Assembly: GCA_017959625.1 (NCBI GenBank) | Contig: JAGDAG010000202.1 | Coordinates: 1 to 50,539 of the forward strand | From: Abditibacteriota bacterium | Lineage (GTDB): Bacteria > Armatimonadota > UBA5829 | Direction: 5' to 3' | Length of the DNA stretch: 50,539 bases | In this document: positions 1 through 50,539 of the stretch, in pieces | Numbering within the stretch: position 1 is the first letter of the stretch | How the letters are laid out: every line of letters begins with the position of its first letter | The notes under the pieces: model-generated | Told to the model about the DNA's origin: nothing | The model's input: the letters and a program-made list of their open reading frames with translations, nothing else | The model's database searches: none | Position numbers and translations under genes: made by a program

Positions 1-753
1 CATCTCCTTCACAAACGCCCCTACGTGTTCCGGCGCGCCTTTTCCGTATTTTTTCAAAAGCTTTATGATGGCCGAGCCTACTATGGCCCCGTCGGAAACG
101 GAGGCCATCTGCCTTGCCTGGGCGGGAGTGGAGATCCCGAAGCCCACGGCGCAGGGCGCGGAAGTATTTTCGCGCACCACCTTCACTATGGAGGGGATAT
201 CGGTGGTTATCTCCGTCCGGGTGCCGGTGACCCCCAGGCTGGAGACTATATACAGAAACCCCTCGGCTTCTCTCGCTATCCCGGCGATACGCTTTTCCGA
301 GGTGGGGGCCACAAAGCTGATAAGGTCCACCCCGAATTCCCTGCACACCGGCAGAAATTCATCCTTTTCTTCAAAAGGGACGTCGGGAAGGATGACGCCG
401 TCTATGCCAGTTTCGCGGCATTTTTTCATAAAGCGCTCCGCCCCGTAAGAAAAGACCACGTTGGCGTAGGTCATAAAGACCATGGGAACGGTGACGCTGC
501 GGCGGACCTCCTCCACCAGCCCGAACACCCTGTCCGTGGTGGTGCCGCCCTGAAGCGCCCGCAGGTTCGCCTCCTGTATCACCGGGCCCTCCGCGGTAGG
601 GTCGGAGAAGGGTATCCCCAGTTCTATAAGGTCCGCGCCGGCCTCCGCGGCGGCGCGCACGCAGGCGCAGGTGGTCTCAAGGTCGGGATCGCCGCAGGTG
701 ATGAAGGGGATAAAGGCTTTTCCGTTTTCAAAGGCTTTCTTTATGTTACTCAT
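1..753 (-). CDS. trpA: tryptophan synthase alpha chain, C-terminal end runs off the window
   Basis: My translation of the minus strand from ATG 753..751 gives [61 protein letters not shown]..., a typical TrpA N-terminus. The frame is open to position 1, so it is absent from the ORF track. The ATG overlaps the trpB stop by 8 nt. Confidence 0.9.
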
Positions 754-1942
754 TTATGCTTTCTCCTCTGTAACGGGCAACGGAGGCGCAGTCCTTGTCG
801 CCCCTGCCGGAAAGAGTTATGACCACGATCCCGTCCCGGGGCATCTCCGGCGCCGCCTTCATCACCCAGGCAACGGCGTGGGCCGACTCTATGGCGGGGA
901 TGATGCCCTCGGTCTTTGCCAGATATTCAAAGGCGGACACCGCTTCTTCGTCGGTGACCGGCACGTATTCCGCCCGGCCGGTATCGTGGAGATACGCATG
1001 CTCGGGGCCGATCCCCGGATAATCGAGACCCGCCGAAATGGAATAAACCGGAGCGATCTGGCCGAACTCGTCCTGGCAGAAATAAGATTTCATGCCGTGG
1101 AATATGCCTTCTCTGCCGGTAGCGATGGTAGCGGCGGTCTCAAAGGAATCCACTCCTCTCCCCGCCGCCTCGCAGCCCACCAGGCGCACGCTTTTATCGC
1201 CGAGAAAATGATAAAACGAGCCTATGGCGTTGGAGCCGCCGCCCACGCAGGCGGCCACCACGTCCGGCAGCCTGCCTTCCTTTTCCTGCATCTGCTCTTT
1301 GATCTCGGCGGATATCACCGCCTGAAAATCCCTGACTATGGTGGGGAAGGGATGGGGCCCCATGACGGAACCCAGACAGTAATGGGTGTCCGATATGCGG
1401 TTGGTCCATTCCCGGAAGGCCTCCGATACCGCGTCCTTGAGGGTGGCTGTGCCGGTCTTTACCGGCACCACCTCCGCTCCCAGGAGCCGCATGCGGTAAA
1501 CGTTCAGCGCCTGTCTTCTGGTATCTTCCTCCCCCATGAACACCACGCACTCCATGCCGAAGAGGGCCGCGGCGGTGGCTGTTGCGACTCCGTGCTGCCC
1601 CGCTCCCGTTTCCGCTATCAGCCTGGTCTTGCCCATTTTCTTTGCCAGCAGGGCCTGCCCCAGCACGTTGTTTATCTTGTGGGCGCCGGTATGGTTCAGG
1701 TCCTCCCGCTTGAGGTATATCTTCGCCCCTCCGAGATCCTCCGTCATCTTCCGGGCGAAATACAGCCGCGAGGGCCTGCCCGCATATTCGTTGAACAAAA
1801 GCGAAAGCTCACGCCGGAAATCCGGGTCGTCTTTATAGCGGCAATAGGCCTCGTCAAGCTCCGTGACGGCGTTCATAAGGGTCTCGGGTATATACTGCCC
1901 CCCGTGGATCCCGAATCGTCCCTTTTTCATAGTGTCCTCCAT
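746..1942 (-). CDS. trpB: tryptophan synthase beta chain
   Basis: 398 aa. Contains [27 protein letters not shown] (PLP lysine region) and GGGSNAIG. Confidence 0.95.
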
Positions 1943-1945
1943 ATT

Positions 1946-2974
1946 TTACAGCATGTCAGCCATTCTGTATATCATCTCCTCGGTCTCCTTCCAGCCCAGG
2001 CAGGGGTCGGTGATGGACTGCCCGTAGCAGCCGCCGCCCACAGGCTGGGAGCCCGATTCTATGTAGCTTTCCACCATAAAGCCCTTTATCAGCTTTTCTA
2101 TCCGAGTATTGAAGCGGCGGTTCTGCAGCACCTCTCTTATGATGAGAGGCTGCCGGAAGGGATCCTTGCCGGAATTGGAATGGTTGGTGTCCACCAGCGC
2201 CGCGGGGTTGGGGAGCTCATACCTGTCGAAAAAGTCGCACAAAAGCTCCAGATCCTCGTAATGGTAGTTGGGATGGTGCTGCCTGTGCTTGTCGGTATAG
2301 CCCCGGAGTATAGCGTGGGCGTAGGGGTTCCCGAAGGAATGGGTCTCCCAGCCTCTGTAGATAAAGGTATGCTGATGATGGGCGGCGGTTATGGCGTTCA
2401 TCATCACCGAAAAATCGCCGCCGGTAGGGTTTTTCATACCCACGGGCACCTCTATGCCGGAAGCGGTGAGCCGGTGCTCCTGGTTCTCCACGGAGCGGGC
2501 CCCCACGGCAACGTAGACCAGGATGTCGTCAAGGTATTTATGGTTGTCGGGGTAAAGCATCTCGTCGGCGCAGCCGAAGCCGGTCTCCGCCACCACCCGC
2601 ATATGGAGCTCCCTCACCGCTATGAGCCCCTTGAAAAGATCCGGCTTATCCGTGGGGTCGGGCTGGTGCAGCAGCCCCTTGTAGCCCTCTCCCGTGGTGC
2701 GGGGCTTGTTGGTGTATATGCGGGGCACTATCATTATTTTGTCCTTCACCTTTTCCTGCACGGGGACCAGCCTGGAGATATAGTCCAGCACGCTGTCCTC
2801 GCAGTCCGCGGAGCAGGGGCCTATGATGAGCAGCAGGCGGCTGCTTCTGCCGTCAAGTATCTGCTTTATCTCCAGCACCTTTTTTTCCATGGTCTCGCTG
2901 ACCAGGCGGGTGATGGGAAACATCTCCTTCACCTCTACCGGTATGGCCAGCTTTCTGTAAAAATCCATATTCAT
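1946..2974 (-). CDS. aroG: 3-deoxy-7-phosphoheptulonate (DAHP) synthase, class I alpha (AroF/G/H type)
   Basis: 342 aa. Contains IIGPCS, NKPRTT, GARSVENQEHRLTASG, VGMKNPTGG, HSNSGK and ITDPCLGW. Lies 3 nt upstream of trpB. Confidence 0.88.
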   Translation of the reverse strand: MNMDFYRKLAIPVEVKEMFPITRLVSETMEKKVLEIKQILDGRSSRLLLIIGPCSADCEDSVLDYISRLVPVQEKVKDKIMIVPRIYTNKPRTTGEGYKGLLHQPDPTDKPDLFKGLIAVRELHMRVVAETGFGCADEMLYPDNHKYLDDILVYVAVGARSVENQEHRLTASGIEVPVGMKNPTGGDFSVMMNAITAAHHQHTFIYRGWETHSFGNPYAHAILRGYTDKHRQHHPNYHYEDLELLCDFFDRYELPNPAALVDTNHSNSGKDPFRQPLIIREVLQNRRFNTRIEKLIKGFMVESYIESGSQPVGGGCYGQSITDPCLGWKETEEMIYRMADML

Positions 2975-2996
2975 TTTGCAAAACGCCTCACAAGCC

Positions 2997-3851
2997 TTAT
3001 TTGTCGAACCACGCCCTTCTCTCGGTGGAAAGGCGCATCTTTTCCTTCATCTTTTCGCTGTCTTCCGCTTCGAGGGCGTCCCGGAACTCCCGGAATTCCC
3101 CAAGGAACCTGTCCATCTTGTCAAGAAGCGGTTTTTTGTTCATAATAAAAAGCTCGCTCCACATATCCTCGTTTATACGGGCTATCCTGGTGAGGTCCCG
3201 GAAGGAATTGCCGGTATAGTCTGCCAGGTGCCTGTTTTCGCTGGCCGTCATAAGGGAAACGGCTATACAGTGGGTGAGCTGGGAAACGAAGGCTATCATT
3301 TCGTCATGCTCCTCCGGGGAAAGCACCGATATCTTCCGGCAGCCCAGGATACGACCCAGATCCTTGCACCACTCCACGGCCTTCCGGGTATTGGCCTTTG
3401 TGGGGGTCACTATATAGTTTGCGTTGCGGAAAATGCCGTCGTCGCTGTTTTCAACGCCGCTGACTTCCTTTCCGGCCATAGGATGGGCGGCAATGAATTC
3501 CACGTCCTTCCGCAGACACGCCTGCGCTTCGTAAACCACGCTGCTTTTTATACCGGTGACGTCGGTTATCATGGCGCCGGGCCGGAAAAGATGCTGCCAG
3601 CGTTTTATCCATTCGGGCAGAGTCCGGGGATACAGGCCGAAGATCACCGTGTCCGCAGAAGAGACCAGAGCCGGCTCCACTTCGGTGCTGCCTTCCTTTA
3701 TGATGCCCTTTTCCAAAGCGAAATCTATGGCCTCCCTGCGGGTATCGATGGCCGCCACGTGGCAGCCCAGACGGGAAAGAGCCATGGCGTAGCTGCCGCC
3801 CATGAGCCCGAGCCCGGTTATAAGTATGTTGCCTTTATTGATCCACTGCAT
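2997..3851 (-). CDS. tyrA: prephenate dehydrogenase
   Basis: 284 aa. Has an N-terminal Rossmann motif ILITGLGLMGGS and FIAAHPMAG. Its start overlaps the end of aroA by 17 nt. Confidence 0.85.
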   Translation of the reverse strand: MQWINKGNILITGLGLMGGSYAMALSRLGCHVAAIDTRREAIDFALEKGIIKEGSTEVEPALVSSADTVIFGLYPRTLPEWIKRWQHLFRPGAMITDVTGIKSSVVYEAQACLRKDVEFIAAHPMAGKEVSGVENSDDGIFRNANYIVTPTKANTRKAVEWCKDLGRILGCRKISVLSPEEHDEMIAFVSQLTHCIAVSLMTASENRHLADYTGNSFRDLTRIARINEDMWSELFIMNKKPLLDKMDRFLGEFREFRDALEAEDSEKMKEKMRLSTERRAWFDK

Positions 3852-5016
3852 ATATCTCCGCCTTTATCCCAAGTTTTTTCAGTGTGTCAAAATATTCCGG
3901 AAAGCTTTTGTCCGCCGCCTCCGCCCCCAGCAGCTCTCCCCCCGTCACGGTAAGAAGAGTGCAGAGAGCCATCACTATACGGTGGTCGTTGTGCCCCGAA
4001 AGAGGGGCCTCCGGCTTTTTCGGTACGCCGGGAAAAACGGTAAAGCTGTTTTCGCCGTTCCTGCAGCGGATGCCGAATTTCAAAAGCTCCTTTTCCATGG
4101 CGGCGGCCCTGTCGGATTCCTTCAGCCTGAGCCTTGCGGTACCGGTGAACCTTCCTCCGGAAAGCCCCGCCGCAACGGCAAAGAGCACGGGCCCCAGGTC
4201 GGGACAATCCGAGATATCCAGCTCCGCAAAGCCCCGGGCCAGCCGGGCGAAATATTCGCCGTATATCCTGTCTCCCTGGACCGAATCCGGAAGGAGCCCT
4301 TCCACCTCCACCTCGCCTCCGAAAAGGGAAAGGGCCGAAAGAAAGGCAGCGTTGCTGTAATCGCCTTCCACGGAGGCCCGGCAGGGGACGTACCGCTGCT
4401 TTCCGGGGATCTCTATGACGTTGTCCCGCCTTACGGCCTTTACGCCGAAAAGGGAAAGGGCCTTTAAAGTCATCTCTATATACGGCAGGCTCTCCACGGG
4501 AGGTTCAAGCATTATCTTGCTTCCGCCCTCCAAAAGAGGCAGGGCGAACAGGAGCCCCGAAACGAACTGGCTGGATATATTGCCCGGACATTTATACGTA
4601 TCCGGCGCCAGGTCCCCCCGTACCGTAAGGGAAGCCTTCTCTTTTTCAAACAGAAAGCCTTTTTGGCGGCATATATCCTCATATACCGAAAGAGGGCGCT
4701 CGAAAAGCCTCTCCGCCCCGGTAAAAGTCACCCTTTCCGAAAGGGTCAGGGCGTAGGGCAAAAGGAAACGCAGGGTGGAACCCGACTCGCCGGCGGGCAG
4801 CCGCAGGCTGTCCGGCGCCGCCTCTCCCCTGCGGAAACGCTCCAGCTCCTCCAGGCATCTTCTTGTGGCCAGGGTGTCCATGGAATCCGACTCCGGAAGG
4901 ATGAGGTCCCCTTCTGCAAGAAAAGAGCAGATCATCAGCCGGTGGGCCATGCTTTTGCTGGGGGGCGCCTTCACGCGGCCCCGGGCTTTTCCCGGAAATA
5001 TCACCGCCTTTTTCAT
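3835..5016 (-). CDS. aroA: 3-phosphoshikimate 1-carboxyvinyltransferase (EPSP synthase)
   Basis: This is the C-terminal 393 aa of track ORF 3835..5703, starting at the internal MKKAVIFPGKARGRVKAPPSKSMAHRLMI. ATG 5016 overlaps the aroQ stop (ATGA). The upstream 229 aa of the ORF are Arg/Gly/Pro-rich and overlap aroQ and aroE/K, so they are not coding. Confidence 0.88.
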   Translation of the reverse strand: MKKAVIFPGKARGRVKAPPSKSMAHRLMICSFLAEGDLILPESDSMDTLATRRCLEELERFRRGEAAPDSLRLPAGESGSTLRFLLPYALTLSERVTFTGAERLFERPLSVYEDICRQKGFLFEKEKASLTVRGDLAPDTYKCPGNISSQFVSGLLFALPLLEGGSKIMLEPPVESLPYIEMTLKALSLFGVKAVRRDNVIEIPGKQRYVPCRASVEGDYSNAAFLSALSLFGGEVEVEGLLPDSVQGDRIYGEYFARLARGFAELDISDCPDLGPVLFAVAAGLSGGRFTGTARLRLKESDRAAAMEKELLKFGIRCRNGENSFTVFPGVPKKPEAPLSGHNDHRIVMALCTLLTVTGGELLGAEAADKSFPEYFDTLKKLGIKAEIYAVDQ

Positions 5017-5456
5017 TTGCTTTTCTCTCCGAAGTTTTCCGCAAGAAAGGTCATGGCTTCCGTATAGCCTTCGATGCCCCGGCCGGTTCTGGTCTTCACG
5101 CAGGCTTCCCGGATATAGGATATATGCCGGAAGGCTTCTCTTTCCTCCACCTTTGATATATGCACCTCCACGGCGGGGATGCCCACAGCCTTCAGGGCGT
5201 CCAGAAGCGCGATGCTGGTGTGGGTGTAGGCGCCGGGGTTGATCACGATACCGTCGGTATTCCCCAGGGCCTGCTGGATGACGTCCACCAAAGCCCCCTC
5301 GTGATTGGACTGGAAAACCGTCACCTCCGCCCCCAGGGCGTCGGCATGCTCCCGTATCCGGCGGCAACGCGCCCCGTAGTTTTCCTTTCCGTAAATGCCC
5401 GGCTCTCTGATGCCCAGCATATTGATGTTCGGACCGTTTATAACAAGGATCTTCAT
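5013..5456 (-). CDS. aroQ: type II 3-dehydroquinate dehydratase
   Basis: 147 aa. Contains ILVINGPNINMLGIREPGIYG, FQSNHEG and INPGAYTHTSIAL. Confidence 0.93.
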   Translation of the reverse strand: MKILVINGPNINMLGIREPGIYGKENYGARCRRIREHADALGAEVTVFQSNHEGALVDVIQQALGNTDGIVINPGAYTHTSIALLDALKAVGIPAVEVHISKVEEREAFRHISYIREACVKTRTGRGIEGYTEAMTFLAENFGEKSK

Positions 5457-5465
5457 ATCTTTTTC

Positions 5466-6707
5466 CTATTCCGAAAAACGTTTTTTCAGTATTTCCATAG
5501 CGGTGGCGTCGGGATTCTCTGCCACCTGCACCGTCATATCCGCCGCCGCCCTGTATACGGGGCGCCGCCGGGCGTAAAGGGCCCTTATCTTGTCTTCCGA
5601 ATCGGCCAGGGGCCTGGCAGGATCCGGCGTAATCTCCCCGAGGTCCCGCTCCAGCAGCACTATCCTGCCGTTTTTCTTCAGGGCCCGCAGGTTTTCCCTG
5701 CACAGGGGGGCGCCGCCGCCGGTGGCGATCACCATGCCGTTTCGGCCGGCAAGCTCTTCTATGGCCTCGCTTTCCAGGCGCCGGAAATGCTCTTCGCCGT
5801 ATTTGCGGAAGATGTCCTTTATCTTCATGCCTGCCTTTTGCTCTATCATGGCGTCCGTATCCGCCGCGGGGCGTTCGGTGATGCGTTTAAGGGCTTTCGC
5901 GGCGGAGCTTTTGCCGGCGCCGGACATGCCTATGAGCACTATGTTTTCCTTGTCGGCCCGCACCTTCTTGTATATGCTGCCCACCAGGGTCTCCGGGTAT
6001 TTCTTGTCCAGGAACCGCTCCGCGGCGAAAACAGCCTGGGCAGCCAGCATGTAGAGGCCCCCCTCCGCCTTCACGCCCCTCTCCAGGGCGTCCAGCACAA
6101 GCTCGGTGCGCAGAGGGTTGTATATGGCGTCTATGACCCCCTCCAGAGCCGTAAAGGGCTCCAGGCTAAGAGGCTTTTCCCGGTGGCGGGGGAACATGCC
6201 GCAGGGGGTGGTATTGATTATTATCTCCGCGTCCCCGTGGAGCCCCCTTGCCTCCTCATAGGAGACGGCTCCCCTGTTTTTGGTCCGGCTCACCCGGAGG
6301 ACCTCCCGGGCTCCCCGGGCTTTGGCCAGAGCCAGGGCCGTGCGGGAGGTGCCTCCCGTGCCCAGTATCAGGACCTTCCTGCCTTCAAGGCTCAGCCCCG
6401 CCTTCCCGACCAGGGCGTCCATGCCCGAAAAATCGGTATTGTATCCGAAGAGCCTGCCGCCCCTGTTTACTATGGTGTTCACCGCCCCTATGGCGGCGGC
6501 GTTTGGGGAGATCTCCGCCAGATAGGGTATCACCGCTTCCTTGTAGGGAATTGTGACGTTCACGGCCCTGAAATCCGCCTTTTTCATAAAGCCGTCCAGT
6601 TCTTCGGGCTCCAGCTCCAGGAGCTCGTAGCGGTAGTTTTCTATAAGGGCGTGTATCTCCCTGCTGAAGCTGTGGGGCAGTTTTCTGCCTATACATCCGT
6701 ATTCCAT
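5466..6707 (-). CDS. aroE/aroK: bifunctional shikimate dehydrogenase (N-terminal) / shikimate kinase (C-terminal) fusion
   Basis: 413 aa. The N-terminal ~245 aa match AroE (GRKLPHSFSREIH, NVTIPYK, GAVNT, NTDFSG, LGTGGTSR). The C-terminal ~165 aa match AroK (Walker A GMSGAGKS, DTD, ATGGG). One uninterrupted frame. Confidence 0.88.
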   Translation of the reverse strand: MEYGCIGRKLPHSFSREIHALIENYRYELLELEPEELDGFMKKADFRAVNVTIPYKEAVIPYLAEISPNAAAIGAVNTIVNRGGRLFGYNTDFSGMDALVGKAGLSLEGRKVLILGTGGTSRTALALAKARGAREVLRVSRTKNRGAVSYEEARGLHGDAEIIINTTPCGMFPRHREKPLSLEPFTALEGVIDAIYNPLRTELVLDALERGVKAEGGLYMLAAQAVFAAERFLDKKYPETLVGSIYKKVRADKENIVLIGMSGAGKSSAAKALKRITERPAADTDAMIEQKAGMKIKDIFRKYGEEHFRRLESEAIEELAGRNGMVIATGGGAPLCRENLRALKKNGRIVLLERDLGEITPDPARPLADSEDKIRALYARRRPVYRAAADMTVQVAENPDATAMEILKKRFSE

Positions 6708-6708
6708 A

Positions 6709-7824
6709 TCATTCCCCCAGATAGTCAGTGCCGAAACGCAGGGCCAGAAGATCCGCCGCCACCAGCGCCGCCGCGCTGTCCACCACCGCGGGCGCCCTGT
6801 GGATAATGGCTGGGTCGTGGCGTCCCGAAAGGGAAAGAGCAGTGTTTTTCATTTCCTTCGTGTCCACGGTCTCCTGGGTCTTGAAAACAGAAGGCGTGGG
6901 CTTTATCTGGGTGCGGAACAGGATGGGCATCCCGTTGGCGATGCCGCCGTTTACGCCCCCGTTATGGTTGGTTTTCGTGCGTATCCTTCCGTCGTCGGCC
7001 ATATAAAAGGCGTCGTTATAGCCGCTTCCCCTCAGCCCTATAAGGGAAAAGGCTTCGCCGAACTCCACTCCCTTTACTGCGGGAACGGAAAAAAGGATAT
7101 GGGCCAGCAGGCCTTCCAGGGTATCGAACCAGGGCTCCCCCGTCCCGGCGGGGATCCCCGTGATACAGGTCTCCAGTATGCCTCCCACGCTGTCGCCGTC
7201 CTGTTTGGCCTCCAGGATGCGCCCGGTCATAGCCTTTTCCGCATCGGGGGAAAGGGTGGGGAACCCGGGGCCCTCAAGGCTCCGCAGAGCCTCTTCGAGC
7301 CTGCCGGGCTCTTCGGGAAAAGCGCTGTCGCAAATGCTGCTGCCGCCCCCCAGGACGCTAATGTGGGTGCCTATAAGGATCCCCTTTTTCCGCAGCGCGG
7401 GCAGCAGTATGCCTCCCGCGGCGGCAAGGGCGGCCGTGAGCCTGCCGCTGAAATGGCCCCCTCCCCGATAGTCCTGAAAGCCCCTGTATTTATATTCCGC
7501 CGTGAGGTCGGCATGCCCCGGCCTGGGAGTATGGCGGAGGGCTTCATAGGCGTCGCTTTTCGTATCGCTGTTGGGGATGATTATGGCGAGGGGCGTGCCC
7601 GTGGTCTTTCCCCTGAAAACGCCGCTCAGTATGCGGAAATCGTCCCGCTCCCTGCGGGAGGTGGATATCGCCCCCGCGGGCCGTCTTTTTTCAAGCATGG
7701 CCGCCACGGCCTCCTCCGAGACCTCTATCCCCGGCGCCAGGCCGTCCAGCACGGCGCCGATCCCGGGGCCGTGGCTTTCTCCCAGCAGGGTAAGGGTCAC
7801 CGAGTTTCCGAACGTGTTTTTCAT
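6709..7824 (-). CDS. aroC: chorismate synthase
   Basis: 371 aa. Contains TLLGESHGPGIG, RPGHADL and GRHDP. Confidence 0.93.
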   Translation of the reverse strand: MKNTFGNSVTLTLLGESHGPGIGAVLDGLAPGIEVSEEAVAAMLEKRRPAGAISTSRRERDDFRILSGVFRGKTTGTPLAIIIPNSDTKSDAYEALRHTPRPGHADLTAEYKYRGFQDYRGGGHFSGRLTAALAAAGGILLPALRKKGILIGTHISVLGGGSSICDSAFPEEPGRLEEALRSLEGPGFPTLSPDAEKAMTGRILEAKQDGDSVGGILETCITGIPAGTGEPWFDTLEGLLAHILFSVPAVKGVEFGEAFSLIGLRGSGYNDAFYMADDGRIRTKTNHNGGVNGGIANGMPILFRTQIKPTPSVFKTQETVDTKEMKNTALSLSGRHDPAIIHRAPAVVDSAAALVAADLLALRFGTDYLGE

Positions 7825-8840
7825 ATTTGATCCTCCGTACGTATGAGCTCCATCCGCTCCGCCAGCTCCCCGGGGGTGAATCTGCGGAATTCAAAACGGC
7901 CCGCCTCCTGCAGCACTACGCAGGCGATGCCCCCCTCCAGGGCTTTTTTGTCGTGGAGCATGGCGAAGAGGGCCTCCTCCCGGCTGAAAGCGGCCCGGGC
8001 GGGAAGCTCCAGCCTGCCCAGGGCGGCGGCCAGCCGCGGCCGAAACCCTTCTTCGCACATAGGGAGCATCCCCAGCGCCACGCATTCTCCGTGAAGCAGA
8101 TCGTTGGTTTTCCGGCTTTCAATGCCGTGGCCTATGGTATGGCCGAAATTCAGCGCCTTTCTGAGGCCCTTTTCCTTTTCGTCCTGTTCCACCACGTATT
8201 TCTTTATGGCCAGCGAGCGTTCTATGATCTCCGTCAGCCTGCCGTAGGGGTCGTCCTTCCCGAATATCTCAAAGAGCTCCGGGTCGAAACAGGCGGCCAT
8301 TTTCAGGGCCTCCGCAAGCCCCGCGGCCTTCTGGCGGCGGCACAGGGTGCCGGTAAGAGACGGATCCACCAGCACCTTTTTCGGCTGGTAAAAAGCCCCC
8401 ACCGTGTTTTTCACGCCCCCGAAGTTCACGGCAGTCTTGCCTCCTATGGAGGAATCCACCTGGGAAAGCACCGTGGTGGGCACGTTGTAAAACGCTATGC
8501 CGCGCATATAGCACGCCGCGGCAAAGCCGGTGAGGTCTCCCGCCACGCCTCCGCCCACGGCAACGGCGCAGTCGCCCCGTTTGAAACCGTTTTCCAGCAT
8601 GGTCTGCAAAAGCAGGCCCCACGTCTCTATGCTTTTGGACCCCTCGCCTTGGGGAACGGTCAGCGCCACCGGCTCTTTGCAGAAGGAGGCCAGGGTCTCC
8701 GCATATTCCCGGGGGACGCCGTCGTCGGTGACTATCAGCGCCTTTCTGTCAAGGTCCAGATACCGGCCGGCCTTCTTCAGGCACCCGTTTTCAATGATTA
8801 TATCGTAGCTGTTTTCGCCCAGCTCCATACTTAGTTTCAT
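7821..8840 (-). CDS. aroB: 3-dehydroquinate synthase
   Basis: 339 aa. Contains GGGVAGDLTGFAAA, PTTVLSQVDSSIGGKTAVN and GHTIGHGIE. 4-nt overlap with aroC. The start could instead be Met5 (8828). Confidence 0.9.
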   Translation of the reverse strand: MKLSMELGENSYDIIIENGCLKKAGRYLDLDRKALIVTDDGVPREYAETLASFCKEPVALTVPQGEGSKSIETWGLLLQTMLENGFKRGDCAVAVGGGVAGDLTGFAAACYMRGIAFYNVPTTVLSQVDSSIGGKTAVNFGGVKNTVGAFYQPKKVLVDPSLTGTLCRRQKAAGLAEALKMAACFDPELFEIFGKDDPYGRLTEIIERSLAIKKYVVEQDEKEKGLRKALNFGHTIGHGIESRKTNDLLHGECVALGMLPMCEEGFRPRLAAALGRLELPARAAFSREEALFAMLHDKKALEGGIACVVLQEAGRFEFRRFTPGELAERMELIRTEDQI

Positions 8841-8849
8841 TTTATCCTC

Positions 8850-9941
8850 TCATATCTCTTCGGGCTCGGAAAAGCTGCCGGCGATCTTCAGGATCCCGCA
8901 GTTCTTGGCCAGAGCATTCATCATTTCCCTTCCTTCGGCAGAAAAGATCTCGCCTTCTGCTTCCATACAGAAATAATACTGCCAGGGTGAGCTGCCCAGA
9001 GGGCGCGAACGAAGGGAGCACATATTGAAGCCGTATCTCCCTATAACGCTTATTGCCTCTGCCAGGGAGCCGGCTTCGTTCCGGACCGTGAACATCAGCA
9101 TAAAGCGGCATGTCTTTTTGTCATTCAAGGTATTCTGTACCCTGGAAAACACGGCGAAGCGCGTTTCGTTGCTGAAGCTTGTCTGTATGTCGTGATCCAG
9201 TACCGAAAGCCCGTAAAGCTCCGCCGTTTCCATGCTCGCAATTGCTGCAGTATGTATATCGCCTTCTCTTGCCACCGATTCGGCAGCCATAGCGGTATTT
9301 ATCGCTTCTTCTTCTCTGAAACCATGGATTTTTATATATTCCCGGCACTGACTGAGAGCCTGGGGATGGCTGCGGACAGTTCTGATATCCGATATACGGG
9401 AGCCCTTGGGAGCAAGAAGGTTCTGTCTGATGCGAAGCTTATAGACTGCGTTTATAAACAACGAACCGTGAAACATCAGATCCGCAACCTGCCCTACTTC
9501 GCCGGCGTAGCTGTTTTCTACAGGCAGCACTGCCTGTTCGCAGTCGCCTTCCGCCACGGCTTTCCAGGCTTCCGCAAACCCCGGAAAATTAACAGTCAGC
9601 GCGTCGGGAAAAATACGTTCCGCCGCTATAGCGGCAAATGATCCGGCGATCCCGCTGTAAGCTATACGGCTTCCCGATATAAGTTCTCTCTGATAGCTTC
9701 GGAAGACGCTTATTGCGTTATGCAGAAATTTAATATAATGAGCCCGCAGCACAGGGTCGGAGATCAGGGCCGAATTGTTTTCGATAAAGGTTTTTTCTGT
9801 TTCTGCCGAATCAACGGAAAGCCCTCTTTTCTTTTTGTGAATGGCGATCCTGCCCGCTGCCTTCATCCGCTTTTCAAAAAGAAGAGCCATTTCCTTGTCT
9901 GTCCGGGCTATCTCCCGCCGTATTTCTTCCTGTTCGTTCAT
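8850..9941 (-). CDS. pheA: bifunctional chorismate mutase / prephenate dehydratase (P-protein) with C-terminal ACT-like domain
   Basis: 363 aa. The N-terminal ~85 aa form a helical AroQ-type chorismate mutase segment. This is followed by a prephenate dehydratase core (GIAGSFAAIAA, VLPVENSYAGEV, NETRF) and an ACT-like tail (GSLAEAISVIGRYGFNM). Confidence 0.85.
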   Translation of the reverse strand: MNEQEEIRREIARTDKEMALLFEKRMKAAGRIAIHKKKRGLSVDSAETEKTFIENNSALISDPVLRAHYIKFLHNAISVFRSYQRELISGSRIAYSGIAGSFAAIAAERIFPDALTVNFPGFAEAWKAVAEGDCEQAVLPVENSYAGEVGQVADLMFHGSLFINAVYKLRIRQNLLAPKGSRISDIRTVRSHPQALSQCREYIKIHGFREEEAINTAMAAESVAREGDIHTAAIASMETAELYGLSVLDHDIQTSFSNETRFAVFSRVQNTLNDKKTCRFMLMFTVRNEAGSLAEAISVIGRYGFNMCSLRSRPLGSSPWQYYFCMEAEGEIFSAEGREMMNALAKNCGILKIAGSFSEPEEI

Positions 9942-9950
9942 ATTTTTTCC

Positions 9951-10553
9951 TTACACTCCTCCGTGAGCAGCCAGCACTGCCCGGCGGATCTTGTCGGCAT
10001 CCTTTACTCCGTTTGTTTCAACCCCGGAGGAAATATCCACCGCCGCCAGATACGGCAGCCCGGCGGCTTCGGGGATGCTTTCCGGCGTAAGCCCCCCCGC
10101 AAGTATAAAGGGCCTCCCGGCGTTTCGGGCAAGCTCTCTGTCAAAGGGCCTGCCTTCCCCCATCCCTCCGTCCAGAAGGATGAGGTCGGCGGCGCTTCGC
10201 CGCGCCCTTTCAAAGTCTTGCGCGCTCCCGAAGCTGAAGGCCTTCCATACGTGGAGGCCGGCGGCGCGCCGGAGAGCCGTGATATAACCGTCGTCCTCGC
10301 CGCCGTGAAGCTGGACCGCGTCCGCCCCTATAAAGCGGGCGGCGCCGGCGGCGGCCTGCAGGGGCAGGTCCACAAATACCGCCACGGCCTTTATCTCCGG
10401 GCGCAAAAGCCTTCTCAGCTCTGCCGCTTTTTCCGCAGATACGTTTCTGTGGCTTTTGGGATACCCGATTATAAAGCCGATATAGTCGGGGCAGGCTTCG
10501 TTCACAGCCTCCGCGTCTTCTCTGCGGAAGAGGCCGCATATCTTTATCTGCAC
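9951..10553 (-). CDS. trpF: N-(5'-phosphoribosyl)anthranilate isomerase
   Basis: This is the C-terminal 200 aa of track ORF 9951..11057: VQIKICGLFRREDAEAV...GADAVQLHG...ILAGGLTPE. GTG at 10553 is preceded by GGAGG and overlaps the trpC end by 10 nt. The upstream part of the ORF overlaps trpC and is junk-like. Confidence 0.82.
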   Translation of the reverse strand: MQIKICGLFRREDAEAVNEACPDYIGFIIGYPKSHRNVSAEKAAELRRLLRPEIKAVAVFVDLPLQAAAGAARFIGADAVQLHGGEDDGYITALRRAAGLHVWKAFSFGSAQDFERARRSAADLILLDGGMGEGRPFDRELARNAGRPFILAGGLTPESIPEAAGLPYLAAVDISSGVETNGVKDADKIRRAVLAAHGGV

Positions 10554-11338
10554 GGCTCCGCCTCCCGCCTCAGGCCTGCCAGAAAGGCGCCCTTGTCCGG
10601 GGATCTCATAAAGGCTTCGCCCACCAGCGCCGCGTCGGCTCCCGTATCCTTCAGGGCCCGTATGTCTTCGGGGCCCCTTACCCCGCTTTCGGAGACGTAG
10701 AGGCAGCCCTCCGGAACGAGGCTCCTCAGGCGCGCCGCATTGGACAGGTCCACCGAGAAATCCTTCAGGTTGCGGTTGTTGACCCCTATCATGCGGGCCC
10801 CGGCGTCCGCCGCCGCCTTTATCTCGTCGGCGTCGTGGGCTTCCACCAGGGCCGCCAGGGACAGGGACCTGCACAGCTCCGTCAGGCGGCAGAGCTCCCG
10901 GGGGGACAGCAGGGCGCAGATGAGCAGGGCGCAGTCCGCCCCCAGGGCCTTGGCCTGGTATATCTGGTATTCGTCCACTACGAAATCCTTCCGCAGCATA
11001 GGGACCCCGGTCAGGGCCCGCACCTCCCGGAATACGCCGTCGGACCCCAGGAACCATTTGGGCTCCGTCAGGCAGGAGATGCAGTCGGCCCCCGCCTCCG
11101 AATATTCCCGGGCTATGGAGCGGTAGTCAAAAACCGGGTCTATGACCCCCTTGGAGGGGGACGCCTTTTTGATCTCGCATATAAAGGAGAGGCCCTCCCG
11201 GGCCACGGCGCCGTAAAACCTCTCTCCCCCGCCGGCAAGAGCCTCGGCCCGTTCCCTCAGGGCGGCGGGGCTTTCCCGCTTTTTGTCCCGTTCCACCCGC
11301 AGCCGGGCGTAGGCCGCTATCTCGTCCAGGATGGTCAT
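10544..11338 (-). CDS. trpC: indole-3-glycerol phosphate synthase
   Basis: 264 aa. Contains ICEIKKASPSKG, CLTEPKWFLGS, PMLRKDF and GVNNRNL. Confidence 0.93.
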   Translation of the reverse strand: MTILDEIAAYARLRVERDKKRESPAALRERAEALAGGGERFYGAVAREGLSFICEIKKASPSKGVIDPVFDYRSIAREYSEAGADCISCLTEPKWFLGSDGVFREVRALTGVPMLRKDFVVDEYQIYQAKALGADCALLICALLSPRELCRLTELCRSLSLAALVEAHDADEIKAAADAGARMIGVNNRNLKDFSVDLSNAARLRSLVPEGCLYVSESGVRGPEDIRALKDTGADAALVGEAFMRSPDKGAFLAGLRREAEPCR

Positions 11339-12364
11339 TTATTCCTCCGGGCGGTTGCTGACCTCTATAAGCTTTTCCAGGACCCCCAGAGCCTTCCCGG
11401 AGTCCAGCAGCTCCGCCGCAAGCGCTGCGCCTTCCCCTATGCCGGAAGCCTTGCCGCAGATATACAGCGAGGCTCCCGCGTTCAGAAGGACGGCGTTCCG
11501 CTTGTGCCCTTTCTGCCCGTTGAGTATATCCAGGGCTATACGGGCGTTCTCCTCCGGGGTGCCTCCCCGCAGGTCCTCCTTCCGGCAGGGCTCCAGGCCG
11601 AAGTCCTGAGGCTGCACTACGTAAGACTTGAACCAGCCGTCCCTTATCTCGCATATCCTGGTGGGAGCGGAAAGGGATATCTCGTCCAGCTTGTCCCTGC
11701 CGTAAACCGCCATGCCCCGCGTGACTCCCATATTGGCCAGGACCTGGGCCAGGGGCTCCGTCAGATATTCGTCATAGACTCCCAGCAGCTGCATTTTGGG
11801 GCGGCCCGGGTTGGTAAGGGGCCCCAGGATGTTGAACACGGTGCGGAAGCCCAGCTCCTTGCGGATGGCCCCCACGTATTTCATGGAAGCGTGGTATTTC
11901 TGGGCGAAAAAGAAGCACATTCCCGCTTCCTTCAGCAGCTCCACGCAGCGCTTGGGGCTCTGGCTGATATTGACCCCGAGGGCCTCCAGGCAGTCGGCGG
12001 TGCCGCACAGGGACGAGGCGGCCCTGTTGCCGTGCTTTGCCACCTTGCAGCCGCCGGCAGCCGCCACCAGGGCGGACACTGTGGAGATGTTGAAGCTCCC
12101 CGCGTTGTCGCCCCCGGTGCCCACTATCTCAAAAATGTCCATGCCTGTTTCCACCTTCAGAGAGTGGTCTCTCATGGCGGCGGCGCAGCCGGTTATCTCG
12201 TCGGTGGTCTCGCTGCCGGCGCTTTTTGTGGAAAGAGCCGCCAGAAAGGCCGCGTTCTGGGTGGGGGTAGTCTCGCCGCTCATGATCTCGTTCATGACGT
12301 CATAGGCTTCTTTGTAGGAAAGATCTTCCTTGTTAACTATTTTTACAATGGCTTCCTTTATCAT
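11339..12364 (-). CDS. trpD: anthranilate phosphoribosyltransferase
   Basis: 341 aa. Contains [23 protein letters not shown] and NILGPLTNP. Confidence 0.93.
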
Positions 12365-12936
12365 TTTTTGACCTCCCTGATAAAATTATAAAGCATGGTC
12401 CTCCCCTGGGGAGTCATAACGGATTCCGGATGGAACTGAAGGCCGAAAACCGGGTATTTTCTGTGCTCCACGGCCATCACCTCGCCGTCCTCCGTTTCGG
12501 CCCGTATCACAAGCTCCTCCGGCAGAGTGTCTTTTTCTGCCGCCAGGGAATGGTAGCGGGCCACGTAGGCTGTTTCGGGACAGCGGGCAAAAAGCGGACA
12601 GCGCTTGTCCAGGGCCACCTTCGACTGTTTTCCGTGCATAAGGGCCTTTGCGTAGGTGATGCGGCCCCCGAAGGCGGCGCATATGGCCTGGTGCCCCAGG
12701 CATACACCCAGAATGGGCACCTCTCCCGCCAGCTCTCTCACCGCCTCCACTATGATACCGGCGTTCTCGGGCCTGCCGGGGCCGGGGGACAGTATGAGCC
12801 TGTCCGGCGCCAGCCGTCTTACGTCTTCCACGGTGACCTCATCGTTGCGGACCACCTTTATATCCGGTTCTATCTCTCCCGTAAGCTGATACAGATTATA
12901 GGAGAAGCTGTCGTAGTTGTCTATAAGAAGGATCAT
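12361..12936 (-). CDS. trpG: anthranilate synthase component II (glutamine amidotransferase)
   Basis: Starts at the internal [17 protein letters not shown] of track ORF 12361..12996. ATG 12936 overlaps the trpE stop (ATGA). Has the catalytic GVCLGHQ and FHPES. Confidence 0.92.
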
Positions 12937-14411
12937 AATTCCTCCTCCCCGGCCAGGGAAAGGGCCGAAAGAGAGGCCTTTGCCTTGTTGAGGCATTCCT
13001 CATATTCCTTTTCGGGGTCCGAATCCGCCACTATGCCGGCGCCGCTGCGCACGAACACCCTGCCGTTCTTTTTGTAAGCGATGCGTATGGCTATGCAGGT
13101 GTCCATGTTCCCCGAGAGATCTATATATCCTATAGCCCCTCCGTAGATCCCCCGCTTGTTGTCCTCCAGCATATCTATAAGCTGGCAGGCGCGGATCTTC
13201 GGCGCGCCGGAAAGAGTGCCGGCGGGCAGCACCGCCTCTATGGCGTCCAGGGCGTCTTTGCCTTCCCTTATCTCGCCCCGCACCGTGGAGCCTATGTGCA
13301 TAACGTGGGAAAACCGTTCCACGCTGCGCAAAGTCTCCACCTTCACGGTGCCGAACCTGCTTATCTTTCCCAGGTCGTTGCGGCCCAGGTCCACCAGCAT
13401 ATTATGCTCCGCCAGTTCCTTTTCGTCCGCCAAAAGCTCCGCTTCCAGGGCCGCATCTTCTCTTTTGGTCTTTCCCCGGGGCCTGGTGCCCGCAAGGGGG
13501 AAGGTATGCAGCACGCCTTCCTGCAGCTTTACCAGGGTCTCCGGAGAGGCTCCCGCCACCTCTACATCGGTGCCGGAAAAGTAGAACATATACGGCGAAG
13601 GGTTCAGGGTGCGCAAAACCCGGTAAGCGTCCAGCAGGCTGCCCTCGAAACCGGCGGAAAGCCTGTTGGAAAGCACTATCTGAAAAATGTCGCCCTCGCG
13701 GATATATCCCTTTGCCCGCTCTATCATGCGGCAGAACTCTTCCCTGCCGAAAAGGGGCGCAACTTCGCTTGTCAGCCGGCCCCGGGGCTCGGCTTTCTTT
13801 TTGCCGGTCTTCAGCAAGAGAGCCATCTGCTTAATCTCGGAGACAGCCTTTTCGCAGCCCTTTGCGGCGTCCTTTGCTGGGACGTTCACTATAAGAACTA
13901 TCTTCTGCCTGATGTTGTCGAAGGCGATCACCTTGTCAAAAAGCATCAGATCGACGTCTCTGAAGTTTTCGGTGTCCTTTGCCTTTATCTCCAGCCCGGG
14001 CTCGGCGTATGCGATATAGTCGTAGGCGAAATAGCCCACCAGCCCTCCCGCAAAGGGAGGCATCCCTTCAAGCCGCGGGCTCCTGTGCCGGGCCAGCAGC
14101 TCCCGCAGCTCCCGGGTGGGATCTCCCTGCCGCTCCGTTCTTTTTCCCCCGGGCTCCTCCACGGTGATTTTTCCCCCGGCGCAGTAAAACAGCAGCTTGG
14201 GGTCGTAGCCCAGAAAGGTGTAGCGCCCCCAGGTCTCGTCGGTGCGGGCCGATTCCAGCATAAAGGTGTGGTCGGACACGTTTTTCAATATCCTTTCGGC
14301 TTCTATGGGGGTGATGAAATCCGAAAGGATCTCGCCGGCAACGGGGATCACGTCGTAACGCCCCTCCGCTGCGAGCCTTTGCACTTCTTCCGGTTCCGGA
14401 AAGATCTTCAT
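12933..14411 (-). CDS. trpE: anthranilate synthase component I
   Basis: Contains LESA, chorismate-binding motifs (GAGIVADSDPEKEYEE, RGIYGGAIGY) and more. I prefer MKIFPEP at 14411 because AGGAGG lies 6 nt upstream. The track ORF begins 27 nt further up, at 14438. Confidence 0.92.
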   Translation of the reverse strand: MKIFPEPEEVQRLAAEGRYDVIPVAGEILSDFITPIEAERILKNVSDHTFMLESARTDETWGRYTFLGYDPKLLFYCAGGKITVEEPGGKRTERQGDPTRELRELLARHRSPRLEGMPPFAGGLVGYFAYDYIAYAEPGLEIKAKDTENFRDVDLMLFDKVIAFDNIRQKIVLIVNVPAKDAAKGCEKAVSEIKQMALLLKTGKKKAEPRGRLTSEVAPLFGREEFCRMIERAKGYIREGDIFQIVLSNRLSAGFEGSLLDAYRVLRTLNPSPYMFYFSGTDVEVAGASPETLVKLQEGVLHTFPLAGTRPRGKTKREDAALEAELLADEKELAEHNMLVDLGRNDLGKISRFGTVKVETLRSVERFSHVMHIGSTVRGEIREGKDALDAIEAVLPAGTLSGAPKIRACQLIDMLEDNKRGIYGGAIGYIDLSGNMDTCIAIRIAYKKNGRVFVRSGAGIVADSDPEKEYEECLNKAKASLSALSLAGEEEL

Positions 14412-14437
14412 TTTTTCCTCCTTGCTCTGCAGGGGCA

Positions 14438-14477
14438 TAATAAAACGTCCCTGACAGAAAGTATTCTGTCAGGGACG
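14438..14477 (-). terminator. T-box leader intrinsic terminator (attenuator) in front of trpE
   Basis: Minus-strand RNA CGUCCCUGACAGAA-UACU-UUCUGUCAGGGACG forms a perfect 14-bp stem (14446..14477). It is followed by UUUUAUUAU. Its 5' arm (CCCUGA) can alternatively pair with UCAGGG of the T-box motif to form the antiterminator. Confidence 0.88.
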
Positions 14478-14730
14478 AATAGAATACCACTATCCGCGGT
14501 GCCACCCTGAATTCACGGCTTCTGCCGCGCCCTTAGCGGGGTACCAACATACCCCCGGCAACTCACGTATGCCCTCACGTTGCAGGATACTCTGCGGGAG
14601 CCCCGCATTTCACTGCACCCTCGGCGGCCCATTTGACAATTTGTTTCTCACCTGATTCTCAGCATCGCAGGCTCTCTGTAGAGGCATGGGTGTCTTTATC
14701 CCCGCGTCATCGGTTTAAAAAAGGATTCAC
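14438..14730 (-). promoter_or_regulatory. T-box riboswitch leader, probable tRNA-Trp specific
   Basis: The minus strand contains the canonical T-box sequence AAUUCAGGGUGGCACCGCGG (14513..14494). It also has AGAGAG (14677..14672), GCUGAGA (14663..14657), an AUGA...GA K-turn-like base, and the terminator/antiterminator alternative. Candidate specifier is AAA-UGG-G (UGG = 14631..14629), just 5' of a CCGC helix that pairs with GCGG (14705..14702). The acceptor-pairing bulge reads UGGC. Confidence 0.85.
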
Positions 14731-14736
14731 AGTTTT

Positions 14737-14765
14737 ATTATAACACCTTCTTTTACGTGTGTCAA
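14737..14765 (-). promoter_or_regulatory. sigma-70 type promoter of the aromatic super-operon
   Basis: The minus strand reads TTGACA (14765..14760), a 17-nt spacer, then TATAAT (14742..14737). Both hexamers are perfect consensus. Confidence 0.75.
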
Positions 14766-14787
14766 TACCCTGCCCCGGACGAAATCA

Positions 14788-15459
14788 TCATTTTTCATAC
14801 AGGGAAAGAGAGCCGGGAAGAGCGTTGTCCGCATCCTCCGCTCTTTCTCCGGCAAGGCCCTCCAGATGGGCGGTGTCGTTGATACGGCGCGCCCGCACCC
14901 TTTCTCCCAGTTCGAATACGGATATGGAGGTATTGCCGAAATCGAAGGTCCTCCAGTATTCCGGCGGGAGATCCAGAAGATACAGGATCATGCCCCTCAG
15001 GGTGCCTCCGTGGGCCACGGCCATTATTACGTCGTCTTCAGAATGGCGTTTTTTTATCTCCTCCGCAAAGCGCCGGCCCCGCTCCGCCACGTCCATAAGG
15101 CTTTCTCCCCCGGGAGGCGCCGCGCTGTAGGCCTGCCGCCAGGGGCAGTCTTTCACCGGGAACACCCGCTCTATCTCTTCCCGGGTCTTTCCTTCCAGGA
15201 CGCCGAAGCTCCTTTCGGAAAGCAGGGGCTCCGGCACGGGCCGAAGGCCCATGGGCCGGCAGATGATCTCCGCCGTTTCCGCCGCCCTTTCAAGGGGCGA
15301 GGTATAGGCGTGGGTGATGCCGCAGTTTTTCAGCCTGCAGGCGGCGAGAGCGGCCTGCTTCCTGCCGGCTTCGTTGAGCCGGGAGGGCACGCTCTGCCCC
15401 TGGATGATCTTTTTCAGGTTGCAGTCGGTTTCTCCGTGACGGACGAGATAAAGTATCAT
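14788..15459 (-). CDS. histidine phosphatase family protein (phosphoglycerate mutase-like / GpmB-CobC type)
   Basis: 223 aa. Has the N-terminal catalytic LVRHGETDCN motif and the downstream AHGG histidine motif. Confidence 0.85.
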   Translation of the reverse strand: MILYLVRHGETDCNLKKIIQGQSVPSRLNEAGRKQAALAACRLKNCGITHAYTSPLERAAETAEIICRPMGLRPVPEPLLSERSFGVLEGKTREEIERVFPVKDCPWRQAYSAAPPGGESLMDVAERGRRFAEEIKKRHSEDDVIMAVAHGGTLRGMILYLLDLPPEYWRTFDFGNTSISVFELGERVRARRINDTAHLEGLAGERAEDADNALPGSLSLYEK

Positions 15460-17045
15460 ACCCGCTCTCCGCAGTCTATCCGGATCTCATTAGCGCCCTT
15501 CACGAGGGAAACAAAGGCCGCAAAGCCTCCCCTGAGCCTTATCGCTCCCCGGGGGACCGGCCTTTCCGTCCATACCGCAAAAGGATACTTCGGGCAGTCT
15601 GCCGAAGCCTCCAGGGCCACGGTGAAGCCGGCGGGGTCCTCCTTTATGCTCAGCGCCCGTATCTCCGGAAGTTCTTCGGGGCTGCAGAAGGAGTCCTCTG
15701 CCACCTCTTCCTGTTTGGAATAATCGAAATAACGGAAGGGAGCGTGGGAGCCCCGCTCGAATATCACCTGGGTGTCGGCGTCGTAATAGGCGCACACCGG
15801 CGGGTATTTCCCCTTTTCCGGCCAGTCCGCCGGCTTTGGGGTGCTGCCGGAATAGAAATACACCTTGTCATGGCAGTCCAGGGGGTCCTCCAGATAAAGG
15901 CTCTTGCAGGGCTCGGCCTTTCCGGGATATTTGATATCCAGCCAGTCCGCTATCTCTCCCAGGGTGGCGGCGGTGAGGGGGGGCCGGCTTTCGAAAAAGC
16001 GCCCCAGATACGCGTTGCGTTCGCCGTCGCCGGAATCGTGGTCCTCCTGGTGGACCACCATCACGGCAAAATCGTTGTCCGGCACGTTGGCGAGGAGGTT
16101 TTCGGCTATCCTGTTGTAATAATCCGGCTGATGATACGCTATGCGGCAGTTGTAAATGTCGTCCACGTCGGTGGAAAAATACACCGCCCCCGAATTTACC
16201 CCGGGAACGTGAACCGTGTTCACCAGATCCCTGTAAGTCCAGTCGAAGATCCAGGGAGCCGTGTTTTCCCTGCCGGGTATGCGGAAATTCTTCAGGCTGG
16301 GCTTGTAGGGGTTCCAGGGACAGCCGTAGTGATACATGCTGGTGTCGCATTCCCTGTGGTCGAAGCCTATGCCCCACAGGGCCCGCATCCCCAGCTTCGT
16401 CATTGCCCGCAGTATGTTCGTGCCTATGGCGCCTATGAACTGGTCTATGCCCGCCGTGCGTATGTTTTTGCCCGAAAGGTTCCGGAGAAAGGCCAGCTGC
16501 CCCTCCATTATTTTGAAGGTCTCCTTTTCACTCAGGAACAGGTTGTAGTTGCCGGTGTTGAAATGGCTGCGGGAAGGAGGCATGAAGCCCAGCTCGTCCC
16601 CCGCCCTGCAGTACTCCTCCAGGGTCTCCGTGTCGTTCCGCCAGGTATATCCGTCGGCAAGCCAGGTCACCGGCAGTCCGGCGCCGTGGATGACGTCCGC
16701 CAGACGGCGGGCGTAGTTGAAGGCGTTGCCGTGCATATCCGGGCCGCAGCAGCGGGGGTGCCCCACTTCGTTCTGGATGCCCGGGAACCACCCTTCGTGA
16801 TAGTTGCAGCTGATGACCGGCGCCAGAAAGGCCTCCTTTTCCGCAAAGACCGCCACCCGCGCCGGCACGCCGCCGGACAGCAAAATTTCTCCCCGGCCGG
16901 GAGCCAGGCCCTCCAGCTCCAGGCTGCAGCCGTTCTTGACGGCCCGCACAAAAGCGGGCGCCGATTCCACGGCGTTGTTTTTCAGGCGTTCCGGCAATCC
17001 GTATTTTACGGTCCTGCCGACAACGGCCACGTAACTCTGACGCAT
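15456..17045 (-). CDS. hypothetical cytoplasmic protein, 529 aa (function unknown)
   Basis: Long ORF with normal amino-acid composition and no signal peptide. Translationally coupled on both sides (TGATG upstream, ATGA downstream). I do not recognise the family. Confidence 0.7.
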   Translation of the reverse strand: MRQSYVAVVGRTVKYGLPERLKNNAVESAPAFVRAVKNGCSLELEGLAPGRGEILLSGGVPARVAVFAEKEAFLAPVISCNYHEGWFPGIQNEVGHPRCCGPDMHGNAFNYARRLADVIHGAGLPVTWLADGYTWRNDTETLEEYCRAGDELGFMPPSRSHFNTGNYNLFLSEKETFKIMEGQLAFLRNLSGKNIRTAGIDQFIGAIGTNILRAMTKLGMRALWGIGFDHRECDTSMYHYGCPWNPYKPSLKNFRIPGRENTAPWIFDWTYRDLVNTVHVPGVNSGAVYFSTDVDDIYNCRIAYHQPDYYNRIAENLLANVPDNDFAVMVVHQEDHDSGDGERNAYLGRFFESRPPLTAATLGEIADWLDIKYPGKAEPCKSLYLEDPLDCHDKVYFYSGSTPKPADWPEKGKYPPVCAYYDADTQVIFERGSHAPFRYFDYSKQEEVAEDSFCSPEELPEIRALSIKEDPAGFTVALEASADCPKYPFAVWTERPVPRGAIRLRGGFAAFVSLVKGANEIRIDCGERV

Positions 17046-18118
17046 CAGTCTCCTCCTTGGTATCTTCCCAGCCGTTTGGCAATATCGGTGAATTTTTTAA
17101 ACATCTCCAATGTGACGCAGTCGGGCACCGAATGGTCGCTGGAAAGTATGTAGCCGCCGTTTTCCTTCATCACCGGGATCAGGCGCTCCATCTCCTCCCA
17201 CAATTTGTCGGGAGTGTTGTAAAGCAGGGCGTTTATCCCTCCGTGGAAGGCGAGCCTGTCTCCGTAGGCCTTCTTCAGGGCGGCGGGGTCCATCCCCGCC
17301 TTCACCTCCACCGGGTTCAGCATCTCCACCCCTATCTCCAGCAGATCCGGGATAAAGGTGTGCACGTCGCCGCAGGAATGGAGATGCACCTTCATGCCCC
17401 GCTCCTTCGCCCAGTCGCAGGCCCGCTTGTGGACGGACTTTAGTATTTTTCTGTAGGTATCAAGTGAGAAAAAGGTGCGCCCCTTGTAGCCCATATCGTC
17501 GTACCACATTATCTCGTCGAATCTGTAGCCCCTTTCCTCCATCAGCTCAAACAGGGCCAGAGAGCAGTCCAGGCAATAGTTGAACACGTCCTGCAGCCAT
17601 TCGCTGCCGAAAGCGATCTCCAGCAGCACCTTTTCCGTGCCTATCATCCAGGAATGGGTGACGTCGAAGCCGAACCAAAGATTGGCGGAAAGCCATTCGC
17701 CGGCGCTCCGCCATTTGGGATAGTTCTCTTCCAGAAACCGCCAGTCGATGCGCTCCGGCCCCATGACCATCCGCTTTTTGGCCTCCTCCCAGGAAGCCTC
17801 GTCCTTTATGGTGAAATCCAGAAATTCCGGCACGCCCCCTATGTGCTTCCAGTTTTTCATGGTGACGCCCCAGGGAGATGTGAATACGGTGTATTCTTCC
17901 GTTTCCTCTATCACCTTCGCTTCGTAGCGGGGAGTTATGTCCGCCCCCACGCTTATTATGCGGTCGATATCGAAGTATTCGTAAAAGGGCCTGTCCATGC
18001 CCTGCCGGGTCCAGCGTTCTATGGTGGAAGCCCAGGGATCGTCGATTATGGGCACCCTGTCCGCCTCCCGGTGCTCATACATCCGCTTTATCCGTTCGTA
18101 AGAGGTGAGTTCCGTCAC
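17045..18118 (-). CDS. uroporphyrinogen decarboxylase (URO-D) family protein, MtaA/CmuA-like (paralog 1)
   Basis: Has a C-terminal region typical of the URO-D fold (RFDEIMWYDDMG, VHLHSCGDV, EMLNPVE, FHGGIN). I place the start at GTG 18118, which overlaps the upstream stop as GTGA. The N-terminal 70 aa of track ORF 17045..18328 overlap the upstream gene. Confidence 0.8.
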   Translation of the reverse strand: MTELTSYERIKRMYEHREADRVPIIDDPWASTIERWTRQGMDRPFYEYFDIDRIISVGADITPRYEAKVIEETEEYTVFTSPWGVTMKNWKHIGGVPEFLDFTIKDEASWEEAKKRMVMGPERIDWRFLEENYPKWRSAGEWLSANLWFGFDVTHSWMIGTEKVLLEIAFGSEWLQDVFNYCLDCSLALFELMEERGYRFDEIMWYDDMGYKGRTFFSLDTYRKILKSVHKRACDWAKERGMKVHLHSCGDVHTFIPDLLEIGVEMLNPVEVKAGMDPAALKKAYGDRLAFHGGINALLYNTPDKLWEEMERLIPVMKENGGYILSSDHSVPDCVTLEMFKKFTDIAKRLGRYQGGD

Positions 18119-19701
18119 TTGTCGTTCTCCCTTGCTTTTTTCTGCTCCATGAGCTGCGCCATCTCGTCCGCCCGCACCGGGACATAGCCCTCCGGGAGCG
18201 CCTCCAGGGCTTTGTATATCTCCCGGGGCCCCATGCTCCAGCTGAGGGCCATCACGCTTATGAACTGCCCCCGGGCATTGAGTATATCGCGGGTAAGGTC
18301 TTCCGTTTTGTTGGTGGCGATATCCCACCTGTTCTGGGTATGTATCACGGGAACGCCGCCGCAGAACTCCGCATACCGCTCCGCCGGAAGGGTCTCGTTG
18401 CGGCCGAAATCCGCCAGAACGGCTTTTACCCCGGAAAGCGCCGCATATCCCTCATAGGCTTCCTTCGGCAGAGGCGGGGCGAACCAGTGGTCCGTGTGCA
18501 CCGAGACCACGGAAAGGTCCAGGCGTTCCATATAGGCCTCCGTTTCCCGCAGGAACGTTTTCCGCGCCTCCGGGCCGCCAATGGCTCCGAGCATGGTGTA
18601 GCCCGCCCCGGACATGGCTGCAAAAAAGCAGTCCAGAGGCGAAGCGTTGGCGTAAAACCATTCCAGGATGCCGGGCATCAAATCCAGGGTGTTGGGCCCC
18701 AGGCACCAGTTCATGGGATATTTTCCATGCTCCTCCTGCAGCCAGTTTTTCCGCTGCAGCCTCTGCCAGAACCAGGGGCAGTCGCCGCTTTCGTACTGGG
18801 TGACCGCCACGTATTTTTGTTTTTCGTCATACGCCAGCCTGCGGGGCCCCTTCTGGCGCAGGGCCCCGGGAGCCGGTATCCCGCTGTGGACCGAAAGGTT
18901 GGGGGCCCAGTCGGAGACCACCGTGTATTTGCCGGAAGCGCCGGCCAGTTTCAGCCCTCCGTATTCCGTGACGCCTTCGTCGGTATCCCCCGCCTGCCAG
19001 AAGCCCAGCACGGGGATATTTGCGGGGAAATGCTTCAAAAGGGCCTGCATGAACGCTTCGTCCCCGGGGCCGCCGCCCCGTATGCCGCTTTTCGGGCTGC
19101 GGATCCAGAAGGTGAATATCCCGTGCTGTATGAGATAGTCTCTCAGCCAGGCGCCGGCAGCCGTGGGCTCCAGGGAGCATACCGCCCGGCGGGAAAGCCG
19201 GGAGCCGTATTTTTCCATGACCCAGGCGTACACCTCCGTGTCCCGGGAAAAACGGCCCCGCAGATCCAGCTTCACGGGGAGGCTCAGCCTTTCCGCAAGC
19301 TCCGGGGTGCACACCGCCAGCCGGTCAACAGACGCGGCGGCGCAGGCGGCGTTTACGGTGGAAGAAAGGTTCCGGTCCCACACCACGGCGCCCTTCAGCT
19401 CCTTTGCAAAGCGGCGGCAGAGGGCCCCGGGCTCGATGCGGACCACCTTTTTTATATATCCCTTTTTTATATAGAGTTCCGCCCATTCCTTTTCGAACCC
19501 CTCCTTCTCCCGCACAAGGTATATACGGGGCCGGGTCTGGGCAGTTATGCCCTGGAGACTGCTGAAAAACAGCTGTTCGTCAAAGGGAAGGCCGCTTATA
19601 TCCGCGCACCAAAGGACGTCCGCGGGGGGCGCGCCCTTTGGGCAGGCGGCAAAGCAGGGAAAACACAAAACCAGCAGAGCGGCATAAAGCAGGTATCTCA
19701 C
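18115..19701 (-). CDS. secreted lipoprotein, possibly GxGYxYP-type putative glycoside hydrolase
   Basis: 528 aa. GTG start with AAGGAG 8 nt upstream. Signal peptide with lipobox (LVLCFPCFAAC). Contains an AMSGAGYTMLG motif. The family assignment is tentative. Confidence 0.7.
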   Translation of the reverse strand: MRYLLYAALLVLCFPCFAACPKGAPPADVLWCADISGLPFDEQLFFSSLQGITAQTRPRIYLVREKEGFEKEWAELYIKKGYIKKVVRIEPGALCRRFAKELKGAVVWDRNLSSTVNAACAAASVDRLAVCTPELAERLSLPVKLDLRGRFSRDTEVYAWVMEKYGSRLSRRAVCSLEPTAAGAWLRDYLIQHGIFTFWIRSPKSGIRGGGPGDEAFMQALLKHFPANIPVLGFWQAGDTDEGVTEYGGLKLAGASGKYTVVSDWAPNLSVHSGIPAPGALRQKGPRRLAYDEKQKYVAVTQYESGDCPWFWQRLQRKNWLQEEHGKYPMNWCLGPNTLDLMPGILEWFYANASPLDCFFAAMSGAGYTMLGAIGGPEARKTFLRETEAYMERLDLSVVSVHTDHWFAPPLPKEAYEGYAALSGVKAVLADFGRNETLPAERYAEFCGGVPVIHTQNRWDIATNKTEDLTRDILNARGQFISVMALSWSMGPREIYKALEALPEGYVPVRADEMAQLMEQKKARENDK

Positions 19702-19747
19702 GGTATATGCTCCTTATTTTTTCCGGCGGCGCTGGGCCGCTATTTTT

Positions 19748-19756
19748 ATTATAGCA
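19748..19756 (-). promoter_or_regulatory. extended -10 promoter (TGCTATAAT) for the 19701 lipoprotein operon
   Basis: The minus strand reads TGCTATAAT about 47 nt upstream of the GTG start. It is part of a perfect 14-nt inverted repeat with 19809..19822. Confidence 0.55.
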
Positions 19757-19813
19757 GTTTTCCCCGGCGCATTTCACATTTCCGGCCGCCTTTCCCGCAG
19801 AGAGGCGAAAAAC

Positions 19814-19822
19814 TGCTATAAT
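19814..19822 (+). promoter_or_regulatory. extended -10 promoter (TGCTATAAT) for the rhodanese lipoprotein gene
   Basis: The plus strand reads TGCTATAAT 33 nt upstream of ATG 19855. Confidence 0.55.
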
Positions 19823-19854
19823 AGAATTATGACCACTACGGAGCGAAAGGAACC

Positions 19855-20640
19855 ATGACATGGAAAATATTGGCTGCCGCCCTTGCCGCGGCGGCGGTTT
19901 TTCTCGGGGGCTGCGGCCCTCAGATAAAGGACGGAGGGGATATGGGCTATAAGCAGATATCGCAGCAGGAGGCAGCAAGGATGATGGCCCGGAAGGACGG
20001 GCACGTTATCGTGGACGTGCGGCGGGAAGACGAATACAGGGAAGGGCATATACCCGGCGCCATACTCATCCCCAACGAGACCATCGCGGCGGAAGCGCCC
20101 CCGCAGCTGCCGGACAAAAAGCAGACGATCCTCGTCTACTGCCGCAGCGGCAACCGCTCGAAGCAGGCGGCAAAGAAGCTGGCGGCCATGGGCTACGCCA
20201 ACGTTTTTGAATTCGGGGGCATAAACGATTGGAAAGGCGAAGTGACCCCGCCGGAAGCCCTGCAGCCCGTCCCGGTACTGCTTATAGAAGCCGGGGAGAA
20301 AAGGTTTTACGCAAGCCTTGAAAAGAACCCGGCGGCGGACGCCTTTATAAAACTGCTGACCTCCGACCCCCTGACCCTGGAGATGGAGGACGCCGGCGGT
20401 TTTGAAAAAACGGCGGACCTGAGCCTCCCGTCGGAGGGCGGCCCGGCGGAGGCGGAGGCGGGAGACCTGCTGCTGAGGGACGGCGCCCTTGTTCTGAACT
20501 ACGGCGGAAAGCCGGAAGGAAAAACGGGGCAAAAAGCCGCGCGCCTGGCCCGTATAGACGGCGCGAAGGCAAAAGAGCTTGCCGAAGCCCTGGGAACGGG
20601 CAGCGTCGCGGTGCGCTTCTCGCTGGAATGGAGCGAATGA
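19855..20640 (+). CDS. lipoprotein with N-terminal rhodanese domain and C-terminal cyclophilin-like-fold domain
   Basis: 261 aa. Lipobox LGGC. Rhodanese segment (IVDVRREDEYREGHIPGAI, active-site loop YCRSGNRS). The C-terminal ~130 aa resemble the cyclophilin-like domain family (GDLLL..GALVLNYG, ARIDG...ALGTGSVAVRFS). Confidence 0.75.
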   Translation: MTWKILAAALAAAAVFLGGCGPQIKDGGDMGYKQISQQEAARMMARKDGHVIVDVRREDEYREGHIPGAILIPNETIAAEAPPQLPDKKQTILVYCRSGNRSKQAAKKLAAMGYANVFEFGGINDWKGEVTPPEALQPVPVLLIEAGEKRFYASLEKNPAADAFIKLLTSDPLTLEMEDAGGFEKTADLSLPSEGGPAEAEAGDLLLRDGALVLNYGGKPEGKTGQKAARLARIDGAKAKELAEALGTGSVAVRFSLEWSE

Positions 20641-20670
20641 CCCGAAAGCCGTAACGCGGTCATTAACAAA

Positions 20671-20706
20671 GCCCGCCCGGCGGAAAGCGCCGGGCGGGCG
20701 TGTTTT
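20671..20706. terminator. bidirectional intrinsic terminator between convergent genes
   Basis: GCCCGCCCGGCG-GAAAG-CGCCGGGCGGGC forms a 12-bp GC stem. It is flanked by AACAAA and GTGTTTTA. Confidence 0.8.
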
Positions 20707-20716
20707 ATCTCCGGGC

Positions 20717-23335
20717 TCACTGGTTCTGGTCCAGAGGGTGCTCAAAGGCGTGGGAGCCGCTGAAAAGGGTGTGCTTTTCTCCCAGCACGTTATATTCCGT
20801 TTCTATGCCCACGGGTATCTCCAGCACCACGTCCAGCACGTTTTCCGTATATTCCCACGAAACCTCTATCTCGCCGTAAACCGAGTGGTATTTGGCGGCT
20901 GCCCGGGTTATCCCCAGGCTGCGGGGAGGTATGCGGACCGTGAGCTTTCCCCTGTTGTAGTCCAGGCCGCCTATATGCTTGTAGAGCCAGGCGTCCACGC
21001 TGCCCAGCATAGGGTGCGAAAGCGAAGCGGCCCCTTTCCAGTCTTCCCAAAGGGTGGTGGCGTTGTTCTTCACCATATATCCGTAGGAAGGATAGTCGGT
21101 CTGCTTCAATATGGCCACCGCCAGGTCGTCCCTGCCTATTTTGCTCAGGGCGTCAAACAGATATCTGGTGCCGGTTATGCCGGTGTTCAGGTGCCGGGCG
21201 TGCCTTTCTATATCCTCCACCAGGGCCTTTTCCACAGTCTCTCTCATTTCCCGGGGGGGAAGGTCGAAGCATACTGCCATGGCAAGGCTGGTCATGCTGT
21301 CGTCGAAATACCGGCCGTCCCTGCGAAGATATTTGCTGTTGATGGCTTCGCGCACGTTTTCCGCCAGCCTTATATACTCCGTCTGGTCGTTGCCCGTCAG
21401 GCCGCAGAACTCCGTCATGAGCATAAGAAGCCTGTAAAAGAACACGTTGTTCATAAACAGACCGTCTGTATTGTTGCAGTGGGAGGCGTTTTCCTCCGTT
21501 CCTTCCGGAGGCACGTCCAGCCAGTCTCCCAGAGGGCGCACCCCTTCGCTGAACAGATATGAATTCAGGAAAGAAGAAGCGTAGCTTATATAGCGTTCCA
21601 GGTTGGGATAAAACTTTCTTATCACCTCTTCGTCTTCGTAATAGGAAAGCAGCCGGTTGGCTATCACCAGCATGGCGCCGCTCCACTGCACGTCGAACAG
21701 GCTCCCCTCGCTCACCGCCCAGTCGCAGTTGGGCACTATGGGGGAGGTGTTCCCGGAGGGATACTGGTCGTCGCACATGTCCGTAAGCCATTTTTTATAC
21801 GCGTTCTGCATATCGAAGTTCAATATGCCGTATTCGCTGGCCAGCCAGCCGTCGCAGGTCCAGCCGTTCTTCTCCCTTTGGGGACAGTCGGTGGGAATGG
21901 AATGAAAGTTGTTTCTGAAGGTCCTTATGGCAAGACGGTGTATGCTGTTGAAAAGCTCCTCCGAGCATTCAAAATCCCCCGCCGGCTTCAGGTCCGTGGC
22001 CACGGAGACGCCGGTGATATCCGACGCTTCGGGCAGATAGCCCAGCCCTTTGATGATCACATACTGAAAACCGTTATAGGAGAACCTGGGCTCGCAGGTA
22101 TCGATGCCTCCGGACAGTATCACGTCAAAAACCTGGAACGGCCCGTCCACGAAGCCGTCAAGAGACACGTCGGGGGATATGGACATGGGCCATTCCGCGC
22201 GGCAGCGTTCCGCAAAACTGACAGACACCCTGCGCCCCGCCTCGCCTTTCATCTGGAGCCGGGCCCAGCCGGTGATGTTCTCCGGGAACCTCACCACGCA
22301 CTCTTCTTCGTTTCCGGATACGGAAACGGGGCTTATCCTGTCCAGCTTCTTTATGGGTGGAACGGTCTGAATGGTTATGCGGGGGACGGAAAAATCCTCC
22401 AGCTCGCAGGCGTTCTGCCAATCCTCCGCCGGCTCCATATATCCGAGGCCGTAATTATGGCAGCGCATATCGTGGAGCTCCCCGCTTCTCACGTTCTGAA
22501 ATTTGATAAAGCTCTCGTGCATCCTGAAGCCGCTGTCGGAAACGAAGGTCTCCCGCCTGCCGTTGGCATACACCACGTCCGCCAGCAGGATAAACTTGGG
22601 CCTGCGGCGCCAGCGGGCGTTGTGAAAGCCCCACACGTCCGGCACGGAGCTGTTGTAAAAACCGTTTCCCAGCAGCACGGCGATACGGTTCCGGCTGCCG
22701 GCCTTGCCCAAAAGGTCGGTGATGTCGTAAGAAGCGTAAAGAGCCCGCCTGTCATACACAGTGAAGGCGGGGTCCAGCACCCTGTCTCCCAGCTTTCTGC
22801 CGTTGACAGCCAGCTCGTAATAGCCCAGGGCGCAGATATTCAGCTGGGCGAAAACCACGTTCCTTCCGCAGTTGATATCCTTCACAAACAAATAAGCGGC
22901 GTCGCCGCCGTCTTCCGGAAACGAACGGTTTTTGCCCTCTTTGTGATAAACGGCGCCTTTTTCCACGGCGTCGTCCTCCCGGAAGCAAAGCCATTTTGCG
23001 TCTCCGAAGGAAGCCCTGCCGTCAAAAAGCCCCGTGGTGAACACTATGCTGCTTCTTGCCGTGGCGTCATAGCTGTCGCTGATATAAAGCACCAGGTTGT
23101 ATTTGTTTCTTTCCGTCAGCAGCGGGCAGGAGCACTGCATGGAAAAATCGCAGTGGGTGGAATAGTTCTCCCATACCACCTGCCCCGACAGATAATCGTG
23201 GATAAAGACCTTTACGGTTTTCAGATACACGTCCATCCGGTCGGAAACCACCTCCCAGCTGAGAACGAAAGAGCTGCCGTCAAGGCCCACAGGCTCGGAA
23301 AGGCCGTTTATGCGTATGTTGGTGATATTGAACAT
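20717..23335 (-). CDS. alpha-L-rhamnosidase, glycoside hydrolase family 78
   Basis: 872 aa. Has the GH78 signature IPTDCPQREKNGWTCDGW. N-terminal beta-sandwich region and C-terminal six-hairpin region. No signal peptide. Confidence 0.85.
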   Translation of the reverse strand: MFNITNIRINGLSEPVGLDGSSFVLSWEVVSDRMDVYLKTVKVFIHDYLSGQVVWENYSTHCDFSMQCSCPLLTERNKYNLVLYISDSYDATARSSIVFTTGLFDGRASFGDAKWLCFREDDAVEKGAVYHKEGKNRSFPEDGGDAAYLFVKDINCGRNVVFAQLNICALGYYELAVNGRKLGDRVLDPAFTVYDRRALYASYDITDLLGKAGSRNRIAVLLGNGFYNSSVPDVWGFHNARWRRRPKFILLADVVYANGRRETFVSDSGFRMHESFIKFQNVRSGELHDMRCHNYGLGYMEPAEDWQNACELEDFSVPRITIQTVPPIKKLDRISPVSVSGNEEECVVRFPENITGWARLQMKGEAGRRVSVSFAERCRAEWPMSISPDVSLDGFVDGPFQVFDVILSGGIDTCEPRFSYNGFQYVIIKGLGYLPEASDITGVSVATDLKPAGDFECSEELFNSIHRLAIRTFRNNFHSIPTDCPQREKNGWTCDGWLASEYGILNFDMQNAYKKWLTDMCDDQYPSGNTSPIVPNCDWAVSEGSLFDVQWSGAMLVIANRLLSYYEDEEVIRKFYPNLERYISYASSFLNSYLFSEGVRPLGDWLDVPPEGTEENASHCNNTDGLFMNNVFFYRLLMLMTEFCGLTGNDQTEYIRLAENVREAINSKYLRRDGRYFDDSMTSLAMAVCFDLPPREMRETVEKALVEDIERHARHLNTGITGTRYLFDALSKIGRDDLAVAILKQTDYPSYGYMVKNNATTLWEDWKGAASLSHPMLGSVDAWLYKHIGGLDYNRGKLTVRIPPRSLGITRAAAKYHSVYGEIEVSWEYTENVLDVVLEIPVGIETEYNVLGEKHTLFSGSHAFEHPLDQNQ

Positions 23336-23337
23336 GG

Positions 23338-24141
23338 CTATAATTCCTTATCGTAAAAGCTGCCCTTTTCCAGAGAAAGCCATATACGCAGGCAGGTAGC
23401 CATAGCCCCCACGGCCACTCCGAAGGCGATGGCCCGCTGCACGGCCATATTGGGAGACGTAAGGAGCCAGTAGCCCAGTTTTTCCACCCGGAAGGCGCTC
23501 AGGACGCCCGTCTCGGGAAGAAAACCGGTGACCACGGACCCCAGGGGGATCACAGCCAGCATGATCACGGCTGTGGAAAGCAGCAAAAGGCCGGTCTCCA
23601 TGCTTTTGATGCGGAAAGCCCTGTAGGAAGCAGACACTATATAAAACGCCACCAAAGAAAACATGGCAGCCTGCATGGATACGTAAATGCCCGAAAAAAT
23701 GATGTCGAATATCTGCTCGCAGCCCTTTATGCCGGCATCCATAAGAAAGCCGCAGATAAGGATGCCGAAAAAGCCTGCAAAAAAGCCGATGCCGTTTATG
23801 CGCTCGGAGCGGTCGAAAACCACCTTTTTGCCCTGTATAAGAAACAGGGAGCCCAGCCCCAGGAGCACCGTGAAACACCCGGTCACCAGCTGGAAGTTGG
23901 CCACCCGGGGCATAGCGTGGGTAAAAACGTTGTCATGGGGTATCAGAAACTCCAGCGAGAGATAAAGGCCCGCCACAAAGGTCACCGCCGCCACAACGGG
24001 CTTCCGCGCCTTTTTGGGCACCCTGGTAAGGAGAAAAAGCCCCAGGATGCCCGCAAGAAGAGCGGAAAATATATACGCCCACAGGATAAGGCCGTTCCGG
24101 GGCGTAACTATAAAGGCATATACGTCGGCAAAGGTCATCAC
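23338..24141 (-). CDS. integral membrane protein, function unknown (about 7 TM segments)
   Basis: 267 aa with repeated hydrophobic stretches. 4-nt overlap with the upstream cyclophilin gene. Confidence 0.7.
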   Translation of the reverse strand: MMTFADVYAFIVTPRNGLILWAYIFSALLAGILGLFLLTRVPKKARKPVVAAVTFVAGLYLSLEFLIPHDNVFTHAMPRVANFQLVTGCFTVLLGLGSLFLIQGKKVVFDRSERINGIGFFAGFFGILICGFLMDAGIKGCEQIFDIIFSGIYVSMQAAMFSLVAFYIVSASYRAFRIKSMETGLLLLSTAVIMLAVIPLGSVVTGFLPETGVLSAFRVEKLGYWLLTSPNMAVQRAIAFGVAVGAMATCLRIWLSLEKGSFYDKEL

Positions 24142-24863
24142 TCTTCAAGCTTGCCGGGGAGACTTTCGCTCATCTTTTTCATCATTTCCGTTTCTCTCAT
24201 AGCGTCCGCCTTCATCTGGAACTGTGTAAACAGAGCGTAGTCCTCCTTTGCCTGCTTGAACACCGCTACCAGGGCTTCCGCATCCTCGGCGGTCTTCCCG
24301 CGCACGGAGCTTTTGATGATGCTGTCTTCGCCGGTGAGTCCGTCCACCACGTCCTGCCCCTTCACTACGTATCCGAATATGGTGTAAGAGTCCAGTACGG
24401 AAAAAGACGGCTCTCTGATAATGAATACGGAGGAGGTGCCGCTGTCCGGGCTCTTTCTGTGGGCCAGCCCCACGGCATAATTGCCGGAAAGCAGGTTGTT
24501 GGCAGTTTCGTAATGCAAAGGCTCCAGCTCTGCGGGAAGCTCGTCAAACTGCACCAGCCAGTCCGAGGCCGTGACCACGGGGATATCCTTGAACTGGTCC
24601 TTCTTTGCCAAAGCCAGCATACGCTTTGAGGCGTTGGGGATATCCTTCCGCAGCACCGCGATCTCTATATTGCCGCCGGTAGTCTCCAGCACGATCACGT
24701 TGTTGAAAACGAGGGTCGCATCCAGCAGCTTGGGGCCGTGTTCGTTGGAGTGCCCGGTATCCATGGGCTTTTCTTCGCCCTTCATGGAGTTGGATACGCT
24801 GTTGAACAGCGCCACCAGTCCTATAACAAGGATCACAACTATCAAAGAGATGTATTTTTTCAT
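24138..24863 (-). CDS. membrane-anchored peptidyl-prolyl cis-trans isomerase, cyclophilin type
   Basis: 241 aa. Has an N-terminal TM anchor (ISLIVVILVIGLVALF). Cyclophilin-like core (GNIEIAV, FIIREPSFSVLDSYTIFGYVVKGQDVVD). Confidence 0.72.
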   Translation of the reverse strand: MKKYISLIVVILVIGLVALFNSVSNSMKGEEKPMDTGHSNEHGPKLLDATLVFNNVIVLETTGGNIEIAVLRKDIPNASKRMLALAKKDQFKDIPVVTASDWLVQFDELPAELEPLHYETANNLLSGNYAVGLAHRKSPDSGTSSVFIIREPSFSVLDSYTIFGYVVKGQDVVDGLTGEDSIIKSSVRGKTAEDAEALVAVFKQAKEDYALFTQFQMKADAMRETEMMKKMSESLPGKLEE

Positions 24864-25405
24864 TATTTCACCTGATGCATTTTATAAAAATCATTTCCAA
24901 AAACGTCGATCAATACCGCCAGGGGCATATCCCGCACCGCAAGGCGCCTCACCGCTTCGCAGCCCAGGTCCTCATAGCACACCACCGAGCATTCCGTCAC
25001 ACAGCGGGCAAGAAGAGCGGCGGCTCCGCCGGTGGCGCCGAGATAAACGGCGCCGTATTTCATGCACGCCTCCCGCACTTCTTCGCTGCGGAGCCCCTTG
25101 CCTATCATGCCCCGGAGGCCCCGTTCCAGGAGAGCCGGCGTCCATACGTCCATACGCCCCGCAGTGGTGGGGCCTGCCGACCCGATCACCCTGCCGGGCA
25201 TGGCGGGGGTGGGGCCCGCATAGTAGATCACCTGCCCCTCAAGCTCCACGGGAAGAGGCCTGCCGGCTTTTATAAGCTCCGCAAATCTGGCGTGGGCGGC
25301 GTCCCGGGCCGTATATACCGTGCCGGAAAGCAGCACCCGGTCTCCCGCCTCAAGAGAGCGGCAGGCTTCCGGAGAAAGGGGAGAGGTTATCCGGACAGTC
25401 TTCAT
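24863..25405 (-). CDS. class I (Fe-S) fumarate hydratase / tartrate dehydratase, beta subunit
   Basis: Starts at the internal MKTVRITSPLS...GTVYTARDAAHARF...GPTTAGRMD...GKG of track ORF 24863..26050. ATG 25405 overlaps the alpha-subunit stop (TGATG). Confidence 0.85.
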   Translation of the reverse strand: MKTVRITSPLSPEACRSLEAGDRVLLSGTVYTARDAAHARFAELIKAGRPLPVELEGQVIYYAGPTPAMPGRVIGSAGPTTAGRMDVWTPALLERGLRGMIGKGLRSEEVREACMKYGAVYLGATGGAAALLARCVTECSVVCYEDLGCEAVRRLAVRDMPLAVLIDVFGNDFYKMHQVK

Positions 25406-26247
25406 CACAGCACCGCCTCCGCATGCCTTGCGGCATGGCACTGAAAGGTGACGGCTACCGGCAGGGACGCTATGTGGCAGGGGATGCTTTTCACGAACAC
25501 CCCCAGGCAGGTGGTCCTGCCGCCGTAGCCGGCGGGCCCTATGTTCAGGCTGTTCACCTCGCGCAGGATATCCTGTTCCAGCGCCGCATCCTCCGGGACG
25601 GGATTTTCGGAACCCAGCCGCCGCAGAAGGGCTTTTTTGGAACAAAGAGCGGCAGCCTCGATGGTGCCTCCCAGGCCTATGCCCAGTATTATGGGAGGAC
25701 AGGGGTTCGCCCCCGCCGACCGGACGCATTCCTTCACGTGGTCTATAACGCCCTGCCGCCCCGCGGCGGGGGGGAACACCTTTACCGAGCTCATATTTTC
25801 GCTGCCACCGCCCTTGGGCGCCACGGTGATCTTTATATGCTCTCCTTCCGTAAGAGACATATGCACCACGGGGGGAGTGTTGTCGCCGGTGTTCTCTCTG
25901 CAGAGGGGATGCTTTGCCACCGACTTCCGCAGATATCCGTCTCCGTAGCCCCTTCGGACGCCCTCGCAGACGGCGTCCCGGATATCGAAATCCAAAACGG
26001 CCTCCCGGCCTATCTCCAGAAAAACGATGGCAAGCCCGGTATCCTGACAAACGGGGACGCCTTCTTCGGCGGCGATGCGGGCGTTTTCCGCCAGCTCCTC
26101 CAGCACGCAGCGGGCAAGAGACCCTTCGGCCTCCCTCTCCCGGGCTGCGAGGAGGGCGTCATATACGTCCTCCGGCAGACAGGTGCAGGCCTTTATGCAA
26201 AGTGCCGCTACGGTCTCCGTAAAGGCTTCCTTGTCTATATGCCTCAT
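25405..26247 (-). CDS. class I (Fe-S) fumarate hydratase / tartrate dehydratase, alpha subunit
   Basis: Contains CQDTG, APKGGGSEN and Cys ligand regions. I prefer Met9 (MRHIDKE, ATG 26247) because it overlaps the upstream stop as ATGA. The track start is 26271. Confidence 0.85.
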   Translation of the reverse strand: MRHIDKEAFTETVAALCIKACTCLPEDVYDALLAAREREAEGSLARCVLEELAENARIAAEEGVPVCQDTGLAIVFLEIGREAVLDFDIRDAVCEGVRRGYGDGYLRKSVAKHPLCRENTGDNTPPVVHMSLTEGEHIKITVAPKGGGSENMSSVKVFPPAAGRQGVIDHVKECVRSAGANPCPPIILGIGLGGTIEAAALCSKKALLRRLGSENPVPEDAALEQDILREVNSLNIGPAGYGGRTTCLGVFVKSIPCHIASLPVAVTFQCHAARHAEAVL

Positions 26248-26876
26248 TCCTTGTTCCGGTTCTTTCTCCATTCAAAAAACTGATAGCAGAGGAGAGCCGG
26301 AGGAAGCTCCATGGAATTGCCCAGCTTGTCGAAGACCCTGGAAAGACAGCGTTCGTGAAGCTGGTTTTTGTTGTTTTCATAGTCGAAATGGTCCAGCCCC
26401 TCGTTGATGAAGCCGAAAGCGGTAAGCATAAACTCTGCCTTTGTGGTGTTGAAGCCTCTGTTTTCGCACTTTGCAAAGCCGCGGGTGCATTTTTCTCCCA
26501 CGTTTTCCCAATAGGCGTCGATCTTCCGCTGGGCGGCCCTGGCCTCGGAGGAACTGGTCACGGCCCTTTTGGCGATCTCGGCGATCTCCTTTATCCTTTT
26601 ATACTCTTCCAGGGAAGAACCTTCCACTATCTCCAGGGTGGTCTCCTCGCCGATAGCGTCGGACAGGCAGCGCTCGATAAGGGGCTGCACCGCCGCCGCT
26701 CTCAGATAACCGGCCTTGGGCAGATCCTGGGAGGCAAAGCCCACAATAAAATTACCCGGTTCTTCGTCTATGGGGACTGCCGCTTCCAGGGCAACGAACA
26801 CAGACGGAGACATGACGTTATCCTTGACCGTTTCTATTACGTCGGCCCAGATAGCTTTTGCTTTTTCGTTACTCAT
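26244..26876 (-). CDS. hypothetical protein with DnaA-domain-I-like N-terminus
   Basis: About 210 aa from MSNEKAKAIWADVIETVKDNVMSPSVFVALEAAVPIDEEPGNFIVGFASQDLPKAGYLRAAAVQPLIERCLSDAIGEETTLEIV. The pattern W..v...v......F......P.......l.v..p..f....l.....ie..l....GEE..l.iV parallels DnaA N-terminal domain I. There is no AAA+ or DNA-binding domain, and the C-terminal ~120 aa are unknown. Confidence 0.45.
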   Translation of the reverse strand: MSNEKAKAIWADVIETVKDNVMSPSVFVALEAAVPIDEEPGNFIVGFASQDLPKAGYLRAAAVQPLIERCLSDAIGEETTLEIVEGSSLEEYKRIKEIAEIAKRAVTSSSEARAAQRKIDAYWENVGEKCTRGFAKCENRGFNTTKAEFMLTAFGFINEGLDHFDYENNKNQLHERCLSRVFDKLGNSMELPPALLCYQFFEWRKNRNKE

Positions 26877-27816
26877 TGTATTCTCCAGAAACGTCGGCAA
26901 AGGGTGTCACAAGACATCTGCCGCCTTTATTGAATATTTTATACGGATACCCCGCGGGAACGAGACAGGACATACTGTCCGGCAGGGTGATATTCCAGTT
27001 TTCGTCGGGGCCCTTCAGTGAAAGATCTCCGGATACGGCGGTAAGCACATGGTCGTGATCTATGGAAACGATATCCGTTTCCGTTCCCAGAAGCTCCGTC
27101 ACCCAGAAGGCGGGAAACTGCGTGAGATACCGCACGCCCTCTGCCTTCACGTCGTAATGCACGTCAAGCACGGGCTTGTCCTTCCGGCCGGAAGAAGCGG
27201 CCTTTGCCCCCTCCTCCGCGTGCAGCGCCCTGCCCCTGTTGTAATCGAACAGACGGTAGGTTATCTGGCACTGCTCGCTGACCTCAAAGCACACTATGCC
27301 CGGACCCACTGCGTGGATGGTGCCGGTAGGCACGTTGAAATAGTCGCCGGGTTTCAGAGAGCCGTATTTTTTCAGCCGGCTCATCACCTCTTCTTCGCCG
27401 CTGCCCGAAGCGGCAAGAGCGCAGTAGTCTGCGGGCGAGATGCCCCCGGCCACGTCCAGAAACAGATATGCGTCCGGTTGGGCGTCAAGGATATACCACA
27501 TCTCGTCTTTTGTCCTGCCCTCCTCCGTGGGATGCACCTGAACGGAAAGCTTTTCGGCGGAATCGATGATCTTCACCACTATGGGGAGGTCGATGACGCT
27601 GTCCAGACTCTTTCCCGCCAGAGGGCCGTTTTTTATTACGCTTACGGTTTTGAGAGAAGGATCTCCGGGATCGGAAGGCCAGGTGGACATATCCCAGCAT
27701 TCGCCGATATCGCTGGTCATACCGCTGCGCCCCTTATAAAGGGCCGAAACTCTGCCTGCCCCCCATACCCGGGGCACCGCCACGGGCTCCGTGAGCAGAG
27801 GATAATCACATTTCAT
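26869..27816 (-). CDS. manA: class I mannose-6-phosphate isomerase (cupin)
   Basis: 315 aa. Contains VWGAG, LSVQVHP, DEMWYIL, TIHAVGPG and YRLFDYNR. Confidence 0.85.
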   Translation of the reverse strand: MKCDYPLLTEPVAVPRVWGAGRVSALYKGRSGMTSDIGECWDMSTWPSDPGDPSLKTVSVIKNGPLAGKSLDSVIDLPIVVKIIDSAEKLSVQVHPTEEGRTKDEMWYILDAQPDAYLFLDVAGGISPADYCALAASGSGEEEVMSRLKKYGSLKPGDYFNVPTGTIHAVGPGIVCFEVSEQCQITYRLFDYNRGRALHAEEGAKAASSGRKDKPVLDVHYDVKAEGVRYLTQFPAFWVTELLGTETDIVSIDHDHVLTAVSGDLSLKGPDENWNITLPDSMSCLVPAGYPYKIFNKGGRCLVTPFADVSGEYNE

Positions 27817-27849
27817 AAAAAACTCCGGATCTTAATAACATACAATTTT

Positions 27850-27878
27850 ATTATAACTGAATAATTATTATATTTCAA
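27850..27878 (-). promoter_or_regulatory. promoter of the manA-to-GH78 gene string
   Basis: The minus strand reads TTGAAA (27878..27873), a 17-nt spacer, then TATAAT (27855..27850), in an AT-rich gap. Confidence 0.55.
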
Positions 27879-27912
27879 CAAAAAAAACGGCCGCCCCTCC
27901 GCCGGAGCCGAA

Positions 27913-27941
27913 ACAAAAAAAAGCCCCCCGAAGGGGGCTTT
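27913..27941 (-). terminator. intrinsic terminator of the porin gene
   Basis: The minus strand reads AGCCCCC-UUCG-GGGGGCU followed by UUUUUUUUG, 13 nt after the stop. Confidence 0.85.
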
Positions 27942-27953
27942 GATTCCTGAGAA

Positions 27954-29672
27954 TTAGAAGTTGACAGAAAGCTGACCTGCTACAAGGTGAGTCTTTTCCA
28001 GATCCTCATACTTGAGGTACTGATACATCATCTTGATCTTGGCGTTCTGTCCGACCTTGCGGTTCCAGCCAACGGTGATGGCGTCATCCTTGTAAACGTC
28101 CTTGGCCTGCTCGTATTCCACGAACACGTTGTCCAGAGCGCTCACGTCGTAGCTGATACCTGCCTTCATATACTTCATATCGTCGAAGAATATGGGCATA
28201 TTGTCGTCTTCAGGCTTGTAGTTCTTGTAAGTCCCGTAAACCTTGAAGGCGTCGGTGAAGTTGTAAGCAGCGTCAACGTAGAAGCCCTTGTAGTTGTCGC
28301 CGGCGTAGGTATCGAAGATCTTGTCCTGGATGGCAACGCCGTAGTAACCGGACTCAATGTTCTTGTAGCCGGCAGAAATGTCCAGCTTGTCGTTGGCAAA
28401 GCCCAGTTTGGCATCCCACATAGAAGCCTTGCTATAGCCCTTGTTGGGCTTGTACTGCATCCAGCCGCCGTCCACGTAGAACTGGCCGAAGGGAACGTAA
28501 AGGGTTGCGCCGTAGAATTCGGGCTTGTCAACCATCTTCTTGATCCGCTCGGGAGCAGCCATCTTGGTGTAAACAGCAGTGATGCGGGCATCGCCGAAGT
28601 TGAAGCCAACCTGGCCGCCGAGGTTAACGGAAACCTTTACAGGCTCGCCTTCAACACCGGTGAAGTAAGGCAGCTGCCAATCGTACCAGTCGTAAACAGG
28701 GCGGTTGCCCCAGAACTTTACGTCAACAGCGCCGAAGCTCTTGGCATACTCGTAACCTTCAACGGAGAAGTTTCCGTCATCCAGTCTGTCGATGTCGAAG
28801 TAGGAGCTTTCCTTATATCTCTTGAAGAGATAGTTGTTGATCTGGAAAGGCATGCGGCCGATCCGGATGTCGCCCCACTTCTCATCGGAAGAAACGGCAT
28901 ACATGTAGTAAGGAGTGATGTCGCTCAGGCTGCTGAAAGTCCTCTCGATGGTGTTGTTGTCAACGTTGAAGTTGTTCTTGTTGGCCCAGTCGCCCATCAC
29001 CAGGGTGGTGTAAAGATTGATCTTATCGTTTACTCTGCCCTTGATGTCCAGCTGAACGTCCTTGAAGAAGGACTGCTTTCTCTTGGCAAGATGCCAGATA
29101 TCGTTGTAACCGTCGATATCCATTGCGGGCTCGTCGCCGGAGATGACGTCTTTGACCATGAAGTTGGCGGCGCCGGTGATCTTTACGCGGGCCTGCTCAT
29201 CTTCCAGAGCGGCAACGCGGCTCTTCAGAGCGGCAACGTCGGCCTTCAGTACGTTTACGTCAACACCCAGAGCGGCCAGTTCGGAAGCGAACTCGTCGGC
29301 CAGAGCCTGGATCTTGTTCAGAGCGTCGGCAGTGGCAAGACCGGAAAGATCGGCCTCGGTGCCGGGCTTGTAGTCGTCCTTGAGCATATACTTGTCAAGG
29401 TCGGACTTTCTTGCGAAACCGCTTACGTCGGTCCCGTCCTCACCCAGGAAGGGGAGCAGACGGCAGAGAACCACCGCGAATTCGTAGCGGGTCATAGTTC
29501 TCTTTCCCTTGAACTCGCCGTCGGGATAACCGATCACGAGCCCCAGAGACTCGAGTTCGCTTACGGCATCATATGCCCAATGATCACGGGGAACATCGGA
29601 GAAGGTGCTCTGTGCGAACATAGGAGCAGCCAGCGCGAATACGATGGCTATTACCATAATTAACTTTTTCAT
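27954..29672 (-). CDS. outer-membrane porin with N-terminal SLH domain, coiled-coil linker and C-terminal beta-barrel (OmpM/Slp-like)
   Basis: Starts at the internal MKKLIMVIAIVFALAAPMFAQS signal peptide (ATG 29672, AAGAGGA upstream). SLH motif FSDVPRDHWAYDAVSELESLGLVIGYPDGEFKGKRTMTRYEF. Heptad-like segment ALNKIQALADEFASELAALGVDVNVLKADVAALKSRVAALEDE. Then alternating Tyr/Gly-rich beta strands ending in ...QLSVNF (terminal Phe). Confidence 0.85.
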   Translation of the reverse strand: MKKLIMVIAIVFALAAPMFAQSTFSDVPRDHWAYDAVSELESLGLVIGYPDGEFKGKRTMTRYEFAVVLCRLLPFLGEDGTDVSGFARKSDLDKYMLKDDYKPGTEADLSGLATADALNKIQALADEFASELAALGVDVNVLKADVAALKSRVAALEDEQARVKITGAANFMVKDVISGDEPAMDIDGYNDIWHLAKRKQSFFKDVQLDIKGRVNDKINLYTTLVMGDWANKNNFNVDNNTIERTFSSLSDITPYYMYAVSSDEKWGDIRIGRMPFQINNYLFKRYKESSYFDIDRLDDGNFSVEGYEYAKSFGAVDVKFWGNRPVYDWYDWQLPYFTGVEGEPVKVSVNLGGQVGFNFGDARITAVYTKMAAPERIKKMVDKPEFYGATLYVPFGQFYVDGGWMQYKPNKGYSKASMWDAKLGFANDKLDISAGYKNIESGYYGVAIQDKIFDTYAGDNYKGFYVDAAYNFTDAFKVYGTYKNYKPEDDNMPIFFDDMKYMKAGISYDVSALDNVFVEYEQAKDVYKDDAITVGWNRKVGQNAKIKMMYQYLKYEDLEKTHLVAGQLSVNF

Positions 29673-29859
29673 TTTTATCCTCTTGAGATTTTGCACTTTG
29701 TTTCCAAGAGAACGCAGTATCCTTGTTCCCTGCAGTTCCCGTCCGGAAACAGTTGTGTTTTGTTTTGGATTTTCGGCTTGACCCTGGGCACTCACAGCAT
29801 ACTCAAGAATAATATCACCCCCTTCTCGGCTGCGCCTTTGTTGAGGTCAATCCATTATG

Positions 29860-29888
29860 ATTATAAAACAAAACGGCCGGTATGTCAA
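29860..29888 (-). promoter_or_regulatory. consensus promoter of the porin gene (about 180-nt 5' UTR)
   Basis: The minus strand reads TTGACA (29888..29883), a 17-nt spacer, then TATAAT (29865..29860). An A/T tract immediately upstream (29889..29917) could be an UP element. Confidence 0.7.
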
Positions 29889-29917
29889 CTTTTTTTGAAA
29901 AAAAAGCGTTTTTTTTC

Positions 29918-30031
29918 TTTTCCACAGGCTCCTGCGAGGGATTTCACAAGGTTTTCCACAATATCAACAGCCTGCCGCAGCTTTTCCACAACTGTGAATA
30001 ACCCTGTGGATAACTCCCGCATTTTTCCACC
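29918..30031. promoter_or_regulatory. cluster of six DnaA-box-like 9-mers (candidate oriC or DnaA-binding regulatory locus)
   Basis: TTTTCCACA at 29918-29926, 29952-29960 and 29982-29990 (plus orientation). TGTGAATAA at 29993-30001 (= TTATTCACA, minus). TGTGGATAA at 30005-30013 (= perfect TTATCCACA, minus). TTTTCCACC at 30023-30031. All lie in non-coding DNA. Confidence 0.6.
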
Positions 30032-30073
30032 GGCCTTAATGAAAACCCGCCGTTTTGCCTTCGGGGACCTGTT

Positions 30074-30104
30074 AAAACCGCGGCCCGGGGCGCCCGGTTT
30101 TTTT
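30074..30104 (+). terminator. orphan terminator-like GC hairpin with A4/T7 flanks
   Basis: AAAACCG-CGGC-CCGGGGC-GCC-CGGTTTTTTT. No annotated plus-strand gene ends here. It lies 8 nt upstream of the hrcA -35. Confidence 0.4.
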
Positions 30105-30111
30105 CCGCTTC

Positions 30112-30141
30112 TTGACAACAAAAAAACTTTTACTGTAAAAT
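30112..30141 (+). promoter_or_regulatory. hrcA promoter
   Basis: TTGACA (30112-30117), an 18-nt spacer, then TAAAAT (30136-30141). Confidence 0.6.
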
Positions 30142-30159
30142 AAAACTGTTCATGTTGAA

Positions 30160-31191
30160 TTGTTCGGGTACGGAAAAGTGAGCATTCTGTTAAAGGAAAG
30201 AAAAGCAAAAATACTTCAGCTGCTGGTCCAGGACTACATAGAGAACTGCGAGCCGGTAGGCAGCAAACGGATCGCGGAAAACTACGGCATAGAGGTCCGT
30301 TCCGCCACCATAAGGAACGAGATGGCCGAGCTTTCGGAAATGGGTCTCCTCACCCAGCCCCACAGGTCCGCCGGACGGATACCCTCCGAGCTGGGCTACA
30401 GGGTGTTCGTGGATTCCCTTATGGAACGCTGCAGCATGCCCTCCGAAGCCTCCCGCATCATAACCCGGGCCCTCAGGCAGAAAAACGAGATCGAGATGCT
30501 GGTCTCCGCCGCCTGCCGGGTGCTTTCGGAGCTGTGCGGCTACGCCGCCGCCGCCTGCTATCCCAGCATGAAAAACAGCTATATCAACTACATCTCCCTC
30601 GCGAGATACGGAGCAAAAAGGCTGCTCCTGGTGGCGGGCACCTCCGATTCCCTCATAATCCACAGGCTTTTGAACACGGAAAAGCCCCTTTTTTCCATGG
30701 ATTCCGCCATAAACTTTCTCACTTCGGTCTACAGGGGCAGGCTCGTTTCGGACATAGTTCAGATGTCCCCCGCCGAGGGCATGTTCGCTCCGGTCTCCGC
30801 CGAATTTCTGGAAGCGGTGAAAAGCGAGGGCAGAGACAAGAGAGACAGAAAATTTTATTACGAAGGCATAGGCAGGCTCCTCAGGCTCCCGGAATTCCGC
30901 AGCGTGGAGAACCTGGAAGCCCTGATAAACGTGCTGGAAAACGACTCCCTCATGGAAAAGATCACCGGCTTTGCCGAAAGCGCAGAGCCCGCGGTGCGCA
31001 TAGGCTCCGAAACGGGGATCCCCGCCCTTTCCGGATATTCCGTGGTCTCGGCGGGATACCGCCTTTCCGACAAGCCGGCGGGAGGCATAGCCGTCATCGG
31101 CCCCACCAGGATGGATTATTCCCGGTCCATAGCCGCCGCCGACCTTGTGAGGGAACAGCTGGAAATAATGCTCAACAGCATTCTGAAATAA
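30160..31191 (+). CDS. hrcA: heat-inducible transcriptional repressor HrcA
   Basis: Has an N-terminal winged-helix region (ILQLLVQDYIENCEPVGSKRIAE...RSATIRNEMAELSEMGLLTQPHRSAGRIPS). The track start is TTG 30160. GTG 30178 (VSILLKERKAK) is an equally plausible start. Confidence 0.88.
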   Translation: MFGYGKVSILLKERKAKILQLLVQDYIENCEPVGSKRIAENYGIEVRSATIRNEMAELSEMGLLTQPHRSAGRIPSELGYRVFVDSLMERCSMPSEASRIITRALRQKNEIEMLVSAACRVLSELCGYAAAACYPSMKNSYINYISLARYGAKRLLLVAGTSDSLIIHRLLNTEKPLFSMDSAINFLTSVYRGRLVSDIVQMSPAEGMFAPVSAEFLEAVKSEGRDKRDRKFYYEGIGRLLRLPEFRSVENLEALINVLENDSLMEKITGFAESAEPAVRIGSETGIPALSGYSVVSAGYRLSDKPAGGIAVIGPTRMDYSRSIAAADLVREQLEIMLNSILK

Positions 31192-31204
31192 AAAGGAAAA
31201 AACA

Positions 31205-32059
31205 ATGTATATGACAGGTTTTGCCGACGAGGCAGCAAACAGCATAGAGGGCCAGATAAAGGCCACAAAGGAGCTCGGCTGGAAATACATAGAAGCCAGA
31301 TCCGTAAACGGGGCAAACATCCACGATATATCCGACGAAGACTTTGACGCGGTCTGCGGGAAGCTGGAGGAAGCGGGGATAAAGATCAACTGCTTCGGTT
31401 CGGCCATCGCCAACTGGGGCAAGGACATACGCAAGCCCTTTGACGCGGATCTTGAGCAGATAAACAGGGCGATACCCCGCATGAAGAGGCTGGGAACGTC
31501 TCTTATAAGGATCATGAGCTACGCCGTGATCCCCGACAGCGAGGAACAATACAGCAAAGAACGCTTCCGCAGGCTGAGGGAGATGCAGCGTATGTTTTCC
31601 TCGGAAGGCATCACCATGGTGCACGAGAACTGCATGAACTACGGCGGCATCAGCTATAAACATACTCTGGAGCTGGTGGAAAACGTTCCCGGGCTGAAGC
31701 TGGTCTTCGACACCGGCAACCCCGTTCAGACAAAGGATTTCTTCCGCCCCGGAAAGATGCAGTCCTCTTACGAATTCTATTCCAACGTAAAAGAGCATAT
31801 CGCATATATCCACATAAAAGACGGCGTGATGAAAGACGGCAAAACTGTCTGGACCTTTCCCGGAGAGGGCGAAGGCGACGTGAAAAAGATCCTTGCCGAC
31901 CTTCTTGCTTCCGGCTATGACGGAGGCATCTCCATAGAGCCCCATATAGACGTGGTCTATCACCGGCAGGGGGACAAAAAGCCCGAAGACGCCCTGAGGT
32001 ATGAAAACTACGTGAAATACGGCAGGATGACCGAAGAGATCATAAAGTCCCTGAAATAA
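31205..32059 (+). CDS. sugar phosphate isomerase/epimerase (xylose isomerase-like TIM barrel)
   Basis: 284 aa. Family-typical segments LIRIMSY, VHENC, LVFDTGN, HIKDG and ISIEPH. Lies 13 nt after hrcA. Confidence 0.78.
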   Translation: MYMTGFADEAANSIEGQIKATKELGWKYIEARSVNGANIHDISDEDFDAVCGKLEEAGIKINCFGSAIANWGKDIRKPFDADLEQINRAIPRMKRLGTSLIRIMSYAVIPDSEEQYSKERFRRLREMQRMFSSEGITMVHENCMNYGGISYKHTLELVENVPGLKLVFDTGNPVQTKDFFRPGKMQSSYEFYSNVKEHIAYIHIKDGVMKDGKTVWTFPGEGEGDVKKILADLLASGYDGGISIEPHIDVVYHRQGDKKPEDALRYENYVKYGRMTEEIIKSLK

Positions 32060-32080
32060 AGCCGCCCCGTAAAAGAACAA

Positions 32081-32113
32081 AAGCCTGTATGCCCCGGAAA
32101 GGCATACAGGCTT
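32081..32113. terminator. bidirectional intrinsic terminator
   Basis: AAGCCTGTATGCC-CCGGAAA-GGCATACAGGCTT forms a perfect 13-bp stem between convergent genes. TTTAAAG lies on the plus side and a run of A on the other. Confidence 0.85.
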
Positions 32114-32127
32114 TTAAAGTCCTATGG

Positions 32128-32643
32128 TTATTTTTCGGTCTTTTCGCAGGTGGGTCCGGTCTTGTCAGCCGCGATCTTTTCGGGCAGCTTTTCGTCTCCC
32201 GCCTTCATGGTGCGCCAGAACTCTCTGAAATACTGGGTGTCCGTAGTCACGGTGCGCTCGGTGTAGGGATCCTTCTCCGTCATGTTTATCCACAGTTCGT
32301 CGTTCTTTTTTAAAGTGAAAAAGCCGTAGATGCCGGTGACGTATTTGCCGTCTTCGTATTCCTTCTTGGCATTCATGAACTTCCCGTTGTTGTACACGTT
32401 CCCGTAAAGCTTGGCCGTGCGGTAATAGTAGCCGTCGGCGCCCAGGCTGTAGTAGCCTATGCCGAAATACCCGTCCTGTTCAACGAACAGATATTCCTTG
32501 TATTCGTAATCAAGACTGGTATAAATATATTCGCCTTCGTATTTGCTGTGATCGTCCCAGTAGTCACTCGAAGACGAACCGCAGCCGGAAAACAGCGCCG
32601 CAGCCATTATGAGCAGAACGGCAAAAAATAAACCTTTTTTCAT
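32128..32643 (-). CDS. small Tyr/Gly-rich lipoprotein, function unknown
   Basis: Starts at MKKGLFFAVLLIMAAALFSGC (lipobox). ATG 32643 with GGAGG 5 nt upstream. The track start 32655 is less likely. Confidence 0.75.
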   Translation of the reverse strand: MKKGLFFAVLLIMAAALFSGCGSSSSDYWDDHSKYEGEYIYTSLDYEYKEYLFVEQDGYFGIGYYSLGADGYYYRTAKLYGNVYNNGKFMNAKKEYEDGKYVTGIYGFFTLKKNDELWINMTEKDPYTERTVTTDTQYFREFWRTMKAGDEKLPEKIAADKTGPTCEKTEK

Positions 32644-32674
32644 TTTTTCCTCCAAAACGGTTCTTCATTATCCA

Positions 32675-32683
32675 TTATAGCAT
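32675..32683 (-). promoter_or_regulatory. extended -10 element (TGCTATAAT) upstream of the small lipoprotein gene
   Basis: The minus strand reads TGCTATAAT 32 nt upstream of ATG 32643. Confidence 0.45.
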
Positions 32684-32699
32684 ATAATACGGTATTTTT

Positions 32700-33584
32700 C
32701 TATTGGAGCAGCCCCAGACAAAGCTCCAGCAGCGCCTCTTCGTCAAGGTCCTCGGCTACGGTGCAGTTTTTCACCGGCGCTCCGAAATCGGCCACGGTAT
32801 ATCCCCTGGTCCAGCGCCCCTCCAGCTCCGTATGCAGGGCGCATTCCCTTACCCGGAACAGCTCGGGGTTGGTAAGATAGAACACCGGAGCGATGTCATA
32901 CAGCACGGGATGCTTTCCCCACCACAGATCGGCGCTCTCCCTTATGATCCTGTGGACGGGATTGTCCATATCGTCAAACGCTTTCACCATACGGTCCTCT
33001 TCAAGGACAAGCTTTTTCGTGGGAGTATAGGGAGCGGCAAATACCGGGATGCCGCTGTTGAACACCACCTCGGAGGCCTCGGGGTCGCACATGATGTTGT
33101 GTTCGGGATGCATCTTCTGTATCTCTCCGCCCATAACGTTAAAGCCGGCGACCTTTCGGGAAAGGGGAGCGTAACCTGTCGCCAGCTCCGCCGCATTTGT
33201 CATAGCGCCCTCGCATATAACGCTGACAGGCTCGTCGGAGGAATCGAGGACGCGGGTCATCAGACTGTATGCATCGGGATATTTTCCTATGGGCATATCC
33301 GCTGCAAATCTGTCATAACCCGTATCCGGCGCTATGTGGGGAGCGTATTGGTTCCTGAGTATGCGGGCAAGGCTTATGCTTTTGCCCACCCCTACGGGCA
33401 CGTGTCCGGCCCCCGCCATGTCCAGCACCTTGCGCACGTAGCGGGCCTTGCTCATGACGTCGGCGTGGACCACGGTCACCGCCTTCAGCTCTATGGCGGG
33501 ATGGAACACGCAGCACAGCAGCGCAAACAGATCGTCGATATCGTCGCAGATATCGGTATCGAATATCACAGGTATCTTTTTCAC
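32700..33584 (-). CDS. nucleoside hydrolase (IUNH family)
   Basis: 294 aa. Has the N-terminal aspartate fingerprint VIFDTDICDDIDD and a later NIMCDPEA. Confidence 0.82.
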   Translation of the reverse strand: MKKIPVIFDTDICDDIDDLFALLCCVFHPAIELKAVTVVHADVMSKARYVRKVLDMAGAGHVPVGVGKSISLARILRNQYAPHIAPDTGYDRFAADMPIGKYPDAYSLMTRVLDSSDEPVSVICEGAMTNAAELATGYAPLSRKVAGFNVMGGEIQKMHPEHNIMCDPEASEVVFNSGIPVFAAPYTPTKKLVLEEDRMVKAFDDMDNPVHRIIRESADLWWGKHPVLYDIAPVFYLTNPELFRVRECALHTELEGRWTRGYTVADFGAPVKNCTVAEDLDEEALLELCLGLLQ

Positions 33585-33600
33585 AGGTCTTCCTCCTTGC

Positions 33601-33792
33601 TTACTGACGCTGCTTCAGGCGGTCCTCCGCCAGCTTTCTTATGCTCCTGTCGTAGGTCTTCTCCGCTTCCTTGCTGAAAAAGCATGCCGGGACCTCGCCG
33701 GAGGGGCGGTGGTACGCCACGCATTCACAGCATTTTCCGTGGTTGGCGCAGGGGTAGGTGCAAGGGCATTCTCTTTTGTTTGAACAGGACAT
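33601..33792 (-). CDS. small cysteine-rich (putative metal-binding) protein, 63 aa
   Basis: [39 protein letters not shown]... has 8 Cys and 2 His in the first 37 aa. AAGGAG lies 7 nt upstream of ATG 33792. The start of track ORF 33601..33885 overlaps the upstream gene. Confidence 0.65.
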
Positions 33793-33803
33793 TTGTGTTC
33801 TCC

Positions 33804-34826
33804 TTATGCTTCCGTATTTTTTATGTTCCGCCAGCTTCTGTAAACCTGAAAAACGTTTTCGGGGGCGCTGTCGCCGAATTCGCACTGGCCGATGACGCCG
33901 CCCTTCTTATACAGGCGGCGGTAAACCTCTTTGACGGCCTTGTCTATATCCTCCGGGGTGCCGGTGCGCAGCAGGTGCTGCCGGTCTATCTCGCCGCAGA
34001 AGGTTATTTTGCCGGCGAAGGGCTCCAGGTTTTCCAGGCCCATGCAGAATATCTGGCTGTTGAGCATATCCAGCCCCAGCTCCACAAGGTCGGGATAGAT
34101 CTCCAGGATACAGCCGTCGGAGTGCATGAATATCTTTTTCCCGGCGGCGTGGGCTATGTCGATAAAGTTCTTGTATATGGGCTTGAAATACGCCCTCCAC
34201 AATTCCGGAGAGATCAGCAGGCTTTTCTGGGAGCCCCAGTCGTCCATGAACAGCAGGCAGTCCACGTCGGTTTTGGCCCACAGCTCCATGCACCTGTAGT
34301 AAAACGACGCCATTTCGTCCAGAAAGCTTTTCATGTTTTTGTCTTCGTCCATAAGGTCCATATACAGCTGGACCGTGCCTCTTATGAACTGCAGCTGCTC
34401 AAAGGGGCGGGGGCAGCAGCCCGCTTTGACGAACTTGTCGGTTTTGGCGCAGTCCCTGTTGATGGCGTCCGGGTCTATGGTGAGCCATTCCGTGGGGAAG
34501 TGCACTTTGGCCCTGTCGGCCTCCCAATCCCTGACCAGGGGGTCCTTGACCTCGCCTATGACTCCCGCCTGGATATTCTCGAAGATGCAGCCCCAGGAAT
34601 CCCGGAAGGAGCCTATGGCGTAGGGGTCCCCCCGGGCGTAGTCCGGCTCGGAGCAGTAGGGCGCCACGCCGGTGGTGTCAAAGTTGTCGTATTCCGCAAA
34701 AAGGGCTTCCACCTTGCCGGGATATTTTATCTGGGCGATGGGCAGATACCACAGCTCCAGGGGTATCCTGGCGGGGTCTTCAAAATTAAGGGTCTGATAG
34801 ACCAGTTCTCTCGATGTGGCCGGCAT
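33804..34826 (-). CDS. uroporphyrinogen decarboxylase (URO-D) family protein (paralog 2)
   Basis: 340 aa. Layout mirrors paralogs 1 and 3 ([28 protein letters not shown]). Confidence 0.78.
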
Positions 34827-34835
34827 AATGATCTC

Positions 34836-36212
34836 CTATTTCAAAAAATACGACGAGTCGGCCGTTTCCTTTCCGTTGAAGCTGGCCCTGATAAGCAGGT
34901 GGTGGACGCCCCCCGGCAGGGCGGAGGTGTCCATGAGCATCTTCGCCGTGTCGTTGCCCGCTCCCTTGGAAACGCCGTCCAGATATATGATGTAATAATC
35001 CGCTCCCGCCATATGGGAGGGTATCTCGGGGCCGAATATATCCGCTTTGGGCCGGGCCCCCTGCTTTTTCACTTTTTCCGCCAGGGCCGACGCCGCCGCC
35101 TCCGCTTCCTTCAGGGCCAGCTCCGGGCTGTATTCCCCGAACATGAGGCGCACGTATTCCAGCCGGCGGCCTTTTTTGACAAAGCAGTCCGGCGAAAGCC
35201 CCGTTACGGCAGGCACGTCTTTAAAGGCTTCCTCTCCCTCAAACTTCACCATGGCCCGGAAGGAGTTCTCCGGATGCTCCGGATAATACCACAGGCCCAG
35301 GGTCTCCTTGAAGAGAGGCGGGCGGCCCTCCAGCTCGAAATCGTCCTTTCTGGAGCCTATCACCATTACCTGCTCCACGGCGTCGTCGTGGCGGGCGTAG
35401 TGGAAAAGGGGCTGTATCATGAAGCCGCCTCTGGATTCGTCTTTGGTGCTTTCCCTGGTCCCCGCGGGGCGTTTGGGGGAGGTGTCTATGGTCACGACCC
35501 CTCCGTGGACCGTGTTCAGCTGCCCCGGCCGGTCGTAGGCGGTGCCGTCAAAACGGCCCACGCCCTTTACGGGCTGCTCCACCTTTGTGAGCAGATAGGA
35601 GCCGCCGTCCTTCAGATACGCCGTGACGTCTCCCCCGGGCCTGTTCTCAAAATCGATATATTTTATTTGGGTCTCGGGCATTTGGACCGTGATGACCAGT
35701 ATATCCCCCTCCGCCGGGACGTAGGAGGTTTTCAGGGGCTCCAGGGCCCCGCCTTTTTCCAGAAACACCCTGCTGCCCTGAAAGGGAGCCAGGTTGCCGA
35801 AGATAAAGGAACCTGCCGCCACGTCGGTATGTATGCCGGAATCCCCCGTGGGGATGCCGCCGTAAAGCTCCGGCTCCGTGAAGAGCTCCGCCGGCACCAG
35901 GCTGAAGATGCTCATATCGTCGGGCCCGTCCTCGCGGCGGGAGCCGGAGGGGGACACCTTGATGCGTATGCCGTGGCTGGCCGCCGCCGCCACCAGGCCA
36001 CCCTCGGTGTAATCCGCCGCCAGAAAGGCCCTGCGGGTGCGGGAGGCGGCGCGGGTCACCCTGCCGCCGGCGTAATAGGTCCTGCCCCGGTCCAGGCTCA
36101 CCTGCACCAGGCCCCGGGCCCTGTTTTCCACCCGGATGCGGTAGATCTCTTCTCCGTAAAGCGCCGCAGACAGCATAAGCGCCGCAAAAATAAGCAAAAC
36201 AGTTTTTTTCAT
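34836..36212 (-). CDS. secreted protein, function unknown
   Basis: 458 aa. Signal peptide MKKTVLLIFAALMLSAALYG. 4-nt overlap with the upstream RNase H-domain gene. Family not recognised. Confidence 0.7.
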   Translation of the reverse strand: MKKTVLLIFAALMLSAALYGEEIYRIRVENRARGLVQVSLDRGRTYYAGGRVTRAASRTRRAFLAADYTEGGLVAAAASHGIRIKVSPSGSRREDGPDDMSIFSLVPAELFTEPELYGGIPTGDSGIHTDVAAGSFIFGNLAPFQGSRVFLEKGGALEPLKTSYVPAEGDILVITVQMPETQIKYIDFENRPGGDVTAYLKDGGSYLLTKVEQPVKGVGRFDGTAYDRPGQLNTVHGGVVTIDTSPKRPAGTRESTKDESRGGFMIQPLFHYARHDDAVEQVMVIGSRKDDFELEGRPPLFKETLGLWYYPEHPENSFRAMVKFEGEEAFKDVPAVTGLSPDCFVKKGRRLEYVRLMFGEYSPELALKEAEAAASALAEKVKKQGARPKADIFGPEIPSHMAGADYYIIYLDGVSKGAGNDTAKMLMDTSALPGGVHHLLIRASFNGKETADSSYFLK

Positions 36213-37456
36213 AATGCCCCCGTAAGAAACAGAAATTCCCTCCGCTTCGAATAAAGCCCGCCGCCGAGCCTCACAGGCTTGTCGGACAAAACCCCGGGAT
36301 CGACCCGGGTCTTTATGCCGCTGAGAAACGCCCTGTCGCCGGCGCAGAAAGCGACCCTCATGAAGGGCAGCACCTTGTCCATGACAGAGGGGGAAGTCGA
36401 GCTGATCTCCAGCAGCTTTATGCAGGCCCTGCGGCCGTTTTCGTAATCTTCCGAGGTGAGCGCCGGAGCAACGAGACAGGGCTCTATAAAGCCCTTGAAG
36501 AGAGCCCTCACGAGTTCTTTTTGGATGGCGCGGGAATCATGGCGCATCAAAAGGCATTTTTCCGCGGTGGAACAGGCCTTGCGGGCAAGCTCGGGGGAAG
36601 CGCCGGTCATACATTTCAGATAAAACGCGACCCGGTCGTCGGAAAGAGTGTTGTTCATAAAGGGCTTAAGAAGCTGCCAGGCCTCCATAAAGCGCTCCTC
36701 CTTTGCCAACGCTTCGGCGCTGCCGAAGGCCTCGGCGGGGGTCGTCCCGTTTTCCGGCGGGAGCTCATATGCCATCTGGGGGATATCCTGCACTGGCTGG
36801 GGGATGGCTGCCTCCGGAGGAGTATCCTTGGCCGTTTCCTTGGCCGTTTCCTTATCTGTTTCCTTGCCGGCTTCCTTGTCCGTTTCCTTGTTTCCGGCCG
36901 TTTTTTCTTTTTGCTTATTCTCCAGCATGCTGCGGAGATCCACGTGTTTAAGGGAATAAATATCTATGGGTCCGCCGTTTTCCGGGTCTCCCCCGGTCTC
37001 TCTGCGGACAGCAGCTCTCTCTTCCGTATCTCCCGGAAGGGCGGGGACCTTGTCCAGGGCTCCTATGGCATATTTAGCCAGCTTGTCGGCATACTCGTTC
37101 CAGACCTCGCCGGTATGGCTCTCGGTCTTGAACCAGGTCACCCGGACCCCGGAGGAAGCAACGTAGTTTTTATAGTATTTGGTAAGCACCGTATTGGATT
37201 TGAAGGTGCCCTCCGCCCAGGCCTGCAGCCCGGTGTAATCATGATGGATATTGACGGCGCCGATATCGTTCTCGCCGCAGAAATCCAGAAGCTTCAGCAC
37301 GGCAAAGATCTCTCCCGCCACGTTCCTGTGGGAAAGGAATTCCGGCGGCACGTCCGTCCCGTATTCCTCGCACAGATACTCGCCGTCCTCCAGGACCACA
37401 AAGGCCCAGCCGGCAGTATTGTTCCGGAAAGAACCGTCAACCCAGGCGTCTGTCAT
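36209..37456 (-). CDS. RNase H (type 1) domain protein with low-complexity KET-repeat linker and unknown C-terminal domain
   Basis: The N-terminal ~135 aa are VDGSF...NVAGE...HHDYTG...HTGEVWNEYADKLA, with the DEDD-type RNase H residue pattern. A linker follows (KQKEKTAGNKETDKEAGKETDKETAKETAKD). The last ~190 aa are a helical region of unknown family. Confidence 0.7.
   Translation of the reverse strand: MTDAWVDGSFRNNTAGWAFVVLEDGEYLCEEYGTDVPPEFLSHRNVAGEIFAVLKLLDFCGENDIGAVNIHHDYTGLQAWAEGTFKSNTVLTKYYKNYVASSGVRVTWFKTESHTGEVWNEYADKLAKYAIGALDKVPALPGDTEERAAVRRETGGDPENGGPIDIYSLKHVDLRSMLENKQKEKTAGNKETDKEAGKETDKETAKETAKDTPPEAAIPQPVQDIPQMAYELPPENGTTPAEAFGSAEALAKEERFMEAWQLLKPFMNNTLSDDRVAFYLKCMTGASPELARKACSTAEKCLLMRHDSRAIQKELVRALFKGFIEPCLVAPALTSEDYENGRRACIKLLEISSTSPSVMDKVLPFMRVAFCAGDRAFLSGIKTRVDPGVLSDKPVRLGGGLYSKRREFLFLTGAL
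36826..36895. repeat. imperfect 12-nt tandem repeat (about 6 units) inside the RNase H-domain gene
   Basis: The plus strand reads CCTTGGCCGTTT CCTTGGCCGTTT CCTTATCTGTTT CCTTGCCGGCTT CCTTGTCCGTTT CCTTGTTTCC. This encodes the (K/A)ETx repeats. Confidence 0.8.
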
Positions 37457-38546
37457 TATCGCTTGCCTCCCGTATCATATCGAAAACCATCATTTTTATT
37501 ATATCCTGCGGCTCTTCGCTGAGACCCTCGGCCCCCTTCAGCGCGGCGTCGGTATCCGCCGCGATACGTATCCAGGCGGCAAGGGCGGGAAAGCCCGTCC
37601 TGCGGGCCATATCCGTAAACCGTTTCTGAAGCCACGGCTGCTTTTTGAGAAGCGAGGGGGCGGCAAAAAGGCCGGCGTATTCCCCCATATCCTCTTCCGT
37701 GACCGCTTTTCCCCCTGTCCGGGGGCCCTTCTCCAGAATGATGCGGGCCTGCCACAGCTGGCGGAGCTGGCCGGCCAGAAGGGACATGAGGCGCAGCGCG
37801 GCGGCGGCGGGGTCGGACCCCTCGGTAAAAAGCTCCTCCGCAAGCCTGAGAGCAAGGGCGCCCTGCCTGCCCAGCAGCGCGTCCATGAATTCAAACACCC
37901 TTTCTTCCGGGGTCAGGGAAGAGCACTCCCTTACGTCCTTTGCCGTGACCTTTTTTGTGTCCCGGCAGTAGGCGCACAGCTTATCCGTTTCGAAGGCAAG
38001 AAGAGTGTAATCCGTCCCCACCCGGCTTATGAGCAGATCCACGGCGGCGGGCTCCGCGACCGTATCCCTTTCGGCAAAAAGACGCTTTACAAAAGGGACC
38101 ACCTGGGTCTCGATGTCCCTTTTTTTGGTGACAGGCTCAAAATCCATCACCTTTCCCGTTTTCCGGACCGCGGCGGAGAGCTCGGAAACCACGGAGGAGG
38201 AAGCGGCGGGGCGCCCGTCCTTCATTTCCGGAGCGGGGACCACAAGTATCACACAGCCGCTTTCCGGCACCATATACAGGTTTTTGGCCAGTTCCCGCTG
38301 CTGATCGGGAGGCATTTTGTTGGCATACTTCACCAGCACCACCCTCCTGGGAGAGCCCGCCGGCAGTATCCCCGCTCCCGTAAGTATGGTGCTTGCCTCA
38401 GCGCTTTGCCCGGAATATTCGTCCACGTCAAAAACGGCGAATTCCGGCGAAGTCGTTTTTTCCAAAAGCGCTTCAAGGGCTTTCTCCTTGCTGTAGTCGT
38501 CTCTGCCCTGCAGCAAATATATCCTGAAGTCTTCTTTTTCTGCCAT
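37437..38546 (-). CDS. holA: DNA polymerase III delta subunit
   Basis: About 369 aa. The layout is typical of HolA (IYLLQGRDDYSKEKAL..., LVVPAPE..., later helical domain). ATG 38546 is preceded by GGAGGA. The track start 38567 would lie inside or at the predicted promoter. Confidence 0.78.
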   Translation of the reverse strand: MAEKEDFRIYLLQGRDDYSKEKALEALLEKTTSPEFAVFDVDEYSGQSAEASTILTGAGILPAGSPRRVVLVKYANKMPPDQQRELAKNLYMVPESGCVILVVPAPEMKDGRPAASSSVVSELSAAVRKTGKVMDFEPVTKKRDIETQVVPFVKRLFAERDTVAEPAAVDLLISRVGTDYTLLAFETDKLCAYCRDTKKVTAKDVRECSSLTPEERVFEFMDALLGRQGALALRLAEELFTEGSDPAAAALRLMSLLAGQLRQLWQARIILEKGPRTGGKAVTEEDMGEYAGLFAAPSLLKKQPWLQKRFTDMARRTGFPALAAWIRIAADTDAALKGAEGLSEEPQDIIKMMVFDMIREASDNDRRLG

Positions 38547-38571
38547 GATCTCCTCCGTCCGCATCAATTTT

Positions 38572-38580
38572 ATTATATCA
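38572..38580 (-). promoter_or_regulatory. extended -10 element (TGATATAAT) for holA operon
   Basis: The minus strand reads TGATATAAT about 26 nt upstream of ATG 38546. Confidence 0.5.
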
Positions 38581-38608
38581 TAAAAGGGGCTCCGGTATCA
38601 CATGCGTA

Positions 38609-38637
38609 TTGAAATAAACGCAAAGATGTGCTATAAT
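38609..38637 (+). promoter_or_regulatory. promoter of URO-D paralog 3
   Basis: TTGAAA (38609-38614), a 17-nt spacer containing TGC, then TATAAT (38632-38637). Confidence 0.6.
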
Positions 38638-38663
38638 GCCATTATAACCAAAAGGAAACGCGT

Positions 38664-39794
38664 ATGACAGGCAGACAAAGGATACTAAACACTCTGAGAG
38701 GACTTCCGACAGACAGGCCTCCCGTCAATTTTTATGAGATCGGAGGCTTCAACGTGGATCCCGGGGACCCATCTCCCTACAACGTTTACAACTCGCCGGA
38801 CTGGCAGCCTCTTCTCCGGCTTGCGGAAGAAAAAACCGACATTATGCGCTTCGGGATCGTCCGAAGGACCCCAAGATACCCGGAGATCCACCGCGAGCTG
38901 ATAACGTCCGTCAGCGAAGACACGGGAAAAAGCGTGATAACCAGGACCGTCTTCAACATAAAGGGCCATCCGCTCACCCGGACGGACCGCCGGGACGTTT
39001 CCGCGGACACCGTGTGGCACACGGAGCATCTGCTGAAATCGGAAGAGGATCTGGAGGCCTTTCTTTCCCTGCCCGACGAACTGTTCATGTATGATTACGA
39101 CGCTTCGCCCATGACGAAACAGGAAGAGGAGCTGGGAGACAGAGGCGTAGTTATGGCAGACGGAGCCGACGCCCTGGCAGAAGCGGCAGTGCTGTTTTCC
39201 ATGGAGGATTACACCGTGCTGGCCCTGACCCGTCCCGAAACCTTCAGAAGGCTTCTGGACAAGCTTCAGCCCTTTCAGCTTGAAAGATATTCCGCTATTG
39301 CCGCCCAGAGGCCGGATACCGTGTGGCGGCTCTGCGGCCCGGAATACGCCGCCCCTCCCTACCTTCCGCCGAAACTCTTCCGGGAGTTCGTAGTGCCCTA
39401 TGACAAGCCTCTCACAGACGTCATACACCGCTCGGGGGGGCTCTGCAGGCTCCACTGCCACGGCAGGATAAAAGAAGTCATTCCGTATATCCTGGAGCTG
39501 GAGCCCGACGGCATCGACCCGGTGGAACCTCCCGGACAGGGAGACGTGACCCTGAAGGAAGCGGGAGAGCTGCTGGGGGACGGAGTGGCTCTTTTCGGAA
39601 ATATAGAAGCCAGCGATATAGAGACCCTGCAGCCGCCGGAATTCGAAAAAAAGGTGCTCACGGCCGTCCGGGAAGGAACGGACAGAAAAGGAGGCTTCTG
39701 CCTGCAGCCCTCCGCCTCTCCCTACGGCAGGAACATCCCGCCGCGGGTCCTTGAAAACTATCATATAATGCTGCGGGGTGTGGGAGCGGAATAG
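38664..39794 (+). CDS. uroporphyrinogen decarboxylase (URO-D) family protein (paralog 3)
   Basis: 376 aa. Contains LHCHGRIKEV, DGIDPVEPP and FGNIE, with the same domain order as paralogs 1 and 2. Confidence 0.75.
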   Translation: MTGRQRILNTLRGLPTDRPPVNFYEIGGFNVDPGDPSPYNVYNSPDWQPLLRLAEEKTDIMRFGIVRRTPRYPEIHRELITSVSEDTGKSVITRTVFNIKGHPLTRTDRRDVSADTVWHTEHLLKSEEDLEAFLSLPDELFMYDYDASPMTKQEEELGDRGVVMADGADALAEAAVLFSMEDYTVLALTRPETFRRLLDKLQPFQLERYSAIAAQRPDTVWRLCGPEYAAPPYLPPKLFREFVVPYDKPLTDVIHRSGGLCRLHCHGRIKEVIPYILELEPDGIDPVEPPGQGDVTLKEAGELLGDGVALFGNIEASDIETLQPPEFEKKVLTAVREGTDRKGGFCLQPSASPYGRNIPPRVLENYHIMLRGVGAE

Positions 39795-39818
39795 GCCTGT
39801 TCGGGGCCGTGAAAAAAA

Positions 39819-39844
39819 CCGGTCCGCCTTTACGGGCGGACCGG
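39819..39844. terminator. bidirectional intrinsic terminator
   Basis: CCGGTCCGCC-TTTAC-GGGCGGACCGG is flanked by AAAAAAA and CTGCTTTTA. It lies between convergent genes. Confidence 0.85.
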
Positions 39845-39881
39845 TCTGCTTTTACGCGGGCGTCCGGCGCCCGCTTTGTTT

Positions 39882-41807
39882 TTATATCTTTTCTATGGCC
39901 TCGATACCTATGGAATCCAAAGCGTTTTTCATCACCTGCCTGAAAGCGGCCACAAGGGCCAGGCGGAACCGACGGAGCTCCGGATCGGCGATGTTGATAA
40001 AGGCCACCCGCTTTTCTTCGGAGGGATCGGGGTTCTCGTAAAAAGCGGTAAAAACGCTTGCCAGCTCCAGGGCGTATCTGGTCACGGGAGCGGGAGAGAG
40101 TTCTTCCGCAGCCTTTTCCAGAATCTGCGGAAACTCCGCAAGCTTGTCGATAAGGGCCTTTTCCGTTTCCGTAACCTTCACGGGAGCGGCCCCGTCAAAG
40201 CAGACCTCGCCGGCCTTCGACAGCACCGAGCAGGCCCTTGCGTGGGCGTATTCGCAGTAGATCCCCGAATCGCCGGTGGTTTTCAGCGCATCCTCAAAAT
40301 CGAACACCAGTATCTTGTTGTTGGTGGTCCGGCTCATAAAATAACGCACGGCGGCGCAGGCAAGGACGTCAAGGCTCTTTTCATCGGTTACCTTCTCGCC
40401 GATCTTCCGCTTCATGATATCTATCAGGTCGTCGCCCTTTACCCCCAGCCCTTTTCTGCCGCTCATGGCCACCTGGGAGGAGCCCTCCGTATCCATTCCG
40501 AGCTCCTTTGCCGCCTTGGCCGACAGGACCACTACCTCGTAGCCCAGGTGCACCGAGTTTTCGGACTCCTTTTCATACCCCAGCTTTCCCAGGCATTCAT
40601 ATACTATCTGCTGCGTGTAGCTCTGGCGGCAGTCGATAACGTTTATCACTCTGTCCGCCCTGCCCCAGCGGCCGGACTCTTCCCCGTCCGGGGCGGTAGT
40701 GGTCAGGATGCTGCCGTCGGGCTGGCGCGACCATTCCTTATAAAGGAAATCTCTTCCCAGCACGCCGAATTTCCACATCTGATACGCTATGTCCTTGCCG
40801 GTATACGTAACGATGCCGTTGGAGCGCACCAGGATCTTGTCTTCGCTTTTCAGCCCCTCGTCGGTCTCCACCACGCCGGCGCCGTATCTCACCACCCAGC
40901 AGCCCTTGTTGGGGCCTTCGGTCTCATACACCACGGCGCCGCTTTCCCTGAGCCTTTCAAAGGCGGCAGCCCAGAAGCCCCGCAGGAATATATCCGATTC
41001 CCAGTTCAGCAGGTCGTAATACACGTTGAGCCTGCCCACCGTGGCAAGATGGGCCTTCACTATTTTCACAGCAACTTCTCTGGCAAAGGCGGCCACGGGG
41101 TTGTCCTGAGCCTCTATGAGGTGCAGTATCTCCGTCCGTTTTGCCTTCAGCTTTTCGTCCTTTTCGTAGGCTTCGGAAATGCGGGAATAAATATCCCAGC
41201 ACCAGTAGTCGAAGGACACGGAGGCGTCCGCCTTTTTCCATACGGAAGCGATATCCTTTCCGTCGTAATACGGAGGGTCCAGATACAGCATGGCGCACAC
41301 CACGTCGGCCACCTGGACTCCTGTGTCGTCGATATAGTTGCAGGCCTGCACGCTGTTTCCCAGCCGTCTGAGGATGCGCACCACGCTGTCCCCTATTATA
41401 CAGTTCCGGAGATGTCCGATATGCATAGCCTTGTTGGGGTTCACGTTGGTATGCTCCACAAGGATCCCTGTCCCGGTCTTCTCTTTGTTGCCGAAGGAAT
41501 CTCCCGCGGCAAATATGTTTTTCAGGAGCTCCCGGGTATAAGAAGTATAATCCACTCTGAAGTTGATATAGCCCGGCCTGGAGACCTCCACCGCGGCGAT
41601 AAAAGGCAGCTCCGCATTTCTCAGCCGTTCCGCCAGCTCCTCTGCGATCTCAAAAGGCGGCCTGCGGAGCTTCCCGGCAAAAGGCATACAGACTGCGGTG
41701 GAAAAATCGCCCATCTCCTTTTTGGGGGGCACGTTAAAGCTTACCGCAAGCCCGCTGTCGCCGAAATATTCCCGGATCTTTGCAATGATTTCTTCCTGAA
41801 GCATCAA
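39882..41807 (-). CDS. argS: arginine--tRNA ligase (long form)
   Basis: 641 aa. HIGH-type motif NPNKAMHIGHLRN. N-terminal Arg-tRNA-binding-like region. C-terminal anticodon-binding (DALR-like) helical domain. Confidence 0.88.
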   Translation of the reverse strand: MMLQEEIIAKIREYFGDSGLAVSFNVPPKKEMGDFSTAVCMPFAGKLRRPPFEIAEELAERLRNAELPFIAAVEVSRPGYINFRVDYTSYTRELLKNIFAAGDSFGNKEKTGTGILVEHTNVNPNKAMHIGHLRNCIIGDSVVRILRRLGNSVQACNYIDDTGVQVADVVCAMLYLDPPYYDGKDIASVWKKADASVSFDYWCWDIYSRISEAYEKDEKLKAKRTEILHLIEAQDNPVAAFAREVAVKIVKAHLATVGRLNVYYDLLNWESDIFLRGFWAAAFERLRESGAVVYETEGPNKGCWVVRYGAGVVETDEGLKSEDKILVRSNGIVTYTGKDIAYQMWKFGVLGRDFLYKEWSRQPDGSILTTTAPDGEESGRWGRADRVINVIDCRQSYTQQIVYECLGKLGYEKESENSVHLGYEVVVLSAKAAKELGMDTEGSSQVAMSGRKGLGVKGDDLIDIMKRKIGEKVTDEKSLDVLACAAVRYFMSRTTNNKILVFDFEDALKTTGDSGIYCEYAHARACSVLSKAGEVCFDGAAPVKVTETEKALIDKLAEFPQILEKAAEELSPAPVTRYALELASVFTAFYENPDPSEEKRVAFINIADPELRRFRLALVAAFRQVMKNALDSIGIEAIEKI

Positions 41808-42457
41808 ATCATCTCCCTCTCTGCCGCAATGCGCAGCAGTTCCTTTATCTTTCTCATGGCCTTGCCTCTGTGGGACACGGCGTTCTTTTCCTCCGGAGAG
41901 GCCTCTGCCAGCCGGCAGCCCAGACAGGGCGCATAAAACACCGGATCGAACCCGAAACCGTTGCTGCCCCCGGGCTCAAATGCGATCTCTCCCTCCAGAA
42001 AGGCTTTTACGGTTATTATACGGGGATCGTTCCGATAAAAAACGTAATCGCCGTTTTCACCGGCTGCATTTTTCAGTTCCCGGATCAGATCCGCATCCGG
42101 TGAATACAGACAGGCGCAGCACACAAAACGGGCCCTCCTGTCTTCCGCGCCTTCCATCTCCGCCAGCAGTTTTCTGCACCTTTCCTCGTCTCCCGAGGCG
42201 TAGCGGGCGGAATATATCCCGGGGCGCCCTCCGAGACTGTCCACCTGCAGGCCGGAATCGTCTCCCAGGGACAGCATACCAAAACGTTTTCCGCAGCCTT
42301 CAGCCTTCAGCACGGCGTTTTCTTCAAAAGAAGAGCCGGTTTCCTCGATATCAAAAGCGGGATCCGGAATGCTGACAGGCTCTATGGGGATATCGGAGAA
42401 GAGAGCCTCCATTTCCCGCACTTTTCCCCTGTTCCGGGTAGCAAGAAGCAGCTTCAT
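41804..42457 (-). CDS. rdgB: non-canonical purine NTP (dITP/XTP) pyrophosphatase
   Basis: 217 aa. Contains LLLATRNRGKVREM, DDSGL, GGRPGIYSARY, GFGFDP and SHRGKA. Confidence 0.9.
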   Translation of the reverse strand: MKLLLATRNRGKVREMEALFSDIPIEPVSIPDPAFDIEETGSSFEENAVLKAEGCGKRFGMLSLGDDSGLQVDSLGGRPGIYSARYASGDEERCRKLLAEMEGAEDRRARFVCCACLYSPDADLIRELKNAAGENGDYVFYRNDPRIITVKAFLEGEIAFEPGGSNGFGFDPVFYAPCLGCRLAEASPEEKNAVSHRGKAMRKIKELLRIAAEREMI

Positions 42458-43173
42458 TTATACCCCGCCTGCTTAATGATCTCAAACAAACCGTTTATGC
42501 CTTCCTGAGCCAGATCCAGAAGAGCGTCAAACTTTTTGCGGGCAAGAGGATACCCCTCTGCCGTGCTCTGGACCTCTATGAGCCTTCCGGAAGAAGTCAT
42601 GACAACGTTCATATCCACCCTGGCATTGGAGTCTTCCGCGTAAGCCAGGTCCAGAAAAGAATCGCTTCCCACTATCCCGCAGCTTACCGCCGCCACCTTT
42701 TCGGTATAGGGAAGCCTGGGTATCACGCGCTCCTCCAGGAGCCTTTGACAGGCGTCGGAAAAAGCAAGAAAGCTTCCCGTCACCGAAGCAGTGCGGGTGC
42801 CTCCGTCCGCCTGCACCACGTCGCAGTCCAGCCAGACGGTCCTTTCGCCCAGAAGGTCAAGATCCACGGCGCTGCGTATGGAGCGGCCGATGAGCCTTTG
42901 TATCTCCATGCTCCTCCCGTCGGGCTTTCCCCTGGTGATATCACGCTGCTTCCTGGTTTCGCAGCTGCAGGGAAGCATAGAATATTCGGCGCTTATCCAG
43001 CCGCTGCCGGTCCCTTTAAGGAAAGGAGGCACCTTCTCTTCCACAGATGCGGTGCAGATGACTCTGGTGTTCCCTATCTCTATCAGCACGCTGCCGTCTG
43101 CATTGGGCATAAAATCCCTGGTAAGGGTCACCGGCCTCAGTTCATCCGCCGCTCTTCCGTCAAAACGAACCAT
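42454..43173 (-). CDS. rph: ribonuclease PH
   Basis: 239 aa. Contains RFDGRAADELRPV, GWISAEYSMLP and DCDVVQADGGTRTAS. Confidence 0.93.
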   Translation of the reverse strand: MVRFDGRAADELRPVTLTRDFMPNADGSVLIEIGNTRVICTASVEEKVPPFLKGTGSGWISAEYSMLPCSCETRKQRDITRGKPDGRSMEIQRLIGRSIRSAVDLDLLGERTVWLDCDVVQADGGTRTASVTGSFLAFSDACQRLLEERVIPRLPYTEKVAAVSCGIVGSDSFLDLAYAEDSNARVDMNVVMTSSGRLIEVQSTAEGYPLARKKFDALLDLAQEGINGLFEIIKQAGYK

Positions 43174-43496
43174 TACAGCACGCTGTCCAGTTTGCTTTTC
43201 AAAACAGGCTTGGGCTGCAGGCCTACCGTCCTTGCCGCGATCTCACCGTCCTTGAAAACTATAACGGTGGGAATGCTCATCACCTGGAACCTGGTGGCCG
43301 AATCGCCGTTGTCGTCGATGTCAATTTTCACAAATTTGATCTTTCCGGCATATTCCTCTGCCAGTTCGTCTATGACAGGCGCCAGCATCTTGCAGGGGCC
43401 GCACCAGGTCGCCCAAAAGTCCACCGCCACAGGGACGGGTGATTTCATGACCTCCTGCTCAAAATCGGCAGAAGAGATCTCTTTTACGTTACTCAT
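43173..43496 (-). CDS. trxA: thioredoxin
   Basis: 107 aa. WCGPC active site. Canonical length. Confidence 0.93.
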   Translation of the reverse strand: MSNVKEISSADFEQEVMKSPVPVAVDFWATWCGPCKMLAPVIDELAEEYAGKIKFVKIDIDDNGDSATRFQVMSIPTVIVFKDGEIAARTVGLQPKPVLKSKLDSVL

Positions 43497-43522
43497 TTTT
43501 ATTGTCTCCTGTTTTCAGATTG

Positions 43523-44701
43523 CTAATTCAGTTCTTCTTCGGAAAGCCTGCCGGCGCCGTTCTCGGCGCTGCAGACCCACAGCTCGGGAACAACGCCGCA
43601 AACGGCGGCGTATTCCCTTTTCACATATTCGGAAAAGGCGTCTGCGGAAGCGGCTTCCACAAGGCTTACGGTGCAGCCGGCAAAGCCGGCGCCGGCAAGC
43701 CTTCCGGAAAGAGCGCCGGGAGCCCTGCGGGAGATCCCCACCATTGCCTCCAGCTCCGGTCCGGAGACCTCGTAATCGTCCCGGGCGGAATCGTGGCTCC
43801 GGTCCATCAGACGCCCGAAGGCTTCGTAGTCGCCGGCGCGGAGCACCTCGATGGCCTTGAGGCCTCTTTCGTTTTCCGAAATAACGTGGCGCGCCCTCAT
43901 ATACTGCTTTTCCGTAAGCTCGCCCTTGTGCTTTTCTATCATTTCCATATCGGCGTCTCTGAGAGCCTTTACCCGGGGATAGTGGGCCTGCAGCACGGCC
44001 ACAGCCTCCTCGCACTGGGCGCGGCGGGCTCCGTATTCGCTGTCCACGAGCCCTCTTTCCTTCATGGTGTTGCAGACAACGATCTTATACCGGCTGCAGT
44101 CAAGGGGGAGCTGTTTATGCTCCAGGGTCCGGCAGTCCAGAAAAAGGGCGTGGTCTTTTTTGCCGTTTCTGGATACGAACTGATCCATGATGCCCGTACT
44201 CACTCCCACGAATCTGTTTTCCGCCTTTTGCCCCACGAGGGCCATATCCTTGCCGGACATCTCAACACCGTAGAGGGTCTGGAGCATCACTCCGGTGGCG
44301 TTTTCCAGAGCGGCCGAAGAGCTGAGCCCGCTGCCTATAGGCACGGTGCTTTGCAAAACTATGTCCGCGCCTCCGAAAACCGCTCCCGCTTCCGCGAGAT
44401 ATTTGACCACTCCCCTGCAGTAATTGCTCCAGAAACAAACCTCGTCTTTTCTGATGTCGTCCGCGCAAAACTCTGCGGTCTCGTTTTTGTTGACGGAATG
44501 GATGCGGATCTTATTTCCGTCTGTTTTTCTTCCGCAGGCCGCCACGTTCAGGTCCACGGCGATGGGAAGCACGAAACCGTCGTTGTAATCCGTATGGATC
44601 CCCAGAAGATCCACCCTTCCCGGGCTCTGTATGAAGGCTTCCGGCGCGCCGCCGAAAAGCTCCGAGAACCTGTTTTTCAGTTTTTCATATCTTGCTTTCA
44701 C
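43523..44701 (-). CDS. galK: galactokinase
   Basis: 392 aa. Contains SPGRVDLLGIHTDYNDGFVLP, GHMP-kinase motif GSGLSSSAA and GAGFAGC. Confidence 0.9.
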   Translation of the reverse strand: MKARYEKLKNRFSELFGGAPEAFIQSPGRVDLLGIHTDYNDGFVLPIAVDLNVAACGRKTDGNKIRIHSVNKNETAEFCADDIRKDEVCFWSNYCRGVVKYLAEAGAVFGGADIVLQSTVPIGSGLSSSAALENATGVMLQTLYGVEMSGKDMALVGQKAENRFVGVSTGIMDQFVSRNGKKDHALFLDCRTLEHKQLPLDCSRYKIVVCNTMKERGLVDSEYGARRAQCEEAVAVLQAHYPRVKALRDADMEMIEKHKGELTEKQYMRARHVISENERGLKAIEVLRAGDYEAFGRLMDRSHDSARDDYEVSGPELEAMVGISRRAPGALSGRLAGAGFAGCTVSLVEAASADAFSEYVKREYAAVCGVVPELWVCSAENGAGRLSEEELN

Positions 44702-45576
44702 TTTTTATCTCCCAGGATATGCGACAACAAACGCTTCAGCTCGTTGTCGTCGGCGAATTCTATCACTATCTGTCCCTTTGTTTTCCGTTTCAGCACCCTG
44801 ACGCCGGTGCCCAGCGCGTTTTTCAGAGCCGCCTCCGCTTCGGGGACGGCTATGGTTTCACGTGAAACATTTTTCGTTTTTTTACCGGCTGCGGGCTCGG
44901 ACATATCCCCCAGGGGGTTGTTGATTATGCGGGCAAGCTCCTCGGCGTCCCTCACGGTAAGGTTTTCCCCGGCTATCCTTTCCGCAAAGGGGATGCGGTT
45001 CTCCTCGGCCACGGACAAAACGGCGCGGGCATGCCCTTCGCTGATATATTTTTTATTGAGCATATCCAGCACCGGCTCGGGCAGCGACAGCAGCCGGAGG
45101 AGGTTGGCAACGGCGCTGCGGCTTTTTCCCACCACAGAGGAAAGAGCCTCCTGGGTATAGCCGAATTCGTCTATAAGCTGCCGGTATGCCCTGGCCGTTT
45201 CTATGGGGCCTATATCCTCGCGCTGTATGTTCTCGATGACCGCCAGTTCCAGCATCTGGGTGTCCGTAACGTCGCGGACTATGGCGGGGATGGTTTTCAG
45301 GCCGGCCAGCCGGGACGCCCTGAAACGCCGTTCTCCGGCAATAAGCTGGTAGCCGCCGCCGTCTTTTTTTCTGAGAAGCACCGGCTGCAGGACGCCGTGT
45401 TTTTTTATGGATTCCGCCAGCTCTTCCAGGGCCTCCCGGTCGAACCGGCGCCTGGGCTGGAAAGGATTGGGCTCGATAAGCACCGTTTCCACTGCCACGG
45501 GAGCGCTTTCCGGCGCGTCTATCCGGTTCACGTTGAAAAGGTTTGCCAGCCCCTTACTCAAGGTTTTGTTTTCCAA
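44698..45576 (-). CDS. parB: chromosome partitioning protein ParB/Spo0J
   Basis: Contains PNPFQPRRRFD, GVLQPVLLR, LIAGERRFRASRLAG and ENIQREDI. I place the start at TTG 45576 (GGAGG 9 nt upstream), which overlaps the parA end by 23 nt. The track ORF extends to 45657. Confidence 0.88.
   Translation of the reverse strand: MENKTLSKGLANLFNVNRIDAPESAPVAVETVLIEPNPFQPRRRFDREALEELAESIKKHGVLQPVLLRKKDGGGYQLIAGERRFRASRLAGLKTIPAIVRDVTDTQMLELAVIENIQREDIGPIETARAYRQLIDEFGYTQEALSSVVGKSRSAVANLLRLLSLPEPVLDMLNKKYISEGHARAVLSVAEENRIPFAERIAGENLTVRDAEELARIINNPLGDMSEPAAGKKTKNVSRETIAVPEAEAALKNALGTGVRVLKRKTKGQIVIEFADDNELKRLLSHILGDKK
44854..44869. promoter_or_regulatory. parS centromere-like site inside parB
   Basis: GGTTTCACGTGAAACA matches the TGTTTCACGTGAAACA consensus at 15 of 16 positions. 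Perfect 14-nt palindrome core at 44855-44868. Confidence 0.85.
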
Positions 45577-46330
45577 ATTCGGACACCTCCACAGAAAATG
45601 CTCCGTATATCTCCGCGCCTCTGGAGCCGGGGGCATAGGTAAAAATGGATTTCCCAAAGCCCGGAGCCTCGGAAAGCTTCGCGTTTCTCGGCACTATCAC
45701 TCCCGACACCCGGGAACCGAAAAAGTCTTTCACTTCCTTTGCGATCCGTTCGCTGAGATCCGTTCTGTAATCGAACATGGTCAAAAGTATCCTGCCCACG
45801 GAAAGCTCCGGATTCAGGTTGCGCGTCACCAGGGAAATAGTCTGAAGCAGCTGGGTTATGCCCTCCAGGGCGTAGTATTCGCACTGGATGGGAAGAATGG
45901 TATATCTGGCGCAGGTAAGCACGTTTATGGTGAGAAGCCCGAGAGAAGGGGGACAGTCGATGATTATATAACCGTAATCTCCGCTCACTTCATCTGCGGC
46001 GAAGCTCAGCCTTTTTTCCCTGGACATAACGCTCATGAGCTCTATGTCCGCGCCGGCGAGATTCAGGGTGGCGGGGGCGATCCACAGGTTTTTTTCGCCT
46101 GTTTTCACCACCACGTCCTTCATGGACGCGCCTCCCGTCAGCACGTCATACATACAATGCTCAAGAGACGATTTGTCTATCCCCAGGCCTGTGGTAGCGT
46201 TGCCCTGAGGATCCATGTCCACCAGCAGCACCTTCTCGCCCAGTATCCCCAGGCCTGCCGCAAGATTTACTGCAGTGGTGGTTTTTCCCACTCCGCCCTT
46301 CTGGTTCACTACAGCATATATATTTTTCAT
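45554..46330 (-). CDS. parA: chromosome partitioning ATPase ParA/Soj
   Basis: 258 aa. Has the deviant Walker A NQKGGVGKTTT and VDMDPQGN. Confidence 0.93.
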   Translation of the reverse strand: MKNIYAVVNQKGGVGKTTTAVNLAAGLGILGEKVLLVDMDPQGNATTGLGIDKSSLEHCMYDVLTGGASMKDVVVKTGEKNLWIAPATLNLAGADIELMSVMSREKRLSFAADEVSGDYGYIIIDCPPSLGLLTINVLTCARYTILPIQCEYYALEGITQLLQTISLVTRNLNPELSVGRILLTMFDYRTDLSERIAKEVKDFFGSRVSGVIVPRNAKLSEAPGFGKSIFTYAPGSRGAEIYGAFSVEVSEFGKQNLE

Positions 46331-46348
46331 TTATCCCTTACCCCGTAT

Positions 46349-46372
46349 AAAAAAAACCGGAAACCTCCGGTA
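46349..46372 (-). terminator. intrinsic terminator after tRNA-Ser, only about 19 nt upstream of the parA start
   Basis: The minus strand reads CCGGA-GGUU-UCCGG followed by UUUUUUUU. Confidence 0.6.
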
Positions 46373-46383
46373 TAAAAAACAAA

Positions 46384-46473
46384 GGAGAGACCGGGATTCG
46401 AACCCGGGGCGCCACGATAAAGTGGCGCGACGGTTTTCGAAACCGCTCCCTTAAACCGCTCGGGCACCTCTCC
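46384..46473 (-). tRNA. tRNA-Ser (anticodon CGA)
   Basis: The 90-nt minus-strand sequence GGAGAGGTGCCCGAGCGGTTTAAGGGAGCGGTTTCGAAAACCGTCGCGCCACTTTATCGTGGCGCCCCGGGTTCGAATCCCGGTCTCTCC folds as a cloverleaf. It has a 7-bp acceptor stem, anticodon loop UUCGAAA, a long variable arm (GCGCCAC/GTGGCGC) and a GTTCGAAT T-loop. CCA is not encoded. Confidence 0.9.
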
Positions 46474-46520
46474 TTACAAAATTATTATACCCGTTTTAGG
46501 CCTATTATGCAAGTTTTTGC

Positions 46521-48419
46521 TCAAAAAGAACGTCCGTATTTCCCGAGAGCGTCAAAATAATACATAAGCCCTATCTGGCAGAAAGCGGTGCTTTCGGGAT
46601 ACATATTGTTGTAAACGGTATCCTCTGCGCCGTCTCCGTCCGTATCCTCCGCCCAGTTGTAAACGCCTCCCGTCTCGCTGAAGATGCGTATCCCCGGGGG
46701 ATTGTTCCCCAAAAGGTATTCCGCAATTTTCCGGCATCTGTCAAGATACCGTATATCTCCGGTCACAGTATAAAGAGAGGCAAGAGCCTGGAGCCAGTGC
46801 CCCGTCTGATAGTAAAAGAACTGGCCCTTTGCCTTCCAGGCGCCGTCTGCCCTTCCCCAGCGGTAAGTCATTTCCCCGGGGACGAGAGAAAGCCCGAAAT
46901 TGACGGCCTCTCCCCCGAATTCGCTGCGCCGGACGTAAAGGGAAAGCCAGTAGTCCGCCCCCCGGACGGCGCATTTTTTCCACCTTTCTGCGCAAGGGTC
47001 TCCGGCAAACGCCCTGCAGCCCTCCGAAAGCGCCGCCACCGCCATGCTGTCAACGTTGGGATATACGCTCCAGCGGCCTTCCGACTGCAGGCAGCACAGG
47101 GCGTCGAGACAGCTTTTGCAGGCTTCCTTAAAGGATACGGGCCGGCCGTTTTCTGCCGTGAATGCCGTTTCGTTTCCCCATATCCCGGCGATTACGGCAA
47201 GCCCCAGGGAAAGGTAGGCGTGCTCTCCGGCGTCTCTCCAATAGGGGTGTCCTTCGCTGTCGGTTTTTGTATATCCGCCGTCAAAGCCGTCCCGCAGGCA
47301 AAAGCCCAGCCCCATGCGTATCGCTTCCTTTACCTTTTCCCTTTGGGGGTTCCCGGGGTCGCAGACGGCGCTTTCGCACAGGGCCCATATGCATCTTCCG
47401 TTCAGGACGCCGCCTGCCGCATAATCCAGAAACGCCGGGTTATAAAACCAGCCCGTTCCCTCGGTCATAAAGTCTCCGTTTACAAACATCCCGTAGCGGA
47501 AGGCCCCTTTGGTGTATTTTTCTCTTATCCCTCTGTGGTCCGTAAGCGCCAGGGTCCCTTCGGAGGCGTTCTGCATGGCCATAAGGTTCTCCGTCCCCTG
47601 CCGGCACATTTCCGCCAGGTTGTCGTCAAAGGGCTTCCCGAAACGGGGAAGGCGCATGAGATACATTATGAGGATATCGGAAAAGTCGTTGGAAAAGGCG
47701 TAGGGCATATAATTCCCGAAAGCGTTGTTTTCCGGGTCATTGTCCAGAGGGTGGTCGTTGGTGGAATTGAACCAGGAAGGCCACACGCTTTGCCAGAAAC
47801 ACCGGGCCGGCCTGTTTCCCAGGGGGAAGCCTTTGTCCCTTCCCGCAAAATCATAAAGGGCAAAATCTTTTTTGAAGGCCGCAAGGTCTTCGGGGCGGGC
47901 CAAATCGAAGCCGTTTTCGTATATCCTTCCGGAAAGCCGGGCGCCTTTGCTGTTCATATACAGGTTCAAAAGACGCCTTACCTGCGGGAATTCCTTTGCT
48001 TTTGCGTCTCTTCGCCCCCTCTTGTCCAGAAGATCGTTGGTAAAGGCGGAGGGAAGCTCCGGAAAGCTGCTGCCCACAAAGCATATCACCGCCCCTTCCG
48101 CGCTTTCTTCGCCACCGAAGCCGTCATGCGGGGAAGCGTCTATATAGTAAATATCCTCCCGGGCTTTCCCCCGTCCGAAAGGGTATCTCACGGAAAAACA
48201 GCCGTCGGAGCCGGCCGGGGCAGTTTTGCGAAAGGAACGCCCCGTTTTCCCTTCCGTCACCCGAAGATATACGCGGTCCCCTCCGGCGACATGCCCGGAG
48301 ATATCAAAAAACCCCGGAGCCGCGTCTTTTATCCCGCAGCAGGAAAGAGTGACGCCTGCCTTTCCGAATGCTCCGCAGGAAAGGAGCAGGACCGCCGTCA
48401 GCAAAATGATCTTTTTCAT
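46521..48419 (-). CDS. lipoprotein, 632 aa, possibly (alpha/alpha)6-barrel glycosidase-like; function unknown
   Basis: Starts at the internal MKKIILLTAVLLLSCGAFG (lipobox). ATG 48419 with GGAGG 6 nt upstream. The 92 aa upstream in track ORF 46521..48695 run through the promoter and parS region. Confidence 0.72.
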   Translation of the reverse strand: MKKIILLTAVLLLSCGAFGKAGVTLSCCGIKDAAPGFFDISGHVAGGDRVYLRVTEGKTGRSFRKTAPAGSDGCFSVRYPFGRGKAREDIYYIDASPHDGFGGEESAEGAVICFVGSSFPELPSAFTNDLLDKRGRRDAKAKEFPQVRRLLNLYMNSKGARLSGRIYENGFDLARPEDLAAFKKDFALYDFAGRDKGFPLGNRPARCFWQSVWPSWFNSTNDHPLDNDPENNAFGNYMPYAFSNDFSDILIMYLMRLPRFGKPFDDNLAEMCRQGTENLMAMQNASEGTLALTDHRGIREKYTKGAFRYGMFVNGDFMTEGTGWFYNPAFLDYAAGGVLNGRCIWALCESAVCDPGNPQREKVKEAIRMGLGFCLRDGFDGGYTKTDSEGHPYWRDAGEHAYLSLGLAVIAGIWGNETAFTAENGRPVSFKEACKSCLDALCCLQSEGRWSVYPNVDSMAVAALSEGCRAFAGDPCAERWKKCAVRGADYWLSLYVRRSEFGGEAVNFGLSLVPGEMTYRWGRADGAWKAKGQFFYYQTGHWLQALASLYTVTGDIRYLDRCRKIAEYLLGNNPPGIRIFSETGGVYNWAEDTDGDGAEDTVYNNMYPESTAFCQIGLMYYFDALGKYGRSF

Positions 48420-48429
48420 ACGCCGCCTC

Positions 48430-48445
48430 CGTTTCACGTGAAACA
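48430..48445. promoter_or_regulatory. second parS site, in the 5' leader of the 48419 lipoprotein gene
   Basis: CGTTTCACGTGAAACA has the same 14-nt palindrome core (48431-48444) as the site in parB. Confidence 0.8.
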
Positions 48446-48469
48446 TTTGGGGCACGACGCCCCGCGTAT

Positions 48470-48478
48470 ATTGTAGCA
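48470..48478 (-). promoter_or_regulatory. extended -10 element (TGCTACAAT) for the 48419 lipoprotein gene
   Basis: The minus strand reads TGCTACAAT. This would place parS at roughly +18 to +33 of the transcript. Confidence 0.45.
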
Positions 48479-48511
48479 TCCCGAGAAAACAAATACAACA
48501 TATTTTTCCTC

Positions 48512-48541
48512 TTGCAATAGATATGAGATAAACAGTATAAT
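48512..48541 (+). promoter_or_regulatory. promoter of the Gfo/Idh/MocA gene
   Basis: TTGCAA (48512-48517), an 18-nt spacer, then TATAAT (48536-48541). AAGGAG lies 6 nt before ATG 48592. Confidence 0.55.
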
Positions 48542-48591
48542 AAAGAGGGCGAAAGGCCCACACACGCGGAACGCGATCCCAAGGAGTCTCT

Positions 48592-49625
48592 ATGAAAAAA
48601 TTCAACATAGGGGTGATAGGCTGCGGATACATAGCCAAAAAAGCCCATTTTCCGAACATAGCATCCAAATACAACCTTTGCGCCGTGTCCGACACGGACC
48701 TGAGCAGGGCGGAGGCGGTAAAAAAAGAATACGGAGCCGAATACGTTTTTGACGATTATAAAAAGCTGCTGGCCCTGAAAGAGCTCGACGCAGTGCATAT
48801 CTGCGCTCCGAATTATCTCCACGCCCCCATAGCTCTGGAAGCTCTGGAGGCCGGAAAGCACGTGCTGGTGGAAAAGCCAGTCGCCACCACTGTAAAAGAC
48901 GCCGAGGCCATATACCGGAAAGCCCGGGAGAAAAAGCTGAAGGCCATGTCCGCCAACTGCTTCAGATACCTTACAGAGTGGAGCATACTGAAATCCTTTA
49001 TAGACAGCGGGCGGCTGGGAGAGATATATTACGTCAACGTCAAGGCCATGAGAAGGCGGGGGATACCTCCCCACGGCGTGTTTACCAACAAGGCGCTGCA
49101 GGGCGGGGGGCCTCTTATAGACATAGGGGTCCATCAGCTGGATCTGGCGGTATATCTTCTGGGAATCCGAGACCGGCGAGGGTCACGGGGCAGATCTGGA
49201 CAAAGATCGGCAACACCCCCGGCCACGCCTGGGCCGAGCGGGGCCCCTGGGACCATGAGAATTATGATATAGAAGACCTGGCCTGCGGTTTCGTGCATTT
49301 TGACAACGGAGTGGTGATGAACGTGGAGGCATCCTTTGCGGCAAACATCAAAGAGGATATATTCCGGGTAAGCCTTATGGGGACCAGGGGCGGAGCAGAC
49401 AGCAAGCCTCTCGCCGTCTGGACCGAAGACTGCGGCGTACTGCTGGACGCCGTCCCCCATTACGTTCCCGTCACCAATTTCTACGCCGCGGAGATAGACG
49501 GCTTCTACAAGGCGGTGGAGGAAGACACGGAGGTGCCCGTCAAGCCCGAAGAAAGCGTGAACGTGCTGAAGATAATCGAAGGTATCTACGAATCCTCCCG
49601 CCAGGGGAAGGAGATACTGCTTTAA
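48592..49625 (+). pseudogene. Gfo/Idh/MocA family oxidoreductase interrupted by a 1-nt frameshift
   Basis: Frame 1 (48592..) gives the Rossmann half: NIGVIGCGYIAKK...EKPVA...GGGPLIDIGVHQLDLAVYLLG. The homologous C-terminal half continues in another frame (NPRPARVTGQIW...FHFDNG-like...IIEGIYESSRQGKEILL, ending 49625). The switch lies at about 49161-49166 (CTGGGAATCCG). One extra A (GGA AAT CCG) would restore a single ~344-aa frame. Confidence 0.75.
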
Positions 49626-49645
49626 AAAACTCACTATCCCTTTTT

Positions 49646-49678
49646 AGCAAACGCCCCCCGCGGGGCGTTTGCTTTGTT
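49646..49678 (+). terminator. intrinsic terminator after the oxidoreductase gene
   Basis: AGCAAACGCCCC-CCGC-GGGGCGTTTGCT forms a 12-bp stem followed by TTGTT. Confidence 0.8.
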
Positions 49679-49754
49679 CCTCTTCTTTTACCCTCCGGGG
49701 CCCCGAAAAGCTTCCAAAAAGTTTGTTTTTCTGTGACCGGCCGCCGCGTATATA

Positions 49755-49763
49755 TGCTATAAT
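49755..49763 (+). promoter_or_regulatory. extended -10 element (TGCTATAAT) upstream of dnaE
   Basis: TGCTATAAT lies 30 nt upstream of ATG 49793. AGGAG is at 49781-49785. Confidence 0.55.
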
Positions 49764-49792
49764 AGTTATGTAACGCAACAAGGAGAAACCAT

Positions 49793-50539
49793 ATGGAAAC
49801 AGAATCCGGCAAAACACCCTTCGTCCACCTTCACATGCACTCGGAATACTCCATTCTTGACGGTCTTTCGGGAATAGATTCCATGGTAGAAAGAGTGAAG
49901 GCTCTGGGCATACCTGCCGCCGCCCTCACCGACCACGGAGTGATGTACGGGAACCTGGCCTTTTACGACGCCTGCAACAAAGCGGGGATAAAGCCCCTGC
50001 TGGGCTGCGAGATATACGTTGCCCCCCGTTCCATGGAACAGAAGGAAAGGGGCATAGACGACAAAAACTATCACCTGGTGCTGCTGGCAAAAAACGAAAA
50101 GGGGTACCGGAATCTGGTCAAGCTGGTGTCCAGAGCATATATATCGGGTTTTTATTACAAGCCCAGGGCAGACAAGACCCTCCTGAAGACCTACAGCGAG
50201 GGGCTCATCGCCCTGTCTGCCTGCCTGGGAGGCGAGATACCTCAGATGATACTGTCGGGAAATATGGACGCCGCCCGGCAGGCTGTCGGCGAGTATGCCG
50301 ATATTTTCGGAAAAGACGATTTTTATCTGGAGGTTCAGGACCACGGGATCCCCGAAGAAAGGCTGGTTGCAGAGGCTGTTCAGAAGCTTGCGGACGAAAC
50401 CGGACTGAAGGCAGTCTGCACCAACGACAGCCATTATACACTGCGGGAGGACAGCGACGCCCACGACACTCTTATCTGCATTCAAACCAAAAAAATGAAA
50501 TCCGACCCGGACCGTATGAAATATGAACCGGAAAAATAC
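49793..50539 (+). CDS. dnaE: DNA polymerase III alpha subunit, N-terminal PHP domain (3' end runs off the window)
   Basis: My translation from ATG 49793 gives METESGKTPFVHLHMHSEYSILDGLSGIDSMVERVKALGIPAAALTDHGVMYGNLAFYDACNKAGIKPLLGCEIYVAP...HLVLLAKNEKGYRNL. The frame is open to the end of the window, so it is not in the track. Track ORF 49766..50485(-) is its antisense shadow. Confidence 0.92.
   Translation, partial: METESGKTPFVHLHMHSEYSILDGLSGIDSMVERVKALGIPAAALTDHGVMYGNLAFYDACNKAGIKPLLGCEIYVAPRSMEQKERGIDDKNYHLVLLAKNEKGYRNLVKLVSRAYISGFYYKPRADKTLLKTYSEGLIALSACLGGEIPQMILSGNMDAARQAVGEYADIFGKDDFYLEVQDHGIPEERLVAEAVQKLADETGLKAVCTNDSHYTLREDSDAHDTLICIQTKKMKSDPDRMKYEPEKY

Follow-up and report, generated by a model that had tools for sequence, protein, structure and literature searches.

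In Bacillus subtilis, genes of aromatic amino acid synthesis form the supraoperon aroFBH-trpEDCFBA-hisC-tyrA-aroE (Xie et al. 2003, summarised in Song et al. 2005, PMC1173090), which is under the control of TRAP at the trp segment and of additional promoters, and which lacks DAHP synthase and most of the shikimate genes (PMC1173090). The operon of Simkania negevensis, trpR-trpE/G/D/C/F/B/A-DAHPS, is controlled by the TrpR repressor and contains one of three DAHP synthase paralogues, proposed to be a Trp-dedicated isoenzyme (Bonner, Byrne and Jensen 2014, PMC3937554). Among the Clostridia there are trpEGDCFBA operons regulated by T-boxes, as in the trpE leader of Clostridium phytofermentans (PMC5171806), and comparative surveys have been published (PMC2494555).

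The locus described here was found in a window of 50,539 nucleotides, the whole of a contig from the MAG of an uncultured gut bacterium (G000; 85% complete, 322 contigs, 4% estimated contamination). It consists of 15 genes, all on the minus strand, in the order trpE-G-D-C-F, pheA, aroB, aroC, aroE::aroK, aroQ, aroA, tyrA, DAHP synthase, trpB, trpA, preceded by a leader (Table 1). Gene identities were assigned with NCBIfam or Pfam models; for trpD, trpC, trpB, and trpA the NCBIfam scores exceed the curated cut-off. The unit holds the full set of seven trp genes (NCBIfam anthranilate-synthase, TrpD, TrpC, TrpF, TrpB, and TrpA models), but these are not contiguous, since eight genes (window positions 1946-9941), in a non-trp stretch given as 9.0 kb, part trpF from trpB; this block begins with pheA and ends with DAHP synthase. 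From trpE to pheA, the successive junctions are -4, -4, 0, -10, and +9 nt, and from pheA to DAHP synthase they are +9, -4, +1, +9, -4, -17, and +22 nt; the DAHP synthase-trpB junction is +3 nt (+15 nt if trpB starts at 1930), and that between trpB and trpA is -8 nt. The profile models thus agree with the gene order read in the first-pass annotation, including the placement of trpEGDCF first and trpBA last, and the tight packing that it described holds, with junctions of -17 to +22 nt. Its statement that the unit has no aromatic aminotransferase is also correct.

Table 1. Features of the aromatic operon and its leader (window coordinates)
Feature	Position	Strand	Remarks
Sigma-70 promoter TTGACA-17-TATAAT with extended TG	14737..14765	-	12/12 matches
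T-box leader RNA (stem I, stems II/III, T-box sequence)	14468..14719	-	Rfam RF00230
Specifier codon UGG (Trp)	14629..14631	-	Codon position in covariance-model alignment
T-box sequence AGGGUGGCACCGCG	14495..14508	-	RF00230 alignment
Intrinsic terminator: 14-bp stem, 4-nt loop, then UUUUAUUAU	14446..14477	-	Folding
trpE, anthranilate synthase component I	12933..14411	-	Start set behind AAGGAGG ribosome-binding site
Promoter-like site TAGACA-17-TATAAT	12895..12923	-	11/12 matches; inside 5' end of trpG
trpG, glutamine amidotransferase component II	12361..12936	-	ATGA overlap with trpE
trpD, anthranilate phosphoribosyltransferase	11339..12364	-	NCBIfam/Pfam
trpC, indole-3-glycerol-phosphate synthase	10544..11338	-	NCBIfam/Pfam
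trpF, phosphoribosylanthranilate isomerase	9951..10553	-	GTG start; 10-nt overlap with trpC
pheA, bifunctional chorismate mutase/prephenate dehydratase	8850..9941	-	CM_2 (residues 7-84) and PDT domains
aroB, 3-dehydroquinate synthase	7821..8840	-	NCBIfam/Pfam
aroC, chorismate synthase	6709..7824	-	NCBIfam/Pfam
aroE::aroK fusion, shikimate dehydrogenase and shikimate kinase	5466..6707	-	Single 413-aa protein; NCBIfam/Pfam
aroQ, type II 3-dehydroquinate dehydratase	5013..5456	-	NCBIfam/Pfam
aroA, EPSP synthase	3835..5016	-	NCBIfam/Pfam
tyrA, prephenate dehydrogenase	2997..3851	-	NCBIfam/Pfam
DAHP synthase, type I-alpha (AroFGH family/-like)	1946..2974	-	NCBIfam/Pfam
trpB, tryptophan synthase beta	746..1942	-	Start at 1930 behind GGAGGA more likely
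trpA, tryptophan synthase alpha	1..753	-	Without last 7 codons; contig ends at position 1

The locus resembles each of the known systems in part. Like the Bacillus supraoperon, it fuses Trp-branch, common-pathway, and Tyr genes by the insertion of one operon into another, but the two are nested in opposite ways, with the aro block inside the trp operon here and the trp operon inside an aro operon in Bacillus, and here the whole pathway and pheA are placed behind a tRNA-Trp T-box. As in Simkania, DAHP synthase is co-operonic with trp genes, so that Trp status controls entry to the common pathway; unlike in Simkania, it is the sole DAHP synthase found, it is accompanied by six further common-pathway steps as well as the branches to Phe and Tyr, and a T-box takes the place of TrpR as sensor. 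With the T-box-trpEGDCFBA operons of Clostridia the locus shares a transcriptional T-box, the UGG specifier, and the order E-G-D-C-F...B-A, and it differs from them in the eight non-trp genes between trpF and trpB and in its host, which bears lpxC and kdsA. The inserted genes have the identical order to the eight genes of stand-alone pheA to DAHP synthase operons of gut and rumen Clostridia, but lack the leader of those operons. The regulatory logic, which had been presented as unusual, is therefore less unprecedented than was implied, given the published DAHP synthase in the trp operon of Simkania (PMC3937554) and the reverse nesting in Bacillus (PMC1173090).

The leader is a T-box rather than a series of (G/U)AG repeats. 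It aligns with the full length of RF00230 (model positions 1-219; E 4e-15) with a score of 70.1 bits, which is under the Rfam gathering cut-off of 93 bits; six homologous trpE leaders can be aligned with it column by column, and two of these attain the cut-off (98.6 and 93.0 bits); compensatory changes occur at 18 pairs in this alignment (n = 7 leaders). The leader is about 80% alignable to the trpE leaders of a Clostridial family in which TrpE is 70-73% and TrpB up to 87% identical. After the UGG specifier come a purine (14628) and the closing helix CCGC (14624-14627), giving AAA-UGG-G/A-CCGC, and the codon is invariant in the seven aligned leaders. The single T-box with a UGG specifier that had been suspected is supported, the covariance-model alignment placing UGG at the codon position. 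UGGC at 14501-14504, within the T-box sequence, is complementary to the GCCA 3' end of tRNA-Trp, and the tRNA-Trp(CCA) of the same genome, with discriminator G73 followed by CCA, fits this bulge. The terminator has a folding energy of -26.2 kcal/mol (z-score -9.5), and its 5' arm, GUCCCUG, doubles as the 3' strand of the antiterminator, making the two folds mutually exclusive.

An independent genome of the same genus (G022, 96% complete) has the identical 15-gene order on a 121-kb contig, with all gaps no more than about 35 nt, the same T-box, and an equivalent 12/12 promoter upstream of it. Only one T-box was detected per genome. Chance is not a plausible source of the arrangement, since this congener repeats the order, the leader, and the close packing; the proposal of a 15-gene aromatic operon behind a Trp T-box is upheld by profile matches, junctions, the match of the leader, and the congener. 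The 3' end of the operon, which is cut by the contig end, can be seen in a metagenome contig (L136) that is 99.27% identical over window positions 1-3414, where trpA encodes 258 residues and is followed by a terminator and then a convergent gene; the operon end in the congener is likewise marked by a convergent gene.

Judged from these features, all 15 genes would be co-transcribed. The consensus promoter would drive a transcriptional T-box riboswitch in which the anticodon of tRNA-Trp pairs with the UGG specifier and the uncharged 3' end pairs with the UGGC bulge, so that uncharged tRNA-Trp would stabilise the antiterminator, whereas with charged tRNA-Trp the 14-bp terminator would fold ahead of trpE. 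Read-through would lead to expression of all seven trp genes, with tight translational coupling, and the same read-through would express the nested shikimate pathway together with chorismate mutase/prephenate dehydratase and prephenate dehydrogenase. The supply of Phe and Tyr would then presumably be balanced only by basal read-through and by allosteric control of enzymes such as DAHP synthase and PheA. It should be noted that a cell which closes down its sole source of Phe and Tyr each time Trp is abundant would seem to run a risk, and this risk argues for some undetected Trp-independent expression.

One form that such expression could take is that the T-box gates only a part of the operon, and that one or more promoters within coding sequence, the trpG site or weaker ones, give constitutive, Trp-independent transcription of downstream genes including the aro genes, pheA, and tyrA. 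The E. coli trp operon, which has an internal promoter, is one model for partial gating. Another is the Bacillus supraoperon with its internal promoters (PMC1173090). The trpG site has a counterpart at the matching trpG codon positions of the congener (10/12), Phe and Tyr synthesis, having a single route, should not hang wholly on Trp starvation, and the short U-tract of the terminator (UUUUA) offers an extra route for leakage. However, the trpG site falls on a universally conserved TrpG peptide, where the Ile codon used is the commonest here (58%), and the sister genus (G020) encodes the same peptide without the promoter hexamers (ATCGAT...TACAAC). Moreover, trpF and the trpF-pheA junction hold no promoter-like site of at least 9/12 in either this genome or the congener, and promoter-like sites occur in numbers that differ from those in shuffled sequence by no more than about 2 sd. 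The trpG site is probably a by-product of coding sequence, and partial gating through internal promoters appears unlikely, although it is the alternative that best survives.

The comparison of gene order with relatives, which the first-pass annotation had proposed, bears on the origin of the unit: where the congener has the same 15-gene order, the trp operon of the sister genus is an uninterrupted T-box-trpEGDCFBA, and the trp genes are contiguous in that genome and in 24 others of the family. The exact eight-gene block pheA-aroB-aroC-aroEK-aroQ-aroA-tyrA-DAHPS is present in 35 of 80 Clostridial loci, and in none of the 80 are trp genes beside it. These Clostridial blocks are equipped with a separate promoter, F/Y leader ORF, and terminator 150-400 nt upstream of pheA (an F/Y-rich leader ORF was found in 36 of the 59 loci with pheA), none of which lies upstream of pheA here, where the gene begins only 9 nt after the trpF stop. 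In a DAHP synthase tree, the enzymes of the window and the congener are sister to that of a Lachnospiraceae-labelled locus (L009; SH-aLRT 100), inside a Clostridial clade, and the DAHP synthase of the sister genus is placed elsewhere; the L009 enzyme is also the closest by identity (84%). TrpE is 72-73% identical, and TrpB up to 87% identical, to proteins from members of the L009 family, which are T-box carriers; within the host family the corresponding values are 40-43% and 60-64%. At the 30 closest Clostridial trpB loci, trpF adjoins trpB in 27, and in none is a DAHP synthase gene present there. By these sequence comparisons, both modules are closest to Clostridia. Since the T-box-trpEGDCFBA operon of the sister genus is uninterrupted and the Clostridial block stands alone, commonly with a Phe/Tyr-rich leader peptide, an eight-gene Clostridia-type aro-phe-tyr operon appears to have been inserted between trpF and trpB in this genus, with loss of its own Phe/Tyr leader-peptide attenuator.

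The search for further copies of DAHP synthase, pheA, or tyrA that had been suggested earlier returned none in either genome (85% complete here, 96% in the congener), each having one DAHP synthase, one prephenate dehydratase, and one prephenate dehydrogenase; no type II DAHP synthase was found, and the second PF00793 match in the congener is KdsA, the KDO-8-P synthase (402.8 bits; cut-off 242). That second copies of DAHP synthase, pheA, or tyrA, under separate control, lie in a portion of the genome missing from the assembly, with those in the operon serving as Trp-dedicated isoenzymes, would fit the incomplete, fragmented MAG and the precedent of Simkania, with one of its three DAHP synthases inside the trp operon (PMC3937554), but it is very improbable, because the more complete congener has the same operon and also single copies, and a Trp-dedicated set would not need the full Phe and Tyr branches. 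Least credible of all, to the point of being nearly negligible, is a chimera of trp and aro operons from different organisms made in assembly or binning, which the fragmentation and estimated contamination of the MAG, and two Clostridial-looking modules in a genome with lpxC, might suggest, but against which stand the seamless junctions, furnished with ribosome-binding sites, on both sides of the block (9 nt and 3-15 nt), the same order in the independent congener, the separately assembled L136, which with 25 mismatches crosses tyrA-DAHPS-trpB-trpA and joins the organism's own contig C190, and an SLH-domain porin, typical of a diderm host, in the same 50-kb window.

It is likely that the locus is a Trp T-box unit of about 14.8 kb, carrying the sole gene copies found, that arose by insertion of an aro operon into a Clostridia-type trp operon. 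Its parts are well known; what is unusual is their arrangement, a recent fusion of two imported operons. Both lpxC and kdsA occur in the host family, whose other genera control trp genes through Trp leader peptides. A wider reading, quite possible but offered tentatively, is that in this genus transcription of the genes for all three aromatic amino acids responds to tRNA-Trp charging and to nothing else, an LPS-bearing, non-Clostridial gut bacterium having imported a Clostridial T-box trp operon, inserted into it an imported Clostridial aro-phe-tyr operon, and discarded the Phe/Tyr attenuator. If this is true, two separate ribosome-sensing controls would have been collapsed into one tRNA-sensing switch, in which the rarest amino acid would stand in for the pathway as a whole, with enzyme feedback left to balance Phe and Tyr.

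Fifteen genes on the minus strand of the window, which is one entire contig (C183) of a 2.14-Mb MAG (322 contigs, 85% complete), follow one another in the order trpE, trpG, trpD, trpC, trpF, pheA, aroB, aroC, aroE::aroK, aroQ, aroA, tyrA, DAHP synthase (DAHPS), trpB, and trpA, and 15 of 15 are named by curated NCBIfam and Pfam models. The pheA product combines CM_2 and PDT, aroQ is of type II, the DAHPS is of type I-alpha, and aroE::aroK is a fusion. With corrected starts for trpG and trpF, the successive junctions measure −4, −4, 0, −10, +9, +9, −4, +1, +9, −4, −17, +22, +3, and −8 nt; for trpB a start at 1930, behind GGAGGA, is more likely, and the gap is then 15 nt. Because gene models and junctions agree with the gene order and tight packing reported in the first-pass annotation, its description of the sequence is correct, and as it also stated, the unit contains no aminotransferase, so that it does not cover the closing transamination. 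The pheA gene (window 8850-9941) is compositionally odd, with a GC of 0.506 and a GC3 of 0.555, the GC3 of the other 14 genes being 0.68-0.83.

In the window trpA is interrupted by the contig end. Window positions 1-3414 are matched at 99.27% identity by the metagenome contig L136 (JAEEGL013034064.1), whose 25 mismatches mark it as a different strain or assembly. L136 runs on into contig C190 of the host MAG and bridges C183 and C190; the 132-nt stretch surrounding the trpA terminator contains the assembly break (window 1 / C190:18029-18054). In L136, trpA encodes 258 aa, and about 25 nt past its stop codon there is a hairpin, GCCGCAGGCA-TTCT-TGCCTGCGGC, with a T-rich tail, beyond which lies a convergent MFS transporter gene; a convergent gene is likewise found downstream of trpA in G022, a genome of the same genus. 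From these operon ends, the unit comprises 15 genes and ~14.8 kb from predicted start site to terminator.

The comparison with relatives that had been proposed as a check found all 15 genes in identical order on a 121-kb contig of G022 (96% complete), with gaps that are all at most about 35 nt and with the promoter and T-box as in the window. Protein identities between the two species range from 62% to 92%, pheA and aroA being the least conserved genes (66%) of the eight-gene aro block, pheA to DAHPS. A chimera is ruled out by the G022 operon together with L136, and the fused arrangement is a fixed feature of at least two species. A search for second copies of DAHPS, pheA, or tyrA, also suggested earlier, found none in the host MAG (85% complete) or in G022, so that the operon DAHPS, PDT/CM, and PDH are the sole copies found in these genomes. 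A second PF00793 gene of G022 was rejected as a second DAHPS because it is KdsA (the same question arose for G020, from the sister genus, and G021, from the same genus, and was resolved for G022). Outside the operon, the host MAG has a second, divergent chorismate-synthase-like gene (C248:13161-14144), 32% identical to AroC. In G021, trpE, prephenate dehydratase, and type I-alpha DAHPS were not found, and its trp gene is a lone trpB at C74:5703-6848 (60% identical); judged by gene content, this organism is probably an aromatic auxotroph and may salvage indole.

The leader preceding trpE contains the elements listed in the table. The T-box is absent at the Rfam gathering threshold and was recovered with E-value thresholds. 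Minimum-free-energy folding of stem I alone gave a z-score of +1.2, which is uninformative, an expected outcome given the many non-canonical motifs in this helix; stem I was therefore judged by covariance-model alignment and covariation rather than by fold energy. In an alignment of seven leaders (the window, G022, G020, and four Clostridial trpE leaders), the UGG specifier is identical in all seven and compensatory changes are present at 18 predicted pairs. The T-box bulge, UGGC, is the complement of the G73-CCA end of the genome's own tRNA-Trp(CCA), and the 3' strand of the antiterminator is shared with the 5' arm of the terminator. The leader is thus predicted to be a transcriptional, Trp-specific T-box, the only one detected in its genome at E ≤ 0.01. 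A histidine-phosphatase-family gene (14788-15459) lies upstream of the promoter and ends 23 nt from the −35 box, with no terminator in the interval (14766-14790); read-through from this upstream four-gene cassette could reach the T-box leader but would still meet the T-box terminator.

Elements of the leader region upstream of trpE
Feature	Position	Strand	Remarks
Sigma-70 promoter, extended TG	14765-14737	-	12/12 consensus match
T-box leader	14719-14468	-	Full-length match to Rfam T-box model, 70.1 bits, E 4e-15; below curated 93 bits
Specifier UGG	14631-14629	-	From covariance-model alignment; followed by purine and closing helix CCGC
Terminator hairpin, 14-bp, with U-run	14477-14446	-	-26.2 kcal/mol, z-score -9.5
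AAGGAGG ribosome-binding site	upstream of trpE	-	

In both species the genes lie too close together for promoters or terminators to fit between them. The terminator-like matches found on the strand of the operon score weakly and are not conserved in position; the best of these, in pheA (9638-9619), has no counterpart at that position in G022 and was rejected as chance. The earlier statement that there is no internal terminator or convincing internal promoter therefore stands with respect to terminators but requires qualification with respect to promoters, since an 11/12 promoter-like site is present 13 nt into trpG. This site could act as an internal promoter that provides a Trp-independent start within the operon, and a 10/12 site occurs at the same place in G022; however, it coincides with a universal TrpG peptide in which Ile is encoded by its most frequent codon, and G020 encodes the same peptide without such a site. 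Comparison of the coding sequences thus leads us to rate it as a probable coding by-product, with an internal promoter kept as the rival explanation. The U-tract of the leader terminator is short (UUUUA), from which some leak would be expected. Gating the only route to Phe and Tyr by Trp alone would imply some basal read-through and enzyme-level feedback. The first-pass observation of the fifteen-gene unit is confirmed; its interpretation, in which charging of tRNA-Trp gates the synthesis of all three aromatic amino acids, is supported only in part.

The components of this unit are found separately in other genomes. In G020, whose TrpB and TrpE are 86% and 73% identical to those of the window, there is an uninterrupted T-box-trpEGDCFBA operon, also with a UGG specifier. 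Among 80 genome loci fetched around relatives of AroC, which are labeled Oscillospiraceae, Acutalibacteraceae, Lachnospiraceae, and, in two cases, Treponema, 35 have the identical block pheA-aroB-aroC-aroEK-aroQ-aroA-tyrA-DAHPS and most of the others a truncated or slightly shuffled form of it; a trp gene near the aro block was found in 0 of the 80. The closest relatives are the loci L009 (DAHPS 84% and TyrA 75% identical) and L056, in which the genes neighboring the block are divergent or convergent and the block has its own promoter (TTGACT-17-TATAGT), a leader ORF (L009:2446-2523, reading MNQVLKDSFYYYFEARYYAGFIGLK; L056:7461-7541, reading MNQMLKDSFYFSFAARYYYAGFFGLE), and a terminator hairpin following that ORF, the leader sequence having been read in these two. 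A Phe/Tyr-rich leader ORF lies 140-400 nt upstream of pheA in 36 of 59 relatives, the carriers being gut and rumen Clostridia and two Treponema MAGs (a further example is MKHFAYSFYFYFYFSSVQ). No strict T-box motif matched upstream of pheA in the 59 relatives, and an Rfam search of a single leader, that of L009, returned nothing relevant. These ORFs look like Phe/Tyr ribosome-mediated attenuators. Only 9 nt separate trpF from pheA in the window, and the control region of the block has therefore been lost. The parsimonious history would be that the aro block (window 1946-9941) entered the trp operon at the trpF|trpB junction in the ancestor of this genus. A metagenome relative, L143:1526-8547 (TrpB 85% identical), shows reuse of this junction, where the order is trpD-C-F, a gene for a YhfC-like membrane protein, trpB-A, DAHPS, nadB, and nadC, a different gene being inserted and DAHPS appended past trpA.

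The lpxC gene is present in the host MAG, in G022, and in G013, from another genus of the host family, and KDO-8-P synthase in G022, whereas lpxC is absent from the genomes of L009 and L056. The lpxC match of the host MAG (C65:3156-3935) has one in-frame TAG, which may reflect an error in sequencing, decay to a pseudogene, or variation between strains, and the gene is intact in G022 and G013. An SLH-domain porin is encoded in the window; this and a rhamnosidase were the only matches in an NCBIfam scan of ten window proteins. In the other genera of the host family (28 species), the trp operon is a plain trpEGDCFBA with TrpE 40-43% and TrpB 60-64% identical, and no T-box was detected upstream of trpE at E < 1e-3 in the three loci tested. 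W-x-W leader ORFs occur 250-370 nt upstream of trpE in several of these genera (loci L116, L119, L121, L125, L114, and L115; for example, ...GGEYTWGWRHFN... and MNTASYLIIHGGEYTWGWRHFNMSGAAASARIK), and these short ORFs are candidate Trp leader-peptide attenuators, so that the family has two different trp controls. In the family of L009, TrpE is up to 72-73% and TrpB up to 87% identical, and the T-boxes ahead of trpE align closely with that of the window. In the DAHPS tree, the window, L136, and G022 are sister to L009 (SH-aLRT 100) within a Clostridial clade, and the DAHPS of G020 lies elsewhere. Based on the identities, the leaders, and this tree, both the T-box trp module and the aro module look Clostridia-derived. 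In the L009 family, 27 of the 30 closest TrpB loci have trpF adjoining trpB and none has a DAHPS gene at this junction, and the fusion would appear to have taken place in the recipient and not in a Clostridial donor. Host-family genomes in which a T-box was detected have one each; in two other genera the single T-boxes lie upstream of ilvD-ilvB and near valS (G004:C3:306613-306941 and G013:C1:2626915-2627162). The family has few T-boxes, and what they control varies from genus to genus.

An aroF-type DAHPS is part of some Clostridial and Peptococcaceae T-box trp operons. Both the fusion of trp with aro genes and the control of aromatic genes by T-boxes are already known. In the Bacillus subtilis supraoperon, the trp operon is inserted into an aro operon and is controlled by TRAP (PMC1173090), in contrast to the present arrangement, in which the aro block lies within trp under T-box control. 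A redundant trp/aro supraoperon in Nostoc and Anabaena and a trp operon adjoined by aro genes in Desulfovibrio vulgaris have also been described (PMC1173090). The trp operon of Simkania has as its last gene a DAHPS, one of three paralogues, and is controlled by TrpR (PMC3937554), whereas the DAHPS described here is the sole one found and is under a T-box. A tyrosine biosynthesis operon is under T-box control in the Bacillus cereus group, and a Trp T-box acts on chorismate mutase in Streptococcus thermophilus (PMC2494555). The exact arrangement was not found in the literature searched, key reviews being outside that search. Three features are new: a trp operon under a single Trp T-box that encloses, as sole copies, the full common pathway together with the branches to Phe and Tyr; the evidence preserved in relatives that the inserted block lost its putative Phe/Tyr attenuator; and the host, a non-Clostridial, LPS-bearing bacterium.

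Relatives still retain the states that preceded the fusion, a lone T-box trp operon and an aro-phe-tyr operon behind a putative Phe/Tyr leader peptide, which makes this a clean, datable natural example of operon fusion rewiring regulation. For pathway engineers, it provides a compact, translationally coupled cassette of 14.8 kb whose enzymes lead from PEP and E4P to Trp and, in the other branches, to the keto acids that precede Phe and Tyr. It would also represent a T-box-controlled biosynthetic operon working outside the groups in which T-boxes abound. The arrangement poses the question of whether a three-branch pathway can be run by a sensor of one branch only, and suggests that, in peptide-rich gut habitats, the charging of tRNA-Trp may suffice as a proxy for aromatic supply.

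Follow-up and report, generated by a model that had tools for sequence, protein, structure and literature searches.

A conserved cluster of DnaA boxes between the divergent porin and hrcA promoters of an Abditibacteriota bacterium, probably a DnaA assembly site outside the origin

Is the dense group of DnaA-box-like sequences that lies between a porin gene and hrcA in this stretch of DNA the place where the chromosome starts to replicate, or does it bind DnaA for some other purpose? To our knowledge, neither a replication origin nor a DnaA control element has been defined for the Abditibacteriota/Armatimonadota. The initial annotation of the locus put forward a candidate oriC, with a datA- or DBC-like titration site, or DnaA-dependent control of the flanking promoters, as the alternative. 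The window analysed here (50,539 nucleotides from an Abditibacteriota bacterium, GCA_017959625.1, JAGDAG010000202.1) is an entire contig, so that the whole-contig skew test suggested in that annotation was feasible.

The box array and its surroundings

The six DnaA-box-like 9-mers that had been described within 114 bp are all present (five of them fit TTWTNCACA and one is weaker; Table 1), and TTTTCCACA does occur three times in direct orientation with spacings of 34 and 30 nt. Two weak boxes that had been overlooked, GATTTCACA and ATATCAACA, lie among them, which brings the content of these 114 bp of intergenic DNA to five boxes at no more than 1 mismatch plus three weaker ones, as would be looked for in an oriC or a DBC. 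The boxes are ordered as a rightward-reading TTWTNCACA array (29918-29990) that meets a leftward-reading one (29993-30013), and they fill the 223-bp spacer separating the -35 hexamers of the porin and hrcA promoters. Sigma-70 promoters were found on both sides (12/12 and 11/12), which agrees with the earlier placement of the cluster between divergent porin and hrcA promoters.

Table 1. Coordinates of the boxes, promoters, flanking genes and other features of the window
Feature	Position	Strand	Basis and remarks
SLH-domain outer-membrane porin gene (OmpM-like), left flank	27954..29672	-	Pfam SLH, residues 23-66, E=1.2e-11
Porin 5' leader, ~180 nt, with blocks invariant in four species	29673..29853	-	Alignments
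Porin promoter, TTGACA (29888-29883), 17 nt, TATAAT (29865-29860)	29860..29888	-	Promoter scan, sigma-70 12/12
A/T tract, T7-G-A8-GCG-T8-C	29889..29917	.	Sequence; directly upstream of porin -35, at the position of an UP element
DnaA box 1, TTTTCCACA	29918..29926	+	Sequence, box scan
Weak DnaA-box-like site, GATTTCACA	29940..29948	+	Read from sequence; 2 mismatches to TTWTNCACA; box 2 begins 3 bp on
DnaA box 2, TTTTCCACA	29952..29960	+	Sequence, box scan
Weak box, ATATCAACA	29961..29969	+	Box scan, 2 mismatches; directly abuts box 2
Three-box core (boxes 3, 4 and 5), TTTTCCACA(+)-AC-TGTGAATAA(-)-CCC-TGTGGATAA(-)	29982..30013	.	Three-species alignment, triad scan
Box 3, TTTTCCACA	from 29982	+	Sequence
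Box 4, TTATTCACA	29993-30001	-	Sequence
Box 5, perfect TTATCCACA	30005-30013	-	Sequence
Weak box 6, TTTTCCACC	30023..30031	+	Box scan; not kept in relatives
Terminator-like hairpin, CCGGGGCGCCCGG then T7	30085..30104	+	Promoter/sequence scan; window species only
hrcA promoter, TTGACA, 18 nt, TAAAAT	30112..30141	+	Promoter scan, 11/12; kept in L002 and L007
hrcA, GTG start at 30178, right flank	30178..31191	+	Pfam HrcA, HrcA_DNA-bdg
Two parS sites	44854 and 48430		Second site at the gene-strand switch
dnaE 5' end, running off the contig	49793-50539	+	Fragment annotated 'partial' on the same contig

The 50.5-kb contig has 10 copies of TTWTNCACA, compared with 1.67 +/- 1.21 (maximum 5) in dinucleotide shuffles, and half of its copies (5/10) fall inside 96 bp. 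The best 150-bp segment holds five boxes at no more than 1 mismatch to TTATCCACA and seven at no more than 2 mismatches, the corresponding maxima in 100 shuffles being two and five. This DnaA-box cluster is thus real, unique in the contig and far above chance. Its boxes are not misread CIRCE elements (the operators of HrcA), a candidate that was ruled out since the contig holds no CIRCE at up to 3 mismatches.

The wider neighbourhood is also as first described: holA, parA-parB, two parS sites and dnaE were all recovered, and dnaA and dnaN are indeed missing from the window. The parS sites lie 14.8 and 18.4 kb from the cluster, with parAB and dnaE on the same contig, an ori-proximal setting of the type known for DBCs and datA. 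Of the 26 genes that lie left of the cluster, 25 are minus-stranded. To the right, hrcA (whose product is a 100% match to P0001, a 337-aa NCBI protein of a MAG named 'Abditibacteriota bacterium') is followed by a plus-strand gene for a xylose-isomerase-like TIM-barrel protein, and not by grpE-dnaK-dnaJ; beyond this gene comes a long minus-strand run that includes holA, argS, rdgB, rph, trx, galK, parB and parA.

Some observations on the right-hand part of the contig can be recorded in their own right. Directly upstream of parA, a minus-strand gene (46521-~48420) encodes a secreted-type protein of ~620-650 aa with a signal-peptide-like N-terminus, which is also found upstream of parA in three relatives and has no Pfam or NCBIfam match. 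The gene of a Gfo/Idh/MocA oxidoreductase (48592-49625, plus strand) is split over two frames (48592-49272 and 48978-49625); in a same-species contig of another assembly it is intact (344 aa), and by this comparison the split is read as a frameshift or an assembly error. An ORF call at 49766-50485 on the minus strand was rejected as spurious, the region being the 5' end of dnaE on the plus strand. Finally, there are two paralogues of the uroporphyrinogen-decarboxylase (URO-D) family, at 33804-34826 (minus strand) and 38664-39794 (plus strand), each of which matched the family weakly and only in part (E about 1e-12 to 1e-13). The gene hemE is a classical neighbour of oriC in alpha-proteobacteria; the nearness of the URO-D genes to the cluster is probably coincidental.

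Conservation of the boxes and of a three-box core

The region was compared with that of L002 and L007 (HrcA 75% and 72% identical, respectively, to that of the window; L007 was located via a 21-mer from the porin leader), of L004, which is the same species in another assembly and is identical in the region, and of L006, whose contig stops at the porin -35. The porin-hrcA arrangement is common to all four. The porin gene, which starts with an ATG at 29672 preceded by GAGGA, is present in the relatives, and its promoter is kept in L002 (TTGACA-17-TACAAT), L007 and L006. In the porin leader, RNAalifold pairs an upstream UUCUUGAG with CUCAAGAG, which overlaps the Shine-Dalgarno sequence; the fold is without covariation support since every pair is invariant, and a search of the leader against Rfam returned no family match. 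It is possible, going by this predicted fold, that the leader acts as a translation-controlling or stabilising element. For the porin-hrcA spacer, Rfam gave only a sub-threshold, spurious match to a lncRNA. The terminator-like hairpin of the window follows the box cluster and precedes the hrcA -35; there is no plus-strand gene upstream that it could terminate, and it is absent from L002 and L007.

Each of three species (that of the window, L002 and L007) holds 7-9 boxes, forward on the porin side and reverse on the hrcA side. In L002, the plus strand carries CTGTCCACA, TTATCCACA and TTATCCACA, and the minus strand TTGTCCACA, TTTTCCACA, TTATGCACA and CTGTCCACA; in L007, the boxes are TTGTCCACA, TTGTCCACA, GTATCCACA and CTGTCCACA on the plus strand, and TTATCCACA, TTTTCCACA and CTGTCCACA on the minus strand. 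The spacers between boxes are essentially unalignable among the three species, and the sole long invariant block in the three-way alignment of the inter-promoter region is CTGTG.A.AACCCTGTGGA.AA, which comprises boxes 4 and 5 with their CCC spacer, in addition to the TCCACA cores. As spacers have diverged while boxes were kept, selection acts on the boxes and on their geometry. No such cluster is found upstream of hrcA in L003 (HrcA 47% identical) or in the actinomycete L001, so that the cluster is specific to a narrow clade and its function would be lineage-restricted. When genome contigs were searched with HrcA, the sole match was an unrelated actinomycete locus (29% identity).

The pooled boxes give the motif yTnTCCACA, and judged by its letters this motif is a DnaA box. 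Position 3 is variable (A/T/G) and CTGTCCACA variants occur, and one might therefore see in the boxes the sites of another protein, for example a lineage-specific porin regulator, whose likeness to DnaA boxes would be coincidental. Such a coincidence appears extremely improbable to us, as it would have to account for perfect copies of TTATCCACA in every species, for variants that all stay within the known degeneracy of DnaA boxes (TTWTNCACA, and TTGTCCACA in GC-rich genomes), and for a 3-bp tandem spacing that is typical of cooperative DnaA sites (DARS II-III, BUS box pairs).

The three-box core has the same geometry in the three species, namely box(+), 2-3 bp, box(-), 3 bp (CCC), box(-). It reads TTTTCCACA-AC-TGTGAATAA-CCC-TGTGGATAA in the window (I-II gap 2 bp), TTATCCACA-TAC-TGTGGACAA-CCC-TGTGGAAAA in L002 (3 bp) and CTGTCCACA-CC-TGTGGATAA-CCC-TGTGGAAAA in L007 (2 bp), the II-III gap being 3 bp in each. 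A scan for this triad returned exactly one match per locus (29982-30013 in the window, L002, L007, and the DARS1 and DARS2 controls), while 100 shuffled versions of the window gave no match. The two E. coli cores, taken straight from the MG1655 sequence and checked against PMC6868365, are TTATCCACT-N5-TGTGGATAA-CCA-TGTGTATTA for DARS1 and TTATTCACC-N5-TGTGGATAG-N3-TGTGAAGAA for DARS2, both with a I-II gap of 5 bp and a II-III gap of 3 bp. The present core shares with E. coli DARS (Fujimitsu 2009; Sugiyama 2019, PMC6868365) a box I oriented against boxes II and III, a 3-bp gap between II and III, and one box that matches the consensus perfectly. Unlike E. coli DARS, the core has a I-II gap of 2-3 bp and not the 5 bp found in both of them, which puts these boxes in another helical phase, and it is embedded in a larger box array.

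A second triad, TTATCCACA-GGC-TTATAAACA-GT-TGTGAACAA, was found at 3083-3114 of the relative L011 (ParA 80% identical), in a spacer of 171 bp and 33% GC between the dnaE stop and an ABC-transporter operon, which corresponds to DNA just past the right end of the window. This second locus (3040-3170) has a further TTGTCCACA 37 bp from the triad and flanking stretches of 85% AT or more, and the terminator hairpin of dnaE falls inside it. With the triad module at a second locus, two or more ori-proximal DnaA sites built on it seem to exist in the lineage; E. coli likewise has two DARS loci. By analogy, the module might be a DARS-like DnaA-remodelling element outside the Proteobacteria, its copies (at least two, both ori-proximal) mirroring DARS1 and DARS2: DnaA molecules bound head-to-head on the first two boxes, stabilised by a molecule on the tandem third, would then undergo a change of nucleotide or oligomeric state. 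We regard this as a very doubtful proposal. DARS have been recognised only in beta/gamma-proteobacteria close to E. coli, which have IHF and Fis (PMC5742627).

The cluster as a candidate origin

If the cluster were the chromosomal oriC, it would be an origin unlinked to dnaA, in which the converging arrays would fill with DnaA, divergent transcription would supply negative supercoiling and a flanking A/T-rich promoter stretch would unwind. The contig has no denser box cluster, three species keep this one, and the presence of parS, parAB and dnaE makes the neighbourhood an ori-proximal one, all of which would suit an origin. The missing dnaA does not weigh heavily on this proposal. In the genome of Fimbriimonas (Armatimonadetes), the only complete genome of the phylum discussed in PMC4072686, dnaA, dnaN, recF and gyrB lie apart from one another, the skew is described as 'jagged' and no origin was pinpointed; with dnaA unclustered and skew unreliable in the Armatimonadetes, the absence of dnaA and of a skew flip from the window is weak evidence.

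The cumulative GC skew, which had been proposed as a check on the origin, falls monotonically over the contig and has no minimum at 29.9-30.0 kb. For minus-strand genes, GC3 skew is equal on either side of the cluster (-0.065 to the left vs -0.067 to the right), with no flip. GC skew is dominated by the coding strand in this contig, the replication component of GC3 skew being about -0.015 (from genes on both strands), and the negative result counts as weak evidence against oriC.

Gene orientation agrees with the caveat, entered at the outset, that there is no clean strand switch. Forks leaving from 29.9 kb would be co-oriented with 25 of the 26 genes to the left. Among the 20 gene calls to the right, only 5 would be co-oriented (two of these five being the two frames of the one oxidoreductase gene) and the other 15 head-on. 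Rightward, hrcA and a single further gene diverge from the cluster before 15 minus-strand genes follow (32.1-48.4 kb). A gene-strand switch is found at ~48.4 kb (48420-48592), with minus-strand genes to its left and the oxidoreductase gene and dnaE (and the ABC transporter in relatives) to its right. The near-perfect parS CGTTTCACGTGAAACA (48430-48445) lies in this switch region, and the arrangement is the same in L011; no DnaA boxes were found in 48420-48592. Walking from parA and dnaE did not lead to dnaA: relatives of ParA showed the strand switch and dnaE only, a ParA match in a 3-Mb Armatimonadota genome gave only unrelated 20-kb neighbourhoods, none with dnaA, and a search with the DnaE fragment returned only partial PHP-domain proteins of other phyla.

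The A/T tract beside box 1 had been described as nearly pure and compared with a DNA-unwinding element. The tract is real, but it is 80% A+T, with 6 G/C in 30 nt; it adjoins the -35 of a 12/12 porin promoter, as expected from the accompanying warning that an UP element would sit there, and its length is not kept (it is only ~20 nt in L002). An unwinding role is contradicted by its placement 5' of a TTTTCCACA-oriented box, which is opposite to the geometry of E. coli R1 and of the B. subtilis BUS. Across the window, an AT content of 80% or more over 40 nt is reached in five stretches, two of which (29881-29921 and 30117-30161) flank the cluster and could be counted in favour of an origin; inter-promoter GC is 49-60%, and no conserved, correctly oriented A/T-rich DUE adjoins a box. 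The arrays of E. coli oriC run outward from its centre, with R1 turned towards the DUE, whereas those of the present cluster converge.

The BUS was sought by published rules (PMC8287927), which allow a box up to 2 mismatches and a spacer of 0-16 bp, and which require three or more NAN trios on the 3' side of a TTATCCACA-oriented box; the strand rule was set from the R1/13-mer region of E. coli. The best run of DnaA-trios was 2 in the window and in L002, while the R1 control was detected (3); L007 has one T-run of 3 trios, which is at chance level, and no BUS element was found in any of the three species. The 50 nt that extend in the BUS direction from each box are 36-56% A+T. About 15% of predicted origins are without BUS under the published program. 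The cluster does share with BUS origins (Richardson 2016; Pelliciari 2021, PMC8287927) a tandem pair with a 3-bp gap and the better box upstream (TTATCCACA-GGG-TTATTCACA, minus strand); it differs from them in that this pair is followed by an opposite box, and in having no GC spacer, DnaA-trios or A/T-rich DUE and no skew or strand switch.

The oriC reading, which had headed the initial annotation, therefore failed every test that could be run here (skew, strand switch, A/T tract and trios), and we consider it distinctly unlikely that the cluster is the chromosomal oriC. The second locus past dnaE in L011 is more A/T-rich and hence a somewhat better origin candidate; there was no clear run of DnaA-trios in that locus either. 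From its boxes and composition, it could be a rival origin candidate or a second site of DnaA control.

DnaA binding outside the origin

What stands of the first interpretation is the identity of the DnaA boxes and the ori-proximal neighbourhood, both strengthened by two further species, and not the oriC itself; with the origin tests negative, the datA/DBC-like titration site or DnaA-dependent promoter control that had been offered as the alternative, together with the three caveats, becomes its better-supported part. We favour, with a probability of about 0.6, a conserved, origin-proximal, non-origin DnaA assembly site, of the class to which B. subtilis DBCs, E. coli datA and DARS belong, which may also tune both flanking promoters. 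The term 'non-origin' rests on negative results, since dnaA and the true origin were not located.

At such an assembly site, domain IV of DnaA would bind the strong boxes and the weaker neighbours would be filled cooperatively, so that ~6-9 DnaA protomers could be held in the spacer between the two -35 hexamers. The cluster has parS and parAB within ~15-20 kb and would accordingly be copied early after initiation, and an early-duplicated site could buffer or remodel free DnaA. The sequence shows the identity, density, conservation and geometry of the boxes, the promoters and the neighbourhood, and from these we infer the occupancy by DnaA, its titration or remodelling, and any effect on transcription.

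There are six non-origin DBCs in B. subtilis, which are intergenic, mostly ori-proximal, regulate their neighbours and together restrain initiation (PMC3245932). Like these many-box clusters, which are mostly near oriC and have neighbours that differ between species, the present cluster is intergenic. It differs from them in belonging to another phylum, in being flanked by genes for an SLH porin and HrcA, and in the way its arrays run together at a strictly conserved three-box core. For active DBCs, no structural feature that sets them apart has been recognised (PMC3245932). The E. coli datA locus consists of ~5 high-affinity DnaA boxes outside oriC, in the origin-proximal part of the chromosome, and lowers the initiation potential (PMC3245932). 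The present cluster resembles it in its group of about five strong boxes and in its ori-proximal position. An IHF site is needed by datA, which acts by stimulating the hydrolysis of DnaA-ATP. No IHF-like site was recognised by eye at the cluster, whereas datA has one.

The position of the boxes between two conserved, consensus-like divergent promoters could also point to a purely transcriptional operator, through which DnaA would couple expression of the major SLH porin and/or of HrcA, the heat-shock repressor, to replication status without any role in initiation. One box lies 16 (L002) and 9 nt (L007) upstream of the hrcA -35, and box 1 of the window abuts the porin UP tract. Regulation by DnaA is documented for genes beside DBCs in B. 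subtilis (PMC3245932) and for gidAB-parAB in P. aeruginosa (PMC13438810). Pure transcriptional control is a reasonable rival on these grounds, if still an unlikely one. Classical repression is unlikely as the boxes leave both -35s, both -10s and the transcribed regions free, and a promoter would need far fewer than six to nine sites. Furthermore, conservation is strongest in the central triad, ~95-160 bp from either -35, and not in the promoter-proximal boxes; the triad recurs in the dnaE 3' region, in a different gene context; and there is no obvious physiological link of DnaA with the porin or with hrcA. Regulation of the promoters would equally be compatible with an assembly site: the boxes occupy positions of about -55 to -175 relative to the two promoters, upstream of each, and overlap neither hexamer of either, so that a bound complex could modulate both, by activation or architecture rather than by occlusion. 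The same layout would fit a cluster that leaves transcription unaffected.

DnaA-box clusters outside origins are well known, and what is new in this one is the unstudied phylum and the gene context. On present evidence, the cluster adds a solid if unsurprising case to a known class, the most exciting reading, oriC, being the less likely one. The conserved, dense array nevertheless provides a concrete and testable target of DnaA in a phylum with scattered dnaA and uninformative skew (PMC4072686). Should the array turn out not to be the origin, ori-proximal secondary DnaA-box clusters, as found in Firmicutes, Actinobacteria and E. coli, would appear to be a more general bacterial strategy, and if the head-to-head three-box core is functional, DnaA remodelling of the DARS type would extend far beyond the proteobacteria.
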